DNA of 64,000 bases from Acidimicrobiales bacterium (GTDB lineage: Bacteria > Actinomycetota > Acidimicrobiia > Acidimicrobiales > JBBRAZ01), in assembly GCA_038206295.1 (NCBI GenBank), contig JBBRAZ010000005.1, positions 50,447 through 114,446 on the forward strand. The letters run 5' to 3'. Below the pieces are notes generated by a model, which saw only the letters and a list, made by a program, of their open reading frames with translations, did not search any database and was not told the DNA's origin. Below are positions 1 to 64,000 of this stretch, piece by piece. The number at the start of each line of letters is the position of its first letter. Positions within the stretch are counted from its first letter, which is position 1. Made by a program: the position numbers and the translations under genes.

Positions 1-2
1 AT

Positions 3-1316
3 CACCTCGACGAGCTGCGCCGCGACCCGATCGGCCTGCTGTGGCGGGTGCGCGAGGAGTGCGGCGACGTCGGCTCGTTCGGCCTCGGCGCCAACGACGT
101 CGTGCTGCTCACCGGACCGGAGGCCAACGAGGTGTTCTTCCGCGCCGAGGAGGAGGTCCTCGACCAAGCCGAGGCGTACCCGTTCATGAAGCCGGTGTTC
201 GGCGAGGGCGTGGTGTTCGACGCCTCGCCCGAGCGCCGACGCGAGATGCTCCACAACCAGGCGTTGCGCGACAAGTTCATGCGCGGCCACGCGGAGACCA
301 TCGCCGCGGAGGTGGAGCGCATGGTCGGCGCGTGGGACGACGAGGGCGAGATCGACCTCCTCGACTGGTTCGCCGAGCTGCTCATCTACACGTCGTCGGC
401 GTGCCTCATCGGCCAGCGGTTCCGCGAGGAGCTCGACGGCCGCTTCGCCCACCTCTTCCACGACCTGGAGCAGGGCACCGACGCCCTGGCCTTCGTCGAC
501 CCCTATGCCGACATCGCCTCGTTCCACCGCCGCGACGCGGCGCGCGTCGAGCTGGTCGAGCTCATCGAGGGGATCATGGCGCGCCGCCGCGACGAGCCGA
601 CACCGGCCGATGACGACCGCGACCTGCTCGACGTGCTGCTGTCGATCCCGAACGAGGACGGCACGCCGCGGTTCCTCGCCGATGAGGTGACCGGCATGTT
701 CATCTCGATGATGTTCGCCGGGCACCACACCACCTCGGGCACCGCGGCGTGGACCCTCATCGAGCTGCTGCGCCAACCCGACCAGATGGCGGCGGTGGTC
801 ACCGAGCTCGACGGCCTGCTCGCCGATGGCAGCGAGGTGAGCTACCAGGCGCTGCGGGCCATGCCGACGATGGAGTCCGCCATCAAGGAGGCGCTGCGGC
901 TGCACCCGCCGCTCATCCTGCTGCTGCGCCTCGCCAAGGCGGACCTGGAGGTCTGCGGCACGTACATCGCGGCGGGCAAGCTGGTGGGCGCCACCCCGGC
1001 GGTGTCCAACCGCCTGCCCGAGGTGTTCCCCGAGGCCGACGCCTTCGTTCCCGAGCGCTACCTCGACCCGCGCCAGGAGGACCTCGCCAACCCGTGGGCG
1101 TGGATCCCCTTCGGCGCCGGCCGCCACCGCTGCGTCGGCGCCGCCTTCGCCATGATGCAGCTCAAGGCCCTGTTCGGGATCTTGCTGCGGGAGTGGACCT
1201 TCGAGCTGGCGCAGGCGCCGGACACCTACCGCAACGACCACTCCAAGATGGTGGTGCAGCTCGCCCAGCCCTGCGTCGTGCGCTACCGACGCCGCACCGA
1301 CGTCGGAGCGTCGTGA
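3..1316 (+). CDS. cyp51: Cytochrome P450 CYP51 (sterol 14-alpha-demethylase family), 5' end cut by window edge
   Basis: The frame is open back to base 3 (HLDELRRDPIGLLWRVREECGDV...). It is nearly colinear with my memory of M. tuberculosis CYP51, including the heme-Cys loop FGAGRHRCVGAAFA and the C-terminus HSKMVVQLAQPCVVRYRRR. Confidence 0.93.
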   Translation, partial: HLDELRRDPIGLLWRVREECGDVGSFGLGANDVVLLTGPEANEVFFRAEEEVLDQAEAYPFMKPVFGEGVVFDASPERRREMLHNQALRDKFMRGHAETIAAEVERMVGAWDDEGEIDLLDWFAELLIYTSSACLIGQRFREELDGRFAHLFHDLEQGTDALAFVDPYADIASFHRRDAARVELVELIEGIMARRRDEPTPADDDRDLLDVLLSIPNEDGTPRFLADEVTGMFISMMFAGHHTTSGTAAWTLIELLRQPDQMAAVVTELDGLLADGSEVSYQALRAMPTMESAIKEALRLHPPLILLLRLAKADLEVCGTYIAAGKLVGATPAVSNRLPEVFPEADAFVPERYLDPRQEDLANPWAWIPFGAGRHRCVGAAFAMMQLKALFGILLREWTFELAQAPDTYRNDHSKMVVQLAQPCVVRYRRRTDVGAS

Positions 1317-1516
1317 TGGGATGGCGAATCGCGGTCGACGAGGTGCTGTGCCAGGGCCACGCGGTGTGCGAGTCCGAGGCGCCGGAGGTCTTCGAGGTGC
1401 CCAAGCACGGCAAGGTCGTCGTGCTCGACGCCACGCCTCCCGATGACCAGCGCGCCGCGGTGGCGCTCGCCGTGCAGTACTGCCCGACCCATGCCATCAC
1501 CATCCAGGAGGACTGA
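1316..1516 (+). CDS. Small ferredoxin (single-cluster, 3Fe-4S type), P450 redox partner
   Basis: 66 aa (MGWRIAVDEVLCQGHAVCESEAPEVF...QYCPTHAI) with the CxxHxxC...CP cluster motif. Its ATG overlaps the cyp51 stop (ATGA). The position matches fdx next to cyp51 in mycobacteria. Confidence 0.85.
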   Translation: MGWRIAVDEVLCQGHAVCESEAPEVFEVPKHGKVVVLDATPPDDQRAAVALAVQYCPTHAITIQED

Positions 1517-2076
1517 TGCCCAGCTACCCCCGCGCCGAGCTCGAGGAGATGGTGGAGCGCTGGCTGCAGGCCAACCGCGACGCCGAGGCCGCCGGCGACT
1601 GGAAGCCCATGGCCGAGCTGTACACGCCCGATGCCACCTACGGCTGGAGCTACGGCCCCGGAACCGACTTCATGGCCGTGGGCCGCGACCAGATCCGCGA
1701 CATCGCGCTCGGCACCGAGATGGAGGGCCTGGATGGGTGGCAGTACCCGTACGAGGAGATCCTCATCGACGAGGTCAAGGGGCAGGTCGTCGGCTTCTGG
1801 CGCCAGGTCGCCGATGCGACGCGAGCCGATGGCACCCACTACGAGATCGCCGGCATCGGCGGCTCGTGGTTCCGCTACGGCGGCGACGCCATGTGGTCGT
1901 GGCAGCGCGACTGGTTCGACTTCGGCAACGCGGCGGCGATCTTCATGGAGATGATGAGCGACGGTGCGCTGTCCGAACCGATGGTGGCGCGCATGCACCG
2001 CTCGATGGAGCCGAACCGCCCCGGCTACCACCCGGCGTTCCGAGCCCCGGTGCAGCTGTGGGAGGTGCCCGGGTGA
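1516..2076 (+). CDS. SnoaL/NTF2-like fold protein
   Basis: 186-aa ORF. Its ATG shares one nucleotide with the ferredoxin stop (TGATG). The N-terminus ELEEMVERWLQANRDAEAAGDWKPMAELYTPDATY is typical of NTF2-like proteins. Codon third positions are strongly GC. Confidence 0.7.
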   Translation: MPSYPRAELEEMVERWLQANRDAEAAGDWKPMAELYTPDATYGWSYGPGTDFMAVGRDQIRDIALGTEMEGLDGWQYPYEEILIDEVKGQVVGFWRQVADATRADGTHYEIAGIGGSWFRYGGDAMWSWQRDWFDFGNAAAIFMEMMSDGALSEPMVARMHRSMEPNRPGYHPAFRAPVQLWEVPG

Positions 2077-3563
2077 GCGCAGGCGACGGCGAGGCGCTCG
2101 CAGCGCTCGGCGACCTCGGCGTGCTGCTCGTCGACGGCGAGCTGCGCCCGGCTGGCGGCGGCGGCACGTTCACCACCGTGGACCCCACCACCGAGGAGGT
2201 GCTGGGCGCCGCGGCGGACGGCGTCGCAGCAGACCTCGACGCCGCGCTCGACGCGGCGCGCCGCGCCTTCGACGAGTCGTCGTGGAGCACCGACGTCGAG
2301 CTGCGGGCGCGGTGCCTGCGCCAGCTGCGCGACGCCATGGTCGGCCACGCCGAGGAGCTGCGCGACCTGGCGGTGTGCGAGGTCGGGGCGCCCGTCTTCC
2401 TCACCAGCGGCGCGCACCTCGAGGCCCCCGTGCAGGACCTGGGGTGGATGGCGGATCTGGCCGAGTCCTACGAGTGGCAGCGCGACCTCGGCGAGGCGGC
2501 CCCGATGGGCATGCCCACGCACCGCTACGTCGTGCGCGAGGCCGCCGGGGTGGTGGGCGCCATCACGCCGTGGAACTTCCCCAACCAGATCAACCTGGCC
2601 AAGGTCGGCCCGGCGCTCGCCGCGGGCTGCACCGTGGTGCTGAAGCCGGCGCCCGACACGCCGTGGTGCGCGTCCGCGCTCGCTCGCCTCGCGGCGACCG
2701 AGACCGACCTGCCGCCCGGCGTGCTCAACATCGTGACGTCCTCGGATCACGCGCTGGGCGCGCAGCTGGCAGCCGATCCTCGCGTGGACCTCGTCTCGTT
2801 CACCGGCTCGACGGCGACGGGCCGATCGGTGATGCGCAGCGCAGCCGAGCGCATCGGCCGGGTGTTCCTCGAGCTGGGCGGCAAGTCGGCGGTCCTCGTG
2901 CTCGACGACGCCGACCTGGCCGCTGCCTGCTCGCTCGCCGCGTTCACCGCCTCGACCCACGCCGGCCAGGGCTGCGCCATCACCACGCGCCTGGTGGTGC
3001 CTCGTGCTCGCTACGACGAGGCCGTCGAGGCCGCGGCGGCGACGATGGGCGCGCTCGGGGCGAAGGATCCGCGCGAGCCCGGCACCGTGTGCGGGCCGCT
3101 CATCTCCGCTCGCCAGCGCGAGCGCGTCGAGGGCTACCTGGCCCTGGCGTTGGCCGAGGGCGGCACGTTCGCCTGCGGTGGCGGGCGGCCCGAGGGAAGC
3201 GAGCGCGGCTTCTTCGTGGAGCCGACGGTGATCGCCGGGCTCGACAACGGCTCACGTGTCGCGCGCGAGGAGATCTTCGGCCCGGTGCTGACGGTCATCG
3301 CGCACGACGGTGACGACGACGCGGTGCGCATCGCCAACGACTCGCCGTACGGCCTGTCGGGCGCGATCAGCTCGGGCGACGAGGAGCGGGCGTGGTCCGT
3401 GGCGCGCCGGGTGCGAACCGGGACGATGAGCATCAACGGCGGCGTCTGGTACGCCGGCGACGTCCCCTTCGGTGGGTACAAGCAATCCGGCATCGGCCGG
3501 GAGATGGGCGTGGCCGGCTTCGAGGAGCACCTCGAGACCAAGGCCGTGGCCGTCGGGATCTGA
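2073..3563 (+). CDS. NAD(P)-dependent aldehyde dehydrogenase
   Basis: GTG start overlaps the upstream stop (GTGA). ALDH motifs present: ITPWNFP, FTGSTATG, ELGGKSA, catalytic-Cys region HAGQGCA, EEIFGPVL. The longer track ORF (1443..) overlaps upstream genes and was rejected. Confidence 0.9.
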   Translation: MSAGDGEALAALGDLGVLLVDGELRPAGGGGTFTTVDPTTEEVLGAAADGVAADLDAALDAARRAFDESSWSTDVELRARCLRQLRDAMVGHAEELRDLAVCEVGAPVFLTSGAHLEAPVQDLGWMADLAESYEWQRDLGEAAPMGMPTHRYVVREAAGVVGAITPWNFPNQINLAKVGPALAAGCTVVLKPAPDTPWCASALARLAATETDLPPGVLNIVTSSDHALGAQLAADPRVDLVSFTGSTATGRSVMRSAAERIGRVFLELGGKSAVLVLDDADLAAACSLAAFTASTHAGQGCAITTRLVVPRARYDEAVEAAAATMGALGAKDPREPGTVCGPLISARQRERVEGYLALALAEGGTFACGGGRPEGSERGFFVEPTVIAGLDNGSRVAREEIFGPVLTVIAHDGDDDAVRIANDSPYGLSGAISSGDEERAWSVARRVRTGTMSINGGVWYAGDVPFGGYKQSGIGREMGVAGFEEHLETKAVAVGI

Positions 3564-3580
3564 GCGAGGGAGCGCAGCAC

Positions 3581-4333
3581 ATGGGCAGGCACGACTTCTC
3601 GGGCAAGGTGAGCATCGTCACCGGCTCGGCGGGCGGCATCGGCGAGGCGTACGCGCGTGCGCTTGCCGATGCCGGGGCGTCGGTGGTGATCGCCGACATC
3701 GACGAGGCGAAGGCGGCCGCGGTGGCGGCGTCGATCGTCGACGGCGGCGGCTCGGCGATCGCCGTGCGCGTGGACGTCAGCGACGAGGCGTCGACGCAGG
3801 CCATGGCGGCCGCCACGGTCGACGCGTTCGGGGGCATCGACCACCTGGTGAACAACGCGGCGATCTACGGCGACATGAAGATCGACGGGCTGCTCAGCAT
3901 CGACTGGGACTACTACCGCCGGTTCATGGCGGTGAACATGGATGGCGCGCTGCTGTGCACGCGGGCGTGCCGCGATGAGCTGGTGAAGCGCAAGGGCTCG
4001 ATCGTCAACCAGTCGTCGACCGCGGCGTGGGTGTACGCCGGCTTCTACGGGCTGGCCAAGGTCGGCGTCAACGGCCTCACGCAGCAGCTGGCGCAGGAGC
4101 TCGGCTGGGCGAAGGTGCGGGTCAACGCCATCGCGCCGGGACCGATCGACACCGACGCCACGCGCAACGTGGTGCCCGCCGAGATGGTGGACGCCATCGT
4201 GGCCGGCCTCGCCATCAAGCGGCGCGGCACGCCCGATGACCTGGTGGGCACGTGCCTGTTCCTGCTGTCGGACGAGTCGCGGTGGATGACCGGCCAGATC
4301 ATCGCCGTCGACGGCGGACAGGTGATCCGATGA
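3581..4333 (+). CDS. Short-chain dehydrogenase/reductase (SDR)
   Basis: KVSIVTGSAGGIGEAYA Rossmann motif, NNAA motif, YGLAKVGV (YxxxK). The ATG at 3581 follows the ALDH stop by 17 nt. Confidence 0.88.
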   Translation: MGRHDFSGKVSIVTGSAGGIGEAYARALADAGASVVIADIDEAKAAAVAASIVDGGGSAIAVRVDVSDEASTQAMAAATVDAFGGIDHLVNNAAIYGDMKIDGLLSIDWDYYRRFMAVNMDGALLCTRACRDELVKRKGSIVNQSSTAAWVYAGFYGLAKVGVNGLTQQLAQELGWAKVRVNAIAPGPIDTDATRNVVPAEMVDAIVAGLAIKRRGTPDDLVGTCLFLLSDESRWMTGQIIAVDGGQVIR

Positions 4334-5250
4334 TGGCGCGGGGCGTCGAGCGCTCGCCGGCCGCGGTCGGCTTCATCGGCCTCGGGCAGATCGGCGCGCC
4401 GATGGCCACGCACCTGCTGGGGTGGCCCGGCGGGCTCGTGGTGCACGACCTCCGCCCCGAGGCGGTGGAGCCCCTGGTGCGCGGGGGAGCGACGGAGGCC
4501 GAGTCGATCGCCGCGCTGGCGTCGGTGTGCGGGGTCATCTCGGTCATGGTGCGCGACGACGACCAGGTGTGGGACGTCGTGGCCGGTCCCGAGCGCGACG
4601 GCACCGCCGGCATCCTCGCCAGCGCGGCGCCCGGCACGGTCGTCGCGGTGCACTCCACGATCGGGGCGGACACCGCCGAGGCGCTCGAGGAGCTGGCCCG
4701 TCGCTTCGACGTGCACGTGGTCGACGCGCCGGTGAGCGGCGGGTTCATGGGCGCGCACGCCGGGACCTTGGCGGTGCTCGTGGGCGGCGACTCGCTGGCG
4801 GTCGACCGCTGCCGGCCGACGTTCGACCTGTGGGCCGGCCTCGTGGTCCACCTCGGGCGGATCGGCAACGGCACCCGCGGGAAGCTGGCGCGTAACCTCC
4901 TGCACTTCGTGGCCTTCGGCGCCGCGTTCGAGGCGTCGCGGCTGGCAGAGGCGGCCGGGCTCGACCTCCAGCTCCTGGCGCAGGTGGTGAAGCACTCCGA
5001 CGCCATCACCGGCGGGCCGGGGGCGATCTTGGTGCGGCGCGCCACGGGGCCTCTGGCTGCCGATGATCCGCTGCGGCCGATCTTCGAGCACACGCGGGAC
5101 CTGGGGGAGAAGGACCTGCGCCTGGCGCTCGAGCTCGGTGCCGAGCTCGGGGTGGATCTGCCGCTGGGCACGCTGGCGCTCGAGGTGCTGGCGGACGGCC
5201 TCGGCGTGGGGCGCAGCGATGGCAGCGACGAGGAGGGGAGCAGCACGTGA
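4330..5250 (+). CDS. NAD(P)-binding 3-hydroxyisobutyrate/6-phosphogluconate dehydrogenase-family oxidoreductase
   Basis: VGFIGLGQIGAPMATHL dinucleotide-binding N-terminus and VDAPVSGG motif. The ATG overlaps the SDR stop (ATGATG). Confidence 0.85.
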   Translation: MMARGVERSPAAVGFIGLGQIGAPMATHLLGWPGGLVVHDLRPEAVEPLVRGGATEAESIAALASVCGVISVMVRDDDQVWDVVAGPERDGTAGILASAAPGTVVAVHSTIGADTAEALEELARRFDVHVVDAPVSGGFMGAHAGTLAVLVGGDSLAVDRCRPTFDLWAGLVVHLGRIGNGTRGKLARNLLHFVAFGAAFEASRLAEAAGLDLQLLAQVVKHSDAITGGPGAILVRRATGPLAADDPLRPIFEHTRDLGEKDLRLALELGAELGVDLPLGTLALEVLADGLGVGRSDGSDEEGSST

Positions 5251-5639
5251 GCGAGGATCCACGACGGGCCCGGGGGCTCGAGCAGATGAAGGCCGTCTAC
5301 GGCTGGGACATCGGCGAGGTGCACGGCGACTTCCTGGCCGCGACCGTCGACCACCTCTTCGGCGACGTGTGGGCGCGCGACGGCATGTCGCTGCGAGAGC
5401 GGCGGCTGCTGCTGCTCGGCGTGCTGGCCGGGCAGGGCAAGGGCGACGTGCTGGGCATCCAGGTGGACGCCGCGCTGCGCCAGGGCGACCTGACGCCCGA
5501 TGACCTCGAGGACGTGGTGCAGCTCGTGGCGCACTACGCCGGGTGGCCGATGGGGGCGACGCTGAACCAGATCGTGATGGAGGCGGTGGCGCGGAACCAG
5601 CCGCCGACCGACGCGGCGGCCGACGGCGACGAGGCCTGA
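5247..5639 (+). CDS. Carboxymuconolactone decarboxylase (CMD/AhpD-like) family protein
   Basis: 130 aa. GTG start overlaps the upstream stop (GTGA). The sequence DHLFGDVWARDGMSLRERRLLLLGVL...VAHYAGWP is typical of the CMD family. Confidence 0.8.
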   Translation: MSEDPRRARGLEQMKAVYGWDIGEVHGDFLAATVDHLFGDVWARDGMSLRERRLLLLGVLAGQGKGDVLGIQVDAALRQGDLTPDDLEDVVQLVAHYAGWPMGATLNQIVMEAVARNQPPTDAAADGDEA

Positions 5640-5655
5640 TGGGGGACCGGCGCTG

Positions 5656-6978
5656 ATGTCCGTCGAGGACCTGGGGCGCGCCGAGCTGGCGACCCTCGTG
5701 CGCGAGCACCTGCTCGCCGGGCACCTCATCGACCGCGCCGGCATGCCGCACGTGCTGGGGGCGCACGGCGCCGATGGCATGGGTGCGGTCGCCATCGACG
5801 AGTGGATGGGCGCCAGCCCCGTGTACTCGCGACGGATGCGCACGCTGCTGCGCATCGAGGGCGACGACGTCGAGGCGATCTTCAAGGGGATGCAGCTCGA
5901 CATCGGGGCGCCGCCGCAGTTCCTCGACTTCCGCTACGAGGTGATCGACGCCACCCGCGGCGAGTTCCGCTTGGCGAGCTGCGGCGCGCTGCTGGACGCG
6001 GAGCCGATGGGCGACGAGATCGTGCACCTCATGTGCCACACCATCGAGGACCCGACGATGGACGCCACCGCGTGGGCCACGAACCCGCGAGCGCGGATGC
6101 GCCCGGCGCACCGGCCGCCGCGGGTGCCCGGCGAGCACGAGGAGCACTGCCGGTGGGTGGTGACGATCGACCCGGAGGTGGAGCCGGTGCCCGAGCCGGC
6201 GCCGGTGGCGCGCGTGCTCGCCACGCAGGCCGCTCAGCTGCCGCTGGCGGACCCCGGCGCGGTGCGGTCGCTCGCAGGTGACGACGAGGGGGCGACCGCT
6301 TACGACGGTGCGCTGCAGGACGACATCGACCTGGCGGGGTTCGCTCGCCCGACGTTGGTGGCGGTCGACGACGAGGTGTGCCTGCAAGGGCACCTGCTGG
6401 TGCTGTCGGGGCTGATCGCGGTCGCGGAGCGCTGGGGGCACGAGCTGGCGACCGAGGTCGGGGTGCAGCAGCTGGTGGGATCTGCCGGGGTGGTGGCCGA
6501 GCGCCTGGTGAGCGCTCGGGGGCTCGCTATGCCGGGTGGCGGCGGCGTCGGGGGCGCCGAGGGGGGCGTGGGAGCCGCGGGCGCGATCGTCGAGCTGCTG
6601 GCGCTGCACCCGGCGCTCCTGCCGCAGCGGTACACCGGCGTGACGGTGGAGGCCGTGGACGCTGTCGGCGACGTGGCTGCGGGCGGGAGCGGCGCGACGG
6701 TGCGCCTGCGCCTCGCGGCCGACGCGCCAGCCCTCGCCGAAGCCGCGCCGGGCGGGTGGCTGATGCTGCTGGCGGACCCGGCCAGCGGAGCGGATGTGGC
6801 GCTCGATGCCATCGTGGCGGCGGTCGACCCGACGGCTCGGATGCGCCGCGTGGAGCCCGCCGTCGGCGACGCCGTCACGTGGGAGCTCGCCCACGACGTC
6901 GCACCGCTGCCCGAGCCGGGCGTCGTCTCGGTGGTGCGGTTCAGCACCGGCGCCGAGTTCCGCTTCGACGACCGCTGA
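5656..6978 (+). CDS. Hypothetical protein; Cys/His-containing N-terminal domain plus Ala/Gly-rich C-terminal half
   Basis: 440-aa ORF starting 16 nt after the CMD gene on the same strand. I recognise no family. The N-terminal ~190 aa look globular (…CGALLDAEPMGDEIVHLMCHTIEDP…EHCRWVV). Confidence 0.55.
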   Translation: MSVEDLGRAELATLVREHLLAGHLIDRAGMPHVLGAHGADGMGAVAIDEWMGASPVYSRRMRTLLRIEGDDVEAIFKGMQLDIGAPPQFLDFRYEVIDATRGEFRLASCGALLDAEPMGDEIVHLMCHTIEDPTMDATAWATNPRARMRPAHRPPRVPGEHEEHCRWVVTIDPEVEPVPEPAPVARVLATQAAQLPLADPGAVRSLAGDDEGATAYDGALQDDIDLAGFARPTLVAVDDEVCLQGHLLVLSGLIAVAERWGHELATEVGVQQLVGSAGVVAERLVSARGLAMPGGGGVGGAEGGVGAAGAIVELLALHPALLPQRYTGVTVEAVDAVGDVAAGGSGATVRLRLAADAPALAEAAPGGWLMLLADPASGADVALDAIVAAVDPTARMRRVEPAVGDAVTWELAHDVAPLPEPGVVSVVRFSTGAEFRFDDR

Positions 6979-7077
6979 GCCGGGCGGTCAACGAGTCGCT
7001 GCAGAGGCCTGGGGGCTACGGTCAGGCGCGGAGCCGCACACCGCGCTCGGGCAGCGACGTGCCGATAGGGTCCGCTC

Positions 7078-7533
7078 GTGGCCGACCGCGAACCCGATGC
7101 CGACACAGACGACGACACCGACGCCGACCAGCTGGACGATCCCGAGGCCCTCGCCGTCCTCGAGGTGCAGCGCCGGTTCTACGAGGCGTTCGAATCCCGC
7201 GATCTCGACGCCATGTCGGAGGTCTGGGAGCACAGCGATCGCGTCACCTGCGCCCACCCGGGATGGGCGCCGCTGCACGGCTGGGGCGCGGTCGTGGCGT
7301 CGTGGCTCGGCATCTTCTCGGGTCCGCAGCGCCTCCAGTTCATCGTCACCGACGAGCGCGCCGTCGTCGCCGGCGACATCGCGTGGGTGACCGCCGAGGA
7401 GAACCTCCTCGACGGCGCGGACGGGGCGGCGGTGGCCGCGATCAACCTCTACGCCCGCGACGACGAGGGGCGGTGGCGCATGGTCGCCCACCAGGGCGGT
7501 CCGGTCAGCCCCGAGGCGCCCCGCCAGCGCTGA
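7078..7533 (+). CDS. SnoaL-like/DUF4440 (NTF2 fold) protein with acidic N-terminal tail
   Basis: The sequence LEVQRRFYEAFESRDLDAMSEVWEHSDRVTCAHPGW...GRWRMVAHQ is typical of DUF4440/SnoaL_3. GTG start. Confidence 0.75.
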   Translation: MADREPDADTDDDTDADQLDDPEALAVLEVQRRFYEAFESRDLDAMSEVWEHSDRVTCAHPGWAPLHGWGAVVASWLGIFSGPQRLQFIVTDERAVVAGDIAWVTAEENLLDGADGAAVAAINLYARDDEGRWRMVAHQGGPVSPEAPRQR

Positions 7534-7649
7534 AGGTTTCCGGCGCCTGGCGTCTGCTGAGGAGGCCGGTGGGCGGTCGGCCCGACCACCCCGGTAGGCT
7601 CCGAATCGTCCGGCGGGCTGTCGCGGACGAGGGACCGAGGGGGTCGACC

Positions 7650-9056
7650 ATGACCGACACTGCTGATCGCACCGACCACGCGACCGCGTACGCCGAGGTG
7701 GTGCAGGGGGTCCGCGACGTCTACGCGTCCGGCCGCACCCGACCCATCTCGTGGCGCAAGGCGCAGCTCGACGGGATCCTTCGGATCCTCGTCGACCACG
7801 AGGACGAGCTCGTCGCGGCCCTTGCTGAGGACCTGGGCCGCCCCGGCGCCGAGGCCTTCCTCGCCGACATCGGCCACGCCCGCGTCGAGGTCAAGTACCT
7901 GCGCAAGCACGTCGCCGACTGGGCGAAGCCGCAGAAGGTGAACCCGGGCCTCACGTCGCAGCCGGGCAAGGGACGCATCATCGCCGAGCCCCTCGGCGTG
8001 GCGCTGATCATCGCCCCGTGGAACTACCCGGTGCAGCTCCTACTCGAGCCCCTCGCCGCCGCGGTCGCCGCCGGCAACTGCGTCGTGGCCAAGCCATCGG
8101 AGCTGGCGCCGGCGTGCTCGGCGGTGCTCGCCCGCCTCATCCCGCGCTACCTCGACGACGAGGCGGTCGTGGTGGTCGAGGGCGCGGTGCCCGAGACGAC
8201 AGCCCTGCTCGAGCAGCAGTTCGATCACATCTTCTTCACCGGGTCGACCGATGTCGGTCGCATCGTCATGCGCGCTGCGGCCGAGCACCTCACGCCGGTC
8301 ACCCTCGAGCTCGGTGGCAAGAGCCCGACCATCGTCGCCGCCGATGCCGACCTCGACGTCGCTGCCCGCCGCATCGCCTGGGGCAAGCTCCTGAACGCCG
8401 GCCAGACGTGCATCGCGCCTGACTACGTGCTGGCCGAGCGCTCCATCCGCGACGAGCTCGTCGACAAGATCGGCAAGGCCATCGACGGCTTCTACAAGGG
8501 CGACCCGAAGACGTCGGTCGACTACGGCCGCATCGTCAACGAGCGCCACCTCGGCCGCCTCCAGGGCCTGCTGGCGGACCACGGCGGCACCGTCGCCCTC
8601 GGCGGCGACGTCGACGAGAGCACGAAGTACCTGGCGCCGACGGTCGTGATCGACCCCGACGTCGACAGCAAGCTGATGAACGAGGAGATCTTCGGCCCGA
8701 TCCTGCCGGTGCTCGCCGTCGATTCGGTCGAGGAGGCCATCGGCTTCGTCACCGCCCGCCCCAAGCCGCTCGCGCTCTACGTCTACAGCCGCTCCGACGC
8801 GCTGGTCGACGACGTGCTGGCGCGGACCTCCTCGGGCGGCGCGTGCGTCAACCACTGCCTGATGCACATCGTGTCGGACAAGCTCCCGTTCGGCGGCGTG
8901 GGCCCGTCGGGCATGGGCGCCTACCACGGCAAGTCGGGCTTCGACGTCTTCAGCCACCACAAGTCGGTGCTGATCAAGTCCACGCGCCCGGACCCGCCGA
9001 TCATGTACCCGCCGTACACGGCGCTGGCCCAGAAGCTGATGCGCAAGCTCTTCTGA
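7650..9056 (+). CDS. Class-3-like (fatty/aromatic) aldehyde dehydrogenase
   Basis: Motifs IAPWNYP, FTGSTDVGR, ELGGKSP, NAGQTCIAPDY (catalytic Cys) and EEIFGPILP. ATG at 7650 lies within the longer track ORF. Confidence 0.9.
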   Translation: MTDTADRTDHATAYAEVVQGVRDVYASGRTRPISWRKAQLDGILRILVDHEDELVAALAEDLGRPGAEAFLADIGHARVEVKYLRKHVADWAKPQKVNPGLTSQPGKGRIIAEPLGVALIIAPWNYPVQLLLEPLAAAVAAGNCVVAKPSELAPACSAVLARLIPRYLDDEAVVVVEGAVPETTALLEQQFDHIFFTGSTDVGRIVMRAAAEHLTPVTLELGGKSPTIVAADADLDVAARRIAWGKLLNAGQTCIAPDYVLAERSIRDELVDKIGKAIDGFYKGDPKTSVDYGRIVNERHLGRLQGLLADHGGTVALGGDVDESTKYLAPTVVIDPDVDSKLMNEEIFGPILPVLAVDSVEEAIGFVTARPKPLALYVYSRSDALVDDVLARTSSGGACVNHCLMHIVSDKLPFGGVGPSGMGAYHGKSGFDVFSHHKSVLIKSTRPDPPIMYPPYTALAQKLMRKLF

Positions 9057-9078
9057 GCCCACCCCCTGCGCCCCCACC

Positions 9079-9194
9079 TCTGTGCGTACCTGAGTGAGCG
9101 TTTCGCGCACGCACCTACGCATGGACGCCCGGCTCGGCATCTGTGCGTACCTGAGTGCGCGTTTCGCGCACGCACCTACGCATAGACGCCCGGC
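9079..9194. repeat. Two tandem copies (61-bp period) of a hairpin-forming intergenic repeat
   Basis: tctgtgcgtacctgagtg(a/c)gcgtttcgcgcacgcacctacgcat(g/a)gacgcccggc occurs at 9079 and 9140 with only two differences. Each copy has imperfect inverted arms, tgcgtacctgagtg / cacgcacctacgca. Confidence 0.85.
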
Positions 9195-9225
9195 ATGGGG
9201 CGGAGTCGCTCGGTAGCCTCCGGCC

Positions 9226-10773
9226 ATGGCCGTGACCGAGACCTCCCGCCCCGACCCCGATGTCCACCGCGAGCACGTCGCCCAGGCGCGTGCCGCGCTG
9301 CTCGACCCCGCGGTCGAGAGGATCGTCGAGATGGTCATCGGCCACGACGCCGAGACCGACACCTTCGACGTGGCCGCACCCGACGGCAGCGTCCGCTTCG
9401 GTCGCACGCCCGATGGGGACCACTGGCGCTTCGAGGTGCTCGAGGTCGCTGGCCGCGACCCGCTCGGCAACCAGGACGCCGGCCACCTCGCCCCGATCGA
9501 AGCCGAGCTCGAGGTGCGCCACCCGCACCGCACCGCCAACGCCTACCCCTACGCCTTCGAGACGATCGCGCAGCTCTTCGACGCCGCGTCGCCGCCGGAT
9601 CTGATCTCGGTGCACACCGCGGCGCACAACTGGGAGGACCAGGGCGGGCATCGCGGCGAGCACGGCTCGCTGGATGTCATCCAGGCCCGCGCCCCGTTCA
9701 TCATCGCCGGCGCCGGCGTGCGCAGCGACGGCCTCGTCGACCGCTCGTGCCGCCTGGTCGACGTGGCGCCGACGGTCGCCGCGCTCATGGGCGTGGCCGA
9801 GCGCACCGGCACCGGCGAGAGCGGCCAGGTGCGCGAAGACGCGCTGCTGGCGCGCCAGGACGGCGACGTGCTGCGCGATGTGCTCGACGAGCGCGAGGCG
9901 GCGCCGCGCCACGTCGTGGGCTTCCTCCTCGATGGAGCGAACGCCAACGTGCTCTACGCGGCGGCGGCCTCGGGCCTGGCGCCGAACATCGCTCGGCTCA
10001 TGGCCATGGGCACCTCCTACCGGCACGGCGCGATGAGCTCGCTGCCCACCGTGACCTTGGCTAACCACACGTCGATCCTCACCGGCGCGCACCCCGGCCA
10101 CCACGGCATCCTCCACAACGCCTGGTGGGACCGCGGCACCCAGCAGCAGATCGTCACCAACTCGCCGGCGCACTGGATGACGGCGATGGCCGGGCTCGAC
10201 CCCGGCGTCGAGACGCTGTTCCAGGCCATCGAGCGCACCTGGCCCGGCGACGTCACCGCCTCGGTCAACGAGCCGTGCGACACCGGCGCGACGTACACGA
10301 CGATGGGCCGGCTGCGGGCGGGGGAGATGCCCGACCGCCCGCCGGCGGTCATCCCCCACACGACCGAGCGCTTCGTGCGCCCGGACAAGGAGTACACCTG
10401 GTCGACGAAGATCGACCACACCGCGGTCGAGCAGGTCGTCGGGTTGTGGAGCGGGCAGTACGGGGGGCGCGAGTGGCCGCTGCCGCGCTTCTCGTGGGTG
10501 AACTTCAGCCTCACCGATGCCGCGCTGCACGAGGGGGGACCGCACAGCGAGGTGGCCGAGGCCGCCATCCGCGACACCGACGGTCGCCTCGGCGAGGTGC
10601 TCGCCGCTGTCGAGCGCTCCGGGCGGTGGGATCAGACGGCGTTCTTCCTCGTGGCCGACCACGGGATGGAGGAGTCGAACCCCGAGGTCACCGGCAACTG
10701 GGCCGACGCCCTCGACGCCACCGGACTCGCGTACCGCGACGAGGGCTACGGCTTCATCTACGTCAACCCGTAG
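9226..10773 (+). CDS. Alkaline-phosphatase-superfamily enzyme (nucleotide pyrophosphatase/phosphodiesterase type)
   Basis: NPP-type motifs GFLLDGANANVL, SLPTVTLANHTSILTGAHPGHHGI and FFLVADHGME. The N-terminal 220 aa carry GEHGSL...APFIIAGAGV...VDVAPTVAALMGV, which normally lies C-terminal of the DHGM motif. Confidence 0.8.
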   Translation: MAVTETSRPDPDVHREHVAQARAALLDPAVERIVEMVIGHDAETDTFDVAAPDGSVRFGRTPDGDHWRFEVLEVAGRDPLGNQDAGHLAPIEAELEVRHPHRTANAYPYAFETIAQLFDAASPPDLISVHTAAHNWEDQGGHRGEHGSLDVIQARAPFIIAGAGVRSDGLVDRSCRLVDVAPTVAALMGVAERTGTGESGQVREDALLARQDGDVLRDVLDEREAAPRHVVGFLLDGANANVLYAAAASGLAPNIARLMAMGTSYRHGAMSSLPTVTLANHTSILTGAHPGHHGILHNAWWDRGTQQQIVTNSPAHWMTAMAGLDPGVETLFQAIERTWPGDVTASVNEPCDTGATYTTMGRLRAGEMPDRPPAVIPHTTERFVRPDKEYTWSTKIDHTAVEQVVGLWSGQYGGREWPLPRFSWVNFSLTDAALHEGGPHSEVAEAAIRDTDGRLGEVLAAVERSGRWDQTAFFLVADHGMEESNPEVTGNWADALDATGLAYRDEGYGFIYVNP

Positions 10774-10782
10774 GCTCCGCGC

Positions 10783-11244
10783 ATGATCGTCGACCCGTCA
10801 GCGTCCGCCTCCACCTCGCCGCTGGTGCCCGGTGCGATGGCGATGCCCGGTGCAGCGGCGCTGCTCAGCGGGGCGATCGAGTCGGCCGCCACCCGGCGCT
10901 CCCGCCTCGGGCTGGCCGCGCTCATGGTGGGCGCGGGCGTGCTGCACTTCGTGATCCCCAAGTTCTACGAGGAGCTCATCCCGGGCTGGTTGGGCAACCG
11001 GCGGGCGTGGGTCTACGGCAGCGGCGTGGCCGAGCTCATCTGCGGGGCGATGCTGGTGGTGCCGCGCACCCGCCGGCTCGGTGCGTGGGCGACGCTCGCG
11101 CTGCTGGTGCTCGTGTTCCCCGGCAACATCAAGATGGCGCTGGACGCCGGCGCCCCGCACGACGCCGAGTCGTGGGGCGCGTGGCTGCGCCTCCCGGTGC
11201 AGATCCCCCTCTGGCGCTGGGCGCACAAGCACACCCGTCCCTGA
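10783..11244 (+). CDS. DoxX-like family membrane protein
   Basis: LHFVIPKFYEELIPGWLG...GSGVAELICGAMLVVPRTRR...VFPGNIKMAL is the typical DoxX_2 pattern. Four hydrophobic segments. The start may be one of the downstream Met codons. Confidence 0.7.
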   Translation: MIVDPSASASTSPLVPGAMAMPGAAALLSGAIESAATRRSRLGLAALMVGAGVLHFVIPKFYEELIPGWLGNRRAWVYGSGVAELICGAMLVVPRTRRLGAWATLALLVLVFPGNIKMALDAGAPHDAESWGAWLRLPVQIPLWRWAHKHTRP

Positions 11245-11247
11245 AGG

Positions 11248-11296
11248 CTTCTGGGCGTCCCGGTGAGACTGGGAGTCCACGCAGCGCGCCAAGAAG
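11248..11296 (+). repeat. Solitary REP-like hairpin element, same family as 43862-43970 and 45021-45129
   Basis: cttctgggcg-tcccGGTGAGACTGGGAGTCCACgcag-cgcgccaagaag. The core is identical or near-identical to the other copies. It lies immediately after the DoxX-like stop. Confidence 0.8.
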
Positions 11297-11309
11297 GTCT
11301 GGGCGCGGC

Positions 11310-11340
11310 GGTGCCCCGGCCGGCGAGCGACCGGGGCACC
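11310..11340. terminator. Hairpin between convergent genes, a possible bidirectional terminator
   Basis: Perfect 10-bp inverted repeat ggtgccccgg / ccggggcacc around an 11-nt loop. No clear U-tract. Confidence 0.45.
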
Positions 11341-11365
11341 GTGCAGAGCATGCGAGCCGCGAGGC

Positions 11366-12259
11366 TCAGGACAGGTACTTGAAGAGCTTCATCAGCTCGT
11401 CCTGCGGCGAGGCGGGGACGATGTAGCCCTCCTCGTTGCGGATCTGATCGAAGTTGTCGCGCACGTCCTCGACGGTCAGCTCCGGGTTGTAGTAGCCCTC
11501 GGTGAGGCCGATGAAGAAGCGGCTCACGACGCCGCCGGCGGTGGAGTAGACCTCGCCGCTGACGGGGCAGTCCTCGTGCGCCAGCCAGCACACGATCGGG
11601 GTGACCAGCTCGGGGGCGAGCTTGTCGCCGGCCGCGCCGAGCAGGTCCTCGGTCATGCGGGTCTTGGCCACCGGAGCGATGGCGTTGACCTTGATGTTGT
11701 GCTTGGCGCCCTCGTTGGCGAGCACGCGGGTCAACCCGACGAGGCCCATCTTGGCGGCGCCGTAGTTGGCCTGGCCGAAGTTGCCGAGGATGCCGGAGTT
11801 CGACGAGGTGTTGATCACGCGGCCGTAGCCCTTCTCGCGCATGATCTTCCACGCCGGGATGGTGACGTAGAAGGCGCCGAGGAGGTGCACGGCGATGACC
11901 GGCTCCACCAGGTCCGTCGTCAGGTTGTGGAACGTCTTGTCGCGCAGGATGCCAGCGTTGTTGATGACGATGTCGACGGTGCCGAAGGCGTCGACTGCGG
12001 TCTGCACCACGCCCTCGCCGCCTTCCTTGGTGGCGATGCTGTTGGTGTCCGCCACGGCCTCGGCGCCGAGGTCGCGCAGCTCCTGCGCCACCTTCTCGGC
12101 CGGGCCTGCGTCGCCACCCTCGCCCGACACCGAGCCGCCGAGGTCGTTGATGACCAGACGAGCACCGCGCTTCGCGAACTCGAGGCCGTGCTGGCGCCCG
12201 AGGCCGCCGCCGGCGCCGGTGATGATGACGACCTTGCCGTCGTAGCCGAGATCAGCCAT
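11366..12259 (-). CDS. SDR, MFE-2-type 3-hydroxyacyl-CoA dehydrogenase-like
   Basis: MADLGYDGKVVIITGAGGGLGRQHGLEFAKRGARLVINDLGG, NNAGILRD, YGAAKMGL. ATG at 12259. The upstream part of the track ORF is Arg/Ser-rich and was rejected. Confidence 0.88.
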   Translation of the reverse strand: MADLGYDGKVVIITGAGGGLGRQHGLEFAKRGARLVINDLGGSVSGEGGDAGPAEKVAQELRDLGAEAVADTNSIATKEGGEGVVQTAVDAFGTVDIVINNAGILRDKTFHNLTTDLVEPVIAVHLLGAFYVTIPAWKIMREKGYGRVINTSSNSGILGNFGQANYGAAKMGLVGLTRVLANEGAKHNIKVNAIAPVAKTRMTEDLLGAAGDKLAPELVTPIVCWLAHEDCPVSGEVYSTAGGVVSRFFIGLTEGYYNPELTVEDVRDNFDQIRNEEGYIVPASPQDELMKLFKYLS

Positions 12260-12362
12260 GGAAATCCCCCTGGAAGGTGTGGTGCGATGGGTGGAGCGGT
12301 CGCTCAGACGGGCGCAGGTTAGCGAGGCCGCGCGTGCAGGTTCGATTCGAGCACGACGCCTC

Positions 12363-13982
12363 TCAGGCGGGGAGCTCGACGCCGAGCTCGTCGGCAACGA
12401 AGCCGGTCAGGCGCTTGTAGTCGACCTTGCCGTTGGCGGCGCGGCCGATGGTGTCGATCTGCACGATGCGCTTTGGCGCCTTGAACGCTGCCAGGCAGCT
12501 CTTCACGTGCGCCTGCAGCCCCGCCTCATCCAGCGACTCCTCGGGCCACAGCTGCACCACGGCGTTGACGGACTGGCCCCACTTGTCGTCCGGGATCCCG
12601 ACGACGACGGCATCGTGCACGGTCGGGTGCAGCTTGAGCGCCTCCTCGACCTCCTCGGGGAAGACCTTCTCCCCGCCGGTGTTGATGCACACCGAGCCGC
12701 GGCCGAGCAGCACGAGGGTGCCGTCCTCATCCACGGTGGCGTAGTCGCCGGGCATGGAGTAGGTGTCGTCGCCGATGCGGATGAACGTGGCGGCGGACTT
12801 CTCCTCGTCCTTGTAGTAGCCGACGGGGGTGAAGCCGCGCACCGCGACCTTGCCGCGGCGGCCGTCGCCGGGCAGCACCTCGGTGCCATCGTCGGCGATC
12901 ACCCGCGAGTTCTCGCCGAGCACGAACTTCGCCGTCTTGGCCGAGCCGCCCGCGGTCGACACCGACTGGCCGAGACCGATCGCCTCCGAGGAGGAGAACG
13001 CGTCCACCAGCATCATGCCGGGGTGGTGGCGCAGCAGGCCCTGCTTGGTCTCCTCGCTCCACATCACGCCCGACGAGGTGATCGTGAGCAGGCTGGAGAT
13101 GTCCCAGCGGTCCGGCTCGGCGTCGAGCGCCTTGAGCATCGGCTTGGCGAACGCGTCGCCGACGATCGCCAGCGCGTTGATCTTCTCGGACTGCACCTTG
13201 TCGAGCATCTCGGCGATGTCGAGCGTGCGCTCCTCGAGCAGCACGACCGAGCCGCCCATGGACAGGAAGATGAGCGAGGTGAACTGGCCGGTGCCGTGCA
13301 TGAGCGGGCAGGCGGGGGTCTGCACCATGCCGGGGGCGTTCACGGTGAGGTCGATGACGCCGAGGTCGGCGTCGCCGTCGCGGAACATCGGGTTGACGCC
13401 GCCGAGCGTGGCGCGGATGAGGTCGTCCTGGCGCCACATCACGCCCTTGGGCATGCCGGTGGTGCCGCCGGTGTACATGAAGTTGAGATCGTCGCCCGAG
13501 CGGGCCCACGGCGCTGCGGTGCGCTCGGTGGCCGACGTGGCGGCGTCCTCGAACGGGGTGGCCCAGGTCGGGCACGGCTCGGTGCCGTCGTCGACCCACA
13601 GCCAGATGCGCACGGCGACCTTGTCGCGGATCTTGTCGATGGTCGGGACGAAGGAGCCGTGGAACACGACCGCCACGCTGTCGGAGTTGTCCCACAGGTA
13701 GACGAGCTCGTCGAGGGTGTACCGGTAGTTGGTGTTGACCGGCACCATGCTGATCTTGAACGCCCCGTACATCGCCTCGAGGTACTCGGGGCAGTTGTAG
13801 AGGTAGATGGCGATCTTGTCCTGCTGCGCCACGCCGGCGTCGAGGAGGTGCTTGGCGATGCCATCGGCCCGGCGGTCGAACTCCGCCCACGTGCGGCGCG
13901 TCGATCCCTGCACGAGCGCCGGCGCATCACCGATGCGCTCCGCGACGCGCTCCCAGATGTCCGCGTAGTTCCAGCCCGGCAT
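12363..13982 (-). CDS. Acyl-CoA synthetase / AMP-dependent ligase (FadD family)
   Basis: AMP-binding motif YTGGTTGMPKGV plus the TGD...G.....GR C-terminal region. The ATG at 13982 is preceded by GAGGGGG. An alternative start lies at 14027. Confidence 0.88.
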   Translation of the reverse strand: MPGWNYADIWERVAERIGDAPALVQGSTRRTWAEFDRRADGIAKHLLDAGVAQQDKIAIYLYNCPEYLEAMYGAFKISMVPVNTNYRYTLDELVYLWDNSDSVAVVFHGSFVPTIDKIRDKVAVRIWLWVDDGTEPCPTWATPFEDAATSATERTAAPWARSGDDLNFMYTGGTTGMPKGVMWRQDDLIRATLGGVNPMFRDGDADLGVIDLTVNAPGMVQTPACPLMHGTGQFTSLIFLSMGGSVVLLEERTLDIAEMLDKVQSEKINALAIVGDAFAKPMLKALDAEPDRWDISSLLTITSSGVMWSEETKQGLLRHHPGMMLVDAFSSSEAIGLGQSVSTAGGSAKTAKFVLGENSRVIADDGTEVLPGDGRRGKVAVRGFTPVGYYKDEEKSAATFIRIGDDTYSMPGDYATVDEDGTLVLLGRGSVCINTGGEKVFPEEVEEALKLHPTVHDAVVVGIPDDKWGQSVNAVVQLWPEESLDEAGLQAHVKSCLAAFKAPKRIVQIDTIGRAANGKVDYKRLTGFVADELGVELPA

Positions 13983-14075
13983 CGTGACCCCCTCGTCGTG
14001 CGGCACCGCCCCTCGGTGCGCCGACATCGGGAGTCTAGGAACCTGGCGTCGGCGATCCGGAATCGACAGACGCGC

Positions 14076-14113
14076 CGAGGGCCCGACCCGCAGCAGCGCG
14101 GGTCGGGCCCTCG
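14076..14113 (-). terminator. Strong hairpin downstream of the lipase gene
   Basis: Perfect 16-bp stem cgagggcccgacccgc / gcgggtcgggccctcg with a 6-nt loop, 17 nt after the stop of the minus-strand lipase gene. No obvious U-tract. Confidence 0.55.
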
Positions 14114-14129
14114 ACGACGAGGGCGACGC

Positions 14130-15359
14130 TCAGCAGGTGGTGCCAGCGGGTTGGCCCGCGAGGCGGTCCTCCAGCCAGTCGATGCCGCCGGGGATGCCGG
14201 CAGCCATGCCCGACAGGTGCTCGGTGAGCGGCACCTGGCTCCAGGTGAGCTGCACGCCCGCTGCGCACCAGGTGTCGCGCAGCGCCTCAGCCGGCGCGAG
14301 CGGCACGACCTCGTCGAGCTGCGCGTGGTACTGGTACACCGGCATCGTCGGCACGGTGCCGCCGAGGCGCTGCTGGCCGAGGCGGGTCTGCCACGTGGGC
14401 GTGCCGATCGGGTTGGTCGTCACGTAGTCGTCGATCGACGAGAACGCCGTGTCGAGGAACGTGGCGAAGCCGTCGACGCTGACGATGCAGACGTCTGAGG
14501 CGTTGGCCTTCAGCTGCTCGCCGCGCTCGTTGAGGTAGGCGTCGAGGTCGAGGTCGGCATAGGCGCCATCGAGCCCGAGCGCCGCCATGAGGGCGAACGC
14601 GGTGAACGCGGTTCCGTCGAGGAACTCGGCGGTGGCTCCGAGGTCGGCGGGCACGCCGCCGGCGACCACGCCGCGCACATTCAGCTCGGGGGCGTAGGTC
14701 GCAGCGAGCTGCGCGGCCCACGCGGCGCTGCTGCCGCCCTGGCTGTAGCCGGCGATGCCGACCGGCGCGGACGTCGACAGGCCGGCGCCGGAGAGCTGCT
14801 GCGCGGCGCGCACCGCGTCGAGCGCGGCTCGGCCTTGGGACTGGCCGACCATGTAGGTGTGCGGACCGGGCGTGCCGAGGCCCTGGTAGTCGCTGACCAC
14901 GACGGCGAGGCCCCGGTCGAGCGCATCGGCGATGAAGATGCCCTCGTAGTCGGTGCCCTGCGTCATCGTCCACGACGGTGCGCAGTCGTCACCGAGGCCC
15001 CTGGTGCCGACGCCCCAGCTCACGACGGGCCGATCACCCCCGCCCGCCCAGGGCGCGTCCGGCACGAGGACCGTGCCGGAGACCGCCATCGGAGCGCCGG
15101 TGGCGCTGGTCGAGCGGTAGACGACCTGCCACGACCGCACGCCCGCCTTCGCCGAGCGGGTGAGCGGGTCGAGGGTGAAGGTGGCAGGGCGCGAGCGCAG
15201 CACCTGGCCCGGGGTCGTGCCGGCCAGCGATGTGGACTGCTGGTAGAACGCGTCCTTGCTCGGTGGTGGCGGTGGGGCGGGCTTGCACGCTGCCAGCACG
15301 AGAGCGATCGCTGCGAGCAGCGCGACCGCCATCCCGCCTCGAGTGGATCGGATTGCCAT
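14130..15359 (-). CDS. Secreted lipase (LIP family), probable lipoprotein
   Basis: Signal peptide with lipobox LVLAAC, nucleophile-elbow motif GYSQGG, and an overall LIP-family pattern (VVSDYQGLG...). GAGGAGG precedes the ATG. Confidence 0.85.
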   Translation of the reverse strand: MAIRSTRGGMAVALLAAIALVLAACKPAPPPPPSKDAFYQQSTSLAGTTPGQVLRSRPATFTLDPLTRSAKAGVRSWQVVYRSTSATGAPMAVSGTVLVPDAPWAGGGDRPVVSWGVGTRGLGDDCAPSWTMTQGTDYEGIFIADALDRGLAVVVSDYQGLGTPGPHTYMVGQSQGRAALDAVRAAQQLSGAGLSTSAPVGIAGYSQGGSSAAWAAQLAATYAPELNVRGVVAGGVPADLGATAEFLDGTAFTAFALMAALGLDGAYADLDLDAYLNERGEQLKANASDVCIVSVDGFATFLDTAFSSIDDYVTTNPIGTPTWQTRLGQQRLGGTVPTMPVYQYHAQLDEVVPLAPAEALRDTWCAAGVQLTWSQVPLTEHLSGMAAGIPGGIDWLEDRLAGQPAGTTC

Positions 15360-15374
15360 GGGACCTCCTCAGGA

Positions 15375-15402
15375 CCGTTATTCCCTTATGGGTGAATAAC
15401 GG
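15375..15402. promoter_or_regulatory. AT-rich perfect palindrome in the divergent lipase/fadE intergenic region (candidate operator)
   Basis: ccgttattc-ccttatgggt-gaataacgg is a 9-bp perfect inverted repeat. It is the most AT-rich spot in a GC-rich intergenic region and abuts the lipase Shine-Dalgarno sequence. Confidence 0.5.
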
Positions 15403-15522
15403 GAGGATCGACCATCTCGGTGATCCTGTCAACCACCTTCACCGTGCGCGTCAGGACGACCACGGGGACGGGTGGTGCCCGGCTGCTGCACCTGACCGAG
15501 GTGCGCCGTAGGCTGCGCCGCC

Positions 15523-16728
15523 ATGGACTTCGAGCTGCCGCCAGAGGACGACCCGCGCCGCGTCGAGGTGCGCGCCTGGCTGGAGGCCAACCCCGACCCG
15601 ACGGGCCGCCAGCTCGCCGAGGCCGGCTACGTGGCGCCGCACTGGCCCGCGCCGTGGGGCGTCGACGCCGATCCGATCCACCAGATCATCATCGATGACG
15701 AGCTCAAGCGAGCCGGCGTGAAGCGGCCGCAGAACATGATCGGCATCGGCTGGGCCGGCCCGACGATCCTGCACGCCGGCACCCAGGAGCAGAAGGACCG
15801 CTACCTCTTCCCGCTGCTCGCGGGTGAGGAGATCTGGTGCCAGCTCTTCAGCGAGCCCGGCGCCGGATCGGACCTCGCCAGCCTCGGCACCCGCGCCGAG
15901 CTCGACGGCGACGAGTGGATCGTCAACGGCCAGAAGATCTGGACGTCGCTGGCGCAGTTCTCGTCCTACGGCATCCTCATCGCCCGCACGGACCCGGACG
16001 CGCCGAAGCACGAGGGCATCTCGTACTTCATCTGCCCGATGGACGCGCCCGGCGTCGAGATCCGCCCCATCATCGAGATGACCGGTGGGCACACCTTCAA
16101 CGAGGTGTTCCTCACCGACGTGCGCATCCCGGCGGCCAACCTCGTCGGCGACGTGCACCGCGGCTGGGGGCTGGCCAAGGTCACCCTCGGCAACGAGCGC
16201 GTCAGCCTGTCGGGCGGCGGCGCGCTGTGGGGCAACGGCCCCACGTACGACGATCTGCTCGCGCTGATCCGCAACGGCGGCGGCATCGAGGACCCGGAGC
16301 TGCGCCAGCGCGCCGCGCAGCTCTACATCGAGTCCGAGGTGCTGCGCCTCATCCGGCTGCGCACGGTGAGCGCGGCCATCAAGGGCCAGCAGCCCGGCGC
16401 CGAGGCCTCGGTGCGCAAGGTGCTCGCGGACGAGCACGGGCAGCACATCATGGCGCTGGCGAAGGACCTCCAGGGCGCCGCGGCGATGCTGTCCGGTGGC
16501 ATCCCCGGCGAGGAGAGCATGCTCACCGCGTCCGAGCTGAGCTGGGGGGAGCCGTCGATGTGGCACTACGGCTACCTGTTCAGCCAGGCCCTCACCATCG
16601 GCGGCGGCACCGGCGACGTGCAGCGCAACATCCTCGCCGAGCGCGTGCTGGGCCTGCCGCACGACATCGACGTGGAGCAGGGCAAGACCTGGTCCGAAGC
16701 TCGCAAGGCCGCCACCGCCGCTGGGTGA
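15523..16728 (+). CDS. Acyl-CoA dehydrogenase (FadE family)
   Basis: LFSEPGAGSDLAS, WIVNGQKIWTS and the C-terminal IGGGTGDVQRNILAERVLGLP are typical ACAD motifs. Confidence 0.9.
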   Translation: MDFELPPEDDPRRVEVRAWLEANPDPTGRQLAEAGYVAPHWPAPWGVDADPIHQIIIDDELKRAGVKRPQNMIGIGWAGPTILHAGTQEQKDRYLFPLLAGEEIWCQLFSEPGAGSDLASLGTRAELDGDEWIVNGQKIWTSLAQFSSYGILIARTDPDAPKHEGISYFICPMDAPGVEIRPIIEMTGGHTFNEVFLTDVRIPAANLVGDVHRGWGLAKVTLGNERVSLSGGGALWGNGPTYDDLLALIRNGGGIEDPELRQRAAQLYIESEVLRLIRLRTVSAAIKGQQPGAEASVRKVLADEHGQHIMALAKDLQGAAAMLSGGIPGEESMLTASELSWGEPSMWHYGYLFSQALTIGGGTGDVQRNILAERVLGLPHDIDVEQGKTWSEARKAATAAG

Positions 16729-16784
16729 GCCGAGGTCGGCCACGGGTTCGCTCCGACGATCCCTGGCGGGCAGACTGGGCGGCC

Positions 16785-16979
16785 ATGGCCACGACGAGCG
16801 GTGACGGGTTCAAGCGGCACGCCAAGGTGATGGCTGCCGAGGACCTGCCGGCGATTCCCAAGGGGACCCACGGCAAGGTGCTGGTGGTGAGCGGCATCGA
16901 CTGGATCCGCTACCGCGTCCTGTTCGCCAACGGCGTCGAGCGCGGCATGCTCAACGCCGCGCAGCTCACCGCACGCTGA
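16785..16979 (+). CDS. Small hypothetical protein (64 aa)
   Basis: The ATG ORF shows very strong GC bias at codon third positions when read codon by codon. No family recognised. Confidence 0.55.
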   Translation: MATTSGDGFKRHAKVMAAEDLPAIPKGTHGKVLVVSGIDWIRYRVLFANGVERGMLNAAQLTAR

Positions 16980-17075
16980 GGGCGCCTGGGGCGTTCTGAC
17001 GCCGCGGGAACCGTCGCAACGGCCATGATCACGTCGGCCCCGAGAAGCGGGACCGGTCAACCGAGGGGAGCGGGC

Positions 17076-18107
17076 ATGCGCATCGGCTTGCCACTGCAGT
17101 ACGCCGGGGGCTTCAAGGAGTCCGCAGACCAGGTCGTCGCCTTCGAGAAGGCAGGCCTGGATGTCGTGTGGGTGGCGGAGGCGTACGGCTTCGACGCCCC
17201 CAGCTTCATGGGCTACCTCGCGGCGCGCACCGAGACCGTCGACATCGGCTCCGCCATCCTCCCGGTCTTCACCCGCACCCCGGCGCTGATCGCGCAGACC
17301 GCGGCCGGCATCGACGCCATGAGCGACGGACGCTGCATCCTCGGCCTCGGCGCCTCGGGCCCGCAGGTGATCGAGGGCTGGCACGGCATCCCGTACGACG
17401 CCCCCCTCGGCCACACCCGCGAGGTCATCGACATCTGCCGCATGGCGTGGCGCCGCGAGCGCCTCGAGTACCAGGGCAAGTACTACACCCTGCCCCTGCC
17501 CGCCGATCAGGGCACCGGGCTGGCCAAGCCCCTGAAGATGATCGCCAAGCCGGTGCGCGACGCCATCCCGATCTACATCGCCTCGCTGGGCTCGAAGAAC
17601 GTGGCGCTCACCGCGGAGGTGGCCAACGGCTGGCTGCCGATCTTCTACCTGCCCGAGAAGGCGGACGAGGTGTGGGGCCCGGATCTCGCCGCGGGCTACG
17701 CCAAGCGCGACGCGGCCCTCGGCCCGATGGAGACCGTCGCCGGCGGCATCGTCTGCATCACCGACGACCCCGACAGCGTGCTGGCCTTCGGCCGCCCGCT
17801 CGCCGCGCTGTACATCGGCGGCATGGGCGCCCGGGACCGCAACTTCTACAACCAGCTCGCCTGCCGCTACGGCTACGAGGCCGAGGCCAAGGAGATCCAG
17901 GACCTCTACCTCGACGGGCGCAAGGACGAGGCCGCGGCGAAGGTGCCCGAGGACTTCCTGCGCCTCACCAACCTGGTGGGCGACGAGGGCTTCGTGCGCG
18001 AGCGCATCGAGGCGTTCAAGGCGTCCGGTGTCACGACGCTCAACATCACCCCGATCGCGTCCGACCCCGTCGAGCTGGTCGAGAAGGTGAAGGCCTGGGC
18101 GGGGTGA
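17076..18107 (+). CDS. LLM-class F420-dependent (luciferase-like) oxidoreductase
   Basis: MRIGLPLQYAGG...AGLDVVWVAEAYGFDA...ILPVFTRTPALIAQTAAGID...GLGASGPQVIEGWHG is the classic LLM/F420 pattern. GAGGGGAG precedes the ATG at 17076. Confidence 0.88.
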   Translation: MRIGLPLQYAGGFKESADQVVAFEKAGLDVVWVAEAYGFDAPSFMGYLAARTETVDIGSAILPVFTRTPALIAQTAAGIDAMSDGRCILGLGASGPQVIEGWHGIPYDAPLGHTREVIDICRMAWRRERLEYQGKYYTLPLPADQGTGLAKPLKMIAKPVRDAIPIYIASLGSKNVALTAEVANGWLPIFYLPEKADEVWGPDLAAGYAKRDAALGPMETVAGGIVCITDDPDSVLAFGRPLAALYIGGMGARDRNFYNQLACRYGYEAEAKEIQDLYLDGRKDEAAAKVPEDFLRLTNLVGDEGFVRERIEAFKASGVTTLNITPIASDPVELVEKVKAWAG

Positions 18108-20185
18108 GCGACGCTCCGGCGTCGGCGCCGGCCGCCACGCCGCCGTCGGAGGCGGAGGAGCCAGCCGCTGCGCGGCGCGGCCCGAGCCGCAGCGCGCTGA
18201 TCGTCGCCGCGGTGGCGCTCGTGCTGGCCGTGCCGGTGATCACGAGCTCGATCGTCGCCTTCGGCGGCGGCTGGATGCCCACCGCGGACGTGGCCGTCAT
18301 GTCGCTGCGCGTCGAGGACGTGCTCAGCAGCGACCCGCCGCTGGTGGGGATGCACACCACCGCGACGGAGTACGGCAGCACCGAGTCCGTGTTCCACCCC
18401 GGCCCGATGACGCTGTGGCTGCTGGCGCCGTTCGTGGCGATCTTCGGTGGCGTGACCGGCATGCTGCTGGGCACCGTCGCGATCAACCTCGCGGTGCTCG
18501 GGGGCATCGGGTGGGTGGCGCACCGCCGCGGCGGGCTGCCGCTGCTGGCCCTCACCGGTGTGCTCACCGGCCTGCTGCTGTGGGCGCTGCGGGGCGAGAT
18601 CCTGCGCGATCCGTGGAACCCGCACATCGCCATCCTCGCCTTCGCGCTCCTGCTGCTGACCGCGTGGGCGGTGAGCGACGGCGACGTCGCGCTCGCGCCG
18701 CTGCTGGTGGTCGTCGGCAGCTTCCTCGTGCAGAACCACGTCACCTACGCGCTTCCTGTTGCGCTCCTCACCGCGTGGGGCGCGCTCGGCGCCACCTTCG
18801 TGGTCCGCTCGGCGCGCGCCACCGGCTCCCCAGCCGACGGCGTCACGCCGGCGCCGGGACGCTCGACGCTGGTGCGCGCCGCGCAGCTGTCGCTGGGCGC
18901 GGCGGTGCTGCTGTGGCTCGCGCCGCTCATCGACCAGGTCGCCGGCGAGGGCAACCTCGGCAACATCCTCGGCGTCGTGCTGGACGGCGAGGGCGGGCGC
19001 CTCGGACTCGCGGACGGCGTCGACCGCCTCCTCGCCTCGCTCGGCGCCGCGCCGCTGTGGCTGAGCCACACCACCGACATCTTCCGCGTGGCGCAGACGC
19101 CGTCGGTGCTCGACCGGATCGTTGCGGTGGCCATCCTGGCCGCGATGGTCGCCCTGCTCGTGCTGGCGCGCCGGCGAGGTGACCGCTCGACTGCTCGGCT
19201 GCTCGGGACCGCCTTCGTCGCAGTGGGTGCCGCGGCGATCGTGCTCGCCAGCGCGCCGACCGAGGACGCGCTGCGCATGTACTGGTACCGGTGGCTGTGG
19301 CCGCTCGGCATGTTCGTGTGGCTCTCGGTGCTGTGGGGCGCGCTGCAGGCGCTGACCGATGGCGTGCGCGCCCGGGCCGTCGATCTGCTCCCGGTGGTGA
19401 GCCTCGGGCCGCTGGCGGTGCTGCTCGTGCTCGGCTTCGGCCAGCCGTCGATCCTCGACGACGTCGACGGCGCCCGCTTCGACGAGCTCGGCGCGCTCAT
19501 CGACCAGACCGCAGCTGCCGCGCCCGATGACGGGCCGTACCTCATCTCGACCGAAGGCACCATGTTCTGGCACACGTCCACGCTGGTCGCCGGCCTCGAG
19601 CGCGCCGGGCTCGACATCCGCGTCGAGCGCGACAACATCCCCTACGGCGACAGCCGCACCGTCGAGCCGGGCACCACCGACCTGCGGCGCCTGCGCGTCC
19701 TGGGAGGTCCCGTCGCGGCGGTGGCCGAGGACGAGGATGCCCGGCTGGCGTTCGTCCCCATCACCGCGGTGCCGCGCGACGAGGTGGTGGCGCGCATCCG
19801 CGCGCAGGTCGACGGCGTGCCGGTCACGCTCAGCGACCCGGAGCCCCTCGAGCTGCTCATCTCCGGGATGGCACCCGGTGCCGTCGCCGCCGAGGTCGGG
19901 GTGGGGGAGTGGACCCCGGCGTTCCAGGCCTACTTCGAGCTCGTCGTCGCCGCGGCCGAGCGCGACCGCCCGACGGACGCGAGCGCGCCGATCCGCCTCG
20001 ATCTGGCGTCGCTGTCCGACGACGACCTGCTCGGGGTGTTCGGCGTCGGCTCGCTCATCTCGGCGGTCGATCCGTCCGTGCTCGCCGACGACGTGCGCAC
20101 GGTGCTCGCCGACCCGCTCTTCCAGGACGGCTACACGACAGACCCGACCTCGGGCATGGCGACGTTCCTCCTTCCCCCCGGCTGA
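18104..20185 (+). CDS. Polytopic integral membrane protein with large C-terminal soluble domain (function unknown; GT-C-like architecture is speculative)
   Basis: GTG overlaps the LLM stop (GTGA). About 12 hydrophobic helices are followed by a ~230-aa hydrophilic domain. The track ORF from 17168 overlaps the LLM gene out of frame and was trimmed. Confidence 0.7.
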   Translation: MSDAPASAPAATPPSEAEEPAAARRGPSRSALIVAAVALVLAVPVITSSIVAFGGGWMPTADVAVMSLRVEDVLSSDPPLVGMHTTATEYGSTESVFHPGPMTLWLLAPFVAIFGGVTGMLLGTVAINLAVLGGIGWVAHRRGGLPLLALTGVLTGLLLWALRGEILRDPWNPHIAILAFALLLLTAWAVSDGDVALAPLLVVVGSFLVQNHVTYALPVALLTAWGALGATFVVRSARATGSPADGVTPAPGRSTLVRAAQLSLGAAVLLWLAPLIDQVAGEGNLGNILGVVLDGEGGRLGLADGVDRLLASLGAAPLWLSHTTDIFRVAQTPSVLDRIVAVAILAAMVALLVLARRRGDRSTARLLGTAFVAVGAAAIVLASAPTEDALRMYWYRWLWPLGMFVWLSVLWGALQALTDGVRARAVDLLPVVSLGPLAVLLVLGFGQPSILDDVDGARFDELGALIDQTAAAAPDDGPYLISTEGTMFWHTSTLVAGLERAGLDIRVERDNIPYGDSRTVEPGTTDLRRLRVLGGPVAAVAEDEDARLAFVPITAVPRDEVVARIRAQVDGVPVTLSDPEPLELLISGMAPGAVAAEVGVGEWTPAFQAYFELVVAAAERDRPTDASAPIRLDLASLSDDDLLGVFGVGSLISAVDPSVLADDVRTVLADPLFQDGYTTDPTSGMATFLLPPG

Positions 20186-20210
20186 CCGCACCTTCCCCAC
20201 ACCAGCGAAA

Positions 20211-20252
20211 TCTCGGTGGTGGTGCCGGTTGGGACCGGTAGGTGCACCGAGA
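20211..20252. repeat. Diverged member of the REP-like hairpin family
   Basis: tctcggtg-gtggtgccggttgggaccggtaggtg-caccgaga has perfect 8-9-bp terminal inverted arms and the same architecture as the tctcggcg...cgccgaga elements. A partial second arm (tctcggcggtgg) follows. Confidence 0.6.
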
Positions 20253-20280
20253 TCTCGGCGGTGGGGCGCTGGGGCGGTGG

Positions 20281-20715
20281 TCAGACGATGCGGTAGGTCT
20301 GCACCGCGTGCGCCACGACTGCGCCGTCGGCATCGGTGGCGGTGATCTCGGTGAAGATGAGCTCCCGGCCCCGCTTCACCGTGCGCGCCTCGCAGCGCAG
20401 GTCGCTGCGCTTGCACGCCCCCACGAACTGCACCGTCATCGAGATCGTCGAGGCGCGGCTGCCCTTCGTGAAGTCGTGGTTCGACCACGCGGCCGCCGCA
20501 CCCGCGGTGTCGATCGCGGACGCCACGACCCCTCCGTGGTAGAAGGTGCCGTCGTTGGTGAGCTCCTCTCGGAACGGCACCCGCAGCACCACGTCATCGG
20601 GCTCGTAGCGGTCGAACGTGATGCCCAGCCACCCCATGAACGGTGCGTGCGGCATGAGGTCCTTCACCGCCGCGCGTCGGCGGTGCTGCTCCTCGTCGCT
20701 GAGCTCGCCGGTCAT
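20281..20715 (-). CDS. PaaI-family hotdog thioesterase
   Basis: APFMGWLGITF...GTFYHGGVVASAIDTAGAAA...TISMTVQF is the typical PaaI/4HBT pattern. ATG at 20715. Confidence 0.82.
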   Translation of the reverse strand: MTGELSDEEQHRRRAAVKDLMPHAPFMGWLGITFDRYEPDDVVLRVPFREELTNDGTFYHGGVVASAIDTAGAAAAWSNHDFTKGSRASTISMTVQFVGACKRSDLRCEARTVKRGRELIFTEITATDADGAVVAHAVQTYRIV

Positions 20716-20889
20716 CGATCGCGCTCCTCCCACGCTGCGCCGCCGCGGGGCGGATCGTGGCCGGCAACGTAGCGCGCCCGCCGCGGCGATCGGCGGGGGT
20801 CCGCCGTCGCGGGCGCCTCGCTCAAGGCTGCGTGGCAAGGTGTCGATGCAAGAGGCCGTCGGCAGCGCGCCGATGGGGTGGAGGGCGTG

Positions 20890-22032
20890 ATGGCTCAGGA
20901 CGCGGCGCTACCGAGGAGAGCGTTCCTCAGGATGAGCGGGACCGGCGCCGCTGCGATCCTCATCGCCCCAGGTGTCTTCGCCCGGTCGTGCAGGAAGAAG
21001 AAGCCGCCGTTCACCGGCTACGGGCCGCTGCAGGCAGCCAACGCGGACGGCCTCAAGCTCCCGACCGGGTTCACCTCGCGCATCGTCGCCACCACCGGTG
21101 TCGAAGTCGGCACCACCGGCTACCTGTGGCACCCCAACCCCGACGGCGGCGCGTGCTTCCCCACACCCTCGGGCGGTTGGATCTACGTCTCCAACAACGA
21201 GGCCGGCGCCCCGGGCGGCGGTGTGGGACGTGTCGAGTTCGACTCGACGGGCGCGATCGTCGCCGCCGGCAGCATCTGCTCGGGAACCGACCGCAACTGC
21301 GGCGGCGGGGCCACGCCGTGGGGCACGTGGCTGACCGGTGAGGAGGTGTCGCGCGGCATGATCTGGGAGTGCGACCCGACCGGTGTCGCGCCCGCAGTCG
21401 CCCGACCGGCGATGGGCAAGCTCACACACGAGGCCGCCGCGGTCGACCCCGCCACGGGGAAGGTGTACCTCTCCGAGGATCGCAGCGACGGCGGCCTCTA
21501 CCGGTTCACACCAGCTGTCGCCGAGGACCTGTCCGCCGGCGTGCTCGAGGTCATGACCGAGGTCGGTGGCGTGCTCGGGTGGGACGTGGTGCCCGATCCG
21601 AGCGCCACGACCACCTCGTGTCGCCACCAGGTCCCCGGCACGAAGGTGTTCAGCGGCGGCGAGGGCATCGAGCACGCCAACGGCTGGATCCACTTCACGA
21701 CCAAGGGCGACAACCGCGTGTGGCGCTACCGGCCCGCCGACGACACGCTCGAGATCGTCTACGACGACGACACGAACGTGAACCCCATCCTCACCGGCGT
21801 CGACAACATCACCATCGGGGCGATGGGCGACCTGTTCGTCGCCGAGGACGGCGGCGACATGCAGGTCGTGCTCATCACGCCCGCCGGCGTCACCAGCGCC
21901 GTCGCGCAGGTCGACGGCGTGAGCTTCTCGGAGGTCACCGGCCCGGCGTTCAGCCCGGACGGCTCTCGCTTGTACTTCAGCTCCCAGCGCAACCCGGGCA
22001 CCACCTTCGAGGTCACCGGCCCCTTCCGCTGA
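20890..22032 (+). CDS. Tat-exported PhoX/DUF839-family beta-propeller protein
   Basis: Twin-arginine signal PRRAFLRMSGTGAAA. DUF839 signature NCGGGATPWGTWLTGEE. C-terminal PAFSPDGSRLYFSSQ. Confidence 0.8.
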   Translation: MAQDAALPRRAFLRMSGTGAAAILIAPGVFARSCRKKKPPFTGYGPLQAANADGLKLPTGFTSRIVATTGVEVGTTGYLWHPNPDGGACFPTPSGGWIYVSNNEAGAPGGGVGRVEFDSTGAIVAAGSICSGTDRNCGGGATPWGTWLTGEEVSRGMIWECDPTGVAPAVARPAMGKLTHEAAAVDPATGKVYLSEDRSDGGLYRFTPAVAEDLSAGVLEVMTEVGGVLGWDVVPDPSATTTSCRHQVPGTKVFSGGEGIEHANGWIHFTTKGDNRVWRYRPADDTLEIVYDDDTNVNPILTGVDNITIGAMGDLFVAEDGGDMQVVLITPAGVTSAVAQVDGVSFSEVTGPAFSPDGSRLYFSSQRNPGTTFEVTGPFR

Positions 22033-22077
22033 ACCCGTGCGCACAGGGGTTCGGGGCGGGCGTTCAGCGAGCGGGTG

Positions 22078-23298
22078 TCAGGGGGTGCGGAAGCCGCCCG
22101 GGCGAGTGAACGTGTCGCACCGGATGCGCCCCGGTGTCAGCAGGATCCCGCGTGGGTAGTCCTCGAACAGCCACCGGGCGAAGTTCCGGCGCGTCCAGTC
22201 GCTCGTCCCGGCGAGCGCGATGGCGGTGCGCGCTCCCTTGCGGTGCGCGAGCGCTCGCTCCAGCAGCGCCGCCATGCGGTGATCGGGCACCAGGTCGTGC
22301 GCCAGCGTGCGCCGGTAGCGCTCGACCGCCACCTCGGGGTTGGTCGGCCCCGCGGCAGCGATGGCGTCAGCCGCCCACCGGCCCGTGAGCAGCGCCTGCC
22401 CGATGCCCTCGCCGGTCATCACATCCGCCGCGGCGATGGCATCGCCGACGAACAGCGCTCGGCGAGTGGTGGGGATCTGCTCGTCGACCGCGGCGGGGAT
22501 CGGCCAGGCTCGGTGCGTGCCCTCGATCGTCGCCGCGGGGCCCAGCACGCTGCGGATGTGCGGCCTCGCCAGGATCTCCGGCCACAGCCAGCGCATGTCG
22601 GCGACCGTCCAGCGCCCGCCGCGCTGGATGCCGAAGCCGACGTTCGCGCGCCGCCCCGGCAGCGGGAAGGACCACACGTAGCCGGGGAGCAGGTCGGGCT
22701 CGAACCAGATGAAGAAGTCGCGCCCCGCACGCGGGTGGACATCGGACACGTACGCCCGGAACGCGTGCCACTCGCCGAGGTAGCCGGGGCGGGCGACGCC
22801 GAGGTGCTTGCGCAGCGGCGACCACATCCCGTCGGCGCCGATGACGTAGCGGGCATGGACGTCCTCCGCCTCGCCGCCGTCGACCTCCAGCACGACGCGG
22901 TCGGGGTGCTCGGTGGCGCCGGTGACCGCACGACCCTCGAGCACCTCTGCACCGGCCGCCCGGGCGAGGTCCACGAGCGCGGCATCCAGCTCGAGGCGGG
23001 GAGCGACCGCGGCGTAGGTCCCGACGCCCTCGGGCAGGTCGAACGTCCAGGTGCGCCGCGACGGGCTGCTCAGCCACAGCCGGTGCACCTCGGTCCACGA
23101 TGGGACCGACGCAGGCGAGAACCCGAGCGACTCGAGCTCGCGGATCGCCAGGGTGGTGATGCCGTCACCGCACGTCTTGTCGCGTGGGAACGTCGCCTTG
23201 TCGAGCACGGTGGTCCGCAGCCCGTGGCGAGCCAGCGCGATGGCCGCCGCCGTGCCCGCAGGACCGGCGCCGACCACGGCGACGTCGGTGGTGAGCAC
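22078..23298 (-). CDS. Geranylgeranyl-reductase-family FAD-dependent oxidoreductase
   Basis: DVAVVGAGPAGTAAAIALARHG, the KTCGDGIT motif typical of the GGR family, and GDAIAAADVMTGEGIGQAL. Confidence 0.85.
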   Translation of the reverse strand: MLTTDVAVVGAGPAGTAAAIALARHGLRTTVLDKATFPRDKTCGDGITTLAIRELESLGFSPASVPSWTEVHRLWLSSPSRRTWTFDLPEGVGTYAAVAPRLELDAALVDLARAAGAEVLEGRAVTGATEHPDRVVLEVDGGEAEDVHARYVIGADGMWSPLRKHLGVARPGYLGEWHAFRAYVSDVHPRAGRDFFIWFEPDLLPGYVWSFPLPGRRANVGFGIQRGGRWTVADMRWLWPEILARPHIRSVLGPAATIEGTHRAWPIPAAVDEQIPTTRRALFVGDAIAAADVMTGEGIGQALLTGRWAADAIAAAGPTNPEVAVERYRRTLAHDLVPDHRMAALLERALAHRKGARTAIALAGTSDWTRRNFARWLFEDYPRGILLTPGRIRCDTFTRPGGFRTP

Positions 23299-23352
23299 GG
23301 TCCGGAGCCTACGGAGGAGGCCCGCCAGCCACCAACGTGGCGGCGCGGCGGC

Positions 23353-24762
23353 TCACGCCAAGGCGCGGAGCTCGGCGAACGCGTCGCGCAGGCAGTCCAT
23401 GAGGAGCTCGGGATCGTCGACGGCCGCCGGGTCGACGTTGACGCCGATGTGCACCTCGTCCTGGTAGCTGAGCAGCGTGATGTTCGCCCCCGCGCCGGCC
23501 ATGGGGCCGAACGCGAACTGCGCCTCCACCATCGCCCCGGCCAGGTACACCGGGAACGGCGCCCCCGGCACGTTGCTGGTGGTGAAGTCGATGCCGCGCA
23601 GCATGGCGCCGAAGACGCTGGTGGTGATCGACGTCGGCAGCCGGCTGAGGAGGCCCGCGAGCGGCTCGGTGAGCGCGAGCGCCGGCTCGTGGCGCAGGCT
23701 CTCGACGAGCTCGCGCACCGCGGTCATGCGGGCGATCGGATCGGGCAGGTCGGCAGGGACCTCCGAGCGCGACGGCGAGAACTGGTTGCCGGCCTTGTTC
23801 GCCGTCTCGTCGGTGCGCACGTTGATGGGCATCGCCATGCGCAGCCGCTCGATCGGTGTGCCGCGCTTCTCGTGGTAGGCCTGGAAGCCGCCGATGACCC
23901 CGGCGACGAAGGCGTCGTTGAGCTTGCCGCCCGAGACGCGCGCCGCTGCCTTGAGCTCGCCCAGCGGCAGGGTGATGGTGTCGAAGTGCACCGACAGCGA
24001 CCGCTTGCCCATCAGCGGGCTGAGGGGCCGCGTCGTCGGCAGCAGCCACCTCGCCACCGACGTCGCGGTGCCAGCCACGGCGAGCATGGCGCCCACCGGA
24101 TCACGCGCCGCGTCGCCGAGCCCTGCACCGATCTGGCGCGTGGTGTCGAGCACCGCACCGGCTTGGCGGCGGGCCTCGAAGGCGAGCGCGTCGAACGCCC
24201 GCTCCACCTCACCGGCCACGTGCGGCGCCGGTGCGTCGGGCATCGGGCGCTCCTCGGTGGGGTGGCGCTCGAGGTCGAGCAGCTCGAGCTGGAGCTTCAC
24301 GCCGCCCACGCCGTCGGTGATGGCGTGGTGCACCTTCTGGATGATCGCGGCGCGCCCGTCAGCCAATCCGCTGACGATGTGGAACTCCCACAGCGGCCGA
24401 GCGCGGTCGAACCCCTGCATGGCCAGCGGCTGCGCCATGGCGAGCACGTCGGCCTCGGTGGCATCGCCGCTGAGCGACATGAACCGGAGGTGGTAGTCGA
24501 GGTCGAAGTGGGGGTCGATCTCCCAGCGCGGCGGCGCGACGGAGTACGGGTGGCCGCGCACCCGCTGGCGAAGCCGAGGCACGACGCGAGAGGCGCGCTC
24601 GACCAGGCGCACCAGGCGGTCGCGGTCCGGTGCCTGGTCGAGGAGCACGACGCTGGTGATGGTGCTGCGCAGCATCGGGTCCTTCTCGATGCTCCACATC
24701 AGCGCGTCGCTGTCGCTCATGCGCGGCGCGAACTCGATGTCGAGGTCAAGCTCGTCGGCCAT
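23353..24762 (-). CDS. Wax ester synthase / diacylglycerol acyltransferase (WS/DGAT)
   Basis: Active-site HHAITDG (HHxxxDG), the N-terminal SDALMWSIEKDPMLRST region and a SNVPGP-type motif (TSNVPGAP). Confidence 0.9.
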   Translation of the reverse strand: MADELDLDIEFAPRMSDSDALMWSIEKDPMLRSTITSVVLLDQAPDRDRLVRLVERASRVVPRLRQRVRGHPYSVAPPRWEIDPHFDLDYHLRFMSLSGDATEADVLAMAQPLAMQGFDRARPLWEFHIVSGLADGRAAIIQKVHHAITDGVGGVKLQLELLDLERHPTEERPMPDAPAPHVAGEVERAFDALAFEARRQAGAVLDTTRQIGAGLGDAARDPVGAMLAVAGTATSVARWLLPTTRPLSPLMGKRSLSVHFDTITLPLGELKAAARVSGGKLNDAFVAGVIGGFQAYHEKRGTPIERLRMAMPINVRTDETANKAGNQFSPSRSEVPADLPDPIARMTAVRELVESLRHEPALALTEPLAGLLSRLPTSITTSVFGAMLRGIDFTTSNVPGAPFPVYLAGAMVEAQFAFGPMAGAGANITLLSYQDEVHIGVNVDPAAVDDPELLMDCLRDAFAELRALA

Positions 24763-24842
24763 CGTCTCCCCCGGGAGGTCCTCTGCGGTGCGCTCCAGTG
24801 TGGGCGGCCGCGTCGCTGCTGTCGAGTCGCCGCCGGAGCGGT

Positions 24843-26492
24843 TCAGCAGTTGACGCCCTCAGCTGGGCGGTAGACGGCGTGCACGGTGTCCACCTCGGTG
24901 CGCCCGTCGGCCACCCAGGTGCGCGTGCGCTCGGTGGTGACCCGGGTGCAGCGCCCCGATGGTGCCTCGCTCTGGCCCGTCTGCTCTCCCACGACCGTCT
25001 TGGTGGAGTACAGCTCGATGGTGATCGACGTGTCGGTGTAGGTGGGCCACAGCAGCACGGCGTGCTCGGTGCTGTTGCGGACCTGCAGATCAGGTGCGGG
25101 GAACGAGAGGGTGGCCTCGCGCCCGTAGGGGTAGCGCGAGATGTAGATCGAGTGGCTCTGGTAGGCGTCGAAGTCGAGACCGGCGAAGAACGCGGCGTTG
25201 AACAGCGTGGTCGCGTACTGGGAGATGCCGCCGCCGACGTCCTCGTCGAAGACGCCGTTCTTGATCACGCCGGCGGAGACGAACCCGTTGGCGGTGGTGC
25301 GCCGGCCGACGAAGTCGTTCACGGAGAACACCTCGCCAGGCGGGATGATGACGCCGCGGGTGAGATCCGCGATCCGGTGGATGTTCTGCACCCTTCCCTC
25401 GCAGCAGCCGTGGTTGGTGGTGAACGAGCCGACCAGCTCCTTGATGCCGAGGCCCTCGGCCCACGCTCGGTCGTTCTCGTGCTGCACCTCGCCGAGGCCC
25501 ACGGCGACCTCGTGCTCATCGGCGATGAGCGCGTCGAACACGATGCTGGCGGCGTCCTCCGCGCAGCACCGCTGGCCGGCGGTGCCGTCGAGCACGACCG
25601 GCACCGGCGCCTCGCCGCTGCGGTCGATGTCGAACGTGGCGGGCGTCGGCATCGCCTCGAGGTCGCCGAACAGCTCCTCGAGGTCGGTCTCGATCGCGTC
25701 GTCGATCGGCGAGAGGACGAGCCGCTCGCCGGTGAGCTCGCTGGCGAGCCAGGTGCGCTGCTGCCCGGTGGTGACCTCGCGGGTCTCGTCACCGATGCGC
25801 ACCACCAGCGGTTCCGCGGTGAGGGCGTTCGCCTCCGACGCGAGCTGCACCGCCACCTCGTCGTCGAGGTCGGGCAGGACCTCGACGAGGCCGACCTCGA
25901 CGGTGACCGGCAGCCCACCTGTCTCCGCTGCCGCCTCGAGGCGCCGCGCGAGCTCGGCGAGGTCGAGGGTGGCCCCGGCCACGCCCGGCACCGCTGCCAG
26001 CTCGCCGTCGACCAGCTCGATGCTCGGCTCGACCGGCTCCTGCTTGTTCTCCGCCACGATCTGCTCCATCGCTGCGGCGAGCGTTCCGGAGCTGATCGTG
26101 AAGTCGGCGTGGCCCTCGAGCGGGTCCAGCATCGAGCCGAGCCACCGCGCCGGTCGTGAAGCCATCGCGCCGTCGCGCCCGACGTTGCGCAGGGTCAGCC
26201 GCGTGGCCGTCTGGTCCAGCACGAGGCCGACCTCGCCCGCGGTGGACTCGAGGTCGCCGGCGGGCGTCTTGACGGTCACCACCGCGTCGGCGAGGTCCTC
26301 GTCGACCTGCGCGAGCGCATCGAAGAGCTCGGCATCGGCCAGGCCTCCCACGGCGTGGCCCTCGAGCTCGACGTTGCGCATCGTCTGGCCGGCGTGGACG
26401 GTGGTGTCGAGCGCCCACCCGCCGATGACCAGCGCGAGCAGCACGGCGGGGACGATCGCGGCGACGAGACCGAGGGTGCGGGCTCTGGGCAT
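24843..26492 (-). CDS. VanW-family protein with N-terminal membrane anchor
   Basis: TM segment LGLVAAIVPAVLLALVIGGW. VanW core ...PPGEVFSVNDFVGRRTTANGFV...GGGISQYATTLFNAAFFAGL...RYPYGREATL. ATG at 26492; the upstream part of the track ORF is antisense to the SDR gene. Confidence 0.85.
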   Translation of the reverse strand: MPRARTLGLVAAIVPAVLLALVIGGWALDTTVHAGQTMRNVELEGHAVGGLADAELFDALAQVDEDLADAVVTVKTPAGDLESTAGEVGLVLDQTATRLTLRNVGRDGAMASRPARWLGSMLDPLEGHADFTISSGTLAAAMEQIVAENKQEPVEPSIELVDGELAAVPGVAGATLDLAELARRLEAAAETGGLPVTVEVGLVEVLPDLDDEVAVQLASEANALTAEPLVVRIGDETREVTTGQQRTWLASELTGERLVLSPIDDAIETDLEELFGDLEAMPTPATFDIDRSGEAPVPVVLDGTAGQRCCAEDAASIVFDALIADEHEVAVGLGEVQHENDRAWAEGLGIKELVGSFTTNHGCCEGRVQNIHRIADLTRGVIIPPGEVFSVNDFVGRRTTANGFVSAGVIKNGVFDEDVGGGISQYATTLFNAAFFAGLDFDAYQSHSIYISRYPYGREATLSFPAPDLQVRNSTEHAVLLWPTYTDTSITIELYSTKTVVGEQTGQSEAPSGRCTRVTTERTRTWVADGRTEVDTVHAVYRPAEGVNC

Positions 26493-26574
26493 GGCCCACC
26501 ACCTTGGCACGACCGGCGGAGCCGCGGTAGTCGCCACCGGCGACTCGACGGGCGATGCGCCGTGTCCGCGCGCC

Positions 26575-27516
26575 ATGATGGGCCAGCTGGCCGAGGCCCG
26601 AGGGGGGACCGTGGTACCGATCAACGAAGGCCGTGTGTGCATCGTGACGGGCGCAGGGCGCGGCATCGGGCGGGAGCACGCCCTTCTGCTGGCGCGCACC
26701 GGTGCGAAGGTCGTGGTCAACGACCTCGGCGGGTCGATGGACGGCGACGGCCGTGCGCAGGGGCCGGCGCAGGAGGTGGTCGACGAGATCGTCGCCCTCG
26801 GCGGCGAGGCGGCGGCGAGCTTCGACGACATCTCCACGTGGGACGGCGCGCAGCGGCTCGTGGCGCAGGCCGTCGACACCTTCGGGCGCCTCGACGTGCT
26901 CGTGAACAACGCCGGCATCCTGCGCGACCGGATGCTGGTCAACATGACCGAGGCCGAGTGGGACGCGGTCATCACCGTGCACCTCAAGGGCACGTTCGCC
27001 CCCACCCACCACGCCGCCAACCACTGGCGTGAGCGCTCGAAGGCGGGCGATGACGTCGTCGCTCGCGTCATCAACACGTCGAGCCCGTCGGGCATCTACG
27101 GCAACATCGGCCAGACCAACTACGGCGCGGCCAAGGCCGGCATCGCGTCGTTCACGATCATCGCAGCGATGGAGCTGGCACGCTACGGCGTGACGGTCAA
27201 CGCCATCGCCCCCGCGGCGCTCACGCGGATGACCGAGAACCTCGGCATGGGACAGGCGCCAGACGATGTCAAGGAGCAGATGGCGCCGCGCTGGATCGCA
27301 CCCATCGTCACCTGGCTGGCCAGCCCCGAGTCCAGCGCCGTGACCGGACGGGTCTTCGACGTCTCCGGACGCGCCATCTCGGTGTCGGAGGGATGGCATC
27401 GCGGCCCGACCGCGACCCCGGTCGAGGACCCGCTCGAGCTGGGTGCGATCGTCAGCGAGCTGGTCGCGCACGCCCGACCGAACGCCGACATGTCCGGCCG
27501 CGACCGAACCGACTGA
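26575..27516 (+). CDS. SDR, MFE-2-type 3-hydroxyacyl-CoA dehydrogenase-like
   Basis: RVCIVTGAGRGIGREHALLLARTGAKVVVNDLGG, NNAGILRD, YGAAKAGI. The start is uncertain: ATG at 26575 or 26578, or GTG at 26611 preceded by GAGGGGGG. Confidence 0.85.
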   Translation: MMGQLAEARGGTVVPINEGRVCIVTGAGRGIGREHALLLARTGAKVVVNDLGGSMDGDGRAQGPAQEVVDEIVALGGEAAASFDDISTWDGAQRLVAQAVDTFGRLDVLVNNAGILRDRMLVNMTEAEWDAVITVHLKGTFAPTHHAANHWRERSKAGDDVVARVINTSSPSGIYGNIGQTNYGAAKAGIASFTIIAAMELARYGVTVNAIAPAALTRMTENLGMGQAPDDVKEQMAPRWIAPIVTWLASPESSAVTGRVFDVSGRAISVSEGWHRGPTATPVEDPLELGAIVSELVAHARPNADMSGRDRTD

Positions 27517-27572
27517 CCACCCGCCACCCACCACCCGACCCAGAACGCGGGTGTGAGCAGTGAGGAGATGAC

Positions 27573-28415
27573 ATGCCCATCAACCCCGATGCCGTCGGCA
27601 CCAAGGGTGAGCCCGCCACCACCACCTGGACGTCGAAGGACTGCCTGCTCTACGCGCTCGGCGTCGGGGCCGGCACCGAGGAGCTGGCGTTCACCACCGA
27701 GAACTCCAACGGCATCGAGCAGCGTGCGCTGCCCACGCAGGCGGTCGTGCTCGCTGGGGGGATCATGAGCGCGATGCGCACCATCGGCTCGTTCAACCCG
27801 GCGATGCTCGTGCACGGCGAGCAGGGGATCGTGCTGCACCGCGAGATCCCCGTCGAGGGCACGGCGGTGTCGGTCGCCCAGATCACCGGCATCTTCGACA
27901 AGGGCAAGGGTGCGGTGGTCGAGCTCGAGATCGAGACGACGCTGGAGGGCACGGGCGAGCCGCTGTTCCAGAACCGCTTCGCCGCGTTCCTGCGCGGCGA
28001 GGGCGGCTGGGGCGGCGACCGGGGGCCATCGGGCGCACGCAACGAGGCGCCGGAGCGCGCCCCGGACCACCAGGTCACCTACCAGACGCGCATCGACCAG
28101 GCGCTGCTCTACCGCCTGTCGGGCGACCGCAACCCGCTGCACTCCGACCCGGAGTTCGCCAAGATGGCCGGCTTCGACCGGCCCATCCTCCACGGCCTGT
28201 GCACCTACGGCTTCACCGGCCGCGCACTGCTGCACGCCCTGTGCGACAGCGACCCGGCGCGCTTCGGCGGCATGGAGGGGCGCTTCAGCTCCCCGGTGAT
28301 GCCGGGCGAGTCGCTCACCGTGTCGATGTGGGACGACGGCGACGGCGCCATCTTCCAGACCACCGGCGAGGACGGGCGCGTGGTGCTCGACAACGGTCGG
28401 TGCACGGTCCGCTGA
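27573..28415 (+). CDS. MaoC-like (R)-specific enoyl-CoA hydratase/dehydratase (double hotdog)
   Basis: YALGVGAG...LYRLSGDRNPLHSDPEFAKMAGFDRPILHGLCTYG is the MaoC dehydratase signature. It follows the MFE-2-type SDR. Confidence 0.88.
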   Translation: MPINPDAVGTKGEPATTTWTSKDCLLYALGVGAGTEELAFTTENSNGIEQRALPTQAVVLAGGIMSAMRTIGSFNPAMLVHGEQGIVLHREIPVEGTAVSVAQITGIFDKGKGAVVELEIETTLEGTGEPLFQNRFAAFLRGEGGWGGDRGPSGARNEAPERAPDHQVTYQTRIDQALLYRLSGDRNPLHSDPEFAKMAGFDRPILHGLCTYGFTGRALLHALCDSDPARFGGMEGRFSSPVMPGESLTVSMWDDGDGAIFQTTGEDGRVVLDNGRCTVR

Positions 28416-28439
28416 CCTGCGAGCGCCCCGCTGCGCTCC

Positions 28440-30476
28440 TCAGCTGATGGGCCCACCCACCAGCACCCGTCGGCCCCCGTCGCCACGCTCGACGGCGTAG
28501 ATCGCCAGCTCGTTGCGACCATCCACCAGCAGCGAGGGCGGCAGCACCGCGACCGCGCGCCGTCCGTCGCCCCCGGAGCGTGCCAGCGGCGTGGCGGCGA
28601 CCGTGCCGTTGAGCGCGATCGCGAGCTCGGTCGGCTCGCCCGGGGGCAGCGTGATCTCCATCCACGTCGGCGGCGAGGGCCCCGTCGCGTCGACGGCGTC
28701 GAAGCGCTCGATGCCGTCGACGGTCGGGTCGAGCTCGCTGGGACGGATGCGAAGCTCGGCGACGGCGCTCCCGATCAGGTCGCCGTTCGGGCCCTGCCGG
28801 TAGACGTCGAGCGGAAGGGGCCCGGGGTTGCGTGCCGCGCTGTCCAGCAGCGCAGCGAACCAGCGATCGCCGTCGATGGTGGTGAACCGGGCATCGGCTG
28901 CGAGCTCGGTGTTCGAGCCCACCCACACCCGGCGGTCGCCGTCGCGCTCAGGGGGACGGCTCGGGTCGAGCGCGACGCCGAGGACTCCGGGGCGAGGTGG
29001 CATGTTCGCCTCGGCCAGAACGGTCGGCAGCACGTCGAGCGACGTCACCGGCGCGTCCACGATGCTTCCAGCGCGCTGCCCGGGGAGCTTCACCAGCAGC
29101 GGTGCCCAGTAGATCTCGTGGAGGGTGTCGGGGCCGCTCGCGCGCAGCGACGCGCCTCCTCGGAAGGCGACGCCGTGATCAGCGGTCACGACCACGAGCG
29201 ACTCGTCGAGCACGCCGAGGTCCTCGAGGCGCTCCAGGATCCGGCCGAGCTGCGCGTCGGCCCACTGCAGCTGGAGCAGGTGGCGGACGCGGTTCGCCTC
29301 CGCTGCTCGATCGTCGGACCACCCGCCGAGGAACGAGGCCTCGAGCTCCCTGCCGCCGTGCTCGCGGCCGTCGGGCAGGAACCGCCACGGTTGGTGCGGG
29401 GCGAGCGCGTGGATGTAGTCGAGACGCGGCCGTTCGCTGCGGCCGAGACCGTCGATGAACGAGTCCAGCGCCTGCGGCGCGGCGAGCACCAGCTCCTCGT
29501 CGCCGACGAACACCGCGCCGGGATCGTTGCCCGCAACGGTCGACGTCGCGGACTCCGCGCCGGGGACGACGCGCTCGGCGAGCAGGCGCCAGGCATCGTG
29601 CACGAGGCCGGCGAGGCCCGAGCCGCCGGCGTTCGGCGCGTTGCACCCCAGCTCCGGTGCGCAGAGCCACTCCGGCTCGATCACGTGGAGCTCGTAGGTC
29701 GGCGCGAGCAGCGAGAAGAGGTTCACCGGATGGTGGGCTGCTGCGGGCAGCTTGCGGAACTCGGGCTCCGTCGACGTCACGATCGCCGGGAGCGAGTAGG
29801 CGGTGCCGGGCGCGATGACGGTGTGGTTGCGGTACCAGGTGGCGGTGCCCGCGAGGCTGGCGAAGGCCGGGTAGCGCGCGCCGCTGATCGTCCCCGAGCG
29901 ATCCATCAGCGACAGCGTCGGCAGCTCGTCCAAGACGATGAACACGATCGGCGGGTGCTCGCCGGGCACCGACTGCGCGCTCGGGGCCGCGCCGCCACCC
30001 CCGAACGGGACGTCCGCGACGGGTGACACCAGGAGGAACCAGGCAGCGAGCCCCGGTACGAGGACGCTGAGCGAGCTGAGGATGGAGCGCGTGGCAGGTC
30101 GATGCGCGCTGAGGCCCACCGCCGCGGCGGCACCGACGGCGAGCGCGACTGCGAGGAGCCTCGTGAGATCTGCCTCGGCTGCGAGCTGCATGGCCCAGAG
30201 GAGCGCTGCGGCAGCGAGGAGGATCCCGTGCAGCGGCACGACAGCGCGACGTTGCAGCCTTCGCGCCAGCTCCTCGATGCCCCACGCGATCAGCGGCGGG
30301 GCGAGGAGGAGGATCGCGGTGAACGCGGCGATCTCCACCGGCGTGGTGCGGCGCAGCACGAACGTGCCCGGATCGTCGGCGAGGTCTGCGAGCACCGGCT
30401 GAGCGATCGCCAGCGCGCTCACGCCGGCGAGCTCGAGGAGTCGTCGGGTCGGGTCGGGGATCGTGATGCGGCGCAC
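28440..30476 (-). CDS. Membrane-anchored sulfatase-like hydrolase/transferase (alkaline-phosphatase superfamily, LtaS/EptA-like architecture)
   Basis: About 5 N-terminal TM helices, then IVFIVLDELPTLSL and VVVTADHGVAF metal-site motifs. The start is set at the GVG-type GTG 30476, just after the nucS stop, and is uncertain. The longer track ORF overlaps nucS. Confidence 0.72.
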   Translation of the reverse strand: MRRITIPDPTRRLLELAGVSALAIAQPVLADLADDPGTFVLRRTTPVEIAAFTAILLLAPPLIAWGIEELARRLQRRAVVPLHGILLAAAALLWAMQLAAEADLTRLLAVALAVGAAAAVGLSAHRPATRSILSSLSVLVPGLAAWFLLVSPVADVPFGGGGAAPSAQSVPGEHPPIVFIVLDELPTLSLMDRSGTISGARYPAFASLAGTATWYRNHTVIAPGTAYSLPAIVTSTEPEFRKLPAAAHHPVNLFSLLAPTYELHVIEPEWLCAPELGCNAPNAGGSGLAGLVHDAWRLLAERVVPGAESATSTVAGNDPGAVFVGDEELVLAAPQALDSFIDGLGRSERPRLDYIHALAPHQPWRFLPDGREHGGRELEASFLGGWSDDRAAEANRVRHLLQLQWADAQLGRILERLEDLGVLDESLVVVTADHGVAFRGGASLRASGPDTLHEIYWAPLLVKLPGQRAGSIVDAPVTSLDVLPTVLAEANMPPRPGVLGVALDPSRPPERDGDRRVWVGSNTELAADARFTTIDGDRWFAALLDSAARNPGPLPLDVYRQGPNGDLIGSAVAELRIRPSELDPTVDGIERFDAVDATGPSPPTWMEITLPPGEPTELAIALNGTVAATPLARSGGDGRRAVAVLPPSLLVDGRNELAIYAVERGDGGRRVLVGGPIS

Positions 30477-30487
30477 GTCGATGGTCG

Positions 30488-31162
30488 TCAGAAGAGCCGG
30501 AGCTCGTCGGACTCGATGCCGCGCAGCTCGTCGTAGTCGACCTCGAGCCACGCGATGCCGCGATCGGTCGCCAGCACGCGGGCCTGCGGCTTGATCACCT
30601 GCGCCACGAAGACGCCGCGCACCGGGCGCAGCATCGGGTCGCGGTTGAGGAACTCGAGGTAGCGCGTGAGCTGCTCGACGCCGTCGATCTCGCCGCGCCG
30701 CTTGATCTCGATCGCCACCGCCGCGCCGCTGGCGTCGCGACACAGGAGATCGACGGGCCCGACGTCGGTGGGGTACTCCCGACGCACGAGGCGCAGCCCG
30801 TCGTCGATCGCGGCGGGGTTGGCGGCGAGCAGCTCCTGGAGGTGGGCCTCGACGCCGTCCTTGCGCAGCCCCGGGTCGGCGCCGAGCTCGTGGTCGACCT
30901 CGGCGAGGACCTCGGTGACCGTGATGGTGAGCTGCTCGCCCTTGGGGTTGCGCACCACGATCTGGCGGTGGCCGTCGTCGTTCGTCCCCTCGACCACGAC
31001 GTTGGGGGCGTTCATCCAGTTGAGCGGCTTGTACGCCCCGCCATCTGCGTGGATCGCCACGCAGCCGTCGGCCTTGAACATGATGAGCCGCGGCGCCAAC
31101 GGGAGGTGGGCGGTGAGCCTCCCGGCGTAGTCGACCTGGCAGCGCGCGACGAGCAACCGCAT
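30488..31162 (-). CDS. nucS: Endonuclease NucS (EndoMS), non-canonical mismatch repair
   Basis: [21 protein letters not shown]...[22 protein letters not shown]...VDLLCRD...[23 protein letters not shown] is the canonical NucS sequence. 224 aa. Confidence 0.93.
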
Positions 31163-31191
31163 GACGCCGCGACGGTACTCGTTCGTCGCGC

Positions 31192-32847
31192 TCAGCCCTT
31201 GCGGCGTCGCCGACCCTTGGGCTGGTGCGACAGGCGCTCGCGGATCAGCGCGCGGCGCTCCTGGAGTTCCTTGTAGGTCAGCGACTCGACGCCCGCGTCC
31301 ACGCCGAAGCTCCCCTTGATGCCGGTCATGTCGACCTCGTAGGCCGACGGGTCGACCCCGATCTGCGCCGCGATGCGCTCGCCGTGTGCTTCGGCGAAGT
31401 ACATCGACAGGTGCTCGATCTCCTTGAAGAGGTCGAGCTCTGGGGCGAGCGTGGCGATGGCGCCGTCGAGGAACACCATGTTCTTCACGAAGAGCATGAG
31501 CTCCTTCGGGAAGCGCGCGCCGTAGCCCAGCAGGGCCTTCACGATGCGCTGGATCTCCGCGACGAGCACGTCGGGGTCCATCGTGGTCGGGTCGACCGGT
31601 GGCTGGTCGAGGCCGAGGTCCACGGTGATGGCGTCGAGGTCGGCGTCCGCCGGCAGCGCGCCGAGGTCGCGCAGCGCCTCGAGCTGGATGCGCACATCGT
31701 TCATCGTCCCGCCGATGAGCAGCCGCAGGAAGGCGAGGCGCTTCACCTCGTCCATCCGGCCGGTGATGCCGAAGTCGAGCAGGCCCGTGCGTCCGTCGGG
31801 CAGGACCATGAGGTTCCCGCCGTGCAGGTCGCCGTGGAAGATGCCCTGGAGCATCGCGCCCTCGAGGAAGCCGATCATGCCGGCACGCACCACCGCGGTG
31901 GTGTCGACGCCCGCGGCCTGCATGCCGACGACGTCGTCGAACGCGAACCCGTCGAGGCGCTCCATCACCAGCACCCGGCGAGTCACGAGCGAGGGGTGCG
32001 GACGGGGGATGACGTACGAGCGCTGGCCGAGATCCGCGAAGGAGCGCGCCACGTCGAGCATGTTCTCGGCCTCCATCCGGAAGTCGAGCTCCTCCACGAT
32101 CGTCTCCGCGAACAGCTCCACGAGCGCCGGCGGGTTGGCGAGCGCGCTGATCGGGATGCGGCCGACGAGGAACGGCGCCAACCACGCCATGACCTCGAGG
32201 TCGGCGGTGACGTGGCGCTCGACCGATGGGCGCTGCACCTTGACCACGACCCGCTCGCCGGTGCGCAGCGTCGCACCGTGCACCTGGGCGATCGATGCTG
32301 CTGCGATCGGCGACGGATCGAACGAGGAGAACAGCACCTCCAGCGGCGCGCCGAGGTCCTCCTCCACGACGCGCCGCACCACCGCGAACGGCTCGGGCGG
32401 CACGCGGTCGCGGCACATCTTGAACTCGCTGACGAGCTCCTCGGGGAAGATCCCCTCACCCGAGGAGATGATCTGGGCGAGCTTGATGTAGGTCGGCCCG
32501 AGGTGCTCGGCCGCGATGCGCAGGCGGCGCGACACGCCGGCCTTCGACGTCGAGCCGCCCTTGGGTCGCTCGACTGCGGCCCAGAGCGCCAGCGCGGTGC
32601 CGAAGCGGCTCGTCACGTGGACCATGCGGCGGAGGTGCGGGACCCGGTGGGGGCGGATCAGCTCCGGCACCAGACGACGCGAGCGCCACCGCAGCGCCTC
32701 GACGTGCTGGCCCCACGGCTGCTGCCCTGGTGCGATCAGCCACGGCGGCTCGTCGCTGAAGGAGCCGAGCACCAGGTCGGCGGGCGCACCAACGGTGACC
32801 TCTGTCGTCGCATCCCCCACCCGAAGATCCTCCCACGCCCCACCCAC
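31192..32847 (-). CDS. ABC1/UbiB (AarF) atypical kinase family protein
   Basis: [40 protein letters not shown] and [12 protein letters not shown]...LLDFGITG are ABC1 kinase motifs. Confidence 0.88.
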
Positions 32848-32938
32848 GTCGCTGAAATTGCGGCGCTGGGTGCTGCGAAGCAGCCATTCAGGGGGTCAGA
32901 TCGAGAGGGCTCGCGCGGAGGGTGAGACGGTGTCGCGC

Positions 32939-33760
32939 TCAGTAGCGCGGCGGACGCTTCTCGCGCAGCGCGCGCACGCCCTCGGCGAACGGGGGCTCGG
33001 CCATCATCGACTCGAGCCGGTCGGTGGCATCGGTGATCGATCCTCCGAGGCTGCCGGGGCCGCCGAGGAGGTCGCCGTACACCTGGCGCTTGGTGGCAGC
33101 GAGCGAGCCGGGAGAGATCTCGTGGGCGAGGACCCGCGCGTACTCGTAGGTGGTGGGGAGCAGGTCGTCGGCGGCCACGACGCGGTTGACGAGTCCGAGC
33201 GAGAGCGCCTCCTCGGCGAGCACCACGCGGCTCGACAGCAGCAGGTCCATCGCCGGACCCAGGCCGATCAGGCGCGGCAGCAGCCACGAGAGCCCGTACT
33301 CCGCTGGAAGGTGCAGGCGCCCGTGCGCGGTCGTCAGCTTCACCCCGGCAGCAGCGAACCGGAGGTCGCAGTAGCAGGCGAGCACCAGGCCGACGCCCGC
33401 GGCGGGCCCGTTGAGCGCCGCGAGCACCGGTGTCTCGAGGCCGAGGTGGAACGCGAAGTCGTGGTCGAAGTCCCCACGCACCCCGTAGCCGGGCATCGGG
33501 GGCTCGCTCGGCAGCCCAGCGTCGTAGCCGCCGCGCGCCACGTGGCCTTCGAGCGCAGCGGCATCGGCGCCAGCGCAGAAGCCGCGGCCGGCGCCGGTCA
33601 CCACGATGACGCGGACCTCCTGGTCGCCCTCGGCCTGCTCGATCGCCCACCGGTACTCGTGGTGCATCCGTCCGGTCCAGGCGTTGAGCCGATCGGGCCG
33701 GTCGAGCGTGATGGTCGCGACCCGCTCCGCGACCTCGTACCGGATCGCCTTGAGCTCCAC
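32939..33760 (-). CDS. Enoyl-CoA hydratase/isomerase (crotonase) family protein
   Basis: ATITLDRPDRLNAW...VIVVTGAGRGFCAGADAAAL oxyanion-hole motif. GTG start 3 nt after the cysQ stop. Confidence 0.88.
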   Translation of the reverse strand: MELKAIRYEVAERVATITLDRPDRLNAWTGRMHHEYRWAIEQAEGDQEVRVIVVTGAGRGFCAGADAAALEGHVARGGYDAGLPSEPPMPGYGVRGDFDHDFAFHLGLETPVLAALNGPAAGVGLVLACYCDLRFAAAGVKLTTAHGRLHLPAEYGLSWLLPRLIGLGPAMDLLLSSRVVLAEEALSLGLVNRVVAADDLLPTTYEYARVLAHEISPGSLAATKRQVYGDLLGGPGSLGGSITDATDRLESMMAEPPFAEGVRALREKRPPRY

Positions 33761-33763
33761 AGC

Positions 33764-34534
33764 TCAGCCCTCGAACGCGGCGAGCGCCTCGAGCGCGGCC
33801 GAAGCCAGCTCCGGCCGGCAGATGAGCAGGTCCGGCAGGTAGGGGTCGGTGTGGTTGTAGGTGAGCGGCGAGCCGTCGATCCTGCTGGCGTGCAGCCCGG
33901 CGGCGAGCGCGACGGCCACCGGCGCGCACGAGTCCCACTCGTACTGGCCCCCGCTGTGCGCATAGACATCCGCCTCACCTCGCAGGACCGCCATCGCCTT
34001 GGCGCCGGCGGAGCCCATCTCGACCAGCTCGCCGCCCAGGCGCTCGGCGAGGAACGTGGCCGCCGCCGGCGGCCGGGACCTGCTCACGATCACGCGGGGC
34101 GGGCCGTCGACCGGGGCAGCGAGCGTCGCCGGCGGGTCGGTGCCCAGCACGAGGTCGAGCGCCGGCAGGGCCACGGCGCCGGCGACGGGGACGCCGTCGA
34201 GGCACAGCGCCACGTGCACCGCCCAGTCGCTGCGGGGCGCCTCGGAGAACTCGCGGGTGCCGTCGAGGGGATCGACGATCCACACCCGGCGGGCATCGAG
34301 GCGAGCCAGGTCGTCGCTGCCCTCCTCGGAGAGGACGGCGTCGCCCGGTACGGCATCCGCCAGCGCCGCCATGAGGAGCTCGTGGGCCCGGGCGTCGCCC
34401 TGCGCCTTGAGCTCGGCGCCCTCCGCGCCTTCGCCGGCCAGGCGGGCCCGCAGCTCGATCAGCAGGGCGCCGGCGCGCCCGGCGAGCTCGGCGGCCAGGC
34501 GGTGGTCCTCGGGTCGGGTGGCGTCGTCGGTCAT
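33764..34534 (-). CDS. cysQ: 3'(2'),5'-bisphosphate nucleotidase CysQ (inositol monophosphatase fold)
   Basis: LSEEG...WIVDPLDGTREF...WDSCAPVAVALAAG IMPase/CysQ motifs. Divergent from cysD. ATG at 34534. Confidence 0.85.
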   Translation of the reverse strand: MTDDATRPEDHRLAAELAGRAGALLIELRARLAGEGAEGAELKAQGDARAHELLMAALADAVPGDAVLSEEGSDDLARLDARRVWIVDPLDGTREFSEAPRSDWAVHVALCLDGVPVAGAVALPALDLVLGTDPPATLAAPVDGPPRVIVSRSRPPAAATFLAERLGGELVEMGSAGAKAMAVLRGEADVYAHSGGQYEWDSCAPVAVALAAGLHASRIDGSPLTYNHTDPYLPDLLICRPELASAALEALAAFEG

Positions 34535-34591
34535 GGGCGGGCACCGTAGCGCCCGGGTATGCGAGAATCGCCGTTCGCCCAAGGAGGCACC

Positions 34592-35518
34592 ATGGCGGAT
34601 CAGGCGCTGCTGGACGAGCTCCACCTCACGCACCTCAAGCAGCTCGAGGCGGAGAGCATCCACATCATCCGGGAGGTGGTCGCTCAGTTCGAGCGGCCCG
34701 TGATGATGTACAGCATCGGCAAGGACAGCTCGGTCATGCTGCACCTGGCGCGCAAGGCCTTCCACCCCGGCAAGATCCCGTTCCCGCTGCTGCACATCGA
34801 CACGACGTGGAAGTTCCGCGACATGATCGCCTTCCGGGACCAGACGGCGAAGGATCTCGGCATCGAGCTGTTGGTGCACTCCAACCCCGAGGGCCTCTCG
34901 CAGGGCATCAACCCGTTCGACCACGGGTCGAAGAACTACACCGACATCATGAAGACGCAGGCGCTCAAGCAGGCGCTGTCTGATCACGGCTTCGACGCCG
35001 CGTTCGGCGGGGCGCGGCGCGACGAGGAGAAGAGCCGGGCCAAGGAGCGCGTGTTCTCGTTCCGCGACCGCAACCACCGGTGGGATCCGAAGAACCAGCG
35101 CCCCGAGCTGTGGAGCATCTACAACGGCCGCGTGAGCCCTGGGGAGAGCATCCGGGTGTTCCCGATCAGCAACTGGACCGAGCTCGACGTCTGGCAGTAC
35201 ATCTACCTCGAGGACATCCCGATCGTGCCGCTGTACTACGCGGCGCCCCGCCCGGTGGTCGATCGCGACGGCGTGCTGATCATGGTCGACGACGACCGCT
35301 TCCGCTTCGAGCAGGACGAGGTCGCCCAGCAGCGGTGGATCCGGTTCCGCACCCTGGGCTGCTACCCGCTGTCGGGTGCGGTCGAGTCCGAGGCTGCGAC
35401 GCTTCCCGACATCATCCAGGAGATGCTGCTCGCCACCCGATCGGAGCGAGAGGGTCGTGTCATCGACTACGACCAGTCCGGGTCGATGGAGGAGAAGAAG
35501 CGAGAGGGCTACTTCTGA
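34592..35518 (+). CDS. cysD: Sulfate adenylyltransferase subunit 2
   Basis: [15 protein letters not shown]...[20 protein letters not shown]...[10 protein letters not shown]...[15 protein letters not shown] is canonical CysD. AAGGAGG precedes the ATG. Confidence 0.95.
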
Positions 35519-37461
35519 TGTCGCACAAGTCCGACCTCATCGCCACCGACATCCTCGCCTACCTGCAGGAGCACGAGAACAAGGACCTGCTGCGGTTCCT
35601 CACGTGCGGCAGCGTCGATGACGGCAAGTCCACGCTCATCGGTCGCCTGCTGCACGACTCGCACATGATCTACGAGGACCAGCTCGCCGCGCTCGAGTCA
35701 GACTCGGCCAGCATCGGCTCCGCGGGCGAGGAGCTCGACCTGGCGCTGCTCATGGACGGCCTCAAGGCCGAGCGCGAGCAGGGCATCACGATCGACGTCG
35801 CGTACCGCTACTTCTCCACCGCTCGGCGGAAGTTCATCATCGCCGACACGCCGGGCCACGAGCAGTACACGCGCAACATGGTCACCGGCGCATCCACGTG
35901 CCAGCTGGCGATCATCCTCGTGGATGCACGCCACGGCATCCTCGAGCAGACCAAGCGGCACAGCTACCTCGCCGCGCTGCTCGGCATCCGCCACATCGTC
36001 GTGGCCATGAACAAGATGGACCTCGTCGACTGGTCGCAGGCGCGCTACGACGAGCTCTGCGCGCAGTACCGCACGACGGTCGCCGAGCGCGTCGGCATCA
36101 AGGACCCGGTCTTCATCCCGATGTCCGCGCTCAAGGGCGACTGGGTCGTTGAGCCGAGCGAGAACCTGGACTGGTACGACGGCCCGGCGCTGCTCGAGCA
36201 CCTCGAGACGGTCAACGTGGATGAGGACGCCGACCTGGAGCACCTGCGCATGCCGGTGCAGCTCGTCGTGCGTCCCGACCTCGACTTCCGGGGGTTCGCC
36301 GGCACCATCTCCGGCGGCGTGCTGCGACCCGGCGACGAGATCGAGGTGCTGCCCAGCGGTGTGCGCTCTCGCGTCGAGCGCATCGTGACCTACGACGGCG
36401 ACCTCCCCGTCGCCGGGCCCGGTCGGGCCGTCACCGTCACCCTCGCCGATGAGGTCGACATCAGCCGCGGCGATCTCCTCGTGCACCCCGGCCGACCGGC
36501 ACAGCGCGCGTACGAGGTCGACGCCACGGTGGTGTGGATGGCCGAGGAGCCGATGGTGCCCGGCAAGCAGTACCTGCTGCAGCAGGCCAACCGCCGCAGC
36601 AACGCCCACGTGCAGACGGTCCACCACCGCATCGACATCAACTCCCTCGACAACGTCGTCGCGCCGACCCTCGAGCTCAACGAGATCGGCCGCTGCACGG
36701 TCGTGGCCGACGAGCCGCTGCTGTTCGACCCCTACGCCGAGAACCGCGTGACCGGCGCGTTCATCCTCGTCGACCGCCTGTCGAACGCGACCGTCGGCGC
36801 TGGGATGATCGATGCCGAGGCCAGCGGCTGGGACGCTCGGCCAGACGCGCACCTCACGGGGCACAGCAGCTCCATCACCGCCGACGAGCGCGAAGCTCGC
36901 TACGGGCAGAAGCCGTGCACGGTGCTGCTCACCGGCCTCACCGGTGCAGGGAAGTCGACCATCGCGGTCGCCCTCGAGCGACGGCTCTTCGAGCGCGGCC
37001 GAGCGACGGTGCGACTCGACGGCGAGAACCTCCGCCTCGGCATCAGCCGCGATCTCGGCTTCGGCCACGCCGATCGCTCCGAGAACCTGCGGCGCAGCAC
37101 CGAGGTGGCGCGCCTGCTCAACGACCAGGGGCTCATCTGCCTCGCGGCGCTGGTGGCACCCGAGGCGCCGGTGCGCCAGCGTGCCCGCGAGCTCGTCGGC
37201 CCCGATCGCTTCGTCGAGGTGTTCCTCGACGCGCCGCTCGAGGTGTGCCGCGAGCGTGACACCAGCGGGCTGTACGAGGCCGCGGACCGCGGCGAGATCG
37301 AAGAGCTGCCCGGCGTCAGCGCACCGTACGACCCACCGAGCGGCGCGGACCTCGTGCTCGACACCGTCGCCAACGACGTGCCCGCGTGCGTCGAGGCGAT
37401 CGTGACGCTGCTCGTCGAGCGCGGCTTCCTGCTCGGGCGTCGAGCTGGCGGAGACGGGTGA
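35518..37461 (+). CDS. cysN: Sulfate adenylyltransferase subunit 1 (GTPase) fused to a divergent APS-kinase-like domain
   Basis: The ATG overlaps the cysD stop. GTPase motifs [14 protein letters not shown] and NKMD are present. The C-terminal ~190 aa are APS-kinase-like ([18 protein letters not shown]), with substitutions at several conserved positions. Confidence 0.92.
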
Positions 37462-38078
37462 GCGAGCCCCGATCCGAGAACATCACCTGGAGCCACAGCC
37501 AGGTGACCGCCCGCCGACGGGCCGAGATCCTCGGACACGCGCCGGCGACGCTCTGGTTCACCGGGCTGTCGGGATCGGGCAAGAGCACCATCGCCATCGC
37601 GGTGGAGGCGGCGCTGGCCGACCGCGGCGTCGCTGCCTACGTGCTCGACGGCGACAACGTCCGCTTCGGCCTCAACCGCGACCTCGGGTTCTCGCCCGAG
37701 GACCGGGTCGAGAACATCCGCCGCATCGGTGAGGTGTGCCGCCTGTTCCACGACGCCGGCCTCGTCGTGCTCACCGCCTTCATCTCGCCGTACCACGCGG
37801 ATCGCGACCTCGTCCGCGCGCTGCACCCCGAGGGCGGGTTCCACGAGGTGTTCGTCGACACGCCGCTGGCGGTGTGCGAGGCGCGTGACGTGAAGGGCCT
37901 CTACGCCAAGGCCCGCGCCGGCGAGATCCCCGAGTTCTCCGGCGTCAGCGCACCGTACGAGCCGCCACCGAGCCCCGAGCTGCGCATCGACACCAGCGAC
38001 CGCAGCATCGAGGGGTGCGTGGACGAGGTCCTGGCGCACCTGCGGGCCGTCGGCGTGCTCGCAGCGCACACGTCGTAG
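37458..38078 (+). CDS. cysC: Adenylylsulfate (APS) kinase, canonical stand-alone copy
   Basis: GTG overlaps the cysNC stop (GTGA). Canonical motifs: [63 protein letters not shown]. Confidence 0.92.
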
Positions 38079-38390
38079 CTAGACCGAGTCGCGCCCGAGG
38101 CGGATCGCCGCCTGCACCACGGCGCGCACCTGGTCCTCAGGCGCGCCGGCGTCGAGCAGCGCCCGGACCCTGCCCTCCAGGTCCACCGCCTGGGCCTCGT
38201 CCACCCGCGGCGGGCCGTCGCGCCGCGCGCTGACAGCGGTGACCGCGAGCAGCACCAGCACCGCGGTGCTGGTCACCAGCCCGATGGCGACGGTGGCGTC
38301 GTTCGCCTCCGCGATCTGGGTGGCGATCATCCCCGCGACGCCCAGCGCGCAGGTGGCGAGGACCAGGCGCCGCACGGCGCGGGCGCTCAC
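38079..38390 (-). CDS. Small two-TM membrane protein, hypothetical
   Basis: 103 aa with two hydrophobic helices and a soluble C-terminus. It starts 3 nt after the ettA stop, so it is probably co-transcribed. Its stop abuts the cysC stop. Confidence 0.55.
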   Translation of the reverse strand: MSARAVRRLVLATCALGVAGMIATQIAEANDATVAIGLVTSTAVLVLLAVTAVSARRDGPPRVDEAQAVDLEGRVRALLDAGAPEDQVRAVVQAAIRLGRDSV

Positions 38391-38393
38391 GGG

Positions 38394-40097
<1,704 letters not shown>

Positions 40098-40143
40098 GGC
40101 GCCAGAGGGTAGCGGTCGCTGCGCGCGCCTCGGCCCGGACGCG

Positions 40144-40182
40144 CACGACCCCCCGCACCGGCATCCGGTGCGGGGGGTCGTG
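40144..40182 (-). terminator. Perfect 18-bp-stem hairpin downstream of the NYN-domain gene
   Basis: cacgaccccccgcaccgg-cat-ccggtgcggggggtcgtg lies 16 nt after the stop at 40198 and upstream of ettA. No U-tract. Confidence 0.6.
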
Positions 40183-40197
40183 TCGAAGCCAGATGGG

Positions 40198-41544
40198 TCA
40201 GCGCCGCTTGGCTGCTGCCTTCTTCTTGGCTGGTGCCTTCTTCTTGGCCGGAGCCTTCTTCTTGGCTGGGGCCTTCTTGGCAGGTGCCTTCTTCTTGGCT
40301 GGTGCCTTCTTCTTCGCGGGCGCCTTCTTCGCAGGTGCCTTCTTCTTGGCCGGAGCCTTCTTCTTCGCGGGCGCCTTCTTCGCAGGTGCCTTCTTCTTGG
40401 CCGGAGCCTTCTTCTTCGCTGCCTTCTTCTTCGCTGGTGTCACCGGCGCCTCCTCGGCGTTGAGTGGATCCGCAGATTTTCTACCATCCTCATCGCCATC
40501 GGTGCGGGAACGAACATCGGTTGTGGCCGGTTCGAGCTCTTCGATGACGCCGAGAGCGGGTGCGACATCGATGCCGTGACGGTCGCCGTCGACCGATGTG
40601 ATCGTGAACCGGTACCTCCCACCGAGTCGCAGCACCGACCGCGCGCTCGGCGGCGCAGGGTCGCCGAGCGCGACGACGGGCACGTAGCAGCTGATGCCAT
40701 CGACATCGATGTAGGCACCGTGCGAGGAGAACCGGTCGACCGTTCCGACGACGTCGGCCCCCGGGGGGTTGGCGCCGATGAACTCGAGGAACGGGAGGAG
40801 GTCGTTGATCGCCTCCAGCGGGCGCTGCGTGCCACGGGACCGGTTGCGCCCGCTGCCGCGCTGGCCATCCTTCGACGTCGCAGCGTCCTTGGGTGTGCTG
40901 GCGGCAGCGGCGCGCCCGCCGCCGCGGCCACGTCCGCCGGCGGGCGCCTTGGCCGCTTTCTTCGCCACCTTGCCGGTGTCGCCGACCTTCGGGGGGGCGC
41001 CGCTGGCGCTGACGATGACCTCATCGGGCTTCAGCCCCGTGACCTCGCTGGCCTTGCCGCGTCCGCCGCGTCCGCGTCCGCGGCCACCACCGCCACCACC
41101 TCGGGTGGCCTGGCGGCTGACGGCGCCGCGCACCGGCCTGCGGTACTCGAACACCCAGCCGATGCCGGTGATGGGCACGCCGCCCACGAGGCGACCGTCG
41201 TCGAACAGCCAGGTGTACTCGCCGTGGAACTCCTGGAAGGAGTCGTTGGAGAGGACCGTGGCGCCGACCTTGTCGGCGATCTTCAGGATGAAGGCGTCGC
41301 CGCGGCCGATGACGCCGGCTGGGGGGCGCACGAGCTCGCCGGCGAGCAGCGCCTCCTCGTAGAGGTCGCGCTCGGACGGATCGATGCGGTTCGGGAAGGT
41401 GGCGTCGACGACGACGGTCACCTGATCGAAGCTGTGGTCCTTCAGGAATGAGCGGACGGCCTCGTCGAGCTGCGCCAAGCTGGGCTTGGTGCGCCCCTCG
41501 GTCGCCAGGTTCGATCCATCGACGACCAGCTGGGTCTGTTTCAT
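40198..41544 (-). CDS. Zc3h12a/Regnase-like NYN ribonuclease domain - RGG-rich linker - S1-like domain - Lys/Ala/Pro-rich histone-H1-like tail
   Basis: The N-terminus QLVVDGSNLATEG...GDAFILKIADKVGATVLSNDSFQEFH...GRLVGG parallels the Regnase-1 NYN motifs ([26 protein letters not shown]). RGGGGGGRGRGRGGRG box. VGTVDRFSSHGAYIDVDGISCYVPV is S1-like. The tail is (APAKKK)n. AGGAG lies 12 nt before the ATG at 41544. Confidence 0.82.
   Translation of the reverse strand: MKQTQLVVDGSNLATEGRTKPSLAQLDEAVRSFLKDHSFDQVTVVVDATFPNRIDPSERDLYEEALLAGELVRPPAGVIGRGDAFILKIADKVGATVLSNDSFQEFHGEYTWLFDDGRLVGGVPITGIGWVFEYRRPVRGAVSRQATRGGGGGGRGRGRGGRGKASEVTGLKPDEVIVSASGAPPKVGDTGKVAKKAAKAPAGGRGRGGGRAAAASTPKDAATSKDGQRGSGRNRSRGTQRPLEAINDLLPFLEFIGANPPGADVVGTVDRFSSHGAYIDVDGISCYVPVVALGDPAPPSARSVLRLGGRYRFTITSVDGDRHGIDVAPALGVIEELEPATTDVRSRTDGDEDGRKSADPLNAEEAPVTPAKKKAAKKKAPAKKKAPAKKAPAKKKAPAKKKAPAKKAPAKKKAPAKKKAPAKKAPAKKKAPAKKKAPAKKKAAAKRR
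40201..40436 (-). repeat. In-frame tandem DNA repeat (51-nt period) encoding the PAKKKAPAKKKAPAKKA tail
   Basis: caggtgccttcttcttggc... recurs at 40281, 40332 and 40383 with near-identical units. More diverged copies flank them. Confidence 0.85.
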
Positions 41545-41886
41545 GTGGTGTGTGCGGCTCCTGCGATGTGCACGAGTCGGACGATCCGCACTCGTGGTGC
41601 GCCGGGTCCGGTCGCTGCAGCCACGGCGGCGGGCGGGGACTCCAGGCCTGGTGCGATGGCGGGCGGGTGGATCCTGCCCAGCCGCTGCACCCGCAGCACC
41701 CGGATCGAGCCCGTCGACCGCTGCGCGCAGGCGCACCGTCACGACGTCTTCTCCACTATGCCACCTCAATCGGACGAAGGAGCACATCAGCGTCCGGTGC
41801 GTCGCGTCCCCGCTGGGTGATCGTGGCGCATAGCCTGCGCCTGCGCTGCCCGGTGGGGTGGCGCGGCGAGCACCGGGAGCCGCAGC

Positions 41887-43218
41887 GTGGACGACGTCAC
41901 CGACGAGGTCACCGACCTCCTCCAGCACCTGATCCGCAACGCCTGCGTGAACGACGGCGACATCGCGTCGGGCAACGAGGACCGGAGCACCGATGTGCTC
42001 GGGCAGTACCTCGATGGGGTCGGCCTCGACGTCGAGCGCTACGAGCCTGCTCCGGGCCGCGCCAGCCTCGTGGCCCGCCTCGAGGGCACCGATCCGGCGG
42101 CGCCGACCCTGCTGCTCATGGGGCACACCGACGTCGTGCCCGTCACCGAGGACCGGTGGCGTCACGACCCGTTCGGCGGCGAGCTGATCGACGGCGTCGT
42201 GTGGGGACGTGGCGCCGTCGACATGCTGAACCTCACGGCATCGATGGCGGTGGCCACTCGGCACCTCGCCGACGGAGGGTTCCGACCGAAGGGGACGTTG
42301 ATCTACCTCGCCGTCGCCGACGAGGAGGCGCTCGGGACGTGGGGGGCGATGCACCTCGCCGAGCACGAGCGCGACGCGGTGGTGGCGGACTACGTGATCA
42401 CGGAGTCCGGCGGCATCCCGCTGCCGAGCCCGACGGGCATCAAGCTGCCGGTCATCGTCGGGGAGAAGGGCGTGCACTGGTGCCGTATGCACGTCACCGG
42501 CAGCCCCGGCCACGGCTCGCAGCCGTACCGCACCGACAACGCGCTGGTGACGGCTGCCGCCATCGTGACGCGACTCGCCGAGCACCGTCCGGAGACGCAG
42601 ATCCACGACGTGTGGCGTCGGTTCCTCGAGGGCATGGACTACCCGCCGGAGCTGATCGAGCCGCTGCTCGACCCGGCCACCCTGCCCGGGGTGCTCGACG
42701 GGCTGCCGCTGGCGATGGCGCGCCAGTTCCACGCGTGCACCCACACCACCATCGCCCCGACGGTCGTGCACGGCGGCGTGAAGACGAACGTGATCCCCGA
42801 CGCGGTGGCGCTCGATGTCGACATCCGCACGCTGCCGGGCCAGACCGGCGAGGAGATCCGCGCCATGCTCGACGACGTGCTCGGCGACCTCGCCGACCAT
42901 GTGACCCTCGAGATCATCGAGGACGACCCCTCGTCGGCATCGCCGATCGACACCCCGCTGTGGGACAGCCTCACCCGCACGAGCCAGCGCTTCTACCAGG
43001 GGGCGACGACCGTGCCGTACCTCTCGGTCGGCGGCACCGACGCGCGGTTCTTCCGCCGGCTCGGGATCACCTCCTACGGCTACGGCCTGTTCAGCGAGCA
43101 GATGTCGATGGAGGACTACGGCGGCATGTTCCACGGCGACGACGAGCGCATCGACCAGGAGTCGCTGCGGCTGTCGACCGAGCTGTGGGACGCGGTGGCG
43201 CGCGACCTGCTCGGATGA
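41887..43218 (+). CDS. M20/M25/M40-family metallopeptidase (dipeptidase/desuccinylase-like)
   Basis: LLLMGHTDVVPV, WGRGAVDMLN, VADEEALG and ESGG motifs. GTG start. Confidence 0.85.
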   Translation: MDDVTDEVTDLLQHLIRNACVNDGDIASGNEDRSTDVLGQYLDGVGLDVERYEPAPGRASLVARLEGTDPAAPTLLLMGHTDVVPVTEDRWRHDPFGGELIDGVVWGRGAVDMLNLTASMAVATRHLADGGFRPKGTLIYLAVADEEALGTWGAMHLAEHERDAVVADYVITESGGIPLPSPTGIKLPVIVGEKGVHWCRMHVTGSPGHGSQPYRTDNALVTAAAIVTRLAEHRPETQIHDVWRRFLEGMDYPPELIEPLLDPATLPGVLDGLPLAMARQFHACTHTTIAPTVVHGGVKTNVIPDAVALDVDIRTLPGQTGEEIRAMLDDVLGDLADHVTLEIIEDDPSSASPIDTPLWDSLTRTSQRFYQGATTVPYLSVGGTDARFFRRLGITSYGYGLFSEQMSMEDYGGMFHGDDERIDQESLRLSTELWDAVARDLLG

Positions 43219-43847
43219 CGGCGATCCGCGCCGCGCTCTTCGACTTCGGGGGCGTGATCCTCTCGAGCCCGTTCGAGGCGTTCGCCCGCTTCGAGCGCGA
43301 GCGCGGGCTGCCAGAGGGCTTCCTGCGGACCGTCAACGCGACCGACCCCGACGCCAACGCGTGGGCCCGCCTCGAGCGCAACGAGCTGACGGTCGGCGGG
43401 TTCGACGAGGCGTTCGCTGCGGAGTCCGCCGCGCTCGGCCACGCCGTGCGCGGCAGCGAGGTGCTCGGGCTGCTGGCCGGCGACGTGCGACCGGCGATGG
43501 TCGAGGCGGTGCGCCGCTGCCGCGAGCGCCTCGCGACCGCGCTGCTCACCAACAACGTGGTGGCCGTCGATGCCGAGGCGATGGCGGGGACCGCGCACGG
43601 CGAGGTCCTCGGGCACTTCGATGTGATCATCGAGTCGTCGAAGGTCGGCGTCCGCAAGCCGGAGCCTCGGTTCTACGAGCTGGCGCTCGAGGCGCTGGGC
43701 ATCGAGGCCCACGAAGCCGTGTTCCTCGACGACCTGGGCGTGAACCTGAAGCCGGCGCGTGCCATGGGCATGGCGACGATCAAGGTCGGCGACCCAGCCG
43801 TCGCCCTCGCCGAGCTCGAGACCATCGTCGGCTTCCCCCTCGCCTGA
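43215..43847 (+). CDS. HAD-superfamily hydrolase (subfamily IA, epoxide-hydrolase-N-terminal-like phosphatase)
   Basis: ALFDFGGVI (DxDx-type motif I variant), LLTNN, SSKVGVRKPEP, FLDDLGVNLKPA. The ATG overlaps the M20 stop (ATGA). Confidence 0.82.
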   Translation: MTAIRAALFDFGGVILSSPFEAFARFERERGLPEGFLRTVNATDPDANAWARLERNELTVGGFDEAFAAESAALGHAVRGSEVLGLLAGDVRPAMVEAVRRCRERLATALLTNNVVAVDAEAMAGTAHGEVLGHFDVIIESSKVGVRKPEPRFYELALEALGIEAHEAVFLDDLGVNLKPARAMGMATIKVGDPAVALAELETIVGFPLA

Positions 43848-43861
43848 CCCCATCCCCCAAG

Positions 43862-43970
43862 CTTCTCGGCGCGCTGCGTGGACTCCCAGTCTCACCACGC
43901 CGCCGAGAATGTCCACGTGGGAATCTCGGCGCGCTGCGTGGACTCCCAGTCTCACCGCGCCGCGGAGAAG
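43862..43970 (-). repeat. Tandem pair (60-bp period) of REP-like hairpin elements, upstream flank of the DUF559 gene
   Basis: (c/a)(t/a)tctcggcg-cgctgcGTGGACTCCCAGTCTCACC(a/g)cg-ccgc(c/g)gagaa occurs twice, with terminal inverted arms ttctcggcg / cgccgagaa. The core is the reverse complement of the core at 45021-45129 and 11248-11296. Confidence 0.9.
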
Positions 43971-44005
43971 CGGGAGTGTCATACCCCCGGTCTTGAATCT
44001 CGTGC

Positions 44006-44995
44006 ATGACCACCTCACCTGCCCCACCCGCCACAGATCGAGCCGACAGGTGGCCGAGCCCGTTCCCTGGGGTCGATGCCCACCCGGTCGAGCGGCTCAT
44101 GCACCTCGCGGCGATGCAGCACGGCCTCGTCTCGACCTACCAGGCAGAGGTGATCGGTGTCGGGCGGTCGCGCCTCCAATCGATGCAGCGGCGCGGCGTG
44201 CTCATCCACGCGGGGCGAGGGGTCTGGGCCCTACCGGGATCGCCGGAGACCGAGCGCCAGGTGCTGCTGCGACCGTGCCTCTCCTACGGCGGCGTCGCCT
44301 CTCATCGAGCTGCGGGCTCGCTGCACCGCATCGAGGCGTGGACGGAGCGTCCCATCGAGCTGACTGTCGAGCGCTCGCGCTCGGTGGACGTCCCCGGTGG
44401 GATCGTGCATCGGACGCAGGACCTCATCGCCGACGACATCGTGATCATCGACTCGATCCCGGTGACGTCGCCAGCGCGAACGCTCGTCGATCTCGGCTCG
44501 GTCGTCCCGGCGGTCCTGGTGAGCAGGTCCGTCAACCACGCGCTCCGCCTCATGCTCACCACGATCGTCGAGCTGCAGCTGGTCGCGGACCGCGTTGGGC
44601 GGCACGGCCGGTCGGGAGCCGGCGTGCTGCGCCGCGTCCTCGATGGGAAGGTGGCTGAGCACCAGCTCATGGAGAGCCCGCTGGAGTCGGATTTCCTCGA
44701 CCTGTGCATCGTGCACGGCCTCCCGGCACCGTCGGTGCAGCACCCTGTGCGGGTGAACGGCAGGGATCGCAGGCTGGACGTCGCGTGGCCGAGCGTGAAG
44801 CTCTGCGTCGAGCTCCTCGGGTACGAGCATCACGGCCAGCGCGAGCGCTTCGAGGAGGACAGGAGGCGGACGAACGACCTGCAGCTCGCTGGGTGGACCG
44901 TGCTCGAGTTCACCGCCGATGACGTGCGCCGGCGTGGGTCCAGGACGATCTCCCTTGTGCTGCGGATGCTCGACCGACTGGGCTACCCGGGTTGA
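44006..44995 (+). CDS. AbiEi-like N-terminal (wHTH) domain plus C-terminal DUF559 (Vsr-like endonuclease fold) protein
   Basis: QHGLVSTYQAEVIGVGRSRLQSMQRRGVLIHAGRGVW...VTSPARTLVDL at the N-terminus. ESPLESDFLDLC...RLDVAWPSVKLCVELLGYEHHG...DRRRTNDLQLAGWTVLEF is the DUF559 pattern. Confidence 0.82.
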   Translation: MTTSPAPPATDRADRWPSPFPGVDAHPVERLMHLAAMQHGLVSTYQAEVIGVGRSRLQSMQRRGVLIHAGRGVWALPGSPETERQVLLRPCLSYGGVASHRAAGSLHRIEAWTERPIELTVERSRSVDVPGGIVHRTQDLIADDIVIIDSIPVTSPARTLVDLGSVVPAVLVSRSVNHALRLMLTTIVELQLVADRVGRHGRSGAGVLRRVLDGKVAEHQLMESPLESDFLDLCIVHGLPAPSVQHPVRVNGRDRRLDVAWPSVKLCVELLGYEHHGQRERFEEDRRRTNDLQLAGWTVLEFTADDVRRRGSRTISLVLRMLDRLGYPG

Positions 44996-45020
44996 GCGTT
45001 CACGTCAGCGCCACGCCGAT

Positions 45021-45129
45021 CATCTCGGCGTGCTGGTGAGCCTGGGAGTCCACGTACGCCGCCGAGAAGGTGCTGGTGGGCTTCTCGGCGTGCTGGTGAG
45101 ACTTGGAGTCCACGTACGCCGCCGAGAAG
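45021..45129 (+). repeat. Tandem pair (60-bp period) of the same REP-like hairpin elements, opposite orientation, downstream flank of the DUF559 gene
   Basis: c(a/t)tctcggcg-tgctGGTGAG(c/a)C(t)TGGGAGTCCACgta-cgccgccgagaag occurs twice, with perfect 10-bp arms cttctcggcg / cgccgagaag in copy 2. The second copy ends 2 nt before the kgd stop codon. Confidence 0.9.
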
Positions 45130-45130
45130 A

Positions 45131-48100
45131 TCAAGCGGGGAGGTCGAAGACTGCGGCGGTGAGCTCGTCTTGCTCCTGGACGTGGATGGCGTGCGTCCCG
45201 GTCGCAGGGCTGCCGGACGCTTGTCGGCTGATGCGGGCGATGTCGTAGCGGTCGCCCAGGTTCTCGTAGAGCTTGCCCTTGACGTAGCTCCAGGCGCCCA
45301 TGTTCTCGGGCTCCTCCTGGACCCAGCGGACCTCGGTGGCGTTCGGGTAGCGCCCGAGGACCTCCTCGACCTGCGCGTACGGGTACGGCGCCAGCTGCTC
45401 GAGGCGCACGATCGCCACCGGCGCGTCGAGCTCGTCTCGACGAGCGAGCAGCTCCTGGGTGACCTTGCCCGAGCCGATGACGATGCGGCGCACCCCGGCG
45501 CGGTCGGTCACGCCGGGATCGTCGAGCACCTCCTCGAAGGTGCCGTCCACCAGCAGGTCGACCGAGGAGCGGGCCTGCTTCGAGCGCAGCAGCGACTTCG
45601 GGGAGAACACGATGAGGGGCTTGCGCACGTCGCGCACCATCTGGCGGCGAAGGACGTGGAAGTACTGCGCTGCGGTGGTGGCGTTGACGATCTGCATGTT
45701 GTCCTCTGCCGCCAACAGGAGGAACCGCTCGATGCGCGCCGAGGAGTGCTCGGGGCCCTGGCCTTCGAAGCCGTGCGGGAGCAGCAGCACGAGACCCGAG
45801 GTCTGGCCCCACTTGTCCTCGGCGGAGACGAGGAACTGGTCGATGATGATCTGCGCGCCGTTCATGAAGTCGCCGAACTGCGCCTCCCAGATGACCAGGG
45901 CGTCCTTGTTGGCCACCGAGTACCCGTACTCGAAGCCGAGTGCCGCGTACTCCGACAGCAGTGAGTCGTAGAGCCACAGGCGGGACCCGTCTCGTGTCAG
46001 GCCCGCCAGGGGCTCGTGCTCCGCACCAGTGGCGTAGTCGACGAGCACCGCGTGGCGCTGGGAGAACGTGCCGCGGCGCGTATCCTGCCCTGCGAGGCGC
46101 ACGGAGATGCCGTCAGCGAGCAAGGTGCCGAATGCGAGCGCCTCGCCGAGCGCCCAGTCCACCTCGCCGCCGGCGAACATCGACGCCCGCGCCTCGAGCT
46201 GCTTGGCCAGCTTCGGGTGCACGGTGAAGCCATCGGGCACCGATGCCAGCGCGCGCTCGACCTCGTCGATCCGCGTGCGGGGCACGCCTGTCACCGCGTG
46301 CGGCAGCACGCCGGTCGGTGGCGGTGCCGGCTCGGCTCGAACGCCGGCGGGCGGGGCGCTGGCGCGGGTGTCCTCGAGGGCAGCTTGCAGCTTGGCCTGG
46401 AAGTCGTCGAGGGCGGCCTCAGCCTCCTCGACGGTGATGTCGCCACGCTTGACCAGCGACTCGGTGTAGATCTTGCGCACCGAGCGCCGAGCGTCGATGC
46501 GCTGGTACATGAGCGGCTGCGTGTAGCTCGGGTCGTCGGCCTCGTTGTGGCCGTGGCGGCGGTAGCAGATCATGTCGATCACGACGTCCTTGTTGAACGC
46601 CTGGCGGTAGGCGTACGCCAGGCGAGCGACGCGCACGCACGCCTCTGGGTCGTCGCCGTTCACGTGGAAGATCGGCGCCTGCACCATCTTCGCCACGTCG
46701 GTGCAGTACTCCGACGAGCGTGCCGAGTCCGGTGGGGTGGTGAACCCGAGCTGGTTGTTGATGATGACGTGGATCGTCCCGCCGACGCGGTAGCCCCGGA
46801 TGTTGGACAGGTTCAACGTCTCGGCCACCACGCCCTGGCCGGCGAACGCGGCGTCGCCGTGGATGAGCAGCGGCAGCACCGGGTACTTGCCGGGCGGCTC
46901 GATGCCGTCCATCCTCGCCCGCACCATGCCGACGACGACCGGGTCCACCGCCTCGAGGTGCGACGGGTTGGCCGCCAGCTCGACGGGCAGCGTGCTGCCG
47001 TTGCGCGACGTGAACGTGCCCGACATCCCGAGGTGGTACTTCACGTCGCCGGACCCCTGGGTGGACCCGGGCTCGACGTAGCCCTCGAACTCCTTGAAGA
47101 GCTCGCCGTAGCCCTTGCCGATGATGTTCACCAGCACGTTGAGCCGCCCGCGGTGCGCCATGCCGAGGACCGCGGAGTCGAGGCCCTCGTCGGCCGCCGC
47201 GCCGAGGATGGCATCGAGCAGGGGGATCGCCGATTCGGCGCCGTCGATGCCGAAGCGCTTCTGCCCGACGTACTTGCGCTGGAGGAACGTCTCGAGCGCC
47301 TCTGCCGCGTTGAGGCGGTCGAGCACGTGGCGCTGCTCGCCGGCGTCGAGCGCGGTGTCGGCACCCTCCACGTGCTCCTGGATCCAGCGCTTCTCCTCCG
47401 GATCCTGGATGTGCATGTACTCGATGCCGACCGAGCGGCAGTAGGCGTCGCGCAGCACCTTGAGGATGTCGCGCAGCGCCATCACCGACCGGCCGGCGAG
47501 GGGGCCGTAGGTGGTGCGGGTGAGGAACTCGCGGTCGAGGTCCCAGATGGTGAGGCCGTACGTCGCCGGGTCGAGCTCGGCGTGCATCGACGGCTCCTTC
47601 GCCGCCAGCGGGTCGAGATCCGCGATGAGGTGGCCGCGCACCCGGTGCATGTTCATGACCGCGTGCACCGAGACGTGCTTCTCGAGCTGCGCCTCCTGCT
47701 GGTCGAGCGGTCGCACGTCGCGGCGCCACTGGACCGCCTCGTAGGGCACGCCGACCGAGCGGAACACGAGGTCGTAGAAGCCGTCCTCGCCGAGCAGCAG
47801 CTCGTGCACCCGCTTGAGGAGCATCCCGGACTCCGCGCCCTGGATGATGCGGTGGTCGTACGTCGAGCTGATCATCATCGACTTCGACACGCCGAGGTCG
47901 GCCAGGGTGCGCGGGTCGGCACCCTGGTAGGCGGTGGGGAACGCCATCGCACCGACGCCGATGATGACGCCCTGGCCCGGCATGAGCCTCGGCACCGACT
48001 GGATGGTGCCGATCGTCCCCGGATTGGTGATCGTCACCGTCACGCCGGCGAAGTCATCAGGGCTCAGCTTGTTGGAGCGCACCTTGCGGATGAGGTCCTC

Positions 48101-48721
48101 GTACGCGTTGACGAAGTCGATGAACTCCATCGCATCGGCGTCGCGCACGCACGGCACGAGCAGCGTGCGCGAGCCGTCCTTCTTCTCCAGGTCGACGGCG
48201 ATGCCGAGCCCGACGCGCTCGTGGTGCACCACCCGCGGCTCGCCGTCGGGGCCGGCGACGAAGCTGGCGTTCATCGCCGGCACGTCATCTGCGATGGCAC
48301 GGACGACGGCGTAGCCGATGAGGTGCGTGAAGGAGACCTTGCCGCCACGGGTGCGCCCGAGGTAGCCGTTGATCACGTTGCGGTTGACCTCGAGCAGCTT
48401 GGCGGGCACCTCGCGGAAGCTCGTCGCGGTGGGAACCGCCAGGCTCGCCTCCATGTTCTCGACGATTCGTGCTGCCACGCCGCGGATCGGATCGCCTGCG
48501 ACCTCGACATCGCTCGGTTCGGCCTCGGGCGCGGGTGCAGTCGGTGGCGGCGGCGCAGCGGCCTGCGTCACCGCAGGCGAGGCGAGCTGGCCCGGGCGGT
48601 AGTCGGCGAAGAACTCGTGCCAGCTCTCGCTGACCGAAGACGGGTCGGCGAGGTACTGCTCGTACATCTCGTCGACCAGCCAGGCGTTGGGACCGAGGGG
48701 GGAGGGGGTCGCGTCGGGCAT
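45131..48721 (-). CDS. kgd: Multifunctional 2-oxoglutarate dehydrogenase/decarboxylase E1 with fused succinyltransferase-like domain (actinobacterial Kgd/OdhA type)
   Basis: MPDATPSPLGPNAWLVDEMYEQYLADPSSVSESWHEFFADY. An E2-like catalytic domain (STYDHRIIQGAESG) is followed by the E1o region (HRGRLNVL, GDVKYHLG, HGDAAFAGQGVV, YRRHGHNE). ATG at 48721; the remainder of the track ORF overlaps xthA. Confidence 0.93.
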   Translation of the reverse strand: MPDATPSPLGPNAWLVDEMYEQYLADPSSVSESWHEFFADYRPGQLASPAVTQAAAPPPPTAPAPEAEPSDVEVAGDPIRGVAARIVENMEASLAVPTATSFREVPAKLLEVNRNVINGYLGRTRGGKVSFTHLIGYAVVRAIADDVPAMNASFVAGPDGEPRVVHHERVGLGIAVDLEKKDGSRTLLVPCVRDADAMEFIDFVNAYEDLIRKVRSNKLSPDDFAGVTVTITNPGTIGTIQSVPRLMPGQGVIIGVGAMAFPTAYQGADPRTLADLGVSKSMMISSTYDHRIIQGAESGMLLKRVHELLLGEDGFYDLVFRSVGVPYEAVQWRRDVRPLDQQEAQLEKHVSVHAVMNMHRVRGHLIADLDPLAAKEPSMHAELDPATYGLTIWDLDREFLTRTTYGPLAGRSVMALRDILKVLRDAYCRSVGIEYMHIQDPEEKRWIQEHVEGADTALDAGEQRHVLDRLNAAEALETFLQRKYVGQKRFGIDGAESAIPLLDAILGAAADEGLDSAVLGMAHRGRLNVLVNIIGKGYGELFKEFEGYVEPGSTQGSGDVKYHLGMSGTFTSRNGSTLPVELAANPSHLEAVDPVVVGMVRARMDGIEPPGKYPVLPLLIHGDAAFAGQGVVAETLNLSNIRGYRVGGTIHVIINNQLGFTTPPDSARSSEYCTDVAKMVQAPIFHVNGDDPEACVRVARLAYAYRQAFNKDVVIDMICYRRHGHNEADDPSYTQPLMYQRIDARRSVRKIYTESLVKRGDITVEEAEAALDDFQAKLQAALEDTRASAPPAGVRAEPAPPPTGVLPHAVTGVPRTRIDEVERALASVPDGFTVHPKLAKQLEARASMFAGGEVDWALGEALAFGTLLADGISVRLAGQDTRRGTFSQRHAVLVDYATGAEHEPLAGLTRDGSRLWLYDSLLSEYAALGFEYGYSVANKDALVIWEAQFGDFMNGAQIIIDQFLVSAEDKWGQTSGLVLLLPHGFEGQGPEHSSARIERFLLLAAEDNMQIVNATTAAQYFHVLRRQMVRDVRKPLIVFSPKSLLRSKQARSSVDLLVDGTFEEVLDDPGVTDRAGVRRIVIGSGKVTQELLARRDELDAPVAIVRLEQLAPYPYAQVEEVLGRYPNATEVRWVQEEPENMGAWSYVKGKLYENLGDRYDIARISRQASGSPATGTHAIHVQEQDELTAAVFDLPA

Positions 48722-48800
48722 CGGGGCGAAGGATACCGGTGGGCCCGGCCCGGCCCGACGGGCCGCACCTGCGGCGATCACCGGCGCGTACTGTGCGCGG

Positions 48801-49577
48801 ATGCGCATCGTGACCTGGAACGTGAACTCGCTCAACGCCCGCTGGGAGCGCGTCGAGCAGTGGATCGAGGCGAACGAGCCCGACGTGCTGTGCCTCCAGG
48901 AGACCAAGATGGCCGACGTCAAGTTCCCAGCGGCGGCCTTCGCCACGTTGGGGTACGAGGCTGCGCACCACGGCGACGGGCGCTGGAACGGCGTCGCCAT
49001 CATCAGCCGCGTCGGGCTCGACGACGTGCGGGCTGGCTTCACCCCGGAGGTCGAGCCCGACAGCGACACGAGGCTGCTGTGGGCGACGTGCGCCGGCGTG
49101 CGCATCGGCTGCGCCTACGTGCCCAACGGGCGCGAGGTCGGCCACGACCACTTCCACTACAAGCTGAGCTGGCTCGGGCGACTCCGAGACGACCTGGCAG
49201 CGAACGCGTCACCCGACGCCGACGTGGTGGTGGTGGGCGACTTCAACGTCGCACCCGACGACCGCGACGTCTGGGACCCGGCGCACTTCGTGGGCAGCAC
49301 CCACGTCACGCCCGAGGAGCGTGCCGCGCTGGCCGCGGTGCAGGACTGGGGGCTCGTCGACGTGTTCCGCCAGGAGCACGAGGAGCCTGGGCTGTACTCG
49401 TGGTGGGACTACCGCGACGGGTCGTTCCACAAGAAGCACGGCATGCGCATCGACCTCGTGCTCGCCACCGCGCCGCTCGCGGCGCGCACCGAGGCGATCG
49501 TCATCGACCGCGAGGCGCGCAAGGGGACGAAGCCGAGCGACCACGCACCGGTGGTGTGGGACGTGGCCTCCGGCTGA
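48801..49577 (+). CDS. xthA: Exodeoxyribonuclease III (AP endonuclease)
   Basis: MRIVTWNVNSLNAR...VLCLQETK...VVVGDFNVAPDDRDVWDP...WWDYR......G.RIDLVL...SDHAPVV are canonical ExoIII motifs. Confidence 0.92.
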   Translation: MRIVTWNVNSLNARWERVEQWIEANEPDVLCLQETKMADVKFPAAAFATLGYEAAHHGDGRWNGVAIISRVGLDDVRAGFTPEVEPDSDTRLLWATCAGVRIGCAYVPNGREVGHDHFHYKLSWLGRLRDDLAANASPDADVVVVGDFNVAPDDRDVWDPAHFVGSTHVTPEERAALAAVQDWGLVDVFRQEHEEPGLYSWWDYRDGSFHKKHGMRIDLVLATAPLAARTEAIVIDREARKGTKPSDHAPVVWDVASG

Positions 49578-49586
49578 GAGGAGCGC

Positions 49587-50264
49587 TCAGGCGTCGTCCC
49601 CGCGGCTGCCGGTGTAGGCGACGATCATCGTCGTGGCCAGCGCGATCGCCAGCAGGGCGACGATGCCGCGCACCAGCACGACCTGATCCTCGAGGTCGTC
49701 GAGCTCCCGGTCGTCGTGCGAGGAGGCGACGACCGGTCCGCCGCCGTCATCTGCGCCGACCACGACCGTGGGACCTTCGGGCACCCCTGACGGCTCGTGC
49801 GACACGATGCCGAGCTCGGCCGCTGCGGCGCGCAGCGCCGCACCATCGCTGGTCGAGCACGAGATCGCGGCGAGGTAGCCCTCCTCCGGGTCGCGGTTCG
49901 CGACGATGCCGACTGGTTCCCCGATCGCCTCGAAGGTTCGCCCGCATTCGTCCGGGCCGCCACGTCCTGTCCGGATCTCGGTGATGATCTCGACGTCGCC
50001 GACGAGCACCTCGCGCACCGCCATGGTCCACTCGATCGGCGCCGTGGTGGCGTCGTCGAGCGAGCGCGACGAGACGGGTTCAGCGATGAAGACCGCATCC
50101 GCCGACTGCATCTGGCGCAGGGGGTCGGGCTGCACGCAGGAGCAGGCAGATGCCGCAGGTGCGAGCAGCAGCCCGGCGCCGAGCGAGAGCACGACCGCGG
50201 CGAGTCCGGCGGGGAGGGCGGCGCGGCGACGGGGACGACGGGTCGACGGCGTGGTCTCGGGCAT
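49587..50264 (-). CDS. Exported, C-terminally membrane-anchored protein consisting essentially of one TIMP/NTR-like CxC module (short paralogue)
   Basis: Signal peptide RRPRRRAALPAGLAAVVLSLGAGLLLAPAASA|CSCVQPDPLRQMQSADAVFIAEPV. Cys only at mature positions 1, 3, 67 and 96. Acidic linker. C-terminal TM helix IVALLAIALATTMIVAY. ATG at 50264. Confidence 0.75.
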   Translation of the reverse strand: MPETTPSTRRPRRRAALPAGLAAVVLSLGAGLLLAPAASACSCVQPDPLRQMQSADAVFIAEPVSSRSLDDATTAPIEWTMAVREVLVGDVEIITEIRTGRGGPDECGRTFEAIGEPVGIVANRDPEEGYLAAISCSTSDGAALRAAAAELGIVSHEPSGVPEGPTVVVGADDGGGPVVASSHDDRELDDLEDQVVLVRGIVALLAIALATTMIVAYTGSRGDDA

Positions 50265-50400
50265 GGCGCACAGTCTGGCATCGGCACCGGAGGTGCGCGG
50301 GACGCCGCCGGTGGGCAACGATGCGTGCGTGGGGGACGAGCCGGAGGCGACGATCGGTGACGAGTGGGGGCTCGACGTCGAGCCCGAGCTGCGCGCTCGC

Positions 50401-51087
50401 ATGATGCAGCGGTTCCTCGCCCCGCCCGACGAGGGGCTGACCGATCACCGCCGCGAGCTCCGCCGCCTCGCGGACGCGGTGCGACGCACCATCGCCAGCA
50501 TGGTGCGCACCACCGCCCCGGTCGACGAGCTCGCCGCGCTGGCCGACGAGGCGACGCTGGTGGCCGAGCACATCGAGCGCTACCCCCACGGCACGATGTA
50601 CGAGGGCATCGCCGAGGCGGCCAACGCGGGCCCGGACCCGCACGCCGGGTTCGACCACAGCCCGTTCATTGGGCGGTCCAACCCGCTGGCGCCGCCGATG
50701 CAGCTGCGCGTCGACGACGACGGCACCGTCCGCGGCACCGTGCGGTTCGACGGTCCGTACGAGGGGCCGCCCGGCTGCGTGCACGGCGGGTTCGTCGCCG
50801 CGGTCTTCGATGAGCTGCTGGGCGCGGCCCAGTCCTCCAGCGGTCCGCCGGGGATGACGGGCACGTTGACGATCGTCTACCGGTCGCCGACGCCGCTGCA
50901 CACCGACCTGACGCTCGAGGGCGTGACGATTCGGCGCGACGGCCGCAAGATCTTCACCCGCGGCACGCTGCACGCTGGCGAGGTGCTGTGCGCGGAGGCC
51001 GAGGGCATCTTCATCTCGATCGACCTCTCGCGCTGGAAGGAGCTCAAGGAGGCCCGAGAGGCCGACCAGCGCGGCGACGCCGGCTGA
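50401..51087 (+). CDS. PaaI-family hotdog thioesterase
   Basis: PGCVHGGFVAAVFDELLGAA...GTLTIVYRSP...EAEGIFI is the typical PaaI pattern. The start is uncertain; in-frame candidates extend up to 50263. Confidence 0.78.
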   Translation: MMQRFLAPPDEGLTDHRRELRRLADAVRRTIASMVRTTAPVDELAALADEATLVAEHIERYPHGTMYEGIAEAANAGPDPHAGFDHSPFIGRSNPLAPPMQLRVDDDGTVRGTVRFDGPYEGPPGCVHGGFVAAVFDELLGAAQSSSGPPGMTGTLTIVYRSPTPLHTDLTLEGVTIRRDGRKIFTRGTLHAGEVLCAEAEGIFISIDLSRWKELKEAREADQRGDAG

Positions 51088-51099
51088 CCAAGGCCCTGC

Positions 51100-52773
51100 T
51101 CAGCGCCTGCGGCCGGTGCGGAGGACGACCACGACGGCAATGAGCGAGGTCGCGACGGCAGACGCGAGCGCGACCGCCGGCCAGCGACTTCCGGATCCAT
51201 CCGCGGGGGCGCTGGCACCGATGGCCTCCTCGTCGCCCAGGTCCCCATCGCCTGCGTCCACGCTGCCGTTCGAATCCGTGTCGGTCGGCGCTGGTGCATC
51301 GTCGGCGGGTGGCTGGCCGTCGGCGAGCGAGCGCAGCTCGTCTCGCTCGTGCACCGCTGCCATGGTCTCGGTCACCTCGAGCGGCGCGTCGAGGCGCGCG
51401 ACGAGCGTCGGCCGCCACGCTGGAGCGAGGAGCACCTGCTCGACGACCTCGGGGGCGTCGACGTCCCACGTCGGGGTGCCGTCGCCGGCGAGCCCGATCC
51501 ACGTCGCGCCGTAGGACGACGATCGCTCCGGGTCGGGTGCACCCGCCACGGTGCGGGTGTGCACGCCTGATGGGTCGTGCACGCGACGCGCGCCCTCGCG
51601 CATCTCCAGCACCCGGGTGCCGTCGGCGGCGATGGCGACGCGAGTCACCTCGCCCGCGGGCTCGACCGGCCACGAGGCGGTCGAGGACAGGTCCGCGTCG
51701 ATCGTCAGCAGCTCGCGCACCGGGGAGAGCTGGTTGTCGCCGCTCACAAGCGCCGAGAGGCCGCCGTCGGGGTGGGGTACGAGGGCGCGCACCATCGTTC
51801 CAGTCTCGAGCGTCGCCACGGGCTCGAGCGCACCGGTGTCGAGATCCAGTCGGGAGAGGGCACCGCCTGAGGCCACGACTACCTGGCCGCCCGCCGTGAC
51901 TGCGACCTCGGCTGGCCCGCCGACGTCGACGCGGTGCACCTCGTCGCCGGTGTCGGTTCGCAGCACGGCGATGCTCCAGCCGTCAGCCTCGACCGACTGG
52001 TACGTCCCGACGGCGAGGCTCCCGTCGGGTGTGGCGCAGAGCAGTTCCGCCGGGCGAGCCTCACCGAGGCGAGCGAGCTCGGTGGAGGTGGAGGTGGCGG
52101 TGTCGCTCACCACGAGCGGCAAGGTGCGGTCGCCGTTGGGCTCCCATCGGTGGGCGAGCACCGTGCGACCGCCGGGGCAGATGGTCGCCTCCTCCGATTC
52201 GCTGGGCAGGGCGCGCCACGCGACGACGTCACCCCGTGCGTCGCGCAGCTGCACGCTGCTCGGCCCCACCTGCCACAGCGAGACCGACGTGGCGGGCCCA
52301 CGTGCCGTAGGCGCCGGCAGGTCGATCGCGATGCCGCGCAAGCCTTCGGGGGTGATGCTGCCGACGCAGGCACCGATCATCAGCAACCCGTCGCGGCTGC
52401 GAGTGGTCACGACCGCGGCCACGCCACCTGGTTGCGCCACGCTGCCGCACGAGGTCGAGTCGGTGAACACGGAGAGGTGCTCGACGGCGGCGCCGGTCGG
52501 GGTGGTCTCGTCGCCTGCCACCACCTCGTCCACCGCGAGGACCATCTCGATGAGCCTCGGGCGCATCGCGCTGTCGAGGTCGTCTCGCTCGTGCACCGCC
52601 TCGACCGTGCCGATCACCGCGACGTCACTCCTTCCGACGACCTCGGTGAGCGGCGGGGGCGGCGAGCAGCTGCATGCCTGCGCCCGCGGCGCGTGCACCA
52701 GCAGGGTTGTCACCGCGAGCACGGTGAGCACCGCGATGCCGGCAACTCGGCTGGTGCCGGTAGACGACGTCAC
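51100..52773 (-). CDS. Exported surface-anchored protein: N-terminal TIMP/NTR-like CxC module, ~350-aa repeat-rich (beta-propeller-like?) region, acidic linker, C-terminal TM anchor
   Basis: GTG start overlaps the upstream stop (GTGA). Signal peptide ...TLLVHAPRAQA|CSCSPPPPLTEVVGRSDVAVIGTVEAV. Module Cys at positions 1, 3, 76 and 103. C-terminus WPAVALASAVATSLIAVVVVLRTGRRR. Full-length paralogue of 52770..54413. Confidence 0.8.
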   Translation of the reverse strand: MTSSTGTSRVAGIAVLTVLAVTTLLVHAPRAQACSCSPPPPLTEVVGRSDVAVIGTVEAVHERDDLDSAMRPRLIEMVLAVDEVVAGDETTPTGAAVEHLSVFTDSTSCGSVAQPGGVAAVVTTRSRDGLLMIGACVGSITPEGLRGIAIDLPAPTARGPATSVSLWQVGPSSVQLRDARGDVVAWRALPSESEEATICPGGRTVLAHRWEPNGDRTLPLVVSDTATSTSTELARLGEARPAELLCATPDGSLAVGTYQSVEADGWSIAVLRTDTGDEVHRVDVGGPAEVAVTAGGQVVVASGGALSRLDLDTGALEPVATLETGTMVRALVPHPDGGLSALVSGDNQLSPVRELLTIDADLSSTASWPVEPAGEVTRVAIAADGTRVLEMREGARRVHDPSGVHTRTVAGAPDPERSSSYGATWIGLAGDGTPTWDVDAPEVVEQVLLAPAWRPTLVARLDAPLEVTETMAAVHERDELRSLADGQPPADDAPAPTDTDSNGSVDAGDGDLGDEEAIGASAPADGSGSRWPAVALASAVATSLIAVVVVLRTGRRR

Positions 52774-54413
52774 CGCTCACCCCTTCGGTCGAGCTCCATC
52801 GCTCCGGCACGGCGCCGCACCCCGAGCGCGATGCCGAGGCCGCCCATCGCCGCGGCGATCGCCGCCAGTGCGGCGAGCCCGTCGGCGGCTGCGACGCTCG
52901 CTGCAGGAGCCGTCGTCGCCTGCGCCGCGGGCCAGCCGTCGGGCAGCACGCGGGCGCGGAGCGCGTCGCGGGTGCGCACGCCTTGCAGCGCTGGGTCCAC
53001 CGGACGTTCGGGCACGAACCGGGCTGCGGTGCCCACCGGCACCACCAGATCCACCGACGTGTCGCCGGGCTCGGACCACGTGATCTCGCCGCCCGAGAGG
53101 CCGAGCCACACGGGCTGGTTCGCAGCCCTCGCCGACGAGGCTGCAGAGCGCTGCTGGTCGTCGGGCACGAAGCGACCGCGCACGGTGCCGTCGGGTGCGA
53201 GCAGCGTGGCGTGCAGATCGTGGTCGACGACGAGCAGCGAGCCGTCGGGAAGCGCCGTCACGTCGCCGTGCAGGTTGGGCTCGACGATGTCGATGGCGCT
53301 CGCTGTCGTCAGGCCGGGGTCGGTGCGAAGCATGGCGGCGTACGGCGGCGCGCCGGCAGTGACCGCCTCGGGGCTGGCGAGGAGCACCGCGACACCGCCG
53401 TCGACCAGGGCGACCGTCTCGATCGGGACCGCGTCTTCGGGGACCACCGCGATGGGTGACAGCCGGCCGGTCTTCGCGTCGAGCAGCTCGAGCGCCGCAT
53501 CGGAGGTGACCACGAGTTCGCCGTCCGCGGTGACGGAGACACCGCCTCCGTTCGGCGACGTGGTCTCGGAGATCGTGGCTCCCGTCGCGGCGTCGATGAC
53601 CGCGAAGCGCCGCGGCTCGTCGTCGGTGGCGTGGTGCGTCCGCACAAGGCGGCTGGCATCGCTCGCCGCGCACACGACGTCGCCCCCGCCTTCAGGAAGC
53701 GCGCCCGTGCGCAGCGTGCGGCGCTCCATCGTGGTGACATCGACGGTGACGAGCTGGTCTGGCTCGCCCGCACCCCACAGGTCGGCGATCACGACCTCGC
53801 CGCCGGGGCAGATCGACGCCTCGTGCGCGCCGCGCGGCAGCGCGCCCCAGGCGACGACCGCCCCGTGGATGTCTCGCAGCTGGAGGTCGCTCGGGCCCTC
53901 GCTCGATCCAGCGGTGACGAGCGCGACCGGACCCGCGCTGGGTGGTGGGGGCAGATCGAGCGCGATCCCATCCACGTCGTCGACGGCGATGGCTGGGACG
54001 CACCCCTCGACGAAGAGGCGTCCCCCGTCGCGGCTGAGGAGCACCACCTGCGGCCCCCCTCCCAGCTCGAGCTGCCCCTCGCTGCACCCCATGAGGGGGT
54101 CCTGGACGGTGATGACCGTGCCGGGGGCGATGCTCGAGCCCGGGTCATCCACCACGACGGCGTCGACGCGGAGCCGGCCCTGCCTGCGCATCCCCGAGCC
54201 CGGGAAGTCGTCGTCGACGCCGTGGTAGGGCGTGACGCTCTGTAGCTCGGCGACCAGGACCACGTCCGCGCTGCCCACGGCCTCGAGCGGCTCCTCGACG
54301 TAGCCGCACGAGCAGGCACCGGCGCGGTCGGGCAGCAGCACCACGACGATGGCGACGAGCACCGCGACGAGCACCGCGGCCTGGGCTCGCCGCGCCAGCG
54401 CACCCAGCGACAT
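52770..54413 (-). CDS. Exported surface-anchored protein, paralogue of 51100..52773 (TIMP/NTR-like CxC module, repeat-rich region, C-terminal TM anchor)
   Basis: The ATG shares one nucleotide with the upstream stop (TGATG). Signal peptide AAVLVAVLVAIVVVLLPDRAGA|CSCGYVEEPLEAVGSADVVLVAELQSV. Module Cys at positions 1, 3, 77 and 105. It shares LQLRDxxGxVVAWxALP......A.ICPGG with the paralogue. C-terminal TM LAALAAIAAAMGGLGIALGVRRR. Confidence 0.8.
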   Translation of the reverse strand: MSLGALARRAQAAVLVAVLVAIVVVLLPDRAGACSCGYVEEPLEAVGSADVVLVAELQSVTPYHGVDDDFPGSGMRRQGRLRVDAVVVDDPGSSIAPGTVITVQDPLMGCSEGQLELGGGPQVVLLSRDGGRLFVEGCVPAIAVDDVDGIALDLPPPPSAGPVALVTAGSSEGPSDLQLRDIHGAVVAWGALPRGAHEASICPGGEVVIADLWGAGEPDQLVTVDVTTMERRTLRTGALPEGGGDVVCAASDASRLVRTHHATDDEPRRFAVIDAATGATISETTSPNGGGVSVTADGELVVTSDAALELLDAKTGRLSPIAVVPEDAVPIETVALVDGGVAVLLASPEAVTAGAPPYAAMLRTDPGLTTASAIDIVEPNLHGDVTALPDGSLLVVDHDLHATLLAPDGTVRGRFVPDDQQRSAASSARAANQPVWLGLSGGEITWSEPGDTSVDLVVPVGTAARFVPERPVDPALQGVRTRDALRARVLPDGWPAAQATTAPAASVAAADGLAALAAIAAAMGGLGIALGVRRRAGAMELDRRGER

Positions 54414-54898
54414 CAACCGCACCACTCGTCGACCAGCGTGGCGAGCGCGGCGAGGTTGTCGCGCAGGCCGCTGACGATGGGGCGCTCGGCCTGGCGCCCG
54501 ACGATGGGCACGCGCACCGCCACGTCGCCGCTGCCGACGCGCACGCAGCCGTCGCGATCGGCCAGGAGCCGGCTGACCGCGGTGGCGTGCAGCTTGTCGG
54601 GGTAGTGGTCGGGGAGGATCGTGGTGTGGCCCTCGAATGCGTCTCGGTCCCACAGCGTGTCCTCGACCCAGCTGAGCCGCTGCGGATCGACCACCGCGGT
54701 GACCGCTCGGGGGAGGTCGCCGCGGAACCGGTAGCGCAGCCGGGTGCGCACCTCGCCGCCGCGCTCCTCGATGCCGACCACCTCGGGTGCGTGGGTGGCC
54801 GGCAGCTGCCCTACCGATGCCCAGAACCCGGCGTCGCACAGCGCGGCGAGCACCGCATCGGGCGTGGCGCTCAGGACGTCGCGGGTCTCGAAGCGCAT
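54413..54898 (-). CDS. SRPBCC-fold (DUF2505-like) protein
   Basis: 161 aa (MRFETRDVLSATPDAVLAALCDAGFW...). Size and pattern resemble actinobacterial DUF2505/polyketide-cyclase-like proteins. It starts 7 nt after the helicase stop. Confidence 0.6.
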   Translation of the reverse strand: MRFETRDVLSATPDAVLAALCDAGFWASVGQLPATHAPEVVGIEERGGEVRTRLRYRFRGDLPRAVTAVVDPQRLSWVEDTLWDRDAFEGHTTILPDHYPDKLHATAVSRLLADRDGCVRVGSGDVAVRVPIVGRQAERPIVSGLRDNLAALATLVDEWCG

Positions 54899-54905
54899 GG
54901 GGACA

Positions 54906-56945
54906 TCATCGTCCGTGCTCGGCCACGATGCGCAGCACCTCGGCGCCGTAGCGCTCGACCTTCACCGGGCCGATGCCCTTCACCGCCAGCAGCTCGCGGT
55001 TGCCACGGGGCCGCCGCTCGGCCACGGCGATGAGCGACTCGTTGCCGAGCACGGTGAACGCGGGGTTGCCGGCGGCCTTGGCGATGCCCGAGCGCCACAC
55101 GCGCAGCGCTTCGAACAGGGCCCGGTCGGCCTCGCTCAGCGCGTCGAGCTCGGTGGCCTTCGAGGTGCGGGGCGTCGCGCGGCTCTTCGCCCGCTTGAGC
55201 ACGGCGCGCTGCTGCGCCAGGTGGCGGCGCGGGTCCGATGGGGCGCGCCCGGCGGCGAGATCTGCCAGCACGACGCCGATCTCCTCGAGGTAGGGCGACA
55301 CGGAGCGCTCCGCGGTGCGGGTGCCGAAGGTGCGTGTTGCGGACCACGTGCAGTGCAGCGCGCGCTCAGCGCGCGTGACGCCGACGTAGAGGAGGCGTCG
55401 CTCCTCGGCCTGGGCGGCGCGGGTGCGGGCGTGGCCGATGGGCACGAGCCCCTGCTCGAGCCCGACGAGGTGGACCACCGGCCACTCGAGCCCCTTGGCG
55501 GCGTGGAAGGTGGAGACGTCGACCGCGTCGGCATCAGCCGTCGGCGACTCGCCCATCCGGCGCAGCCACGTGAGGAACGCCGAGATGTCGCCGGCCGCGT
55601 CGAGGCTGAGGAACTCGCGTCCGAGCCGCACGAGCGACAGGAGGGCGTCGCCGCGCTCGGACTCTCCCTCGGCTGCGTCATCGTCGTCGTCGTCGCCGCC
55701 TGTTCCCGCCTGGTGCGCCTGCGCCTCGAGGTCCGCCAGCGCGGTGCCCAGCTCGCCGCCGGTGGCCTGCAGCGAGCGCAGCACGGCGGCGATGTCAGGA
55801 CGGTCGAGCAGCGAGGTGCCGCCGCGCAGCGCGACGGGGATGCCACGGCGACGCAACGCCTCGGCCATCTCGGTGGCCAGCGCGTTGGTGCGCGCCAGGA
55901 TGGCCTGGTCGCGCCAGCGGCCGCCGCTGCGGTGGATCGTGGTGACGGTGTGCGCCACGTGCTCGGCCTCGGCCGCGTCGTCGGGCAGCTCGGTGACCGT
56001 CGGCAGCGGACCCTCGCGCTCGGGAGGGCGGAGGCTGGCGGTGAGCCCGCCGCCTTGGAGCACCGCGTTGCCGGCGCTGACGATGGCGCCGGTGGATCGG
56101 AAGTTCTCGTCGAGCGCCACGCTCGTGCCGCCGAAGTGCCCAGCGAAGTCGGTGAGCGCGGAGGCATCGGCGCCGTTCCACGCGTAGATCGCCTGGTTTG
56201 GGTCGCCGACCACGCACAGGTCGGTCGACGGGCCGAGCCACGCCCGCAGCAGGTGCAGCTGGAGGGGGTTGACGTCCTGGAACTCGTCGACGAACAGGTG
56301 ACGGTGCAGCCAGCGCTGCGACGCCGCCCACTCCTCGTCGTTGCGCATCGCCCCGGCGGCGAGGCGCAGGAGGTCGTCGAAGTCGACGAGGCGCTGGGCG
56401 GACTTGTGATCGAGGTAGCGCTGGTAGGTGGCGGCCACCGTGGCGGCGTCGATGCCCTGCACGCGGCGGTCGGCGTCGGCGGCCGCCTCGGGGTAGAGCT
56501 CGGGCGACACCATGCGTGCCGATGCCCACTCGATCTCGCCGGTGATGTCGAGCGCGGCCGTCGGGCCCGAGCGCCCGGGCAGCAGCCGCGCCACGGTGCC
56601 GACCTTGCGCTCGAGCAGCGCCGGCTCGGCCACGCCGCGGGCCTCCCACCGGCGGCGTAGCTGGGCCCAGGCGATGGCGTGGAACGTGCCGGCGGTGACC
56701 GAGTCGCGCAGGCCGAGGGACCACAGGCGCGAACGAAGCTCGCCAGCGGCCTTGCGGGTGAAGGTGATGGCCAGCACCCGGCGGGGGTCGACGTCGCCGA
56801 CCGCTGCGCGGTGGGCGATGCGCCGCGTCAGCACGCGCGTCTTGCCGCTGCCGGCCCCGGCCAGGATGCACAGGGGCGCGGCCTCGACCGTCACCGCGTG
56901 ACGCTGCGCGTCGGTCAGGCCACCCAGCAGCTCGTCGGCATCCAT
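54906..56945 (-). CDS. UvrD/PcrA/Rep-family SF1 DNA helicase with C-terminal HRDC domain (UvrD2-like)
   Basis: Walker A AGAGSGKTRVLT, FTRKAAGEL, VDEFQDVNPLQ, the later SF1 motifs, and a C-terminal HRDC-like region ALFEALRVWRSGIAKAAGNPAFTVLGNESLIAVAERRP. Confidence 0.88.
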   Translation of the reverse strand: MDADELLGGLTDAQRHAVTVEAAPLCILAGAGSGKTRVLTRRIAHRAAVGDVDPRRVLAITFTRKAAGELRSRLWSLGLRDSVTAGTFHAIAWAQLRRRWEARGVAEPALLERKVGTVARLLPGRSGPTAALDITGEIEWASARMVSPELYPEAAADADRRVQGIDAATVAATYQRYLDHKSAQRLVDFDDLLRLAAGAMRNDEEWAASQRWLHRHLFVDEFQDVNPLQLHLLRAWLGPSTDLCVVGDPNQAIYAWNGADASALTDFAGHFGGTSVALDENFRSTGAIVSAGNAVLQGGGLTASLRPPEREGPLPTVTELPDDAAEAEHVAHTVTTIHRSGGRWRDQAILARTNALATEMAEALRRRGIPVALRGGTSLLDRPDIAAVLRSLQATGGELGTALADLEAQAHQAGTGGDDDDDDAAEGESERGDALLSLVRLGREFLSLDAAGDISAFLTWLRRMGESPTADADAVDVSTFHAAKGLEWPVVHLVGLEQGLVPIGHARTRAAQAEERRLLYVGVTRAERALHCTWSATRTFGTRTAERSVSPYLEEIGVVLADLAAGRAPSDPRRHLAQQRAVLKRAKSRATPRTSKATELDALSEADRALFEALRVWRSGIAKAAGNPAFTVLGNESLIAVAERRPRGNRELLAVKGIGPVKVERYGAEVLRIVAEHGR

Positions 56946-56986
56946 CGTGGGTCGAACCTAGCGCCGGGGTGTGACAGCGTGGCGCG

Positions 56987-57331
56987 GTGCTCGACGTCCC
57001 CCTGGAGCGGTTCGAGGTGCTGGTCGGCGAGGCGCTCGACCTCCTTCCCGTCGACCTCGCGGCGCGCATCGACAACGTGGTGGTGCGGATCTGGGACGAC
57101 GCGCCGTGGGACGGCGTGCTCGGGCTCTACGAGGGCGTGCCGCTCACCGAGCGCGAGGCGGCGTACACCATGGTGCTGCCCGACCGGATCACGCTCTACC
57201 GCCTGCCGATACTCGAGCGGTGCACCACCGAGGACGACGTCATCGACGAGGTGCGCACCACGGTCGTCCACGAGGTCGCGCACCACTTCGGCATCGACGA
57301 CGACCGCCTCGAGGAGCTGGGCTGGGGCTGA
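56987..57331 (+). CDS. Minimal zinc metallopeptidase family protein (zinicin-like, DUF1025)
   Basis: 114 aa with HEVAHHFG (HExxH) near the C-terminus and ...ITLYRLPI... typical of this family. No signal peptide. GTG start. Confidence 0.75.
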   Translation: MLDVPLERFEVLVGEALDLLPVDLAARIDNVVVRIWDDAPWDGVLGLYEGVPLTEREAAYTMVLPDRITLYRLPILERCTTEDDVIDEVRTTVVHEVAHHFGIDDDRLEELGWG

Positions 57332-57375
57332 GGCCGCACCCGGCCCGAGGCACCTCTCGGAAGTAGGCTGCGGAG

Positions 57376-57999
57376 ATGCCCTACCCCTCGAAGCTCCTCA
57401 ACGACGGCGAGGAGATCGTCCTCGACCTCCGCCCCCACTGGTGGGCGGTCACGCCTCGCACGATCCTGCTCGTGGCTGCGCTGGTCGTTGGTGCCGGGAT
57501 CCTCACGAACGACCTCCACGAGCTCGTCGACCTCCTCGTCGCCCTCGTGATCCTCGCCGCCCTCGGCTGGGCGGCGATGGCGTGGGCCGGCTGGCTGAGC
57601 ACGAGCTTCACGCTCACCACCGATCGCCTCATCTACCGCTCCGGCATCCTGCACAAGAGCGGCATCGAGATCCCGATCACGCGGGTCAACACCGTCATGT
57701 TCGGCCAGGGCCTCTTCGAGAGGATCCTCGGTGCGGGCGACCTCGTCATCGAGTCTGCCAGCGAGCAGGGTCAGCAGCGGTTCTCCAACGTCCGCAAGCC
57801 CGAGCTCGTGCAGAACACGATCCATCGCCAGATGGAGGCGAGCGAGCAGCGCGACGCCGATCGCATCGGCGGCGCGGTGCGCGGCGCCGGCAGGATCTCG
57901 GTCGCCGAGCAGCTCGAGAAGCTGAGCGACCTGCACGACCGAGGCGTGCTCAGCGACGACGAGTTCGAGCAGCAGAAGCGCGCCCTGCTCGGCGGCTGA
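57376..57999 (+). CDS. Membrane protein with bacterial PH domain (bPH_2/YdbS-like) and C-terminal SHOCT domain
   Basis: LNDGEEIVLDLRPHWW, then two TM helices, then TLTTDRLIYRSGILHKSGIEIPITRVNTV. The C-terminal LEKLSDLHDRGVLSDDEFEQQKRALLG is the SHOCT motif. Confidence 0.8.
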   Translation: MPYPSKLLNDGEEIVLDLRPHWWAVTPRTILLVAALVVGAGILTNDLHELVDLLVALVILAALGWAAMAWAGWLSTSFTLTTDRLIYRSGILHKSGIEIPITRVNTVMFGQGLFERILGAGDLVIESASEQGQQRFSNVRKPELVQNTIHRQMEASEQRDADRIGGAVRGAGRISVAEQLEKLSDLHDRGVLSDDEFEQQKRALLGG

Positions 58000-58009
58000 T
58001 CGCCACCGG

Positions 58010-58690
58010 GTGCGCATCGTCAGCCTCGTCCCGTCGGTCACCGAGACCCTCGTCGCCTGGGGCATCGAGCCGACCGCCGTCACCCGGTTCTGCGAGCGCC
58101 CCGATCTCCGCTCCGTCGGCGGGACGAAGGATCCCGACGTCGCGTCCATCGTGGCGCTGGCACCGGACCTCGTCGTGCTGTGCGAGGAGGAGAACCGCCT
58201 CGAGGACGCCGATGCCATCGCTGGTTGCGGGATCGCGGTGCACGTCGTGCGGATCGACGAGGTCGACGACGTCGAGCCGGCGATGGCGGACCTCGCCGCA
58301 GCCGTCGGCCACGCCGGGGCGCTGCTCGACGGTGCGCTGCGCCCTGCGGCTGCACCTCGCGGCGTGCGCGCGCTGGTGCCGATCTGGCGGCGACCGTGGA
58401 CGATCCTCGGCGAGCGCTGCTACGGCAGCTCGGTGCTCCGCCACCTCGGCATCGACCCTGTGGCGGTGGGCGTGGGCCGCTATCCGCAGCCGACCCTCGA
58501 CGAGCTGCGCTCGGTTCGGCCAGATGTGGTCCTGGCGCCGAGCGAGCCGTACCCGTTCGGCGAGCGCCACCGCGCCGAGCTGGAGGCGATCGCGCCCGTT
58601 CGATTCGTGGACGGCGCCGACCTGTTCTGGTGGGGGTGGCGCACGCCGGCGGCGATCGACCGCTTGGCAGCGGTGCTCGCCGCTACGTGA
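58010..58690 (+). CDS. Helical-backbone metal-receptor / cobalamin-binding (BtuF/TroA-like) domain protein without signal peptide
   Basis: RIVSLVPSVTETLVAWG...DPDVASIVALAPDLVV...RPDVVLAPSEPYPF is the pattern of the periplasmic-binding-protein type 2 fold. GTG start. Confidence 0.65.
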   Translation: MRIVSLVPSVTETLVAWGIEPTAVTRFCERPDLRSVGGTKDPDVASIVALAPDLVVLCEEENRLEDADAIAGCGIAVHVVRIDEVDDVEPAMADLAAAVGHAGALLDGALRPAAAPRGVRALVPIWRRPWTILGERCYGSSVLRHLGIDPVAVGVGRYPQPTLDELRSVRPDVVLAPSEPYPFGERHRAELEAIAPVRFVDGADLFWWGWRTPAAIDRLAAVLAAT

Positions 58691-59036
58691 GTGAGGTCGA
58701 CTCGTCGTGGGTGTCGGCCCAGTGCTTGATCGCGGTGAGCAGCATCTCGGTGGTGTGGAGCGTCTCGCGCTCCGGCAGCGTGTCGGGCAGGCGCTCCATG
58801 ATCAGCGGGGTCACATCGCTGAGCTCGCCCCAGCCGCCGAACATCGGGTCGAGGTCGCCGGCCTCGAGCGCCTGGAGCGTCGCGCTGATGACTCGGGAGG
58901 AGAGGTCTACGGCGCCTTCGGCGTTCGGCAGCCCAGCGCGCTGGCGCAGCCGGTGCGCGGTGGCGAGCGACCGGTTGCGCTCCTGGATGATCGACGGGAC
59001 GGCGAGGGCACGTCGTACGATGTCGCGGTACTCCAT
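58683..59036 (-). CDS. Hypothetical protein (117 aa)
   Basis: The ATG ORF shows strong GC bias at third positions when read codon by codon. No family recognised. Its 3' end overlaps the convergent gene by 8 nt. Confidence 0.6.
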   Translation of the reverse strand: MEYRDIVRRALAVPSIIQERNRSLATAHRLRQRAGLPNAEGAVDLSSRVISATLQALEAGDLDPMFGGWGELSDVTPLIMERLPDTLPERETLHTTEMLLTAIKHWADTHDESTSLT

Positions 59037-59124
59037 GGGGTGCCTCCTCGGTGCGTCGATCGGTCTGGAACCTACACCTGGCGCTTCGCTAGCGCTGCCG
59101 ATCGCTCCTGGCGTGGCGGGGCGG

Positions 59125-60126
59125 TCACCGACCGGTCACCGCTGCCCCGCCTGCAGCGCTGACGTGCCAGCCGTCGGGGAGCGACGCTGGGCTCGTGACG
59201 GCGACGACGCAGCCGCCGAACCCGGCACCGGTGAGGCGCGCGCCGAAGACGCCGGGTGTCGAGATGAGGCGTGCCACGAGGGCGTCGAGCACCGGCGTCG
59301 AGACCTCGAAGTCGTCGCGCAGGCTGGCGTGGCTGGCCACCATCAGACGTCCGAGCTCGGACAGGTCGCCGGCGCGCAGCGCGTCGGCCGCGGCGCGCAC
59401 GCGGACGTTCTCCGTCACGACGTGGCGTGCCCTGCGGCGGATCTCCTCGTCGTCGATCGCATCGAGCGCGCCGATGTCGTGGATCTGGCGGAGGGGACCG
59501 ACTGTGGCCTCGGCGGCCTCGCAGCTGGCGCGGCGCTCGGCGTACGCCGAGCCGGCGAGCTCGCGCTGCTGGCCCGAGTGGATGACCACGACCTCGACGT
59601 CGTGGGGGATCGGCACCGGCTCGATGGCCAGGGTCGCGCAGTCGATGAGCAGCGCGTGCCCCTCGACGCCGGCCGCCGAGGCGAGCTGGTCCATGATCCC
59701 GCACGGCACGCCCGACGAGCGCTGCTCGGCGCGCTGGCAGAGCTGCGCGAGCGCGAGCGGGTCGTCGCCTGGTGCGCCGAGGGCGAGCGCGACGGCGACC
59801 TCGAGCGACGCGCTCGACGAGAGGCCGCCGCCGAGCGGCAGCGTGGAGGTCACCTCGCCGACGAACCCGGCGACAGGCTGCATCTCGGCCACGACGCCTG
59901 CGACGTAGCGCGCCCACGGCGGCGAGGCCGCCGACGGGTCGTCCACCTCCAGGCCCACGACGGCGGCGCCCGCCTGGTCTACCGAGGTGAGCTGCACGAC
60001 GTCACCACCTCGCTCGCCGCGCACCGCGGTGCCGAGGTCGATGGCCATCGGCAGCACGAGGCCGCCGGTGTAGTCGGTGTGGTCGCCGATCAGGTTGACG
60101 CGCCCCGGTGCCCACGCCTCGATCAC
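59125..60126 (-). CDS. galK: Galactokinase
   Basis: APGRVNLIGDHTDYTGG (GHMP/galactokinase signature), PLGGGLSSSASL, TGAGFGGC. GTG start overlaps the galT stop (GTGA). Confidence 0.92.
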   Translation of the reverse strand: MIEAWAPGRVNLIGDHTDYTGGLVLPMAIDLGTAVRGERGGDVVQLTSVDQAGAAVVGLEVDDPSAASPPWARYVAGVVAEMQPVAGFVGEVTSTLPLGGGLSSSASLEVAVALALGAPGDDPLALAQLCQRAEQRSSGVPCGIMDQLASAAGVEGHALLIDCATLAIEPVPIPHDVEVVVIHSGQQRELAGSAYAERRASCEAAEATVGPLRQIHDIGALDAIDDEEIRRRARHVVTENVRVRAAADALRAGDLSELGRLMVASHASLRDDFEVSTPVLDALVARLISTPGVFGARLTGAGFGGCVVAVTSPASLPDGWHVSAAGGAAVTGR

Positions 60127-61010
60127 GTGGGCGCCTCGGTCGTGCCAGCGGCGCGCAGGTCAGCGGCGGCTGCTGCGGGGTCGACGGGGTTGAAGAAGAC
60201 GCCGCCGCCGAGCTCGCCGGCAGCCACGAAGCGCTGGGTGCCCGGGCTTCGGTAGAGGGGGGCGATGTGGACGTGCAGGTGGGCGGTCGGCCAGTCGCCG
60301 CCGTCGGTCGGCCGCTGGTGGATCCACAGCATGTACGGCATGGGTGCATCGAAGAGCGCGTCGAGCCGAGCCAGGGCATCGACGAGCACGGCGGCCATGG
60401 CGTCGCGGCCGGCGTCGTCGAGGGCGGGGAGGTCGGCGACGTGCTCGGTCGGGGCGACCTGCAGCGCGTAGGGCCAGGTGGCGGCGTCGGGCACCCACGC
60501 CCGCCAGCCGCCCGCCTCGCTGACCACGCGGTCGCCGGGGTCGGCGGCGCACAGGACGCACGGGCCGTCGCGCAGCTCCTCGTGCGCGGCGGGCGGCACC
60601 TCCTCGAGGGCGTAGATCTGACCGTGGGGGTGCGCGATGGTCGCACCGACCTCCGGGCCGCGGTTCTCGAACACCAGCACGTAGGCGACGTCGTCGTGGG
60701 CGCCCAGCGCGGCGGTGCGCTCGGCCCACAGGTCGACGACCTTGCGCGCGCCGCCCGTGCCCAGCGACCAGAACGAGGCGTCGTGCTCGGGGGTGTAGAG
60801 GACGACCTCGCAGTGCCCGTGGGGGAGCGCGGGCCACCGGTTCGTGAACCACCGCACGTCGTAGGGCTCGGGGGCCTCGATGCCGCCGGGGCAGAACGGG
60901 CACCCGGCGGCGGGCAGGTTCGGGCGGCCCTGGCGCTTCGCCACGATCACGACCTGCTCCCCAGTCAGCGGATCGGTGCGCAGGTCGGTCAGCGGCGTCG
61001 TGTCACCCAT
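60123..61010 (-). CDS. galT: Galactose-1-phosphate uridylyltransferase (HIT superfamily, type 2/actinobacterial)
   Basis: CPFCPGG zinc motif, FENRG.EVGATIAHPHGQIYA (HxHxQ active site). ATG at 61010. Confidence 0.9.
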   Translation of the reverse strand: MGDTTPLTDLRTDPLTGEQVVIVAKRQGRPNLPAAGCPFCPGGIEAPEPYDVRWFTNRWPALPHGHCEVVLYTPEHDASFWSLGTGGARKVVDLWAERTAALGAHDDVAYVLVFENRGPEVGATIAHPHGQIYALEEVPPAAHEELRDGPCVLCAADPGDRVVSEAGGWRAWVPDAATWPYALQVAPTEHVADLPALDDAGRDAMAAVLVDALARLDALFDAPMPYMLWIHQRPTDGGDWPTAHLHVHIAPLYRSPGTQRFVAAGELGGGVFFNPVDPAAAAADLRAAGTTEAPT

Positions 61011-61084
61011 CGCCGCCCATCGTGGCAGAGCCGACCAGGCCGAACCTCTTGACCGGGTGGTCAAGTGGCGGGGAGGATGGCGGC

Positions 61085-61975
61085 ATGGCACATGCACCCG
61101 TCAACGGCGTCGAGCTCTGGTACGAGACGTTCGGGGATCCCGACGACGAGACCTTGCTGCTGGTGATGGGGCTCGGTGCGCAGTCGATCGTGTGGGACGA
61201 GTCGTTCGTGCACGGCCTCGTCGAGCGCGGCTTCCACGTCGTGCGCTTCGACAACCGCGACGTGGGCCTCTCCACCAAGATCGTGCACGAGGAGGACGCG
61301 ACCACCCTCGTCATGCGGCGCTTCGCCGGCGAGGAGGTGCAGGCGCCGTACCTGATCGCCGACATGGCCGCCGACGCGGTGGGTCTGCTCGATCACCTCG
61401 GCATCGACCGAGCGCACGTCGTCGGCGCGTCGATGGGTGGGATGATCGCGCAGCAGATCGCCATCGACCACCCCCACAAGGTGCGCACGCTCACCTCGAT
61501 CATGTCCACCACCGGCGACCCCGACGTGGGCCTGCCGACCGCCGAGGCGATGTCGGTGCTGCTCACCCCCTCGCCGGTGGATCGCGACGGCGCCATCGAG
61601 CGCGGCGTCGAGGTGAGCCGGATCATCAGCGGCCCGCACCACTTCGACGAGGAGCGCGCTCGCAGCCGAGCGGAGCGCACGTACGACCGCGGCTTCCACC
61701 CCGATGGCGTCGTGCGCCAGCTGCTCGCCATCCTCTCGTCGCCCAGCCGCACCGACGCGCTGCGCTCCGTCGATGCTCCCTCGCTCGTCATCCACGGCGA
61801 GGCGGACCCGCTGGTGACGATCTCCGGTGGGCACCGCACCGCCGAGGCGCTCCCCGACGTCGAGCTGGTCGTGCTCGAGGAGATGGGTCACGACATGGCG
61901 CCCGAGGTGTGGCCCCACGCGTACGACGCGCTGGTTCGGCTGCGTGAGCGTGCCGCTGCACGAGCGGACGCCTGA
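61085..61975 (+). CDS. Alpha/beta-fold hydrolase
   Basis: LLLVMGLG, nucleophile elbow GASMGG, and C-terminal IHGEADPLV...GHD. GGGGAGGATGG lies upstream of the ATG at 61085. Confidence 0.85.
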   Translation: MAHAPVNGVELWYETFGDPDDETLLLVMGLGAQSIVWDESFVHGLVERGFHVVRFDNRDVGLSTKIVHEEDATTLVMRRFAGEEVQAPYLIADMAADAVGLLDHLGIDRAHVVGASMGGMIAQQIAIDHPHKVRTLTSIMSTTGDPDVGLPTAEAMSVLLTPSPVDRDGAIERGVEVSRIISGPHHFDEERARSRAERTYDRGFHPDGVVRQLLAILSSPSRTDALRSVDAPSLVIHGEADPLVTISGGHRTAEALPDVELVVLEEMGHDMAPEVWPHAYDALVRLRERAAARADA

Positions 61976-62029
61976 CCGCACCCACCGAGCGATCGATCGC
62001 CGATCGCACGTGACCGAGGAGGACCACGC

Positions 62030-63175
62030 ATGGCCGGACCGCTCAGCGGCGTTCGCATCATCGAGATCGCAGGCCTCGGGCCTGCGCCGTTCGCATCGAT
62101 GGTGCTGGCGGACATGGGCGCGGACGTCGTGCGCGTCGACCGCTCCTCGTCGGTGCGCGGGGGTGATCCGTCCACGCCGCCGGTCGACCTGCTCAACCGA
62201 GGTCGACGGTCCATAGGCCTCGATCTCAAGTCGTCCGATGGCGTCGAGGTGCTGCTGTCGCTCGTCGAGGGCGCCGACGCGCTGGTGGAGGGGTTCCGCC
62301 CCGGCGTGGCCGAACGACTCGGATTCGGACCTGACGTGTGCTTGGCGCGCAACCCGAAGCTCGTCTTCGGACGCATGACTGGGTGGGGTCAGGACGGCCC
62401 CTACGCACCGACGGCGGGCCACGACATCAACTACATCGCGCTGTCGGGCACCTTGCACGCCATCGGTCGCGCTGGCGAGGCACCGCTGCCGCCGCTCAAC
62501 CTGGTCGGCGACTTCGGCGGCGGCGGCATGCTGCTCGCCTTCGGCGTGGTGTGCGGCATCCTCGAAGCGCGCAGCTCCGGCTCGGGGCAGGTCATCGACG
62601 CGGCGATGGTCGACGGCGCGGCGCTGCTGTCCACGATGATCCACGGTTTCCGGGCGATGGGGATCTGGGAGGACGATCGCGGCACGAACCTCCTCGACAC
62701 CGGCGCCCACTTCTACGAGGTGTACGAGACGAAGGACGGCGGCTACGTGTCGATCGGCTCCATCGAGCCGCAGTTCTACGCCGAGCTGCTGGAGAAGACG
62801 GGCCTCGACGGCGAGGACCTGCCGTGGCAGCACGACAAGGCGCACTGGCCGGAGCTCAAGGTGCGCTTGGCCGAGGTGTTCCGCTCCAAGACGCGCGACG
62901 AGTGGGACGCCATCATGGAGGGAAGCGACGTCTGCTACGCGCCGGTGCTGTCGATGGCCGAGGCGCCGACGCACCCGCACAACGCGCAGCGCGGCACCTT
63001 CGTGGAGATCGCCGGGGTGACGCAGCCCGGTCCGGCGCCGCGCTTCAGCCGCACCGCTCCAGCGGTGCCCGAGCCACCGGCGCACGCCGGCCAGCACACC
63101 GATGAGGTGCTCGCCGAGCTGGGCTTCGATGAGAGCCGCATCGCCGAGCTCCGAGCCGCCAGCACCGTCGCCTGA
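62030..63175 (+). CDS. mcr: Family III CoA-transferase fold, alpha-methylacyl-CoA racemase-like
   Basis: [36 protein letters not shown]...[12 protein letters not shown]...[24 protein letters not shown]...GDFGGGG is very close to my memory of Mcr/AMACR sequences. Confidence 0.88.
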
Positions 63176-63226
63176 GCTGAGGATCGCCGGTACGCGGAGC
63201 GCGAGGTCGGCCGTAGGATGCCGGCC

Positions 63227-64000
63227 ATGGCGACGCTCGTGTGCTTCCACGCCCATCCCGACGACGAGGCGATCGCCACCGGCGGGACCATGGCCAAGGC
63301 TGCCGCTGCCGGCCACCGCGTCGTGCTGGTTGTGGCGACGCGAGGTGAGCACGGCGAGGTCGTGCCTGACGTGCTCGTCGAGGGCGAGCAGCTGGGCCTG
63401 CGCCGCGTGCAGGAGACCTACGAGTCCGCCGCTGCGCTCGACATCCACCGCGTCGAGTTCCTCGGCTACGTCGACTCCGGGATGATGGGCGAGCCCGAGA
63501 ACGACGGGCCGTACTCCTTCTGGGGCGCTGATGTGGAGCACGCAGCCGAGCGCCTCGCTGGCATCCTGCGCCAGGAGCAGGTGCACGGCCCCGTGGTGCT
63601 CACCATCTACGACGACCACGGCGGCTACGGGCACCCCGACCACATCCAGGTGCATCGCGTCGGCGCCCGGGCCGCCGAGCTCGCTGGGGTCGATCGCTGC
63701 TTCCAGGCGACGATGAACCGCACGCACATCCAGGCCCTGATGGAGGCCAGCGCCGACGCCCTGGCCGAAGCCGGCGTCGATCGACCGGAGGCGCCCGGCG
63801 AGGACACGTTCGGATCCCCCGAGGGGATCATCACCCACGCCATCGACGTGCAGGACTTCGTCACCCGCAAGCGCTCGGCGATGATCGCGCACGCCAGCCA
63901 GATCGGCGCCGACTCGTTCTTCCTGGTCATGCCGATGGAGGCGTTCGAGATGGGCTTCGGCACCGAGTGGTTCATCGAGCACGGCGGCCCCGCTCGTGCC
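63227..64000 (+). CDS. PIG-L/LmbE-family deacetylase (MshB/Mca-like), 3' end beyond window
   Basis: This frame is absent from the ORF track because no stop is reached. Translated by hand: MATLVCFHAHPDDEAIATGGTMAKAAAAGHRVVLVVATRGEHGE...YDDHGGYGHPDHIQVH (AHPDDE and HPDH motifs). An alternative ATG lies at 63218. Confidence 0.82.
   Translation, partial: MATLVCFHAHPDDEAIATGGTMAKAAAAGHRVVLVVATRGEHGEVVPDVLVEGEQLGLRRVQETYESAAALDIHRVEFLGYVDSGMMGEPENDGPYSFWGADVEHAAERLAGILRQEQVHGPVVLTIYDDHGGYGHPDHIQVHRVGARAAELAGVDRCFQATMNRTHIQALMEASADALAEAGVDRPEAPGEDTFGSPEGIITHAIDVQDFVTRKRSAMIAHASQIGADSFFLVMPMEAFEMGFGTEWFIEHGGPARA

Follow-up and report, generated by a model that had tools for sequence, protein, structure and literature searches.

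A CYP51 gene block in an Acidimicrobiales genome as the probable 3′ part of a sterol-nucleus-tailoring operon

On which substrate do the dehydrogenase genes coupled to a bacterial CYP51 act, and do they share it with the P450? The question is raised by the start of a 64,000-nt stretch of Acidimicrobiales DNA (the window), where positions 3..6978 hold eight tightly coupled plus-strand genes in the order cyp51, ferredoxin (fdx), NTF2-like, ALDH, SDR, HIBDH-like, CMD and hypothetical (Table 1). An earlier note had described these genes and their families, and the ORFs, the junctions and the Pfam and NCBIfam scans agree with it. Each of the eight ORFs carries a strong coding signal in its own frame, with GC3 between 0.85 and 0.97.

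Table 1. Genes of the block at the left edge of the window.
Feature	Position	Strand	Basis
cyp51, sterol 14-alpha-demethylase P450	3..1316	+	Pfam p450, 220 bits
fdx, 3Fe-4S-type single-cluster ferredoxin, 66 aa	1316..1516	+	Pfam Fer4_15 47 bits, Fer4_13 42 bits
NTF2-like protein	1516..2076	+	Pfam SnoaL_2 29.9 bits, cut-off 27
NAD-dependent aldehyde dehydrogenase, Rv0768 (aldA) type	2073..3563	+	NCBIfam TIGR04284 aldehy_Rv0768, 858 bits, cut-off 775
Classical SDR, Rv0769 type	3581..4333	+	NCBIfam NF005853 401 bits, cut-off 303; Pfam adh_short_C2 207 bits
Beta-hydroxyacid-dehydrogenase-family protein (HIBDH-like), Rv0770 type	4333..5250	+	Pfam NAD_binding_2 and NAD_binding_11
CMD-family protein, Rv0771 type, 130 aa	5247..5639	+	Pfam CMD 34.5 bits, cut-off 23
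440-aa protein (hypothetical), family unassigned, cluster-specific	5656..6978	+	Homologues in same cluster

Junctions of the TGATG type (1-nt overlap) lie at 1316, where the fdx start overlaps the cyp51 stop, and at 1516. At 2073 and 5247, GTGA junctions (4-nt overlap) place the GTG starts of the ALDH and CMD genes over the stops of the NTF2-like and HIBDH-like genes, respectively. The SDR/HIBDH-like junction reads as ATGA or TGATG at 4330/4333, the HIBDH-like gene having an alternative ATG at 4330. The ALDH/SDR gap is 17 nt (3564-3580) and contains GAGGGAG, while the CMD/hypothetical gap is 16 nt (5640-5655). With all genes co-directional and either overlapping or closely spaced, the data supports the earlier proposal that the cyp51 half and the aldA half form one transcription unit here.

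The conserved block stops at 6978; the next plus-strand genes (7078..7533 and 7569..9056) are conserved beside cyp51 in 0 of 80 loci. At the other end, the window edge has removed the 5′ end of cyp51 (about 17 codons). Based on four loci with complete eleven-gene co-directional arrays (L081, L083, L085 and L086), we infer that the true unit has about 11 genes, of which the window shows the 3′ eight. Judging by the nearest relatives, the first three genes beyond the left edge would encode a TetR regulator, a CYP123-like P450 and another SDR; the upstream P450 of the eleven-gene arrays shares 56-59% identity with its M. avium counterpart at the CYP123 position. The 'eight-gene operon' of the earlier note is therefore correct as eight coupled genes, but its count merely reflects where the window cuts the array. 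Independent loci (L081, L083, L085, L086 and L071) show the same co-directional order, which puts the arrangement beyond chance; in L086 the ALDH gene is placed after the hypothetical gene.

The cyp51 product aligns with M. tuberculosis CYP51B1 (1e9x) without gaps over 434 residues, beginning at CYP51B1 residue 18 (650 bits, 66% identity). Its heme-ligand motif is FGAGRHRCVG, its B′ motif AYPFMKPVFGEGVVFDA and its helix-I motif AGHHTTSG. The small ferredoxin is the CYP51 redox partner; it adjoins CYP51 here, whereas it is fused to CYP51 in relatives of the window (L083 and L085).

According to PMC13277303 (J Bacteriol 2026), a member of the NTF2-like family is an 8,14-sterol reductase (8,14-Bsr) that acts directly on the CYP51 product, and six residues of its pocket were probed by mutagenesis. 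All six are kept in the window protein (Y36, Y42, Y77, Y79, D132 and D135), in an alignment whose register is confirmed by the position of a Phe published for the homologue in Haloechinothrix. The window protein is 61% identical to that homologue, from Haloechinothrix aidingensis, and the window has the same three genes in the same order as the Cyp51-fdx-8,14-Bsr module described in that paper. Activity on sterols is reported both for CYP51 of mycobacteria and for the 8,14-Bsr homologue of M. tuberculosis. With the NTF2-like gene assigned as an 8,14-sterol reductase, Cyp51-fdx-NTF2 is consequently an established sterol module. The hosts named in PMC13277303 are Methylococcaceae, other proteobacteria, myxobacteria and Mycobacteriales, with a brief mention of the one Pseudonocardiales homologue (Haloechinothrix); its list of groups does not include Acidimicrobiia, and it leaves the dehydrogenase and decarboxylase neighbours present in the window undiscussed.

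The motifs of the downstream enzymes are intact, including catalytic ELGGKS and GQGC in the ALDH, TGSAGGIG and catalytic S...YGLAK in the SDR, and DAPVSGG and GKLARN in the HIBDH-like protein. The latter matches M. avium 3qha at 268 bits and the next-best PDB entry at 123 bits. True HIBADH identity was considered for it and rejected, as every NCBIfam equivalog scored under its cut-off. The full sequence of the CMD protein contains no cysteine, and its score against the PcaC equivalog is 49.5 bits, far under the cut-off of 155.7.

Orthology to M. tuberculosis Rv0762c-Rv0771, proposed in the earlier note, is borne out for seven of the eight genes, which form reciprocal best hits with the M. avium locus L084 (42-70% identity), and by the ALDH passing TIGR04284. 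Individual identities are 65% for CYP51, 56% for the ferredoxin adjoining cyp51, 55% for the protein at the Rv0762c position, 70% for aldA, 66% for the SDR, 51-52% for the Rv0770-like protein and 42-43% for CMD. The mycobacterial cluster comprises cyp51, fdx and Rv0762c; Rv0765c, cyp123 and Rv0767c; and aldA, Rv0769, Rv0770 and Rv0771. The window's closest relatives also carry the TetR, the CYP123-like P450 and the second SDR. The divergent layout given in the earlier note matches the L084 gene order and the gene list in PMC10470581: mycobacteria have two units diverging from a common intergenic region, whereas the window has one strand with overlapping stops and starts. Unlike the window, the M. 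avium locus is without the 440-aa tandem-domain protein and has adhB-like and Rv0760c-like genes.

Neighbourhood statistics, which the earlier note had proposed, show a conserved linkage, not a rare one. In the 53 species-level CYP51 loci examined with a 10-kb reach, whose counts are not independent because many loci are related Acidimicrobiaceae MAGs, the ferredoxin is directly 3′ of cyp51 in 50, fdx and NTF2 accompany cyp51 in 50, and the HIBDH-like and CMD genes are each found within 10 kb of cyp51 in 47 (89%). The Rv0769-type SDR is present in 38/53 (missing from 28%) and the Rv0768-type ALDH in 32/53 (missing from 40% of well-flanked loci), while at least three of these four accessory genes are present in 38/53. 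Four loci (Actinomadura, Nocardia) have no accessory genes within 10 kb of cyp51. The HIBDH-like and CMD genes are usually divergent from cyp51, and co-directional fusion is a recurrent minority. Linkage is present in Acidimicrobiia, Pseudonocardiales (L057, L060 and L066), Nocardia (L067) and Mycobacterium (L084).

Published transcriptomics show both cluster halves to be phytosterol-induced in a Mycobacterium, and the linkage is therefore already known in outline. In Mycobacterium sp. VKM Ac-1817D, phytosterol raised both half-clusters by 2.5- to 43-fold (ALDH 35-fold, SDR 16-fold and the HIBDH-like gene 12-fold), and an Rv0767c-type TetR site is common to both (PMC6593523, supplementary file 3). 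M. tuberculosis Rv0762c-Rv0771 react as one block of co-regulated half-clusters (PMC10470581). The overall interpretation in the earlier note thus stands for orthology, layout and linkage, but it missed the 8,14-sterol reductase described in PMC13277303 and the reported co-regulation and induction (PMC10470581 and PMC6593523). The stepwise methyl oxidation that it suggested would be plausible chemically, and its view that the genes do not serve sterol biosynthesis fits the lack of cyclase genes in the window and in five annotated loci.

The 440-aa 'hypothetical' protein is a cluster-specific component, with same-cluster homologues in eight loci (L081, L083, L085, L086, L071, L031, L061 and L070). 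It has no sequence match in Pfam, NCBIfam or PDB, and its homologues (at least 2058) are all annotated as hypothetical. Its AF2 model (pLDDT 90.7, pTM 0.92) has two homologous alpha/beta domains, which match each other by hhalign (probability 97.5%, E 5.6e-12). The best Foldseek matches of the N-terminal domain are DmpR/MopR phenol-sensor domains (probability 0.93-0.94), and H-NOX and Bet3 come next; with E of 0.05-0.07 and TM of about 0.45 they are not significant, so the likeness to this small hydrophobic-ligand-binding fold class (V4R/DmpR-MopR sensor/H-NOX/Bet3) lies below significance, and there is neither sequence similarity to the class nor a Pfam V4R match. DmpR/MopR sensor domains hold a Cys-rich zinc site, and the N-terminal domain here has an invariant Cys/His set (C109, C127, H128, H152 and C165). 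Its approximately 20 invariant polar residues suggest catalysis rather than simple binding.

We consider it fairly probable that the region comprises the 3′ eight genes of an approximately 11-gene actinobacterial operon, in an Acidimicrobiia-type genome, that tailors the sterol nucleus, with a C-4 scheme included. [quoted passage not shown] The translationally coupled ALDH, SDR, beta-hydroxyacid dehydrogenase, CMD and tandem-domain proteins may act on the same sterol, probably together with the CYP123-like P450 and second SDR just upstream, outside the window; the upstream TetR repressor probably controls the whole unit. Most likely, they would remove the C-4 methyl group(s) by oxidation; this best inference is drawn purely from chemical logic. 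A P450 would convert the methyl to an alcohol, the SDR or P450 would form the aldehyde and the ALDH the 4-carboxylate. Oxidation of the 3-beta-OH by the beta-hydroxyacid dehydrogenase or SDR would then give a beta-keto acid, to be decarboxylated with the help of the CMD protein. One member of the beta-hydroxyacid dehydrogenase superfamily, 6-phosphogluconate dehydrogenase, performs oxidative decarboxylation of a beta-hydroxyacid, a precedent that supports the proposed beta-hydroxyacid dehydrogenase step. C19 androstane-type products carry no methyl at C-4 or C-14. Lanosterol-fed Mycobacterium yields a C19 8(14)-steroid (cited in PMC13277303); therefore, enzymes that take off the C-4 methyls must exist.

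M. abscessus CYP123 hydroxylates steroids (PMC12799577), which speaks for the operon model. Several observations count against it: this CYP123 appears to act near C-17, not C-4; the CMD protein falls far short of PcaC; the ALDH or SDR is missing from part of the loci and four loci have no accessory genes; and the upstream P450, SDR and TetR genes lie outside the window. The window contains lipid-metabolism genes and no steroid ring-cleavage genes.

The downstream dehydrogenases could instead tailor another part of the same sterol, a reading we hold to be doubtful: either the side chain, at the C-24 alkyl group or by C-26/C-27 oxidation of phytosterols, or C-3 or C-17, by oxidation and isomerisation. 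HIBADH-type enzymes use 3-hydroxy-2-methylpropanoate-like termini, similar to the end of an oxidised sterol side chain. Known side-chain degradation, however, runs via CoA thioesters, and a CoA ligase, hydratase and thiolase are missing from the conserved cluster (L081, L083, L085, L086 and L071 among the loci). The inducer phytosterol consists of several 4-desmethyl sterols whose side chains are alkylated, and the M. abscessus CYP123 products co-elute with 17-hydroxysteroids (PMC12799577), but the genes' strict association with CYP51 and 8,14-Bsr indicates substrates with nuclear methyl groups still in place. Action on a non-sterol polycyclic or isoprenoid lipid is unlikely. This possibility is raised in PMC7947880, which notes that bacteria not producing sterols carry more than 1,000 CYP51 genes; general lipid-metabolism genes are abundant around the block, and CYP51 and 8,14-Bsr are non-essential in mycobacteria. 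However, the mycobacterial homologues' sterol activity, the CYP51 signature motifs and Bsr pocket residues kept in the window proteins, and the induction of the cluster by sterol all argue for a sterol substrate.

We consider it very unlikely that ALDH-SDR-HIBDH-CMD is a separate aldehyde or redox detoxification unit that happens to lie beside cyp51, with the fusion seen here a functionally meaningless rearrangement. The M. tuberculosis block was noticed in an aldehyde-stress study, with an ArsR-type regulator predicted, but the stress repressed rather than induced it (PMC10470581). Although ALDH or SDR is missing from a sizeable share of loci, the linkage has been retained in two actinobacterial classes and in several gene orders (divergent, co-directional, or with ALDH after the hypothetical gene in L086), the window genes are translationally coupled, and phytosterol co-induces both halves from a shared operator region. 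A role in endogenous sterol biosynthesis is the least probable: Cyp51-fdx-Bsr serves it in Methylococcaceae and myxobacteria (PMC13277303), but the literature describes actinobacteria carrying this CYP51 clade as not producing sterols, and no squalene/oxidosqualene cyclase or squalene monooxygenase was found by Pfam scans of most called genes of the window or within 10 kb in five annotated loci.

Compared by family chemistry, the proposed tailoring operon would share its chemistry and needed activities (methyl to carboxylate, 3-OH oxidation and beta-keto acid decarboxylation) with eukaryotic C-4 demethylation (SMO/ERG25, 3-beta-HSD-decarboxylase/ERG26 and 3-ketoreductase/ERG27) and bacterial SdmAB. 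Those systems rely either on a di-iron oxidase and extended SDRs or on a Rieske oxygenase and a reductase, whereas the putative C-4 set here (P450, ALDH, classical SDR, beta-hydroxyacid dehydrogenase and CMD) belongs to entirely different families, with no sequence relationship to be expected. Known functions attach to three of the window's eight genes, and the remaining five are a conserved, sterol-induced module of putative function; as a whole, the operon would serve to turn exogenous 4,4,14-trimethyl sterols into substrates fit for catabolism.

We characterized the coding potential of the cyp51 region (positions 1..7000; window G+C about 72%) by third-position GC profiling and found a single clear frame for each stretch, on the + strand throughout. 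The earlier note had described eight tightly spaced genes in a set order of families, and that observation is confirmed, as the junctions could be read from the sequence and every family assignment was backed by both Pfam and NCBIfam. Neighboring genes meet at TGATG (1316 and 1516), at GTGA (2073 and 5247) or at ATGA or TGATG (4330/4333), and the remaining gaps are 17 and 16 nt. Scans of 1..9300 returned no promoter-like sites and a single terminator-like site on the wrong strand, when 0.9 were expected by chance; consequently, these scans are uninformative for a high-GC genome. Whole-window scans found no Rfam families or tRNAs.

Features of the window, with family evidence and, for seven genes, identity to the reciprocal best hit in the M. 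avium locus L084
Feature	Position	Strand	Family evidence or description	Identity to L084 gene
cyp51	3..1316	+	P450; truncated by the left edge, about 17 N-terminal codons outside	65%
Ferredoxin (fdx)	1316..1516	+	Pfam/NCBIfam	56%
NTF2/SnoaL-like (Rv0762c-like)	1516..2076	+	Pfam SnoaL_2	55%
Aldehyde dehydrogenase (ALDH; aldA)	2073..3563	+	TIGR04284	70%
SDR (Rv0769)	3581..4333	+	NF005853	66%
Beta-hydroxyacid-dehydrogenase-like (HIBDH-like; Rv0770)	4333 (or 4330)..5250	+	Pfam NAD_binding_2, NAD_binding_11	51%
CMD-family (Rv0771)	5247..5639	+	Pfam CMD	42%
440-aa protein	5656..6978	+	No known family
SnoaL_3 gene	7078..7533	+	SnoaL_3
Second ALDH	7569..9056	+	Class-3-like
55-nt tandem direct repeat	9079-9133 / 9140-9194		Copies 96% identical
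Phosphodiesterase-like gene	9226..10773
Run of lipid genes	11366..33760
Classical SDR	about 26590..27516	+
MFE-2/MaoC hydratase	27573..28415	+

We compared these genes with the M. avium locus L084, which was reached through 3qha, an M. avium protein of solved structure. L084 has the order NTF2–adhB–Rv0762c-like–fdx–cyp51–SDR–P450–TetR and a second, divergent unit of ALDH–SDR–HIBDH–CMD–purD, in agreement with a published gene list in which Rv0762c–Rv0771 form one co-regulated block (PMC10470581). Therefore, the divergent mycobacterial arrangement that the earlier note had described is correct, and the orthology it proposed to Rv0762c–Rv0771 also held, with seven window genes being reciprocal best hits of L084 genes. 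The seven orthologues stand together in the window, as they do in M. avium; however, the mycobacterial cluster is split into two divergent units, whereas the window genes are co-directional and coupled.

The first gene encodes a CYP51, a family whose membership calls for at least 40% identity to named members and a full-length P450 fold. The protein aligns to M. tuberculosis CYP51B1 over residues 18–451 without gaps (434 positions, 650 bits, 66% identity), and scores 429 bits against M. capsulatus CYP51 and about 200–244 bits against eukaryotic CYP51s. The motifs characteristic of the family (the heme-thiolate motif, the B′-helix YxxF..P.FG..V.FD and the helix-I HT/S motif) are present as FGAGRHRCVGAAFA, AYPFMKPVFGEGVVFDA and FAGHHTTSGT, each aligned to its counterpart in 1e9x, the CYP51B1 structure. 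In the literature, 14α-demethylase activity has been demonstrated for the mycobacterial and M. capsulatus CYP51 enzymes only. Two of the other CYP51-bearing loci compared here (L083 8309-9970 and L085 4179-5831) encode an in-frame CYP51–ferredoxin fusion of 550–553 aa, a likeness to Methylococcus capsulatus. Nine further loci (L015, L014, L022, L019, L031, L053, L061, L070 and L071) hold candidate fusions, picked only on the absence of a stop codon between the CYP51 and ferredoxin matches.

A 2026 report (PMC13277303) identified the NTF2-family ‘hypothetical’ protein encoded beside Cyp51 and ferredoxin as a bacterial 8,14-sterol reductase (8,14-Bsr), which converts the Δ8,14-diene product of CYP51 to a Δ8(14)-sterol. 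The members tested there are M. capsulatus H156_RS0106965 and the M. tuberculosis and Sandaracinus homologues, that of M. tuberculosis being active, and mutagenesis identified six pocket residues (Y37, Y43, Y78, Y80, D133 and D136 in M. capsulatus numbering). In an alignment of 70 NTF2 proteins adjoining cyp51, the window protein carries all six (Y36, Y42, Y77, Y79, D132 and D135), and five of the six positions are invariant. The Haloechinothrix homologue (locus L057) has Phe at the first of these positions, in exact agreement with that report, and this fixes the alignment register. The window protein scores 29.9 bits against SnoaL_2 (cut-off 27) and shares 55% identity with the protein that occupies the Rv0762c position in M. 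avium and 61% with the Haloechinothrix homologue, an indirect comparison with the tested members. Its gene begins at the ferredoxin stop codon, a position likewise occupied in 50 of 53 loci. On the biochemistry in PMC13277303 and the conserved pocket residues together, Cyp51–fdx–NTF2 is an established sterol module.

The four genes that follow were assigned with differing precision. The aldehyde dehydrogenase scores 858.3 bits against TIGR04284 (aldehy_Rv0768; cut-off 775), its second-best NCBIfam family reaching 390 bits, under that family's own cut-off; the description of the TIGR04284 model points to a possible link with mycofactocin, on which nothing here relies. The SDR scores 401 bits against NF005853 (cut-off 303). 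The HIBDH-like protein falls under every equivalog cut-off, including those for HIBADH (TIGR01692, 133.5 bits versus 291.6) and tartronate semialdehyde reductase (NF008592, 153 bits versus 397), and is therefore not a true 3-hydroxyisobutyrate dehydrogenase; its Pfam domains assign it to the beta-hydroxyacid dehydrogenase superfamily only. Its best solved relative is 3qha (268 bits; next PDB match 123). The CMD protein reaches the Pfam CMD domain only (34.5 bits, cut-off 23). It scores 49.5 bits against the PcaC model TIGR02425, for which 155.7 are needed, and since it has no cysteines, and hence no CxxC motif, it is not an AhpD-type peroxidase.

We collected CYP51 relatives from one genome per species (at least 556) and took the best 80 loci, which were mostly Acidimicrobiales MAGs at 73–79% identity and also included Haloechinothrix, Actinophytocola, Actinomadura and Nocardia. 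Neighborhood features were counted within 10 kb in the 53 loci where cyp51 was flanked on both sides by 8 kb or more. Besides the ferredoxin and NTF2 genes directly downstream of cyp51 (50/53), the HIBDH-like and CMD genes were each found in 47 of the 53 loci, the Rv0769-type SDR in 38 and the Rv0768-type ALDH in 32. Three or all four of these accessory genes were present in 38/53 loci and none in 4/53, counts that are not independent because many of the MAGs are related to one another. Even so, the linkage to cyp51 reaches across two classes of actinobacteria and is kept in more than one gene order. Clustering of the neighbors gave a conserved core of TetR–P450 (about 400 aa)–SDR–cyp51–fdx–NTF2. 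The majority form is divergent (41 of 47 HIBDH-like genes lie upstream on the opposite strand), and the accessory genes are co-directional downstream in a minority of 3/53 loci.

The nearest relatives of the window NTF2 protein, P0131 (82%, L081) and P0130 (80%, L083), lie in co-directional arrays with 4-nt overlaps and the order TetR–P450–SDR–CYP51–fdx–NTF2–ALDH–SDR–HIBDH–CMD–hypothetical. The same eleven-gene array occurs in L085 and L086, with more distant homologues of the 440-aa protein, and the upstream P450 of the arrays shares 56–59% identity with the P450 that occupies the CYP123 position in M. avium. Because the closest relatives have eleven-gene arrays, the window operon is very probably cut by the edge, its genes being the last eight of eleven as judged from gene order. 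The eight-gene operon of the earlier note thus stands as eight coupled genes and very probably falls three short as a transcription unit. A second CYP123-like P450 lies after the HIBDH-like gene or further downstream in three loci (L054 15649-16851, L051 13108-14307 and L057 13699-15012), which suggests lineage-specific extra oxidation steps.

Beyond 6978 and a 99-nt gap, the + strand continues with a SnoaL_3 gene and a class-3-like ALDH, neither of which has a homologue near cyp51 in the best 80 loci. The ALDH is MdlD-like (415 bits, below the cut-off of 550). The SnoaL_3 protein did not match the M. avium Rv0760c-like protein at E 1e-3 and is not conserved near cyp51, and it was dropped both as an Rv0760c counterpart and as a cluster member; its PDB matches, 3gwr and 3cnx, carry generic or uncharacterised annotations. 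In the 170-nt intergenic region ahead of a phosphodiesterase-like gene lies a 55-nt tandem direct repeat. Both of its copies include an imperfect palindrome (GTGCGTAC...GCGCACGCAC); a duplicated operator and a small repeat element are possible explanations.

Across the window, Pfam scans covering most of the called genes showed lipid-metabolism, sulfate-assimilation and housekeeping genes, and no genes for steroid ring cleavage. The lipid genes include an SDR, an acyl-CoA synthetase, a secreted lipase, an acyl-CoA dehydrogenase, a luciferase-like monooxygenase, a thioesterase, a WS/DGAT wax-ester synthase and an enoyl-CoA hydratase, a run that fits a lipid-storing Acidimicrobiia lifestyle. A classical SDR gene and the MFE-2/MaoC hydratase gene immediately after it form a split MFE-2-like pair, a type used in β-oxidation of branched or steroid side chains; the SDR gene overlaps the 5′ end assigned to a VanW-like gene on the opposite strand.

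The last gene of the array encodes a 440-aa protein with at least 2058 homologues, all named ‘hypothetical’ and none with a Pfam domain. No Pfam or NCBIfam family matched it, and 38 members gave no Pfam match at E up to 5. At 50% identity, its N-terminal domain accounts for 476 clusters among 1.84 billion representative proteins. The AlphaFold model is confident (pLDDT 90.7, pTM 0.92) and has two α/β domains that resemble each other; hhalign shows that one half is homologous to the other (probability 97.5%, E 5.6e-12). In 27 loci of the divergent type, the N half alone is a stand-alone gene of about 238 aa heading the cyp51 operon (for example L022 6515-7288, L033 6616-7302 and L065 4243-4959), which keeps every invariant Cys/His and polar residue of the N domain. 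C109, C127, H128, H152, C165 and about 20 polar residues are invariant in the long and short forms.

PDB searches with phmmer and a profile gave low-complexity BurrH noise only, and Foldseek found no match below E 0.2 for the full-length model. For the N-domain model, Foldseek gave sub-threshold matches only, the best being the DmpR/MopR phenol-sensor domains (probability 0.93–0.94, E about 0.05–0.07, TM 0.45; top entries 6iy8_B with E 0.053, probability 0.94 and TM 0.45, and 7vqf with E 0.071), followed by H-NOX and Bet3. We take these features as a hint of a V4R-like, metal-containing fold for hydrophobic ligands; so many invariant polar residues would be compatible with an enzyme as well. 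The M. avium locus has no counterpart of this protein. Two Nocardia species (L072 12964-14972 and L080 15375-17383) carry a minus-strand unit of fdx, NTF2 and a 440-aa-type gene, then a protein of about 535 aa, roughly 4–6 kb from cyp51 and on the strand opposite to it. These two units indicate that the 440-aa family can travel with the reductase and not the dehydrogenases.

Published expression data bear on the mycobacterial form of the cluster. In Mycobacterium sp. VKM Ac-1817D, phytosterol induces both divergent operons, with fold rises of 35 for ALDH, 16 for SDR, 12 for the HIBDH-like gene, 7 for CYP51 and 43 for TetR, and both operons were assigned to the Rv0767c-type TetR (PMC6593523, supplementary file 3). 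The M. smegmatis homologue of this regulator binds the mce4 promoter (PMC13139416), and a putative Rv0767c–Rv0763c operon has been described, possibly forming a pathway with CYP123 (PMC7947880). In the literature searched, none of the papers gives Rv0768–Rv0771 a reaction. Immediately before the TetR gene at the head of the array, we found the palindromes AGACACGTGTCCAG (L081 5828-5850) and CTGGACTCGTGTCCAG (L083 5713-5740), which resemble the published LtmA/Rv0767c motif TGACAnnTGTCC. Neither an operator of this type nor the L081/L083 palindromes had a match in the window, which fits a single control region upstream of it.

Several roles could be assigned to the genes downstream of the sterol module. 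CYP51 and its ferredoxin would strip the 14α-methyl group and 8,14-Bsr would then make the 8(14)-ene, as demonstrated for homologues, and the five coupled downstream genes may act on the same sterol. The scheme we prefer, on chemical logic and while thinking it rather unlikely to prove right, is C-4 demethylation. A 3-hydroxy-4-carboxysterol is a β-hydroxyacid, and the β-hydroxyacid dehydrogenase superfamily includes 6-phosphogluconate dehydrogenase, an oxidative decarboxylase. Accordingly ordered, a P450 would oxidise the C-4 methyl group, the ALDH would complete the carboxylate, the β-hydroxyacid dehydrogenase or an SDR would oxidise the 3β-hydroxyl, and CO2 would be lost from the resulting β-keto acid, possibly with the help of the CMD protein. 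Androstane-type C19 products have no methyls at C-4 or C-14. As cited in PMC13277303, lanosterol-fed Mycobacterium yields a C19 8(14)-steroid, which means that the C-4 methyls must be taken off by some set of enzymes.

The same genes could instead tailor the side chain or C-17 of a sterol, a reading to be set beside the steroid hydroxylation by M. abscessus CYP123 (PMC12799577). The substrate could also be a non-sterol, against which stands the phytosterol induction. Mere adjacency of the downstream genes to cyp51 is a further reading, to be weighed against a linkage found across classes and gene orders. Finally, the operon could serve endogenous sterol biosynthesis; Pfam scans of most called window genes showed no squalene/oxidosqualene cyclase. 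It is conceivable, and in our estimate rather unlikely, that the CYP123-like P450, the upstream SDR and the five downstream proteins form a third, evolutionarily independent, P450-based soluble C-4 demethylation system that readies sterols for catabolism.

The cluster itself is already known as a sterol-responsive actinobacterial unit, and functions are now available for its first three genes. The novelty is modest and consists of a translationally coupled, co-linear form in Acidimicrobiia, an additional protein family not described before that accompanies the cluster, and neighborhood statistics from which the likely full gene set can be read. In the arrays, this set comprises a regulator, two P450s, a ferredoxin, the 8,14-reductase, an ALDH, two SDRs, a β-hydroxyacid dehydrogenase, a CMD protein and the new family, and the co-linear operon appears to hold it complete in one transcription unit. 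The full array would make a compact construct of about 11 kb, suited to the lanosterol-producing E. coli system already used for such tests.

Since 1998 it has been asked why CYP51 persists in bacteria that do not produce sterols. If the C-4 proposal is true, then together with CYP51 and 8,14-Bsr all three nuclear methyls would be stripped from lanosterol-, cycloartenol- or obtusifoliol-type sterols, the stripped sterols would enter actinobacterial steroid catabolism, and the CYP51 of non-sterol producers would gain a physiological role. Removal of the C-4 methyls by the downstream genes would be new enzymology for a classic sterol reaction and would account for the mycobacterial conversion of lanosterol to C19 steroids. 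If these genes do not act at C-4, the cluster nonetheless singles out five enzymes that are conserved, induced by sterol and shared with M. tuberculosis.

Follow-up and report, generated by a model that had tools for sequence, protein, structure and literature searches.

The gene treated here lies on the minus strand of a stretch of 64,000 nucleotides from an Acidimicrobiales bacterium (hereafter the window). Its product, which we call NYN-S1, joins a nuclease-type domain to an S1 domain through disordered segments, and ettA lies downstream of it. The features of the locus are the following.

38394..40097, minus strand: ettA (energy-dependent translational throttle, ABC-F), the downstream neighbor; TIGR03719, 899 bits, above cutoff
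40106..40111, minus strand: TACCCT, a -10 box of the TANNNT type, 8 nt upstream of the ettA ATG
40144..40182, minus strand: GC-rich hairpin (perfect stem of 18 bp, loop of 3 nt), 15 nt past the NYN-S1 stop, without a U-tract
40198..41544, minus strand: NYN-S1 coding sequence, 448 aa, with the TGA stop at 40198-40200; homologues at E<1e-100
40201..40437, minus strand: (PAKKK)n histone-H1-like tail, aa 370-448, from composition and tandem repeat
40438..40539, minus strand: acidic disordered spacer, aa 336-369, net charge -6, from composition and pLDDT
40444-40458, minus strand: AEEAP, the conserved motif closing the spacer, aa 363-367, with E365 at least 90% conserved
40540..40815, minus strand: S1/OB-fold with an N-terminal helix, aa 244-335, from pLDDT, Foldseek and Pfam matches in relatives
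40816..41100, minus strand: basic disordered linker, aa 149-243, net charge +15, 25 Gly and 12 Arg, pLDDT mostly <50
40912-40938, minus strand: second RG/RGG run, aa 203-211, reading GGRGRGGGR
40978..40992, minus strand: PKVGD, a short linear motif in the linker, aa 185-189, from its recurrence in the family
41056-41103, minus strand: first RG/RGG run, aa 148-163, reading RGGGGGGRGRGRGGRG
41101..41544, minus strand: NYN domain (Zc3h12a/Regnase-type, PIN-like), aa 1-148, from Pfam, PDB profile search, pLDDT, Foldseek and residue invariance
Within aa 1-148: putative active site, D9, N12, D47, D83, S99-N100-D101 and E105
41558..41562, minus strand: AGGAG, Shine-Dalgarno-like, 13 nt upstream of the NYN-S1 ATG, read from the sequence

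A preliminary description of this DNA had given a 448-aa reading frame at 40198-41544, and re-reading of the minus strand returned exactly that frame: 448 codons plus the stop, identical to the earlier quotation. The spacing to the [VIL]DGSN motif supports the ATG at 41544 as the start: of 79 relatives, 58 likewise have an ATG exactly 7 codons ahead of this motif. A Shine-Dalgarno-like sequence precedes the gene in 19 of the 79 related loci; in 54 a different conserved motif is present instead. In relatives this upstream element carries TG(C/G)TT(C/G)ACT; when it was considered as an RNA structure, RNAalifold returned zero consensus pairs.

The N-terminal domain had been likened to the NYN nuclease of Regnase/Zc3h12a, and this likeness is borne out by Pfam, by profile search of the PDB and by the predicted fold. 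PF11977 covers aa 5-109, its score of 27.8 bits exceeding the cutoff of 23 (E=2.5e-6), and it also matches 60 of 60 relatives, the best at E=6.4e-11. With the full-length sequence as query, the PDB yielded weak ribosomal S1 matches only, so that KHNYN (2.9e-5) and ZC3H12A (1.1e-4) were reached only with a family profile of the NYN domain by itself. At E<=2e-3, this profile found solely the NYN domains of KHNYN and ZC3H12A/B/C. The AlphaFold2 model of aa 1-148 has a pLDDT of about 90, and Foldseek matched it to the nuclease domains of MCPIP1, ZC3H12C and PRORP, including both PRORP1 and PRORP2 (3V34, 3V33 and 7NDJ/7NDK; E=1.2e-5 to 2e-4, target-normalized TM 0.59-0.65). Other NYN/PIN models of Pfam, including YacP (PF05991) and PRORP (PF16953), gave no match to NYN-S1 at E<=10.

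Alignment with Regnase-1 places D9 at D141, N12 at N144, D83 at D226, S99 at S242, D101 at D244 and E105 at D248. Four of the five acids of Regnase-1 (D9, D83, D101 and E105) are retained in this way, plus N12. The catalytic residues proposed earlier (D9, N12, the Asp of GD and the Asp of SND) proved invariant across the family of 268 sequences. D83, S99, N100, D101 and E105 are identical in 268/268; D9 and N12 also occur in all 268, but they are part of the motif used to extract the domains and are independently invariant in the 60-sequence alignment only. The equivalent of Regnase D225 is an invariant glycine, G82, and an extra acid that follows strand 2, D47, is kept in 266 of the 268. Judged by strand topology, D47 may compensate for the acid lost at the D225 position.

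The glycine found there in all members could also mean that the NYN domain is a pseudonuclease, the protein being a catalytically inactive RNA-binding protein or chaperone that acts through S1 and the basic disordered regions. There is precedent, as NYN proteins of this kind are described, e.g., C. elegans NYN-1 (10.64898/2026.09.04.749402). Yet the metal-binding constellation is retained throughout the family, from D9 and N12 to D83, the S99-N100-D101 triplet and E105, with D47 in all but two sequences, and such strict retention is not expected of a pseudoenzyme. Identity within the NYN domain is 59-74% across about 270 sampled members and the linkers diverge freely, which is the pattern expected for a constrained enzyme. 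We consider an inactive NYN-S1 highly unlikely.

The second folded module is the S1 domain, for which AlphaFold2 predicts five strands at a pLDDT of about 97. Its closest structural match comes from ribosomal protein S1: Foldseek aligned it to the C-terminal S1 domain of M. tuberculosis RpsA (4NNI) with E=7.6e-6 and an rmsd of 1.1 A over 79 columns. TM was 0.78 to the single S1 domains 5IE8 and 9IOT. The segment had been called S1/OB-like before, a view upheld by this fold and by the relatives, 44 of 60 of which match PF00575 at E<=1e-3 (best 6.2e-8; 36.5 bits in member P0173), whereas NYN-S1 itself scores just under the cutoff of 22 (19.4 bits, E=1.4e-3). In the 60-sequence alignment F272, S274, H275, G276, A277, Y287, P296 and P298 are invariant, and Y278, D319, R322 and R323 nearly so. 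By a manual alignment, H275, Y278, D319 and R323 probably correspond to F19, F22, D64 and R68 of the PNPase S1 domain. The canonical His34 position of S1 domains is not clearly kept. The domain is acidic, with a net charge of -6 and no lysine at all.

The remainder of the protein is predicted to be disordered. Family members differ in how long the linker is and in its composition. The RGG-type segment noted earlier is indeed present, in two runs, but it is not a conserved trait: at least three RG dipeptides occur in the linkers of only 53 of 178 members, and at least five in 14. PKVGD is an instance of (P)DGxxP[KRQ][IV]GD, a motif that about 23 of the 268 members have in comparable places and that did not turn up in any shuffled sequence. 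At the other junction, a motif of the type AEEA...KK is found in 131 of the 194 members that extend beyond S1. The PAKKK tail itself was described correctly for this protein, where 37 of 79 residues are Lys (with 28 Ala and 12 Pro; net charge +39), but it is not family-wide, a large subfamily of about 350 aa having no C-terminal tail. The DNA that encodes the tail is a tandem repeat with a period of 51 nt, 4.3 copies and 91% match. At E<=1e-3, Pfam HC2 is found in 48 of the 60 relatives, and the histone-H1-like NCBIfam model NF038053 matches NYN-S1 weakly (16.9 bits; cutoff 80). These matches reflect composition and do not by themselves show homology. The conserved core of the family is thus made up of the NYN domain, a basic disordered region and S1, and the RGG character and the H1-like tail are lineage-specific additions.

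HupB likewise carries a lysine-repeat tail of the PAKKA type. The tails of Ku and TopA share with NYN-S1 the same Lys/Ala/Pro low-complexity repeat at the C-terminus of a nucleic-acid enzyme; Ku and TopA act on DNA, whereas the NYN-S1 tail sits on a predicted RNase and is absent from much of the family (PMC3553676, PMC5714199). Tails of the PAKKA or lysine-repeat kind increase DNA affinity in Ku of mycobacteria and TopA of Streptomyces (PMC3553676, PMC5714199), and the PIN-like superfamily is described as including the FEN-type DNA nucleases (PMC5499597). NYN-S1 could accordingly be a nucleoid-associated, H1-like protein with a PIN-like domain directed at ssDNA or flaps in repair or replication, or one that merely compacts DNA. 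The HC2 and NF038053 matches are in keeping with such a role, OB folds are capable of binding ssDNA, and genes for PolA and a UvrD-like helicase are neighbors in some genomes. On the other hand, the closest relatives by both sequence and fold (Regnase, KHNYN and PRORP) are RNA endonucleases, the OB module is an S1-type one, and Pfam detected no DNA-binding module of the FEN-like H3TH/H2TH kind. Because a large subfamily is wholly tail-less, the tail cannot define the core function either. A DNA-directed role is thus quite improbable in our estimation.

No perfect inverted repeat in the window is stronger than the hairpin past the NYN-S1 stop. In 26 related loci the 260 nt that precede ettA were examined for their longest perfect stem; in 19 of them it measured 9-16 bp, with differing sequences. 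The preliminary description called it a perfect 18-bp terminator hairpin. The stem is as described, but it lacks part of the signature of an intrinsic terminator: no U-tract follows (the tail reads GCGCGUCCGGGCC), and a consensus terminator scan did not call it. Since the U-tract is missing, the label of terminator is an interpretation, and the hairpin is probably either a terminator or a 3′-end stabilizer of the NYN-S1 transcript. The bases that follow it, CGCGTCCGG, recur in relatives; in the window, the 9-mer has 6 matches against 8.1 expected by chance. Rfam and tRNA scans of the entire 64-kb window gave no matches.

A TANNNT box precedes the ettA ATG by 6-11 nt in 25 of 26 related loci, and by 7-8 nt in 21 of them. 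Set against the actinobacterial -10 consensus, this suggests a separate promoter for ettA and an mRNA without a leader. With a strong hairpin between them and a box of its own before ettA, the two genes appear to be separate transcription units. The earlier statement that the gene lies directly upstream of ettA is true of the window but does not extend to a general link, since of 56 related loci only 23 (about 40%) have ettA as the next gene downstream, and 32 lack it at that position. An operon of NYN-S1 and ettA as the general case was rejected on these grounds.

These observations bear on the possibility that NYN-S1 is a ribosome-associated nuclease linked to EttA, which would serve in mRNA surveillance, as Rae1/YacP does, or in rRNA maturation, in the manner of the PIN enzyme Nob1. 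Rae1/YacP of B. subtilis is a ribosome-dependent NYN endoribonuclease, which counts in favor. So do the same-strand ettA where it adjoins, the RpsA-like S1 domain, and the polycationic tails, which would bind rRNA. IF2_N modules, otherwise found in a translation factor, occur in 3 of 267 members; they point the same way but are rare in the family. Weighing against this role are the loci in which ettA is elsewhere, the apparent separation of the transcription units, and the match to PF11977 rather than to the YacP family or any other NYN/PIN model. We regard a dedicated ribosomal function as unlikely.

The wider context is chromosomal and of a housekeeping kind. The 80 genome loci that were kept come from 80 different contigs, and synteny is conserved with kgd, M20, HAD and ettA. 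In some genomes polA and a UvrD-like helicase gene lie within a few kb. In the window, a gene of the AbiEi_4/DUF559 type is found at 44006-44995, about 2.5 kb from NYN-S1. This neighbor would fit a reading of NYN-S1 as a PIN/NYN-type toxin or an anti-phage defense nuclease, and many bacterial PIN-like proteins are described as toxins (PMC5499597). However, PADLOC gave no defense match for NYN-S1, searches of plasmids and phages found no relatives, no small antitoxin gene is adjacent, and the housekeeping synteny is conserved across Acidimicrobiia. The defense and mobile-element readings were rejected on the negative PADLOC, plasmid and phage searches, and we give a toxin or defense role hardly any credence.

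NYN-S1 is not a singular protein. The four modules named in the preliminary description are all present in it, as HMM, PDB profile search and predicted fold independently confirm, and its family within Acidimicrobiia is large and already annotated automatically under the names 'NYN domain-containing', 'S1 RNA-binding domain-containing' and 'histone H1-like repetitive region-containing protein'. The family comprises 5572 proteins at E<=1e-3. All relatives that carry a name are Acidimicrobiia; they come from at least 585 species genomes and form about 285 clusters when grouped at 50% identity. Cultured carriers include Aquihabitans sp. McL0605 and Iamia. In GTDB species genomes, the NYN domain most similar to that of NYN-S1 is 77% identical. 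NCBIfam offers weak S1 and H1-like matches only and contains no model of the family. It had been said that no characterized bacterial protein has this architecture, and our literature search agrees, having found no paper that describes the family or such a protein. NYN-S1 belongs to the bacterial RNase_Zc3h12a group of Matelska et al. (2017; PMC5499597), where 154 bacterial PF11977 members are reported as evolutionarily separate from the eukaryotic ones and of 'unknown function in bacteria'. The accessible text of that paper makes no mention of an S1 fusion (the term 'S1 domain' is absent from it), basic tails, restriction to Acidimicrobiia or the invariant residues, and the family is by now far larger than those 154 members.

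Among known systems, the eukaryotic Zc3h12a-type enzymes (Regnase-1/MCPIP1, ZC3H12B-D, KHNYN and N4BP1) share most with NYN-S1: PF11977 above cutoff, the fold (TM about 0.6), the catalytic motifs DGSN, (D)D-x-F and SND-x3-D/E, and the fusion of the NYN nuclease to a separate RNA-binding module. Identity is only about 20-24%, however, and NYN-S1 differs in having Gly at D225 and the extra acid D47. Its RNA-binding partner is S1 rather than a CCCH zinc finger or a KH domain. Unlike the eukaryotic enzymes, NYN-S1 is bacterial, is found in one class only and has Lys- and Arg/Gly-rich disordered regions; equivalents of their UPF1 or ZAP partners are not known for it. Rae1/YacP and PRORP are likewise PIN-like, NYN-type RNA endonucleases, but NYN-S1 matches neither PF05991 nor PF16953 and is without PPR or zinc modules, and Rae1 is without the S1 domain and the basic tails that NYN-S1 has. 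Dis3/Rrp44 (PIN + CSD + RNB + S1) resembles NYN-S1 in uniting a PIN-like endonuclease and S1 in one RNA-acting polypeptide; NYN-S1 differs in having no RNB exonuclease domain, in its PIN subtype and in being bacterial.

In overall design NYN-S1 also resembles RNase E/G, which has an endonuclease domain, S1, and long basic disordered regions with embedded conserved short motifs. The disordered regions of RNase E are described as binding RNA and driving condensates (PMC12618670; 10.64898/2026.08.11.744331). The likeness does not extend to the catalytic fold, which is DNase-I-like/RNase H-like in RNase E and unrelated to the PIN-like NYN of NYN-S1, and there is no sign in NYN-S1 of 5′-end sensing, tetramerization or partner proteins.

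In sum, we think it probable that NYN-S1 is an active, Mg2+/Mn2+-dependent housekeeping endoribonuclease of RNA processing or decay in Acidimicrobiia. NYN domains of the Zc3h12a type are described as Mg2+-dependent endoribonucleases that owe their specificity to fused RNA-binding modules (PMC5499597). In NYN-S1 the NYN domain, of the Regnase/PRORP type, would cleave RNA, not DNA, in an acidic pocket formed by D9, D47, D83, D101 and E105 with N12 and S99-N100, and the S1 barrel would grip single-stranded RNA. The Gly/Arg linker and the PAKKK tail would add a high, sequence-independent affinity for RNA and other polyanions (ribosomes, nucleoid, polyphosphate). By analogy with the Arg-rich disordered C-terminal region of RNase E, these polycationic segments may concentrate the enzyme on its substrates, and the short motifs PKVGD and AEEAP may serve in partner docking.

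Several observations count against the endoribonuclease reading. These are G82 in place of D225, the acidic, Lys-less S1 domain, and the canonical His34 position, which is not obviously kept. The gene context points to no specific substrate. In addition, PAKKA-type tails of actinobacteria have so far been documented on the DNA-binding proteins Ku and TopA (PMC3553676, PMC5714199). A bolder proposal, which we hold possible but doubtful, is that NYN-S1 is a so far unrecognized major endoribonuclease of the whole class, an enzyme of the Regnase/PRORP fold with a role like that of RNase E/Y/J in global mRNA decay or stable-RNA maturation. Its disordered regions, with their conserved short motifs, would then be a degradosome or condensate scaffold, possibly on ribosomes, and the gene-specific element that precedes the start codon in most relatives might be autoregulatory. 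Autoregulatory sites are known for other RNases.

What is known of bacterial RNA decay comes from a few endonucleases (RNase E/G, Y, J and III). Soil, seawater and activated sludge all harbor abundant Acidimicrobiia, whose RNA metabolism is, to our knowledge, essentially unexplored. A strongly constrained Regnase-type nuclease that carries its own S1 domain across the sampled Acidimicrobiia is a specific candidate for a new family of housekeeping RNases. Eukaryotes employ the combination of an NYN nuclease with an RNA-binding module in immune and antiviral mRNA decay (Regnase-1, KHNYN and N4BP1), and NYN-S1 offers a bacterial model of this design in one polypeptide. The G82/D47 pair provides a test case for rewiring of the NYN active site. 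Finally, the family is a natural series of variants in which to test what basic disordered regions do for an RNase: some members are tail-less and some end in an H1-like tail, and linkers can be rich in Lys or in RG.

The NYN-S1 protein consists of two folded domains set in long disordered regions. In an AlphaFold2 model built from 60 family members, aa 1-150 (pLDDT ~90) and aa 245-335 (pLDDT ~97) form confident folds and the rest is modelled as disordered. The whole protein has a pI of 10.2, the NYN and S1 folds themselves being acidic (5.2 and 4.6). The features needed here are:

40198-41544, minus strand: NYN-S1 ORF, 448 codons plus a TGA stop, starting MKQTQLVVDGSNLATEGR
41558-41562, minus strand: AGGAG, of the Shine-Dalgarno (SD) type, 13 nt before the start codon (ATG at 41544)
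aa 149-243: disordered linker, net charge +15
aa 336-369: disordered acidic spacer
40106-40111, minus strand: TACCCT, a TANNNT box 8 nt upstream of the ettA ATG

Comparison with 79 related loci supports the start codon well: 58 of them place an ATG precisely 7 codons ahead of [VIL]DGSN. A mechanical ORF list prolongs the same frame to 978 aa, for no other reason than that stop codons are rare at ~70% G+C.

As the preliminary description proposed, the protein begins with an NYN domain of the Zc3h12a type. It scores 27.8 bits against Pfam PF11977 (cutoff 23), a model matched by all 60 aligned relatives and the only NYN or PIN model in Pfam to match the query even at E ≤ 10. A profile built from eight NYN domains of the family, searched against the PDB at E ≤ 2e-3, found KHNYN (2.9e-5), ZC3H12A/B/C (~1e-4) and nothing else. 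Foldseek on the domain model gave the nuclease domains of MCPIP1, ZC3H12C and PRORP1/2 (E ~1e-5, TM ~0.6 on target). The active site of Regnase-1 (residues as listed in PMC5499597) was mapped onto the query through an HMM alignment with ZC3H12A.

Query residues and their Regnase-1 equivalents
D9: D141
N12: N144
G82: D225
D83: D226, the Mg2+ ligand
S99: S242
D101: D244
E105: D248

Conservation at the putative active site is strict: D83, S99, N100, D101 and E105 are invariant in 268 family NYN domains, as are G82, E16, R81 and R118. Those domains were extracted by a motif containing D9 and N12, whose invariance there is thus not independent; both are, independently, invariant in the 60-sequence alignment. 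D47, directly after strand 2, is kept in 266 of 268 domains. From the topology of the PIN fold it would occupy the position of the second acidic residue of canonical PIN domains, and may therefore stand in for Regnase-1 D225. That the domain is a pseudonuclease we regard as very improbable.

The C-terminal folded domain is an S1 barrel, in keeping with the S1/OB-like segment first noticed there. Of all Foldseek matches, the best is to M. tuberculosis RpsA, in its C-terminal S1 domain (E=7.6e-6, rmsd 1.1 A), and isolated S1 domains reach TM 0.78. The Pfam S1 score of the query falls just under the cutoff (19.4 vs. 22 bits), and 44 of 60 relatives match at E ≤ 1e-3.

The disordered parts also agree with the first reading. 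RG/RGG runs lie at aa 148-163 and aa 203-211, and the tail (aa 370-448) holds 37 Lys, 28 Ala and 12 Pro. Its DNA is a tandem repeat with a period of 51 nt (4.3 copies, 91% match), suggestive of a recent expansion through slippage. The resemblance of this tail to histone H1 suggests a role on DNA or the nucleoid, and lysine-repeat tails on actinobacterial Ku and TopA raise DNA affinity (PMC3553676, PMC5714199); on the whole evidence we hold such a role to be unlikely.

The family is large. Homologue searches returned more than 3300 proteins with the query and 5572 with a short-form member, the best 120 matches in each all having E < 1e-93; wherever a protein match bears an organism name, the name is from Acidimicrobiia (Acidimicrobiales, Microthrixaceae, Iamia, Aquihabitans). 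When a single genome of each GTDB species was scanned by pattern, at least 585 relatives were confirmed. Among the best 80 of these, almost all labels are Acidimicrobiia or unspecific Actinomycetota, the two exceptions being "Acidobacteria bacterium" and a "Bifidobacterium breve" metagenome-assembled genome. A filter-free HMMER search with the NYN domain against 1.84 billion cluster representatives matched 826 clusters at E ≤ 1e-3, of which 562 reach E ≤ 1e-10 and 285 reach E ≤ 1e-30. The taxonomic labels cover the closer matches, and more distant members may lie outside the class.

Common to the family is an N-terminal NYN domain, a basic low-complexity linker and S1. Across the sampled members the NYN domain is 59-74% identical to that of the query, and the linkers are not alignable. 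Most long members have the C-terminal Lys/Ala/Pro tail (K+A+P above 50% of the last 70 residues in 181/236). In a large subfamily of ~340-420 aa the protein stops directly after S1, the longer of these having the Lys/Ala-rich segment moved to the linker. RG-richness is a local flavour (at least three RG dipeptides in 53 of 178 linkers). Short motifs recur in the disordered parts: (P)DGxxP[KR][IV]GD in ~23 of 268 members (PKVGD, aa 185-189, in the query) and, where the tail joins, an AEEA(P)-type motif in 131 of 194 (query aa 363-367). IF2_N (PF04760), elsewhere typical of translation initiation factor IF-2, is a rare accessory module in the linker or at the C-terminus of three members: P0197 (aa 192-293, two copies) and P0173 (aa 460-507), both above the Pfam cutoff, and P0256 (aa 347-392), detected only by an ad hoc HMM made from those copies.

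Gene order in the window is the housekeeping order of related genomes: cysH/cysNC-like genes, ettA (-), NYN-S1 (-), M20 peptidase (+), HAD phosphatase (+), AbiEi_4/DUF559, kgd/sucA (-) and an EEP-family gene. In 58 of 72 cases (from 80 genome loci), the next gene upstream of NYN-S1 is a divergent HAD or M20 gene. PADLOC, plasmid and phage searches found no NYN-S1 relatives, which argues against a toxin or defence nuclease; we consider that reading extremely unlikely. The 329-aa ORF at 44006-44995 (+), between the HAD gene and kgd, joins an N-terminus resembling the AbiEi_4 antitoxin to a DUF559 C-terminus; it was not found in the syntenic loci L001 and L082-L084, and may therefore have come in as a mobile or defence-related insertion. 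Two tandem APS-kinase (PF01583) domains (~36910-37360 and 37543-37992, +), the first fused to a CysN-like GTPase (ORF 34984-37461) and the second in the next ORF (37260-38078), may reflect duplication or overlapping gene calls.

The adjacency to ettA holds in the window, where ettA is directly downstream on the same strand, but recurs in only 23 of 56 related loci. Similarly, the proposed terminator hairpin (40144-40182) does have a perfect 18-bp stem, the strongest perfect inverted repeat of the whole 64 kb, but it lacks a U-tract and a consensus terminator scan makes no call. Of 26 loci, 19 have perfect stems of 9-16 bp in this intergenic region, differing in sequence. Just 3' of the hairpin (40135-40143, -), the bases are similar in many genomes, (T)CGCGTCCGG, though the stems differ (L002, L008, L018, L025, L026, L030, L040, L051, L053); within the window such 9-mers are not over-represented (6 matches vs. 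8.1 expected).

Of 26 Acidimicrobiia loci (drawn from L002-L078), 25 have a TANNNT box 6-11 nt ahead of the ettA start codon, 21 of them at 7-8 nt. TANNNT is the actinobacterial -10 consensus. Its position just before the ATG suggests that ettA across Acidimicrobiia is translated from a leaderless mRNA with its own promoter. NYN-S1 and ettA seem to be transcribed separately. The ettA transcript may end in a hairpin at 38254-38273, where a perfect 20-nt palindrome, ACCAGCACCGCGGTGCTGGT, lies ~120 nt past the ettA stop codon.

Upstream of the NYN-S1 ATG, 54 of 79 related loci (L003-L081) carry the motif [TG][GC][CGA]TT[CG]A[CA]T, typically GCTGCTTCACT or GGTGGTTGACT. It spans -19 to -11 from the start codon, beginning at -19 ± 1 in 48 loci; with a background of just 0.11 per kb across the loci, it is specific to this gene. 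Further upstream, near -45 to -38, is a second conserved box; RNAalifold found no consensus structure. The element may serve as a short-leader promoter or as an operator for autoregulation. Motif and SD-like sequence are largely mutually exclusive: the window is of the SD type, and the motif is absent from 41545-41604. Upstream of the SD is a 7-bp inverted repeat, CACGAGT(N12)ACTCGTG (41563-41590, -), within the 342-nt divergent intergenic region common to the NYN-S1 and M20 peptidase genes.

A literature search for the NYN-S1 protein, its family or Acidimicrobiia RNases found no paper, and databases annotate members by domain, nothing more. A bacterial PF11977 branch is given, with "unknown function in bacteria", by Matelska et al. 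(PMC5499597). The protein is therefore an uncharacterised form within a known type of nuclease rather than a novel kind of system. Its likeness to eukaryotic Regnase and KHNYN (NYN with a separate RNA-binding module) is one of ancestry, and that to RNase E (S1, a catalytic domain and a basic disordered region with short motifs) is one of function.

We infer that an active metal-dependent endoribonuclease of housekeeping character best fits the evidence. The NYN domain would cut RNA, S1 would provide the grip on single-stranded RNA, and the polycationic disordered regions would lend non-specific affinity for RNA or ribosomes, possibly with clustering. On a rough division, general mRNA decay or stable-RNA processing, taken jointly, is the probable function; a specifically ribosome-linked role is rather doubtful. 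Every functional statement made here is inferential, and the NYN-S1 protein makes a good candidate for a housekeeping RNase specific to the class.

Follow-up and report, generated by a model that had tools for sequence, protein, structure and literature searches.

Gene C, a short open reading frame of the window (the whole stretch of 64 kb of DNA that was analyzed, which belongs to a high-GC actinobacterium), probably encodes a type-I cell-surface protein anchored at its C-terminus, with a single folded domain, a prokaryotic homologue of the inhibitory N-domain (TIMP/NTR OB-fold) of the animal tissue inhibitors of metalloproteinases (TIMPs). We attribute a probability of about 0.6 to this explanation taken as a whole. 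The open reading frame and its translation define a short-form TIMP-like membrane protein of 225 amino acids, which is read on the minus strand and, including its stop codon (49587-49589, minus strand), spans exactly 49587..50264. The GC-content of its three codon positions (respectively, 0.75, 0.55 and 0.87, i.e., a GC3 of 0.87) is coding-like relative to the GC-content of the window (70-74%), and the same 225-aa sequence is present in NCBI as a called protein. Gene C is a real open reading frame with relatives in other sources.

The first-pass annotation had described a short protein made of a signal peptide, one CxC module, an acidic linker and a C-terminal transmembrane anchor, and all of these elements are present in the translation. 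The protein reads MPETTPSTRRPRRRAALPAGLAAVVLSLGAGLLLAPAASA up to the predicted cleavage site and CSCVQPDPLRQMQSADAVFIAEP immediately after it; ECGRTF, AISCSTS and the acidic linker follow along the chain, which ends with VVLVRGIVALLAIALATTMIVAYTGSRGDDA. The signal peptide (residues 1-40; 50145..50264, minus strand) presents an Arg-rich n-region, a hydrophobic core and the sequence APAASA with Ala at positions -3 and -1. The Arg-rich character pointed out initially is borne out by the residues STRRPRRRAAL and by the net charge of the n-region (+4), and the AF2 model of the protein places a helix at residues 14-33, inside the signal peptide. The TIMP/NTR-like OB-fold module (residues 41-152; 49809..50144, minus strand), which was delimited by profile, hhalign and AF2/Foldseek, opens with Cys1-Ser2-Cys3, has its partner cysteines at residues 107 (ECG) and 136 (SCS), and carries a net charge of -11 over 112 residues, based on a charge count. 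It is followed by an acidic, Gly/Pro-rich linker with a net charge of -10 (residues 153-194; 49683..49808, minus strand), which is predicted to be disordered (AF2 pLDDT below 50 at residues 163-186). The C-terminal transmembrane helix (residues 195-217; 49614..49682, minus strand) was located with the Kyte-Doolittle scale and AF2: the hydrophobicity peaks at 2.32 for the 19-mer 196-214, and the modeled helix extends over residues 185-223. The hydrophobic segment and its trailing Arg were also found in 19 short forms of the family (alignment A3). This same alignment identifies a near-invariant Arg221 within the short predicted cytoplasmic tail, TGSRGDDA (49590..49613, minus strand). The net charge of this tail is -1; most relatives possess a basic tail of the RRR type.

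The only cysteines of gene C are residues 41, 43, 107 and 136, which correspond to mature positions 1, 3, 67 and 96 if the precursor is cut after ASA, in agreement with the positions counted initially. The spacing of 29 between the last two cysteines had also been equated with that of C72/C101 in TIMP-2, and it is indeed the same when counted on the PDB sequence of TIMP-2. However, this spacing is not general (27 in paralogue B, 28 in paralogue A and 27 in TIMP-3), so that the exact match between gene C and TIMP-2 is incidental.

The relationship to TIMPs was assessed with a profile built from the 19 short forms of alignment A3 and searched against 177,635 PDB sequences. This search yielded 15 matches, all of them TIMPs (E-values from 2.6e-7 to 3e-3), the best being the N-domain of TIMP-3 (2.6e-7), TIMP-2 (2e-6) and TIMP-1 (3e-4); no other NTR protein of the PDB was matched by the profile, and Pfam NTR was also unmatched. 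The alignments start at residue 1 of the TIMP chains (mature Cys1), and the four cysteines of the family pair with C1, C3, C68-72 and C95-101 of TIMPs. When aligned to residues 1-102 of TIMP-2 with hhalign, the family gave a probability of 94.9% (E-value of 4.4e-8), with C41, C43, C107 and C136 of gene C facing C1, C3, C72 and C101, respectively. The Pfam TIMP model matched 5 of the 19 relatives (best E-value of 8.4e-7), and P0020 exceeded the gathering score (27 bits for a score of 23.1). Searched alone, gene C gave no match in Pfam (E ≤ 1), NCBIfam or the PDB; its link to TIMPs is found at the level of the profile and of the fold only. The family and the TIMPs have in common the motifs C-S/T-C, AD-x-V-(F/I), (K/R)-G and x-C-G, as well as a Pro near position 8. 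Mature position 2, which is Ser or Thr in TIMPs, is Ser42 in gene C and Ser in 27 of the 31 modules of the family. The third disulfide of the TIMP N-domain (C13-C124/126) has no Cys at the aligned positions of gene C, whose module contains just four, and both the profile and the Pfam alignments end at about residue 100-108 of the TIMPs. The C-terminal TIMP domain with its three disulfides is absent from gene C, which presents the linker and the transmembrane helix instead. The module is thus remotely related to the TIMP N-domain, with solid statistical support for the relationship.

A template-free AF2 model of gene C, computed from an alignment of 10 sequences, places strands at residues 57-68, 77-88, 94-99, 118-124 and 131-133 and helices at residues 48-54 and 141-150. 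Over residues 41-150, the mean pLDDT of blocks of 10 residues ranges from 78 to 94, except for blocks 41-50 (72) and 101-110 (55). Compared with known structures using Foldseek, the model was closest to TIMP-1, agrin NtA, TIMP-2, TIMP-3 and the NTR modules of meteorin and PCOLCE (E-values from 1.4e-4), the best 20 matches being TIMP or agrin NtA, with TM-scores reaching 0.6-0.67 when normalized to the N-TIMP chains. The predicted fold, a five-stranded OB barrel with flanking helices, matches the TIMP/NTR type. The initial description of the module as TIMP-like is thus sustained by the profile that retrieved only TIMPs from the PDB, by the hhalign probability and by the presence of TIMP-1, TIMP-2, TIMP-3 and NTR modules at the top of the Foldseek results.

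We further analyzed the distribution of the module by searching residues 38-160 of gene C exhaustively with phmmer against 1.84 billion representative proteins. Only 22 proteins were found at a cut-off of E ≤ 1e-3, and most of them are 163-233 aa long and have the same layout. In these proteins, the signal peptide ends in A-x-A, right before C-S-C; the module occupies about 110 aa, and a linker of low complexity connects it to a hydrophobic helix near the C-terminus, which is followed by a basic tail. Across the 19 short forms of alignment A3, residues C41, C43, G89, C107 and C136 are invariant, and A40, S42, F59, V83, G108 and R221 are nearly so. The gene C family is small and fast-evolving, and a word-indexed protein search is nearly blind to it: gene C and its relative P0002 yielded two matches each and the profile yielded 10. 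The alignment of gene C with P0005 recovered only two loci from GTDB genomes, both in MAGs (one uncultured Acidimicrobiales and one Actinomycetota), and no match from metagenomes. The alignment of gene C with P0006 and P0011 matched five short metagenome contigs and gave no match in viral contigs, and no match to the module was found in plasmids by tblastn. No NCBIfam model covers the family.

The module is also found in other architectures. Long forms were detected in other genomes (P0007, 582 aa; P0018, 530 aa; P0012, partial; L007, 532 aa), and these share with paralogue B the region located just past the module, including a CPG motif. In other proteins, the module is fused to RCC1-like repeats (P0029) or to a CarboxypepD_reg domain (P0030), and P0020 combines two signal-plus-module units in a single open reading frame, each module being preceded by its own signal-like segment. 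In every member of the family, the module stands directly behind the signal peptide and is never internal. The proposal that the CxC module constitutes an autonomous unit therefore stands, since most members of the family are short forms and the same module is also found fused to a beta-propeller-like region, RCC1-like repeats or CarboxypepD_reg.

Two long paralogues are encoded near gene C on the same strand. Paralogue B (557 aa; 51100..52773, minus strand) contains a signal peptide, a CSC module, a beta-propeller-like region, a linker and a transmembrane segment. For paralogue A (547 aa; 52770..54413, minus strand), we took the start MSLGAL, upstream of which the GC3 signal of coding sequence fades. 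The stop codon of A overlaps the GTG start of B by 4 nt and, therefore, A and B form an operon. These two proteins are 31% identical over 436 residues (BLASTP E-value of 3e-32), which makes them look like an old tandem duplication on the basis of their similarity, a statement that applies to this pair only. Gene C is more loosely connected to them (BLASTP E-values of 2e-6 over 78 residues with B and 0.003 over 26 residues with A). A distance of 836 nt separates the stop codon of B (51100) from the start of gene C, consistent with the third copy that had been placed about 0.8 kb away. A 4HBT thioesterase gene on the plus strand (~50377-51087) occupies this gap; gene C is therefore outside the A-B operon and transcribed separately. 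Both long forms present CSC at residues 34-36, two further module cysteines and some 300 aa of additional sequence, and it is correct that gene C lacks this large region. The AF2 model of B, based on an alignment of two sequences (mean pLDDT of 46), supports only a generic beta-propeller at residues ~245-410.

The module of A is divergent, with GCSEG replacing the xCG motif, and A gave no match to Pfam TIMP, for which B remained under the threshold (E-value of 0.025; 14.8 bits). Whether the three modules align beyond the CSC motif had been raised as a critical point. An HMM built from gene C and the short forms of other organisms, leaving A and B out, recovered both B (E-values of 1e-9 to 2e-8) and A (4e-5 to 1e-3). 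Since A and B were found by a model built without them, the modules of A, B and C are homologous outside of CSC, those of A and B being divergent. No fourth copy of the module was detected in the 64-kb window with the local short-form HMM.

The first-pass annotation had further suggested a local duplication and shuffling of the module. The data do not support this as a recent event: in the neighbor-joining tree of the modules, A pairs with B, whereas gene C pairs with P0005, a protein from another source (distance of 0.47; 57% identity). The distances from C to B and from C to A (0.80 and 0.81, respectively) are no smaller than those from C to other members of the family, and long forms exist in other genomes. 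This tree, which is poorly resolved, mixes long forms with short ones. The co-location of A, B and C may result from a very old local duplication.

Processing motifs were compared across 31 modules of the family. Ala was found at position -1 in 30 of the 31 modules and at position -3 in 28 of them (29 when the register of P0015 is corrected), and Pro at position -4 in 16. A site of the AxA type immediately precedes the Cys in 30-31 of the 31 modules. Position -2 is variable and accommodates W, R, H, Q, E and N. The strict lipobox [LVI][ASTVI][GAS]C was not found in any of the 31 modules, gene C presenting A-S-A-C, and a permissive PROSITE-like pattern was matched by four, including gene C (LAPAASA-C). 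A lipobox reading of ASAC had been named as one of the results that would refute the initial description; it is the AxA site directly before Cys that is near-invariant, and no lipobox is conserved. The pattern RR-x-hydrophobic-hydrophobic was observed in three of the 31 modules, including gene C, where RRRAAL within STRRPRRRAAL is a loose fit to the Tat motif. The near-invariance of AxA, combined with the lack of conservation of both lipobox and twin-arginine motifs, favors export by Sec and a predicted type-I signal peptidase site directly before Cys1 as the property of the family. Such processing would leave the amine of Cys1 free, as TIMP-type zinc chelation requires. Export by Tat was considered and set aside as the main reading; for gene C taken by itself, Sec is the probable route. 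We also searched for sortase motifs of the LPXTG/LAXTG type before the C-terminal hydrophobic segment and found none in C, A or B, which led us to discard gene C as a sortase substrate. No conserved motif precedes the transmembrane segment in alignment A3, and, among the 19 members, the sorting-domain models of NCBIfam matched in just two isolated cases, both below threshold.

The genes surrounding gene C encode xthA, a thioesterase, kgd, DUF2505 and a UvrD-type helicase. In the related loci (L001-L003 and L005-L009), the neighbors include proline racemase, a GT4 glycosyltransferase, DnaE, PurM, PFK, CoA-transferases and a GerE regulator, among others; these genes serve housekeeping or metabolic functions. 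No peptidase was found as a conserved neighbor, either in the 64-kb window or in these related loci. The sole open reading frame of the window with an HExxH motif encodes a small Zincin_1 protein that has no signal peptide and looks cytoplasmic. The window also encodes an ABC-F ATPase.

TIMPs inhibit their targets by inserting into the active-site cleft a ridge composed of residues 1-4 and of the disulfide-linked loop 66-70, the amine and carbonyl of Cys1 binding the zinc (PMC9890683). The gene C family retains the elements of this ridge, namely an N-terminal CSC and an xCG loop holding a disulfide partner, and its module is always located at the predicted mature N-terminus. These two features suggest that a surface-tethered metalloprotease inhibitor would be the most likely function. 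Inhibition is nevertheless something that we infer, since no peptidase is a conserved neighbor. The inhibitory mechanism itself is proposed tentatively, at somewhat less than even odds. Gene C would pass through Sec and be cleaved right before Cys41 by signal peptidase I, after which the two disulfides, Cys41-Cys107 and Cys43-Cys136, would form in the extracellular space. The module would then hang from the membrane on an acidic tether of about 45 residues, with its N-terminus free. As in TIMPs, the catalytic zinc of the target metalloprotease could be chelated by the free alpha-amino group and the carbonyl of Cys1; Ser2 would point into the S1' pocket, and the xCG loop, held by its disulfide, would complete the inhibitory ridge. 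Anchoring through the C-terminus instead of N-terminal lipidation would keep Cys1 unblocked; lipidation would block its alpha-amine, and the predicted C-terminal anchor of the family therefore fits a TIMP-type mechanism. The likely role would be protection of the cell envelope against a secreted metalloprotease, produced by the cell itself or by a competitor, the target not being encoded beside gene C.

Several other explanations of these data were weighed. In the main rival, the module has the same TIMP/NTR fold and ancestry and is likewise tethered to the surface, but it is a non-inhibitory domain that binds a polymer of the cell wall, a ligand or a partner protein, in the manner of agrin NtA, complement C345C and the NTR domain of PCOLCE, and CSC only contributes a disulfide that staples the structure. 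Many domains with the NTR fold do not inhibit proteases, and Foldseek scored agrin NtA, meteorin and the NTR module of PCOLCE about as high as TIMPs. Binding would also be compatible with the lack of a genomically linked peptidase at any locus examined, with the beta-propeller-like region of the long forms, which is typical of binding scaffolds, and with the loss of xCG in paralogue A. However, non-inhibitory NTR modules mostly lie within the chain or at its C-terminus and are not known to use a free N-terminal Cys, whereas this module always opens the predicted mature chain, right after an AxA site, keeps Ser2 in nearly all members and is anchored in a way that would leave Cys1 free. The sequence profile, moreover, singled out TIMPs and left Pfam NTR unmatched. 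We therefore regard a purely binding role as unlikely, albeit less so than the two explanations below.

It is improbable that gene C is a lipoprotein, with ASA-C as its lipobox and Cys41 as the residue that receives the lipid through Lgt, LspA and Lnt; such a protein would be tethered by its two ends, and use of its N-terminus in the manner of TIMPs would be blocked. Gene C does pass the permissive PROSITE-style pattern, and Tim of Listeria, whose predicted structure is TIMP-like, is a lipoprotein (PMC8235301). Yet position -3 of gene C is Ala rather than Leu, Val or Ile, both B (AQA before Cys) and A (AGA before Cys, itself preceded by Arg) fail even the permissive pattern, and few members of the family conform to any form of lipobox. 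The residues tolerated at position -2 fit signal peptidase I and not LspA, and the C-terminal transmembrane helix would make a lipid anchor redundant. It is more improbable still that the four cysteines bind Cu or Zn as reduced thiols in an extracytoplasmic metal chaperone or sensor, the likeness to TIMPs being irrelevant to function. CxC motifs are common metal ligands and the module is strongly acidic, but its four cysteines align one-to-one with the disulfide partners of TIMPs, no metal-chaperone family was matched in Pfam or NCBIfam, and extracytoplasmic Cys pairs at such positions of an OB-fold are expected to be oxidized.

Our preferred reading thus remains that of an anchored TIMP N-domain homologue. 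The gene C family is, in our view, a real and well-defined prokaryotic homologue of this domain with a new anchoring architecture. The N-terminal hallmarks of the TIMP mechanism are all present in a domain of 110 residues with two predicted disulfides, and the family would make it possible to test the origin of the TIMP fold and the control of surface metalloproteases by this fold in bacteria. The module could also provide a minimal scaffold for the engineering of metalloprotease inhibitors. If the module is non-inhibitory, gene C is one more uncharacterized surface protein. With more reserve, as a possibility that we consider rather doubtful, these proteins could be the first prokaryotic inhibitors with the TIMP mechanism (zinc chelation by the N-terminal Cys) displayed at the surface by a C-terminal anchor; the family could then either lie at the bacterial origin of the metazoan TIMP/NTR fold or descend from a gene acquired long ago from animals, and the long forms could couple the inhibitor head to a target-selecting beta-propeller.

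Bacterial TIMP-type domains are already known and noted in passing in the literature: a passage of a 2012 article (PMC3516229, citing Brew and Nagase 2010) places the TIMP-type netrin domain, as a single-domain protein, in "various Eubacteria". One member of the gene C family, P0020, passes the Pfam TIMP threshold. Our literature search found no functional, structural or other experimental study on the gene C family or on the bacterial proteins noted in surveys as consisting of a TIMP/netrin domain only. A 2022 review treated TIMPs as metazoan proteins tied to the extracellular matrix (PMC9409782), and the authors of the 2021 study of Mtz and Tim in Listeria could trace no earlier mention of TIMP-like proteins in bacteria (PMC8235301).

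Tim of Listeria monocytogenes (LMRG_00714) is a lipoprotein with an LTAC lipobox, which is encoded beside the metzincin Mtz and cleaved by it (PMC8235301). Like gene C, it is bacterial, membrane-associated and predicted to adopt a TIMP-like structure (PMC8235301). However, its likeness to TIMPs is structural only and it possesses a lipobox and an adjacent protease, whereas the gene C family presents similarity at the sequence level, an AxA site before Cys, a C-terminal transmembrane helix and no adjacent protease. The potempins of Tannerella forsythia share the concept of surface-anchored bacterial inhibitors of secreted peptidases, and PotA is an OB-fold barrel (PMC9890683). In contrast to gene C, they are lipoproteins of the outer membrane whose genes are co-transcribed with those of the peptidases that they target, and their own authors describe them as structurally unrelated to TIMPs and acting by other mechanisms (PMC9890683). 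The NTR modules of agrin (NtA), PCOLCE, meteorin and complement (C345C) belong to the same fold class as gene C (Foldseek E-values from 2.6e-4 to 8e-3), but none was matched by the sequence profile.

The closest likeness in detail is to the N-domain of vertebrate TIMP-2 and TIMP-3 (Pfam PF00965; MEROPS I35), with which gene C has in common the predicted mature Cys-Ser/Thr-Cys, the four cysteines aligned to C1, C3, C70/72 and C99/101, AD-x-V, (K/R)G, xCG and the predicted OB-fold. Vertebrate TIMPs are secreted and contain the C13-C124/126 disulfide and a C-domain, whereas gene C is bacterial, carries an acidic linker and a transmembrane anchor, and falls below detection by Pfam. The single-domain TIMPs of nematodes and Hydra resemble gene C in possessing one inhibitory-type domain without a C-domain (PMC9409782). 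These proteins are metazoan and secreted and contain six cysteines in the domain, whereas gene C is prokaryotic and membrane-anchored and contains four.

The two long paralogues, A (52770-54413, minus strand, 547 aa) and B (51100-52773, minus strand, 557 aa), overlap by 4 nt at 52770-52773, where the stop codon of A meets the GTG start of B. This arrangement suggests, from sequence, that A and B would be translationally coupled and form an operon separate from C, the gene of the short TIMP-like membrane protein (49587-50264, minus strand).

Two members of the wider family of bacterial TIMP-like module proteins with an N-terminal C-S-C depart from the usual architecture. The 301-aa protein P0020 contains, in a single ORF, two full tandem units, each composed of a signal-like segment followed by an AWA|C-x-C module. 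The family HMM matched each of the two modules strongly (1.5e-23 and 7.3e-29), and P0020 exceeded the Pfam gathering score for TIMP. It is either a true protein with two heads or an artefact of gene calling that fused two genes. In the second variant, P0028 (212 aa), C-S-Y replaces C-S-C, such that the position-3 Cys, a partner in the presumed second disulfide, is missing while both downstream Cys are retained.

We also considered candidate peptidases near the TIMP-like genes. The sole HExxH ORF within the window encodes a small Zincin_1 protein (PF06262) without a signal peptide (56975-57331, plus strand), located 2.6 kb away from A. Since the other TIMP-like loci examined showed no counterpart of it, this gene probably has no connection with the TIMP-like ones. 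The only recurrent synteny among the loci examined was found in two metagenome loci (L005 and L006), both of which carry a short-form homologue with a GT4 glycosyltransferase gene upstream and DnaE downstream; no peptidase was present in their common gene context.

Elsewhere in the window, the frame of an EttA-like ABC-F ATPase gene (38394-40439 from stop to stop, minus strand) remains open upstream of its likely start, at MAAQYIF, for about 114 codons. This extension, whose translation is repetitive and extremely rich in Arg and Pro (RRRRLRPRRRH...), probably consists of GC-rich repeat DNA that does not code for protein. Separately, an AbiEi_4/DUF559 gene (43997-44995, plus strand) is flanked on each side by one pair of repeats (43862-43971 and 45011-45129), with the two tandem copies of each pair spaced by 60 nt. 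The repeat unit is 47-59 nt long, GC-rich and internally palindromic, and the two flanks are mutually inverted with 78-83% complementarity. Judging from their sequence, these repeats look REP- or MITE-like, and the gene between them is possibly mobile.

The long forms carry a large repeat region, which the structure model of B predicts as repeated four-stranded beta blades at residues 245-410 approximately. Mean pLDDT over 10-residue blocks ranges from 54 to 88 in this stretch (60-88 from residue 251), while the average pLDDT of the entire model is only 46. Pfam returned matches to PQQ_2, SGL and NHL, all of them weak, and the Foldseek matches were to generic beta-propellers: WD40, BamB and designed propellers.
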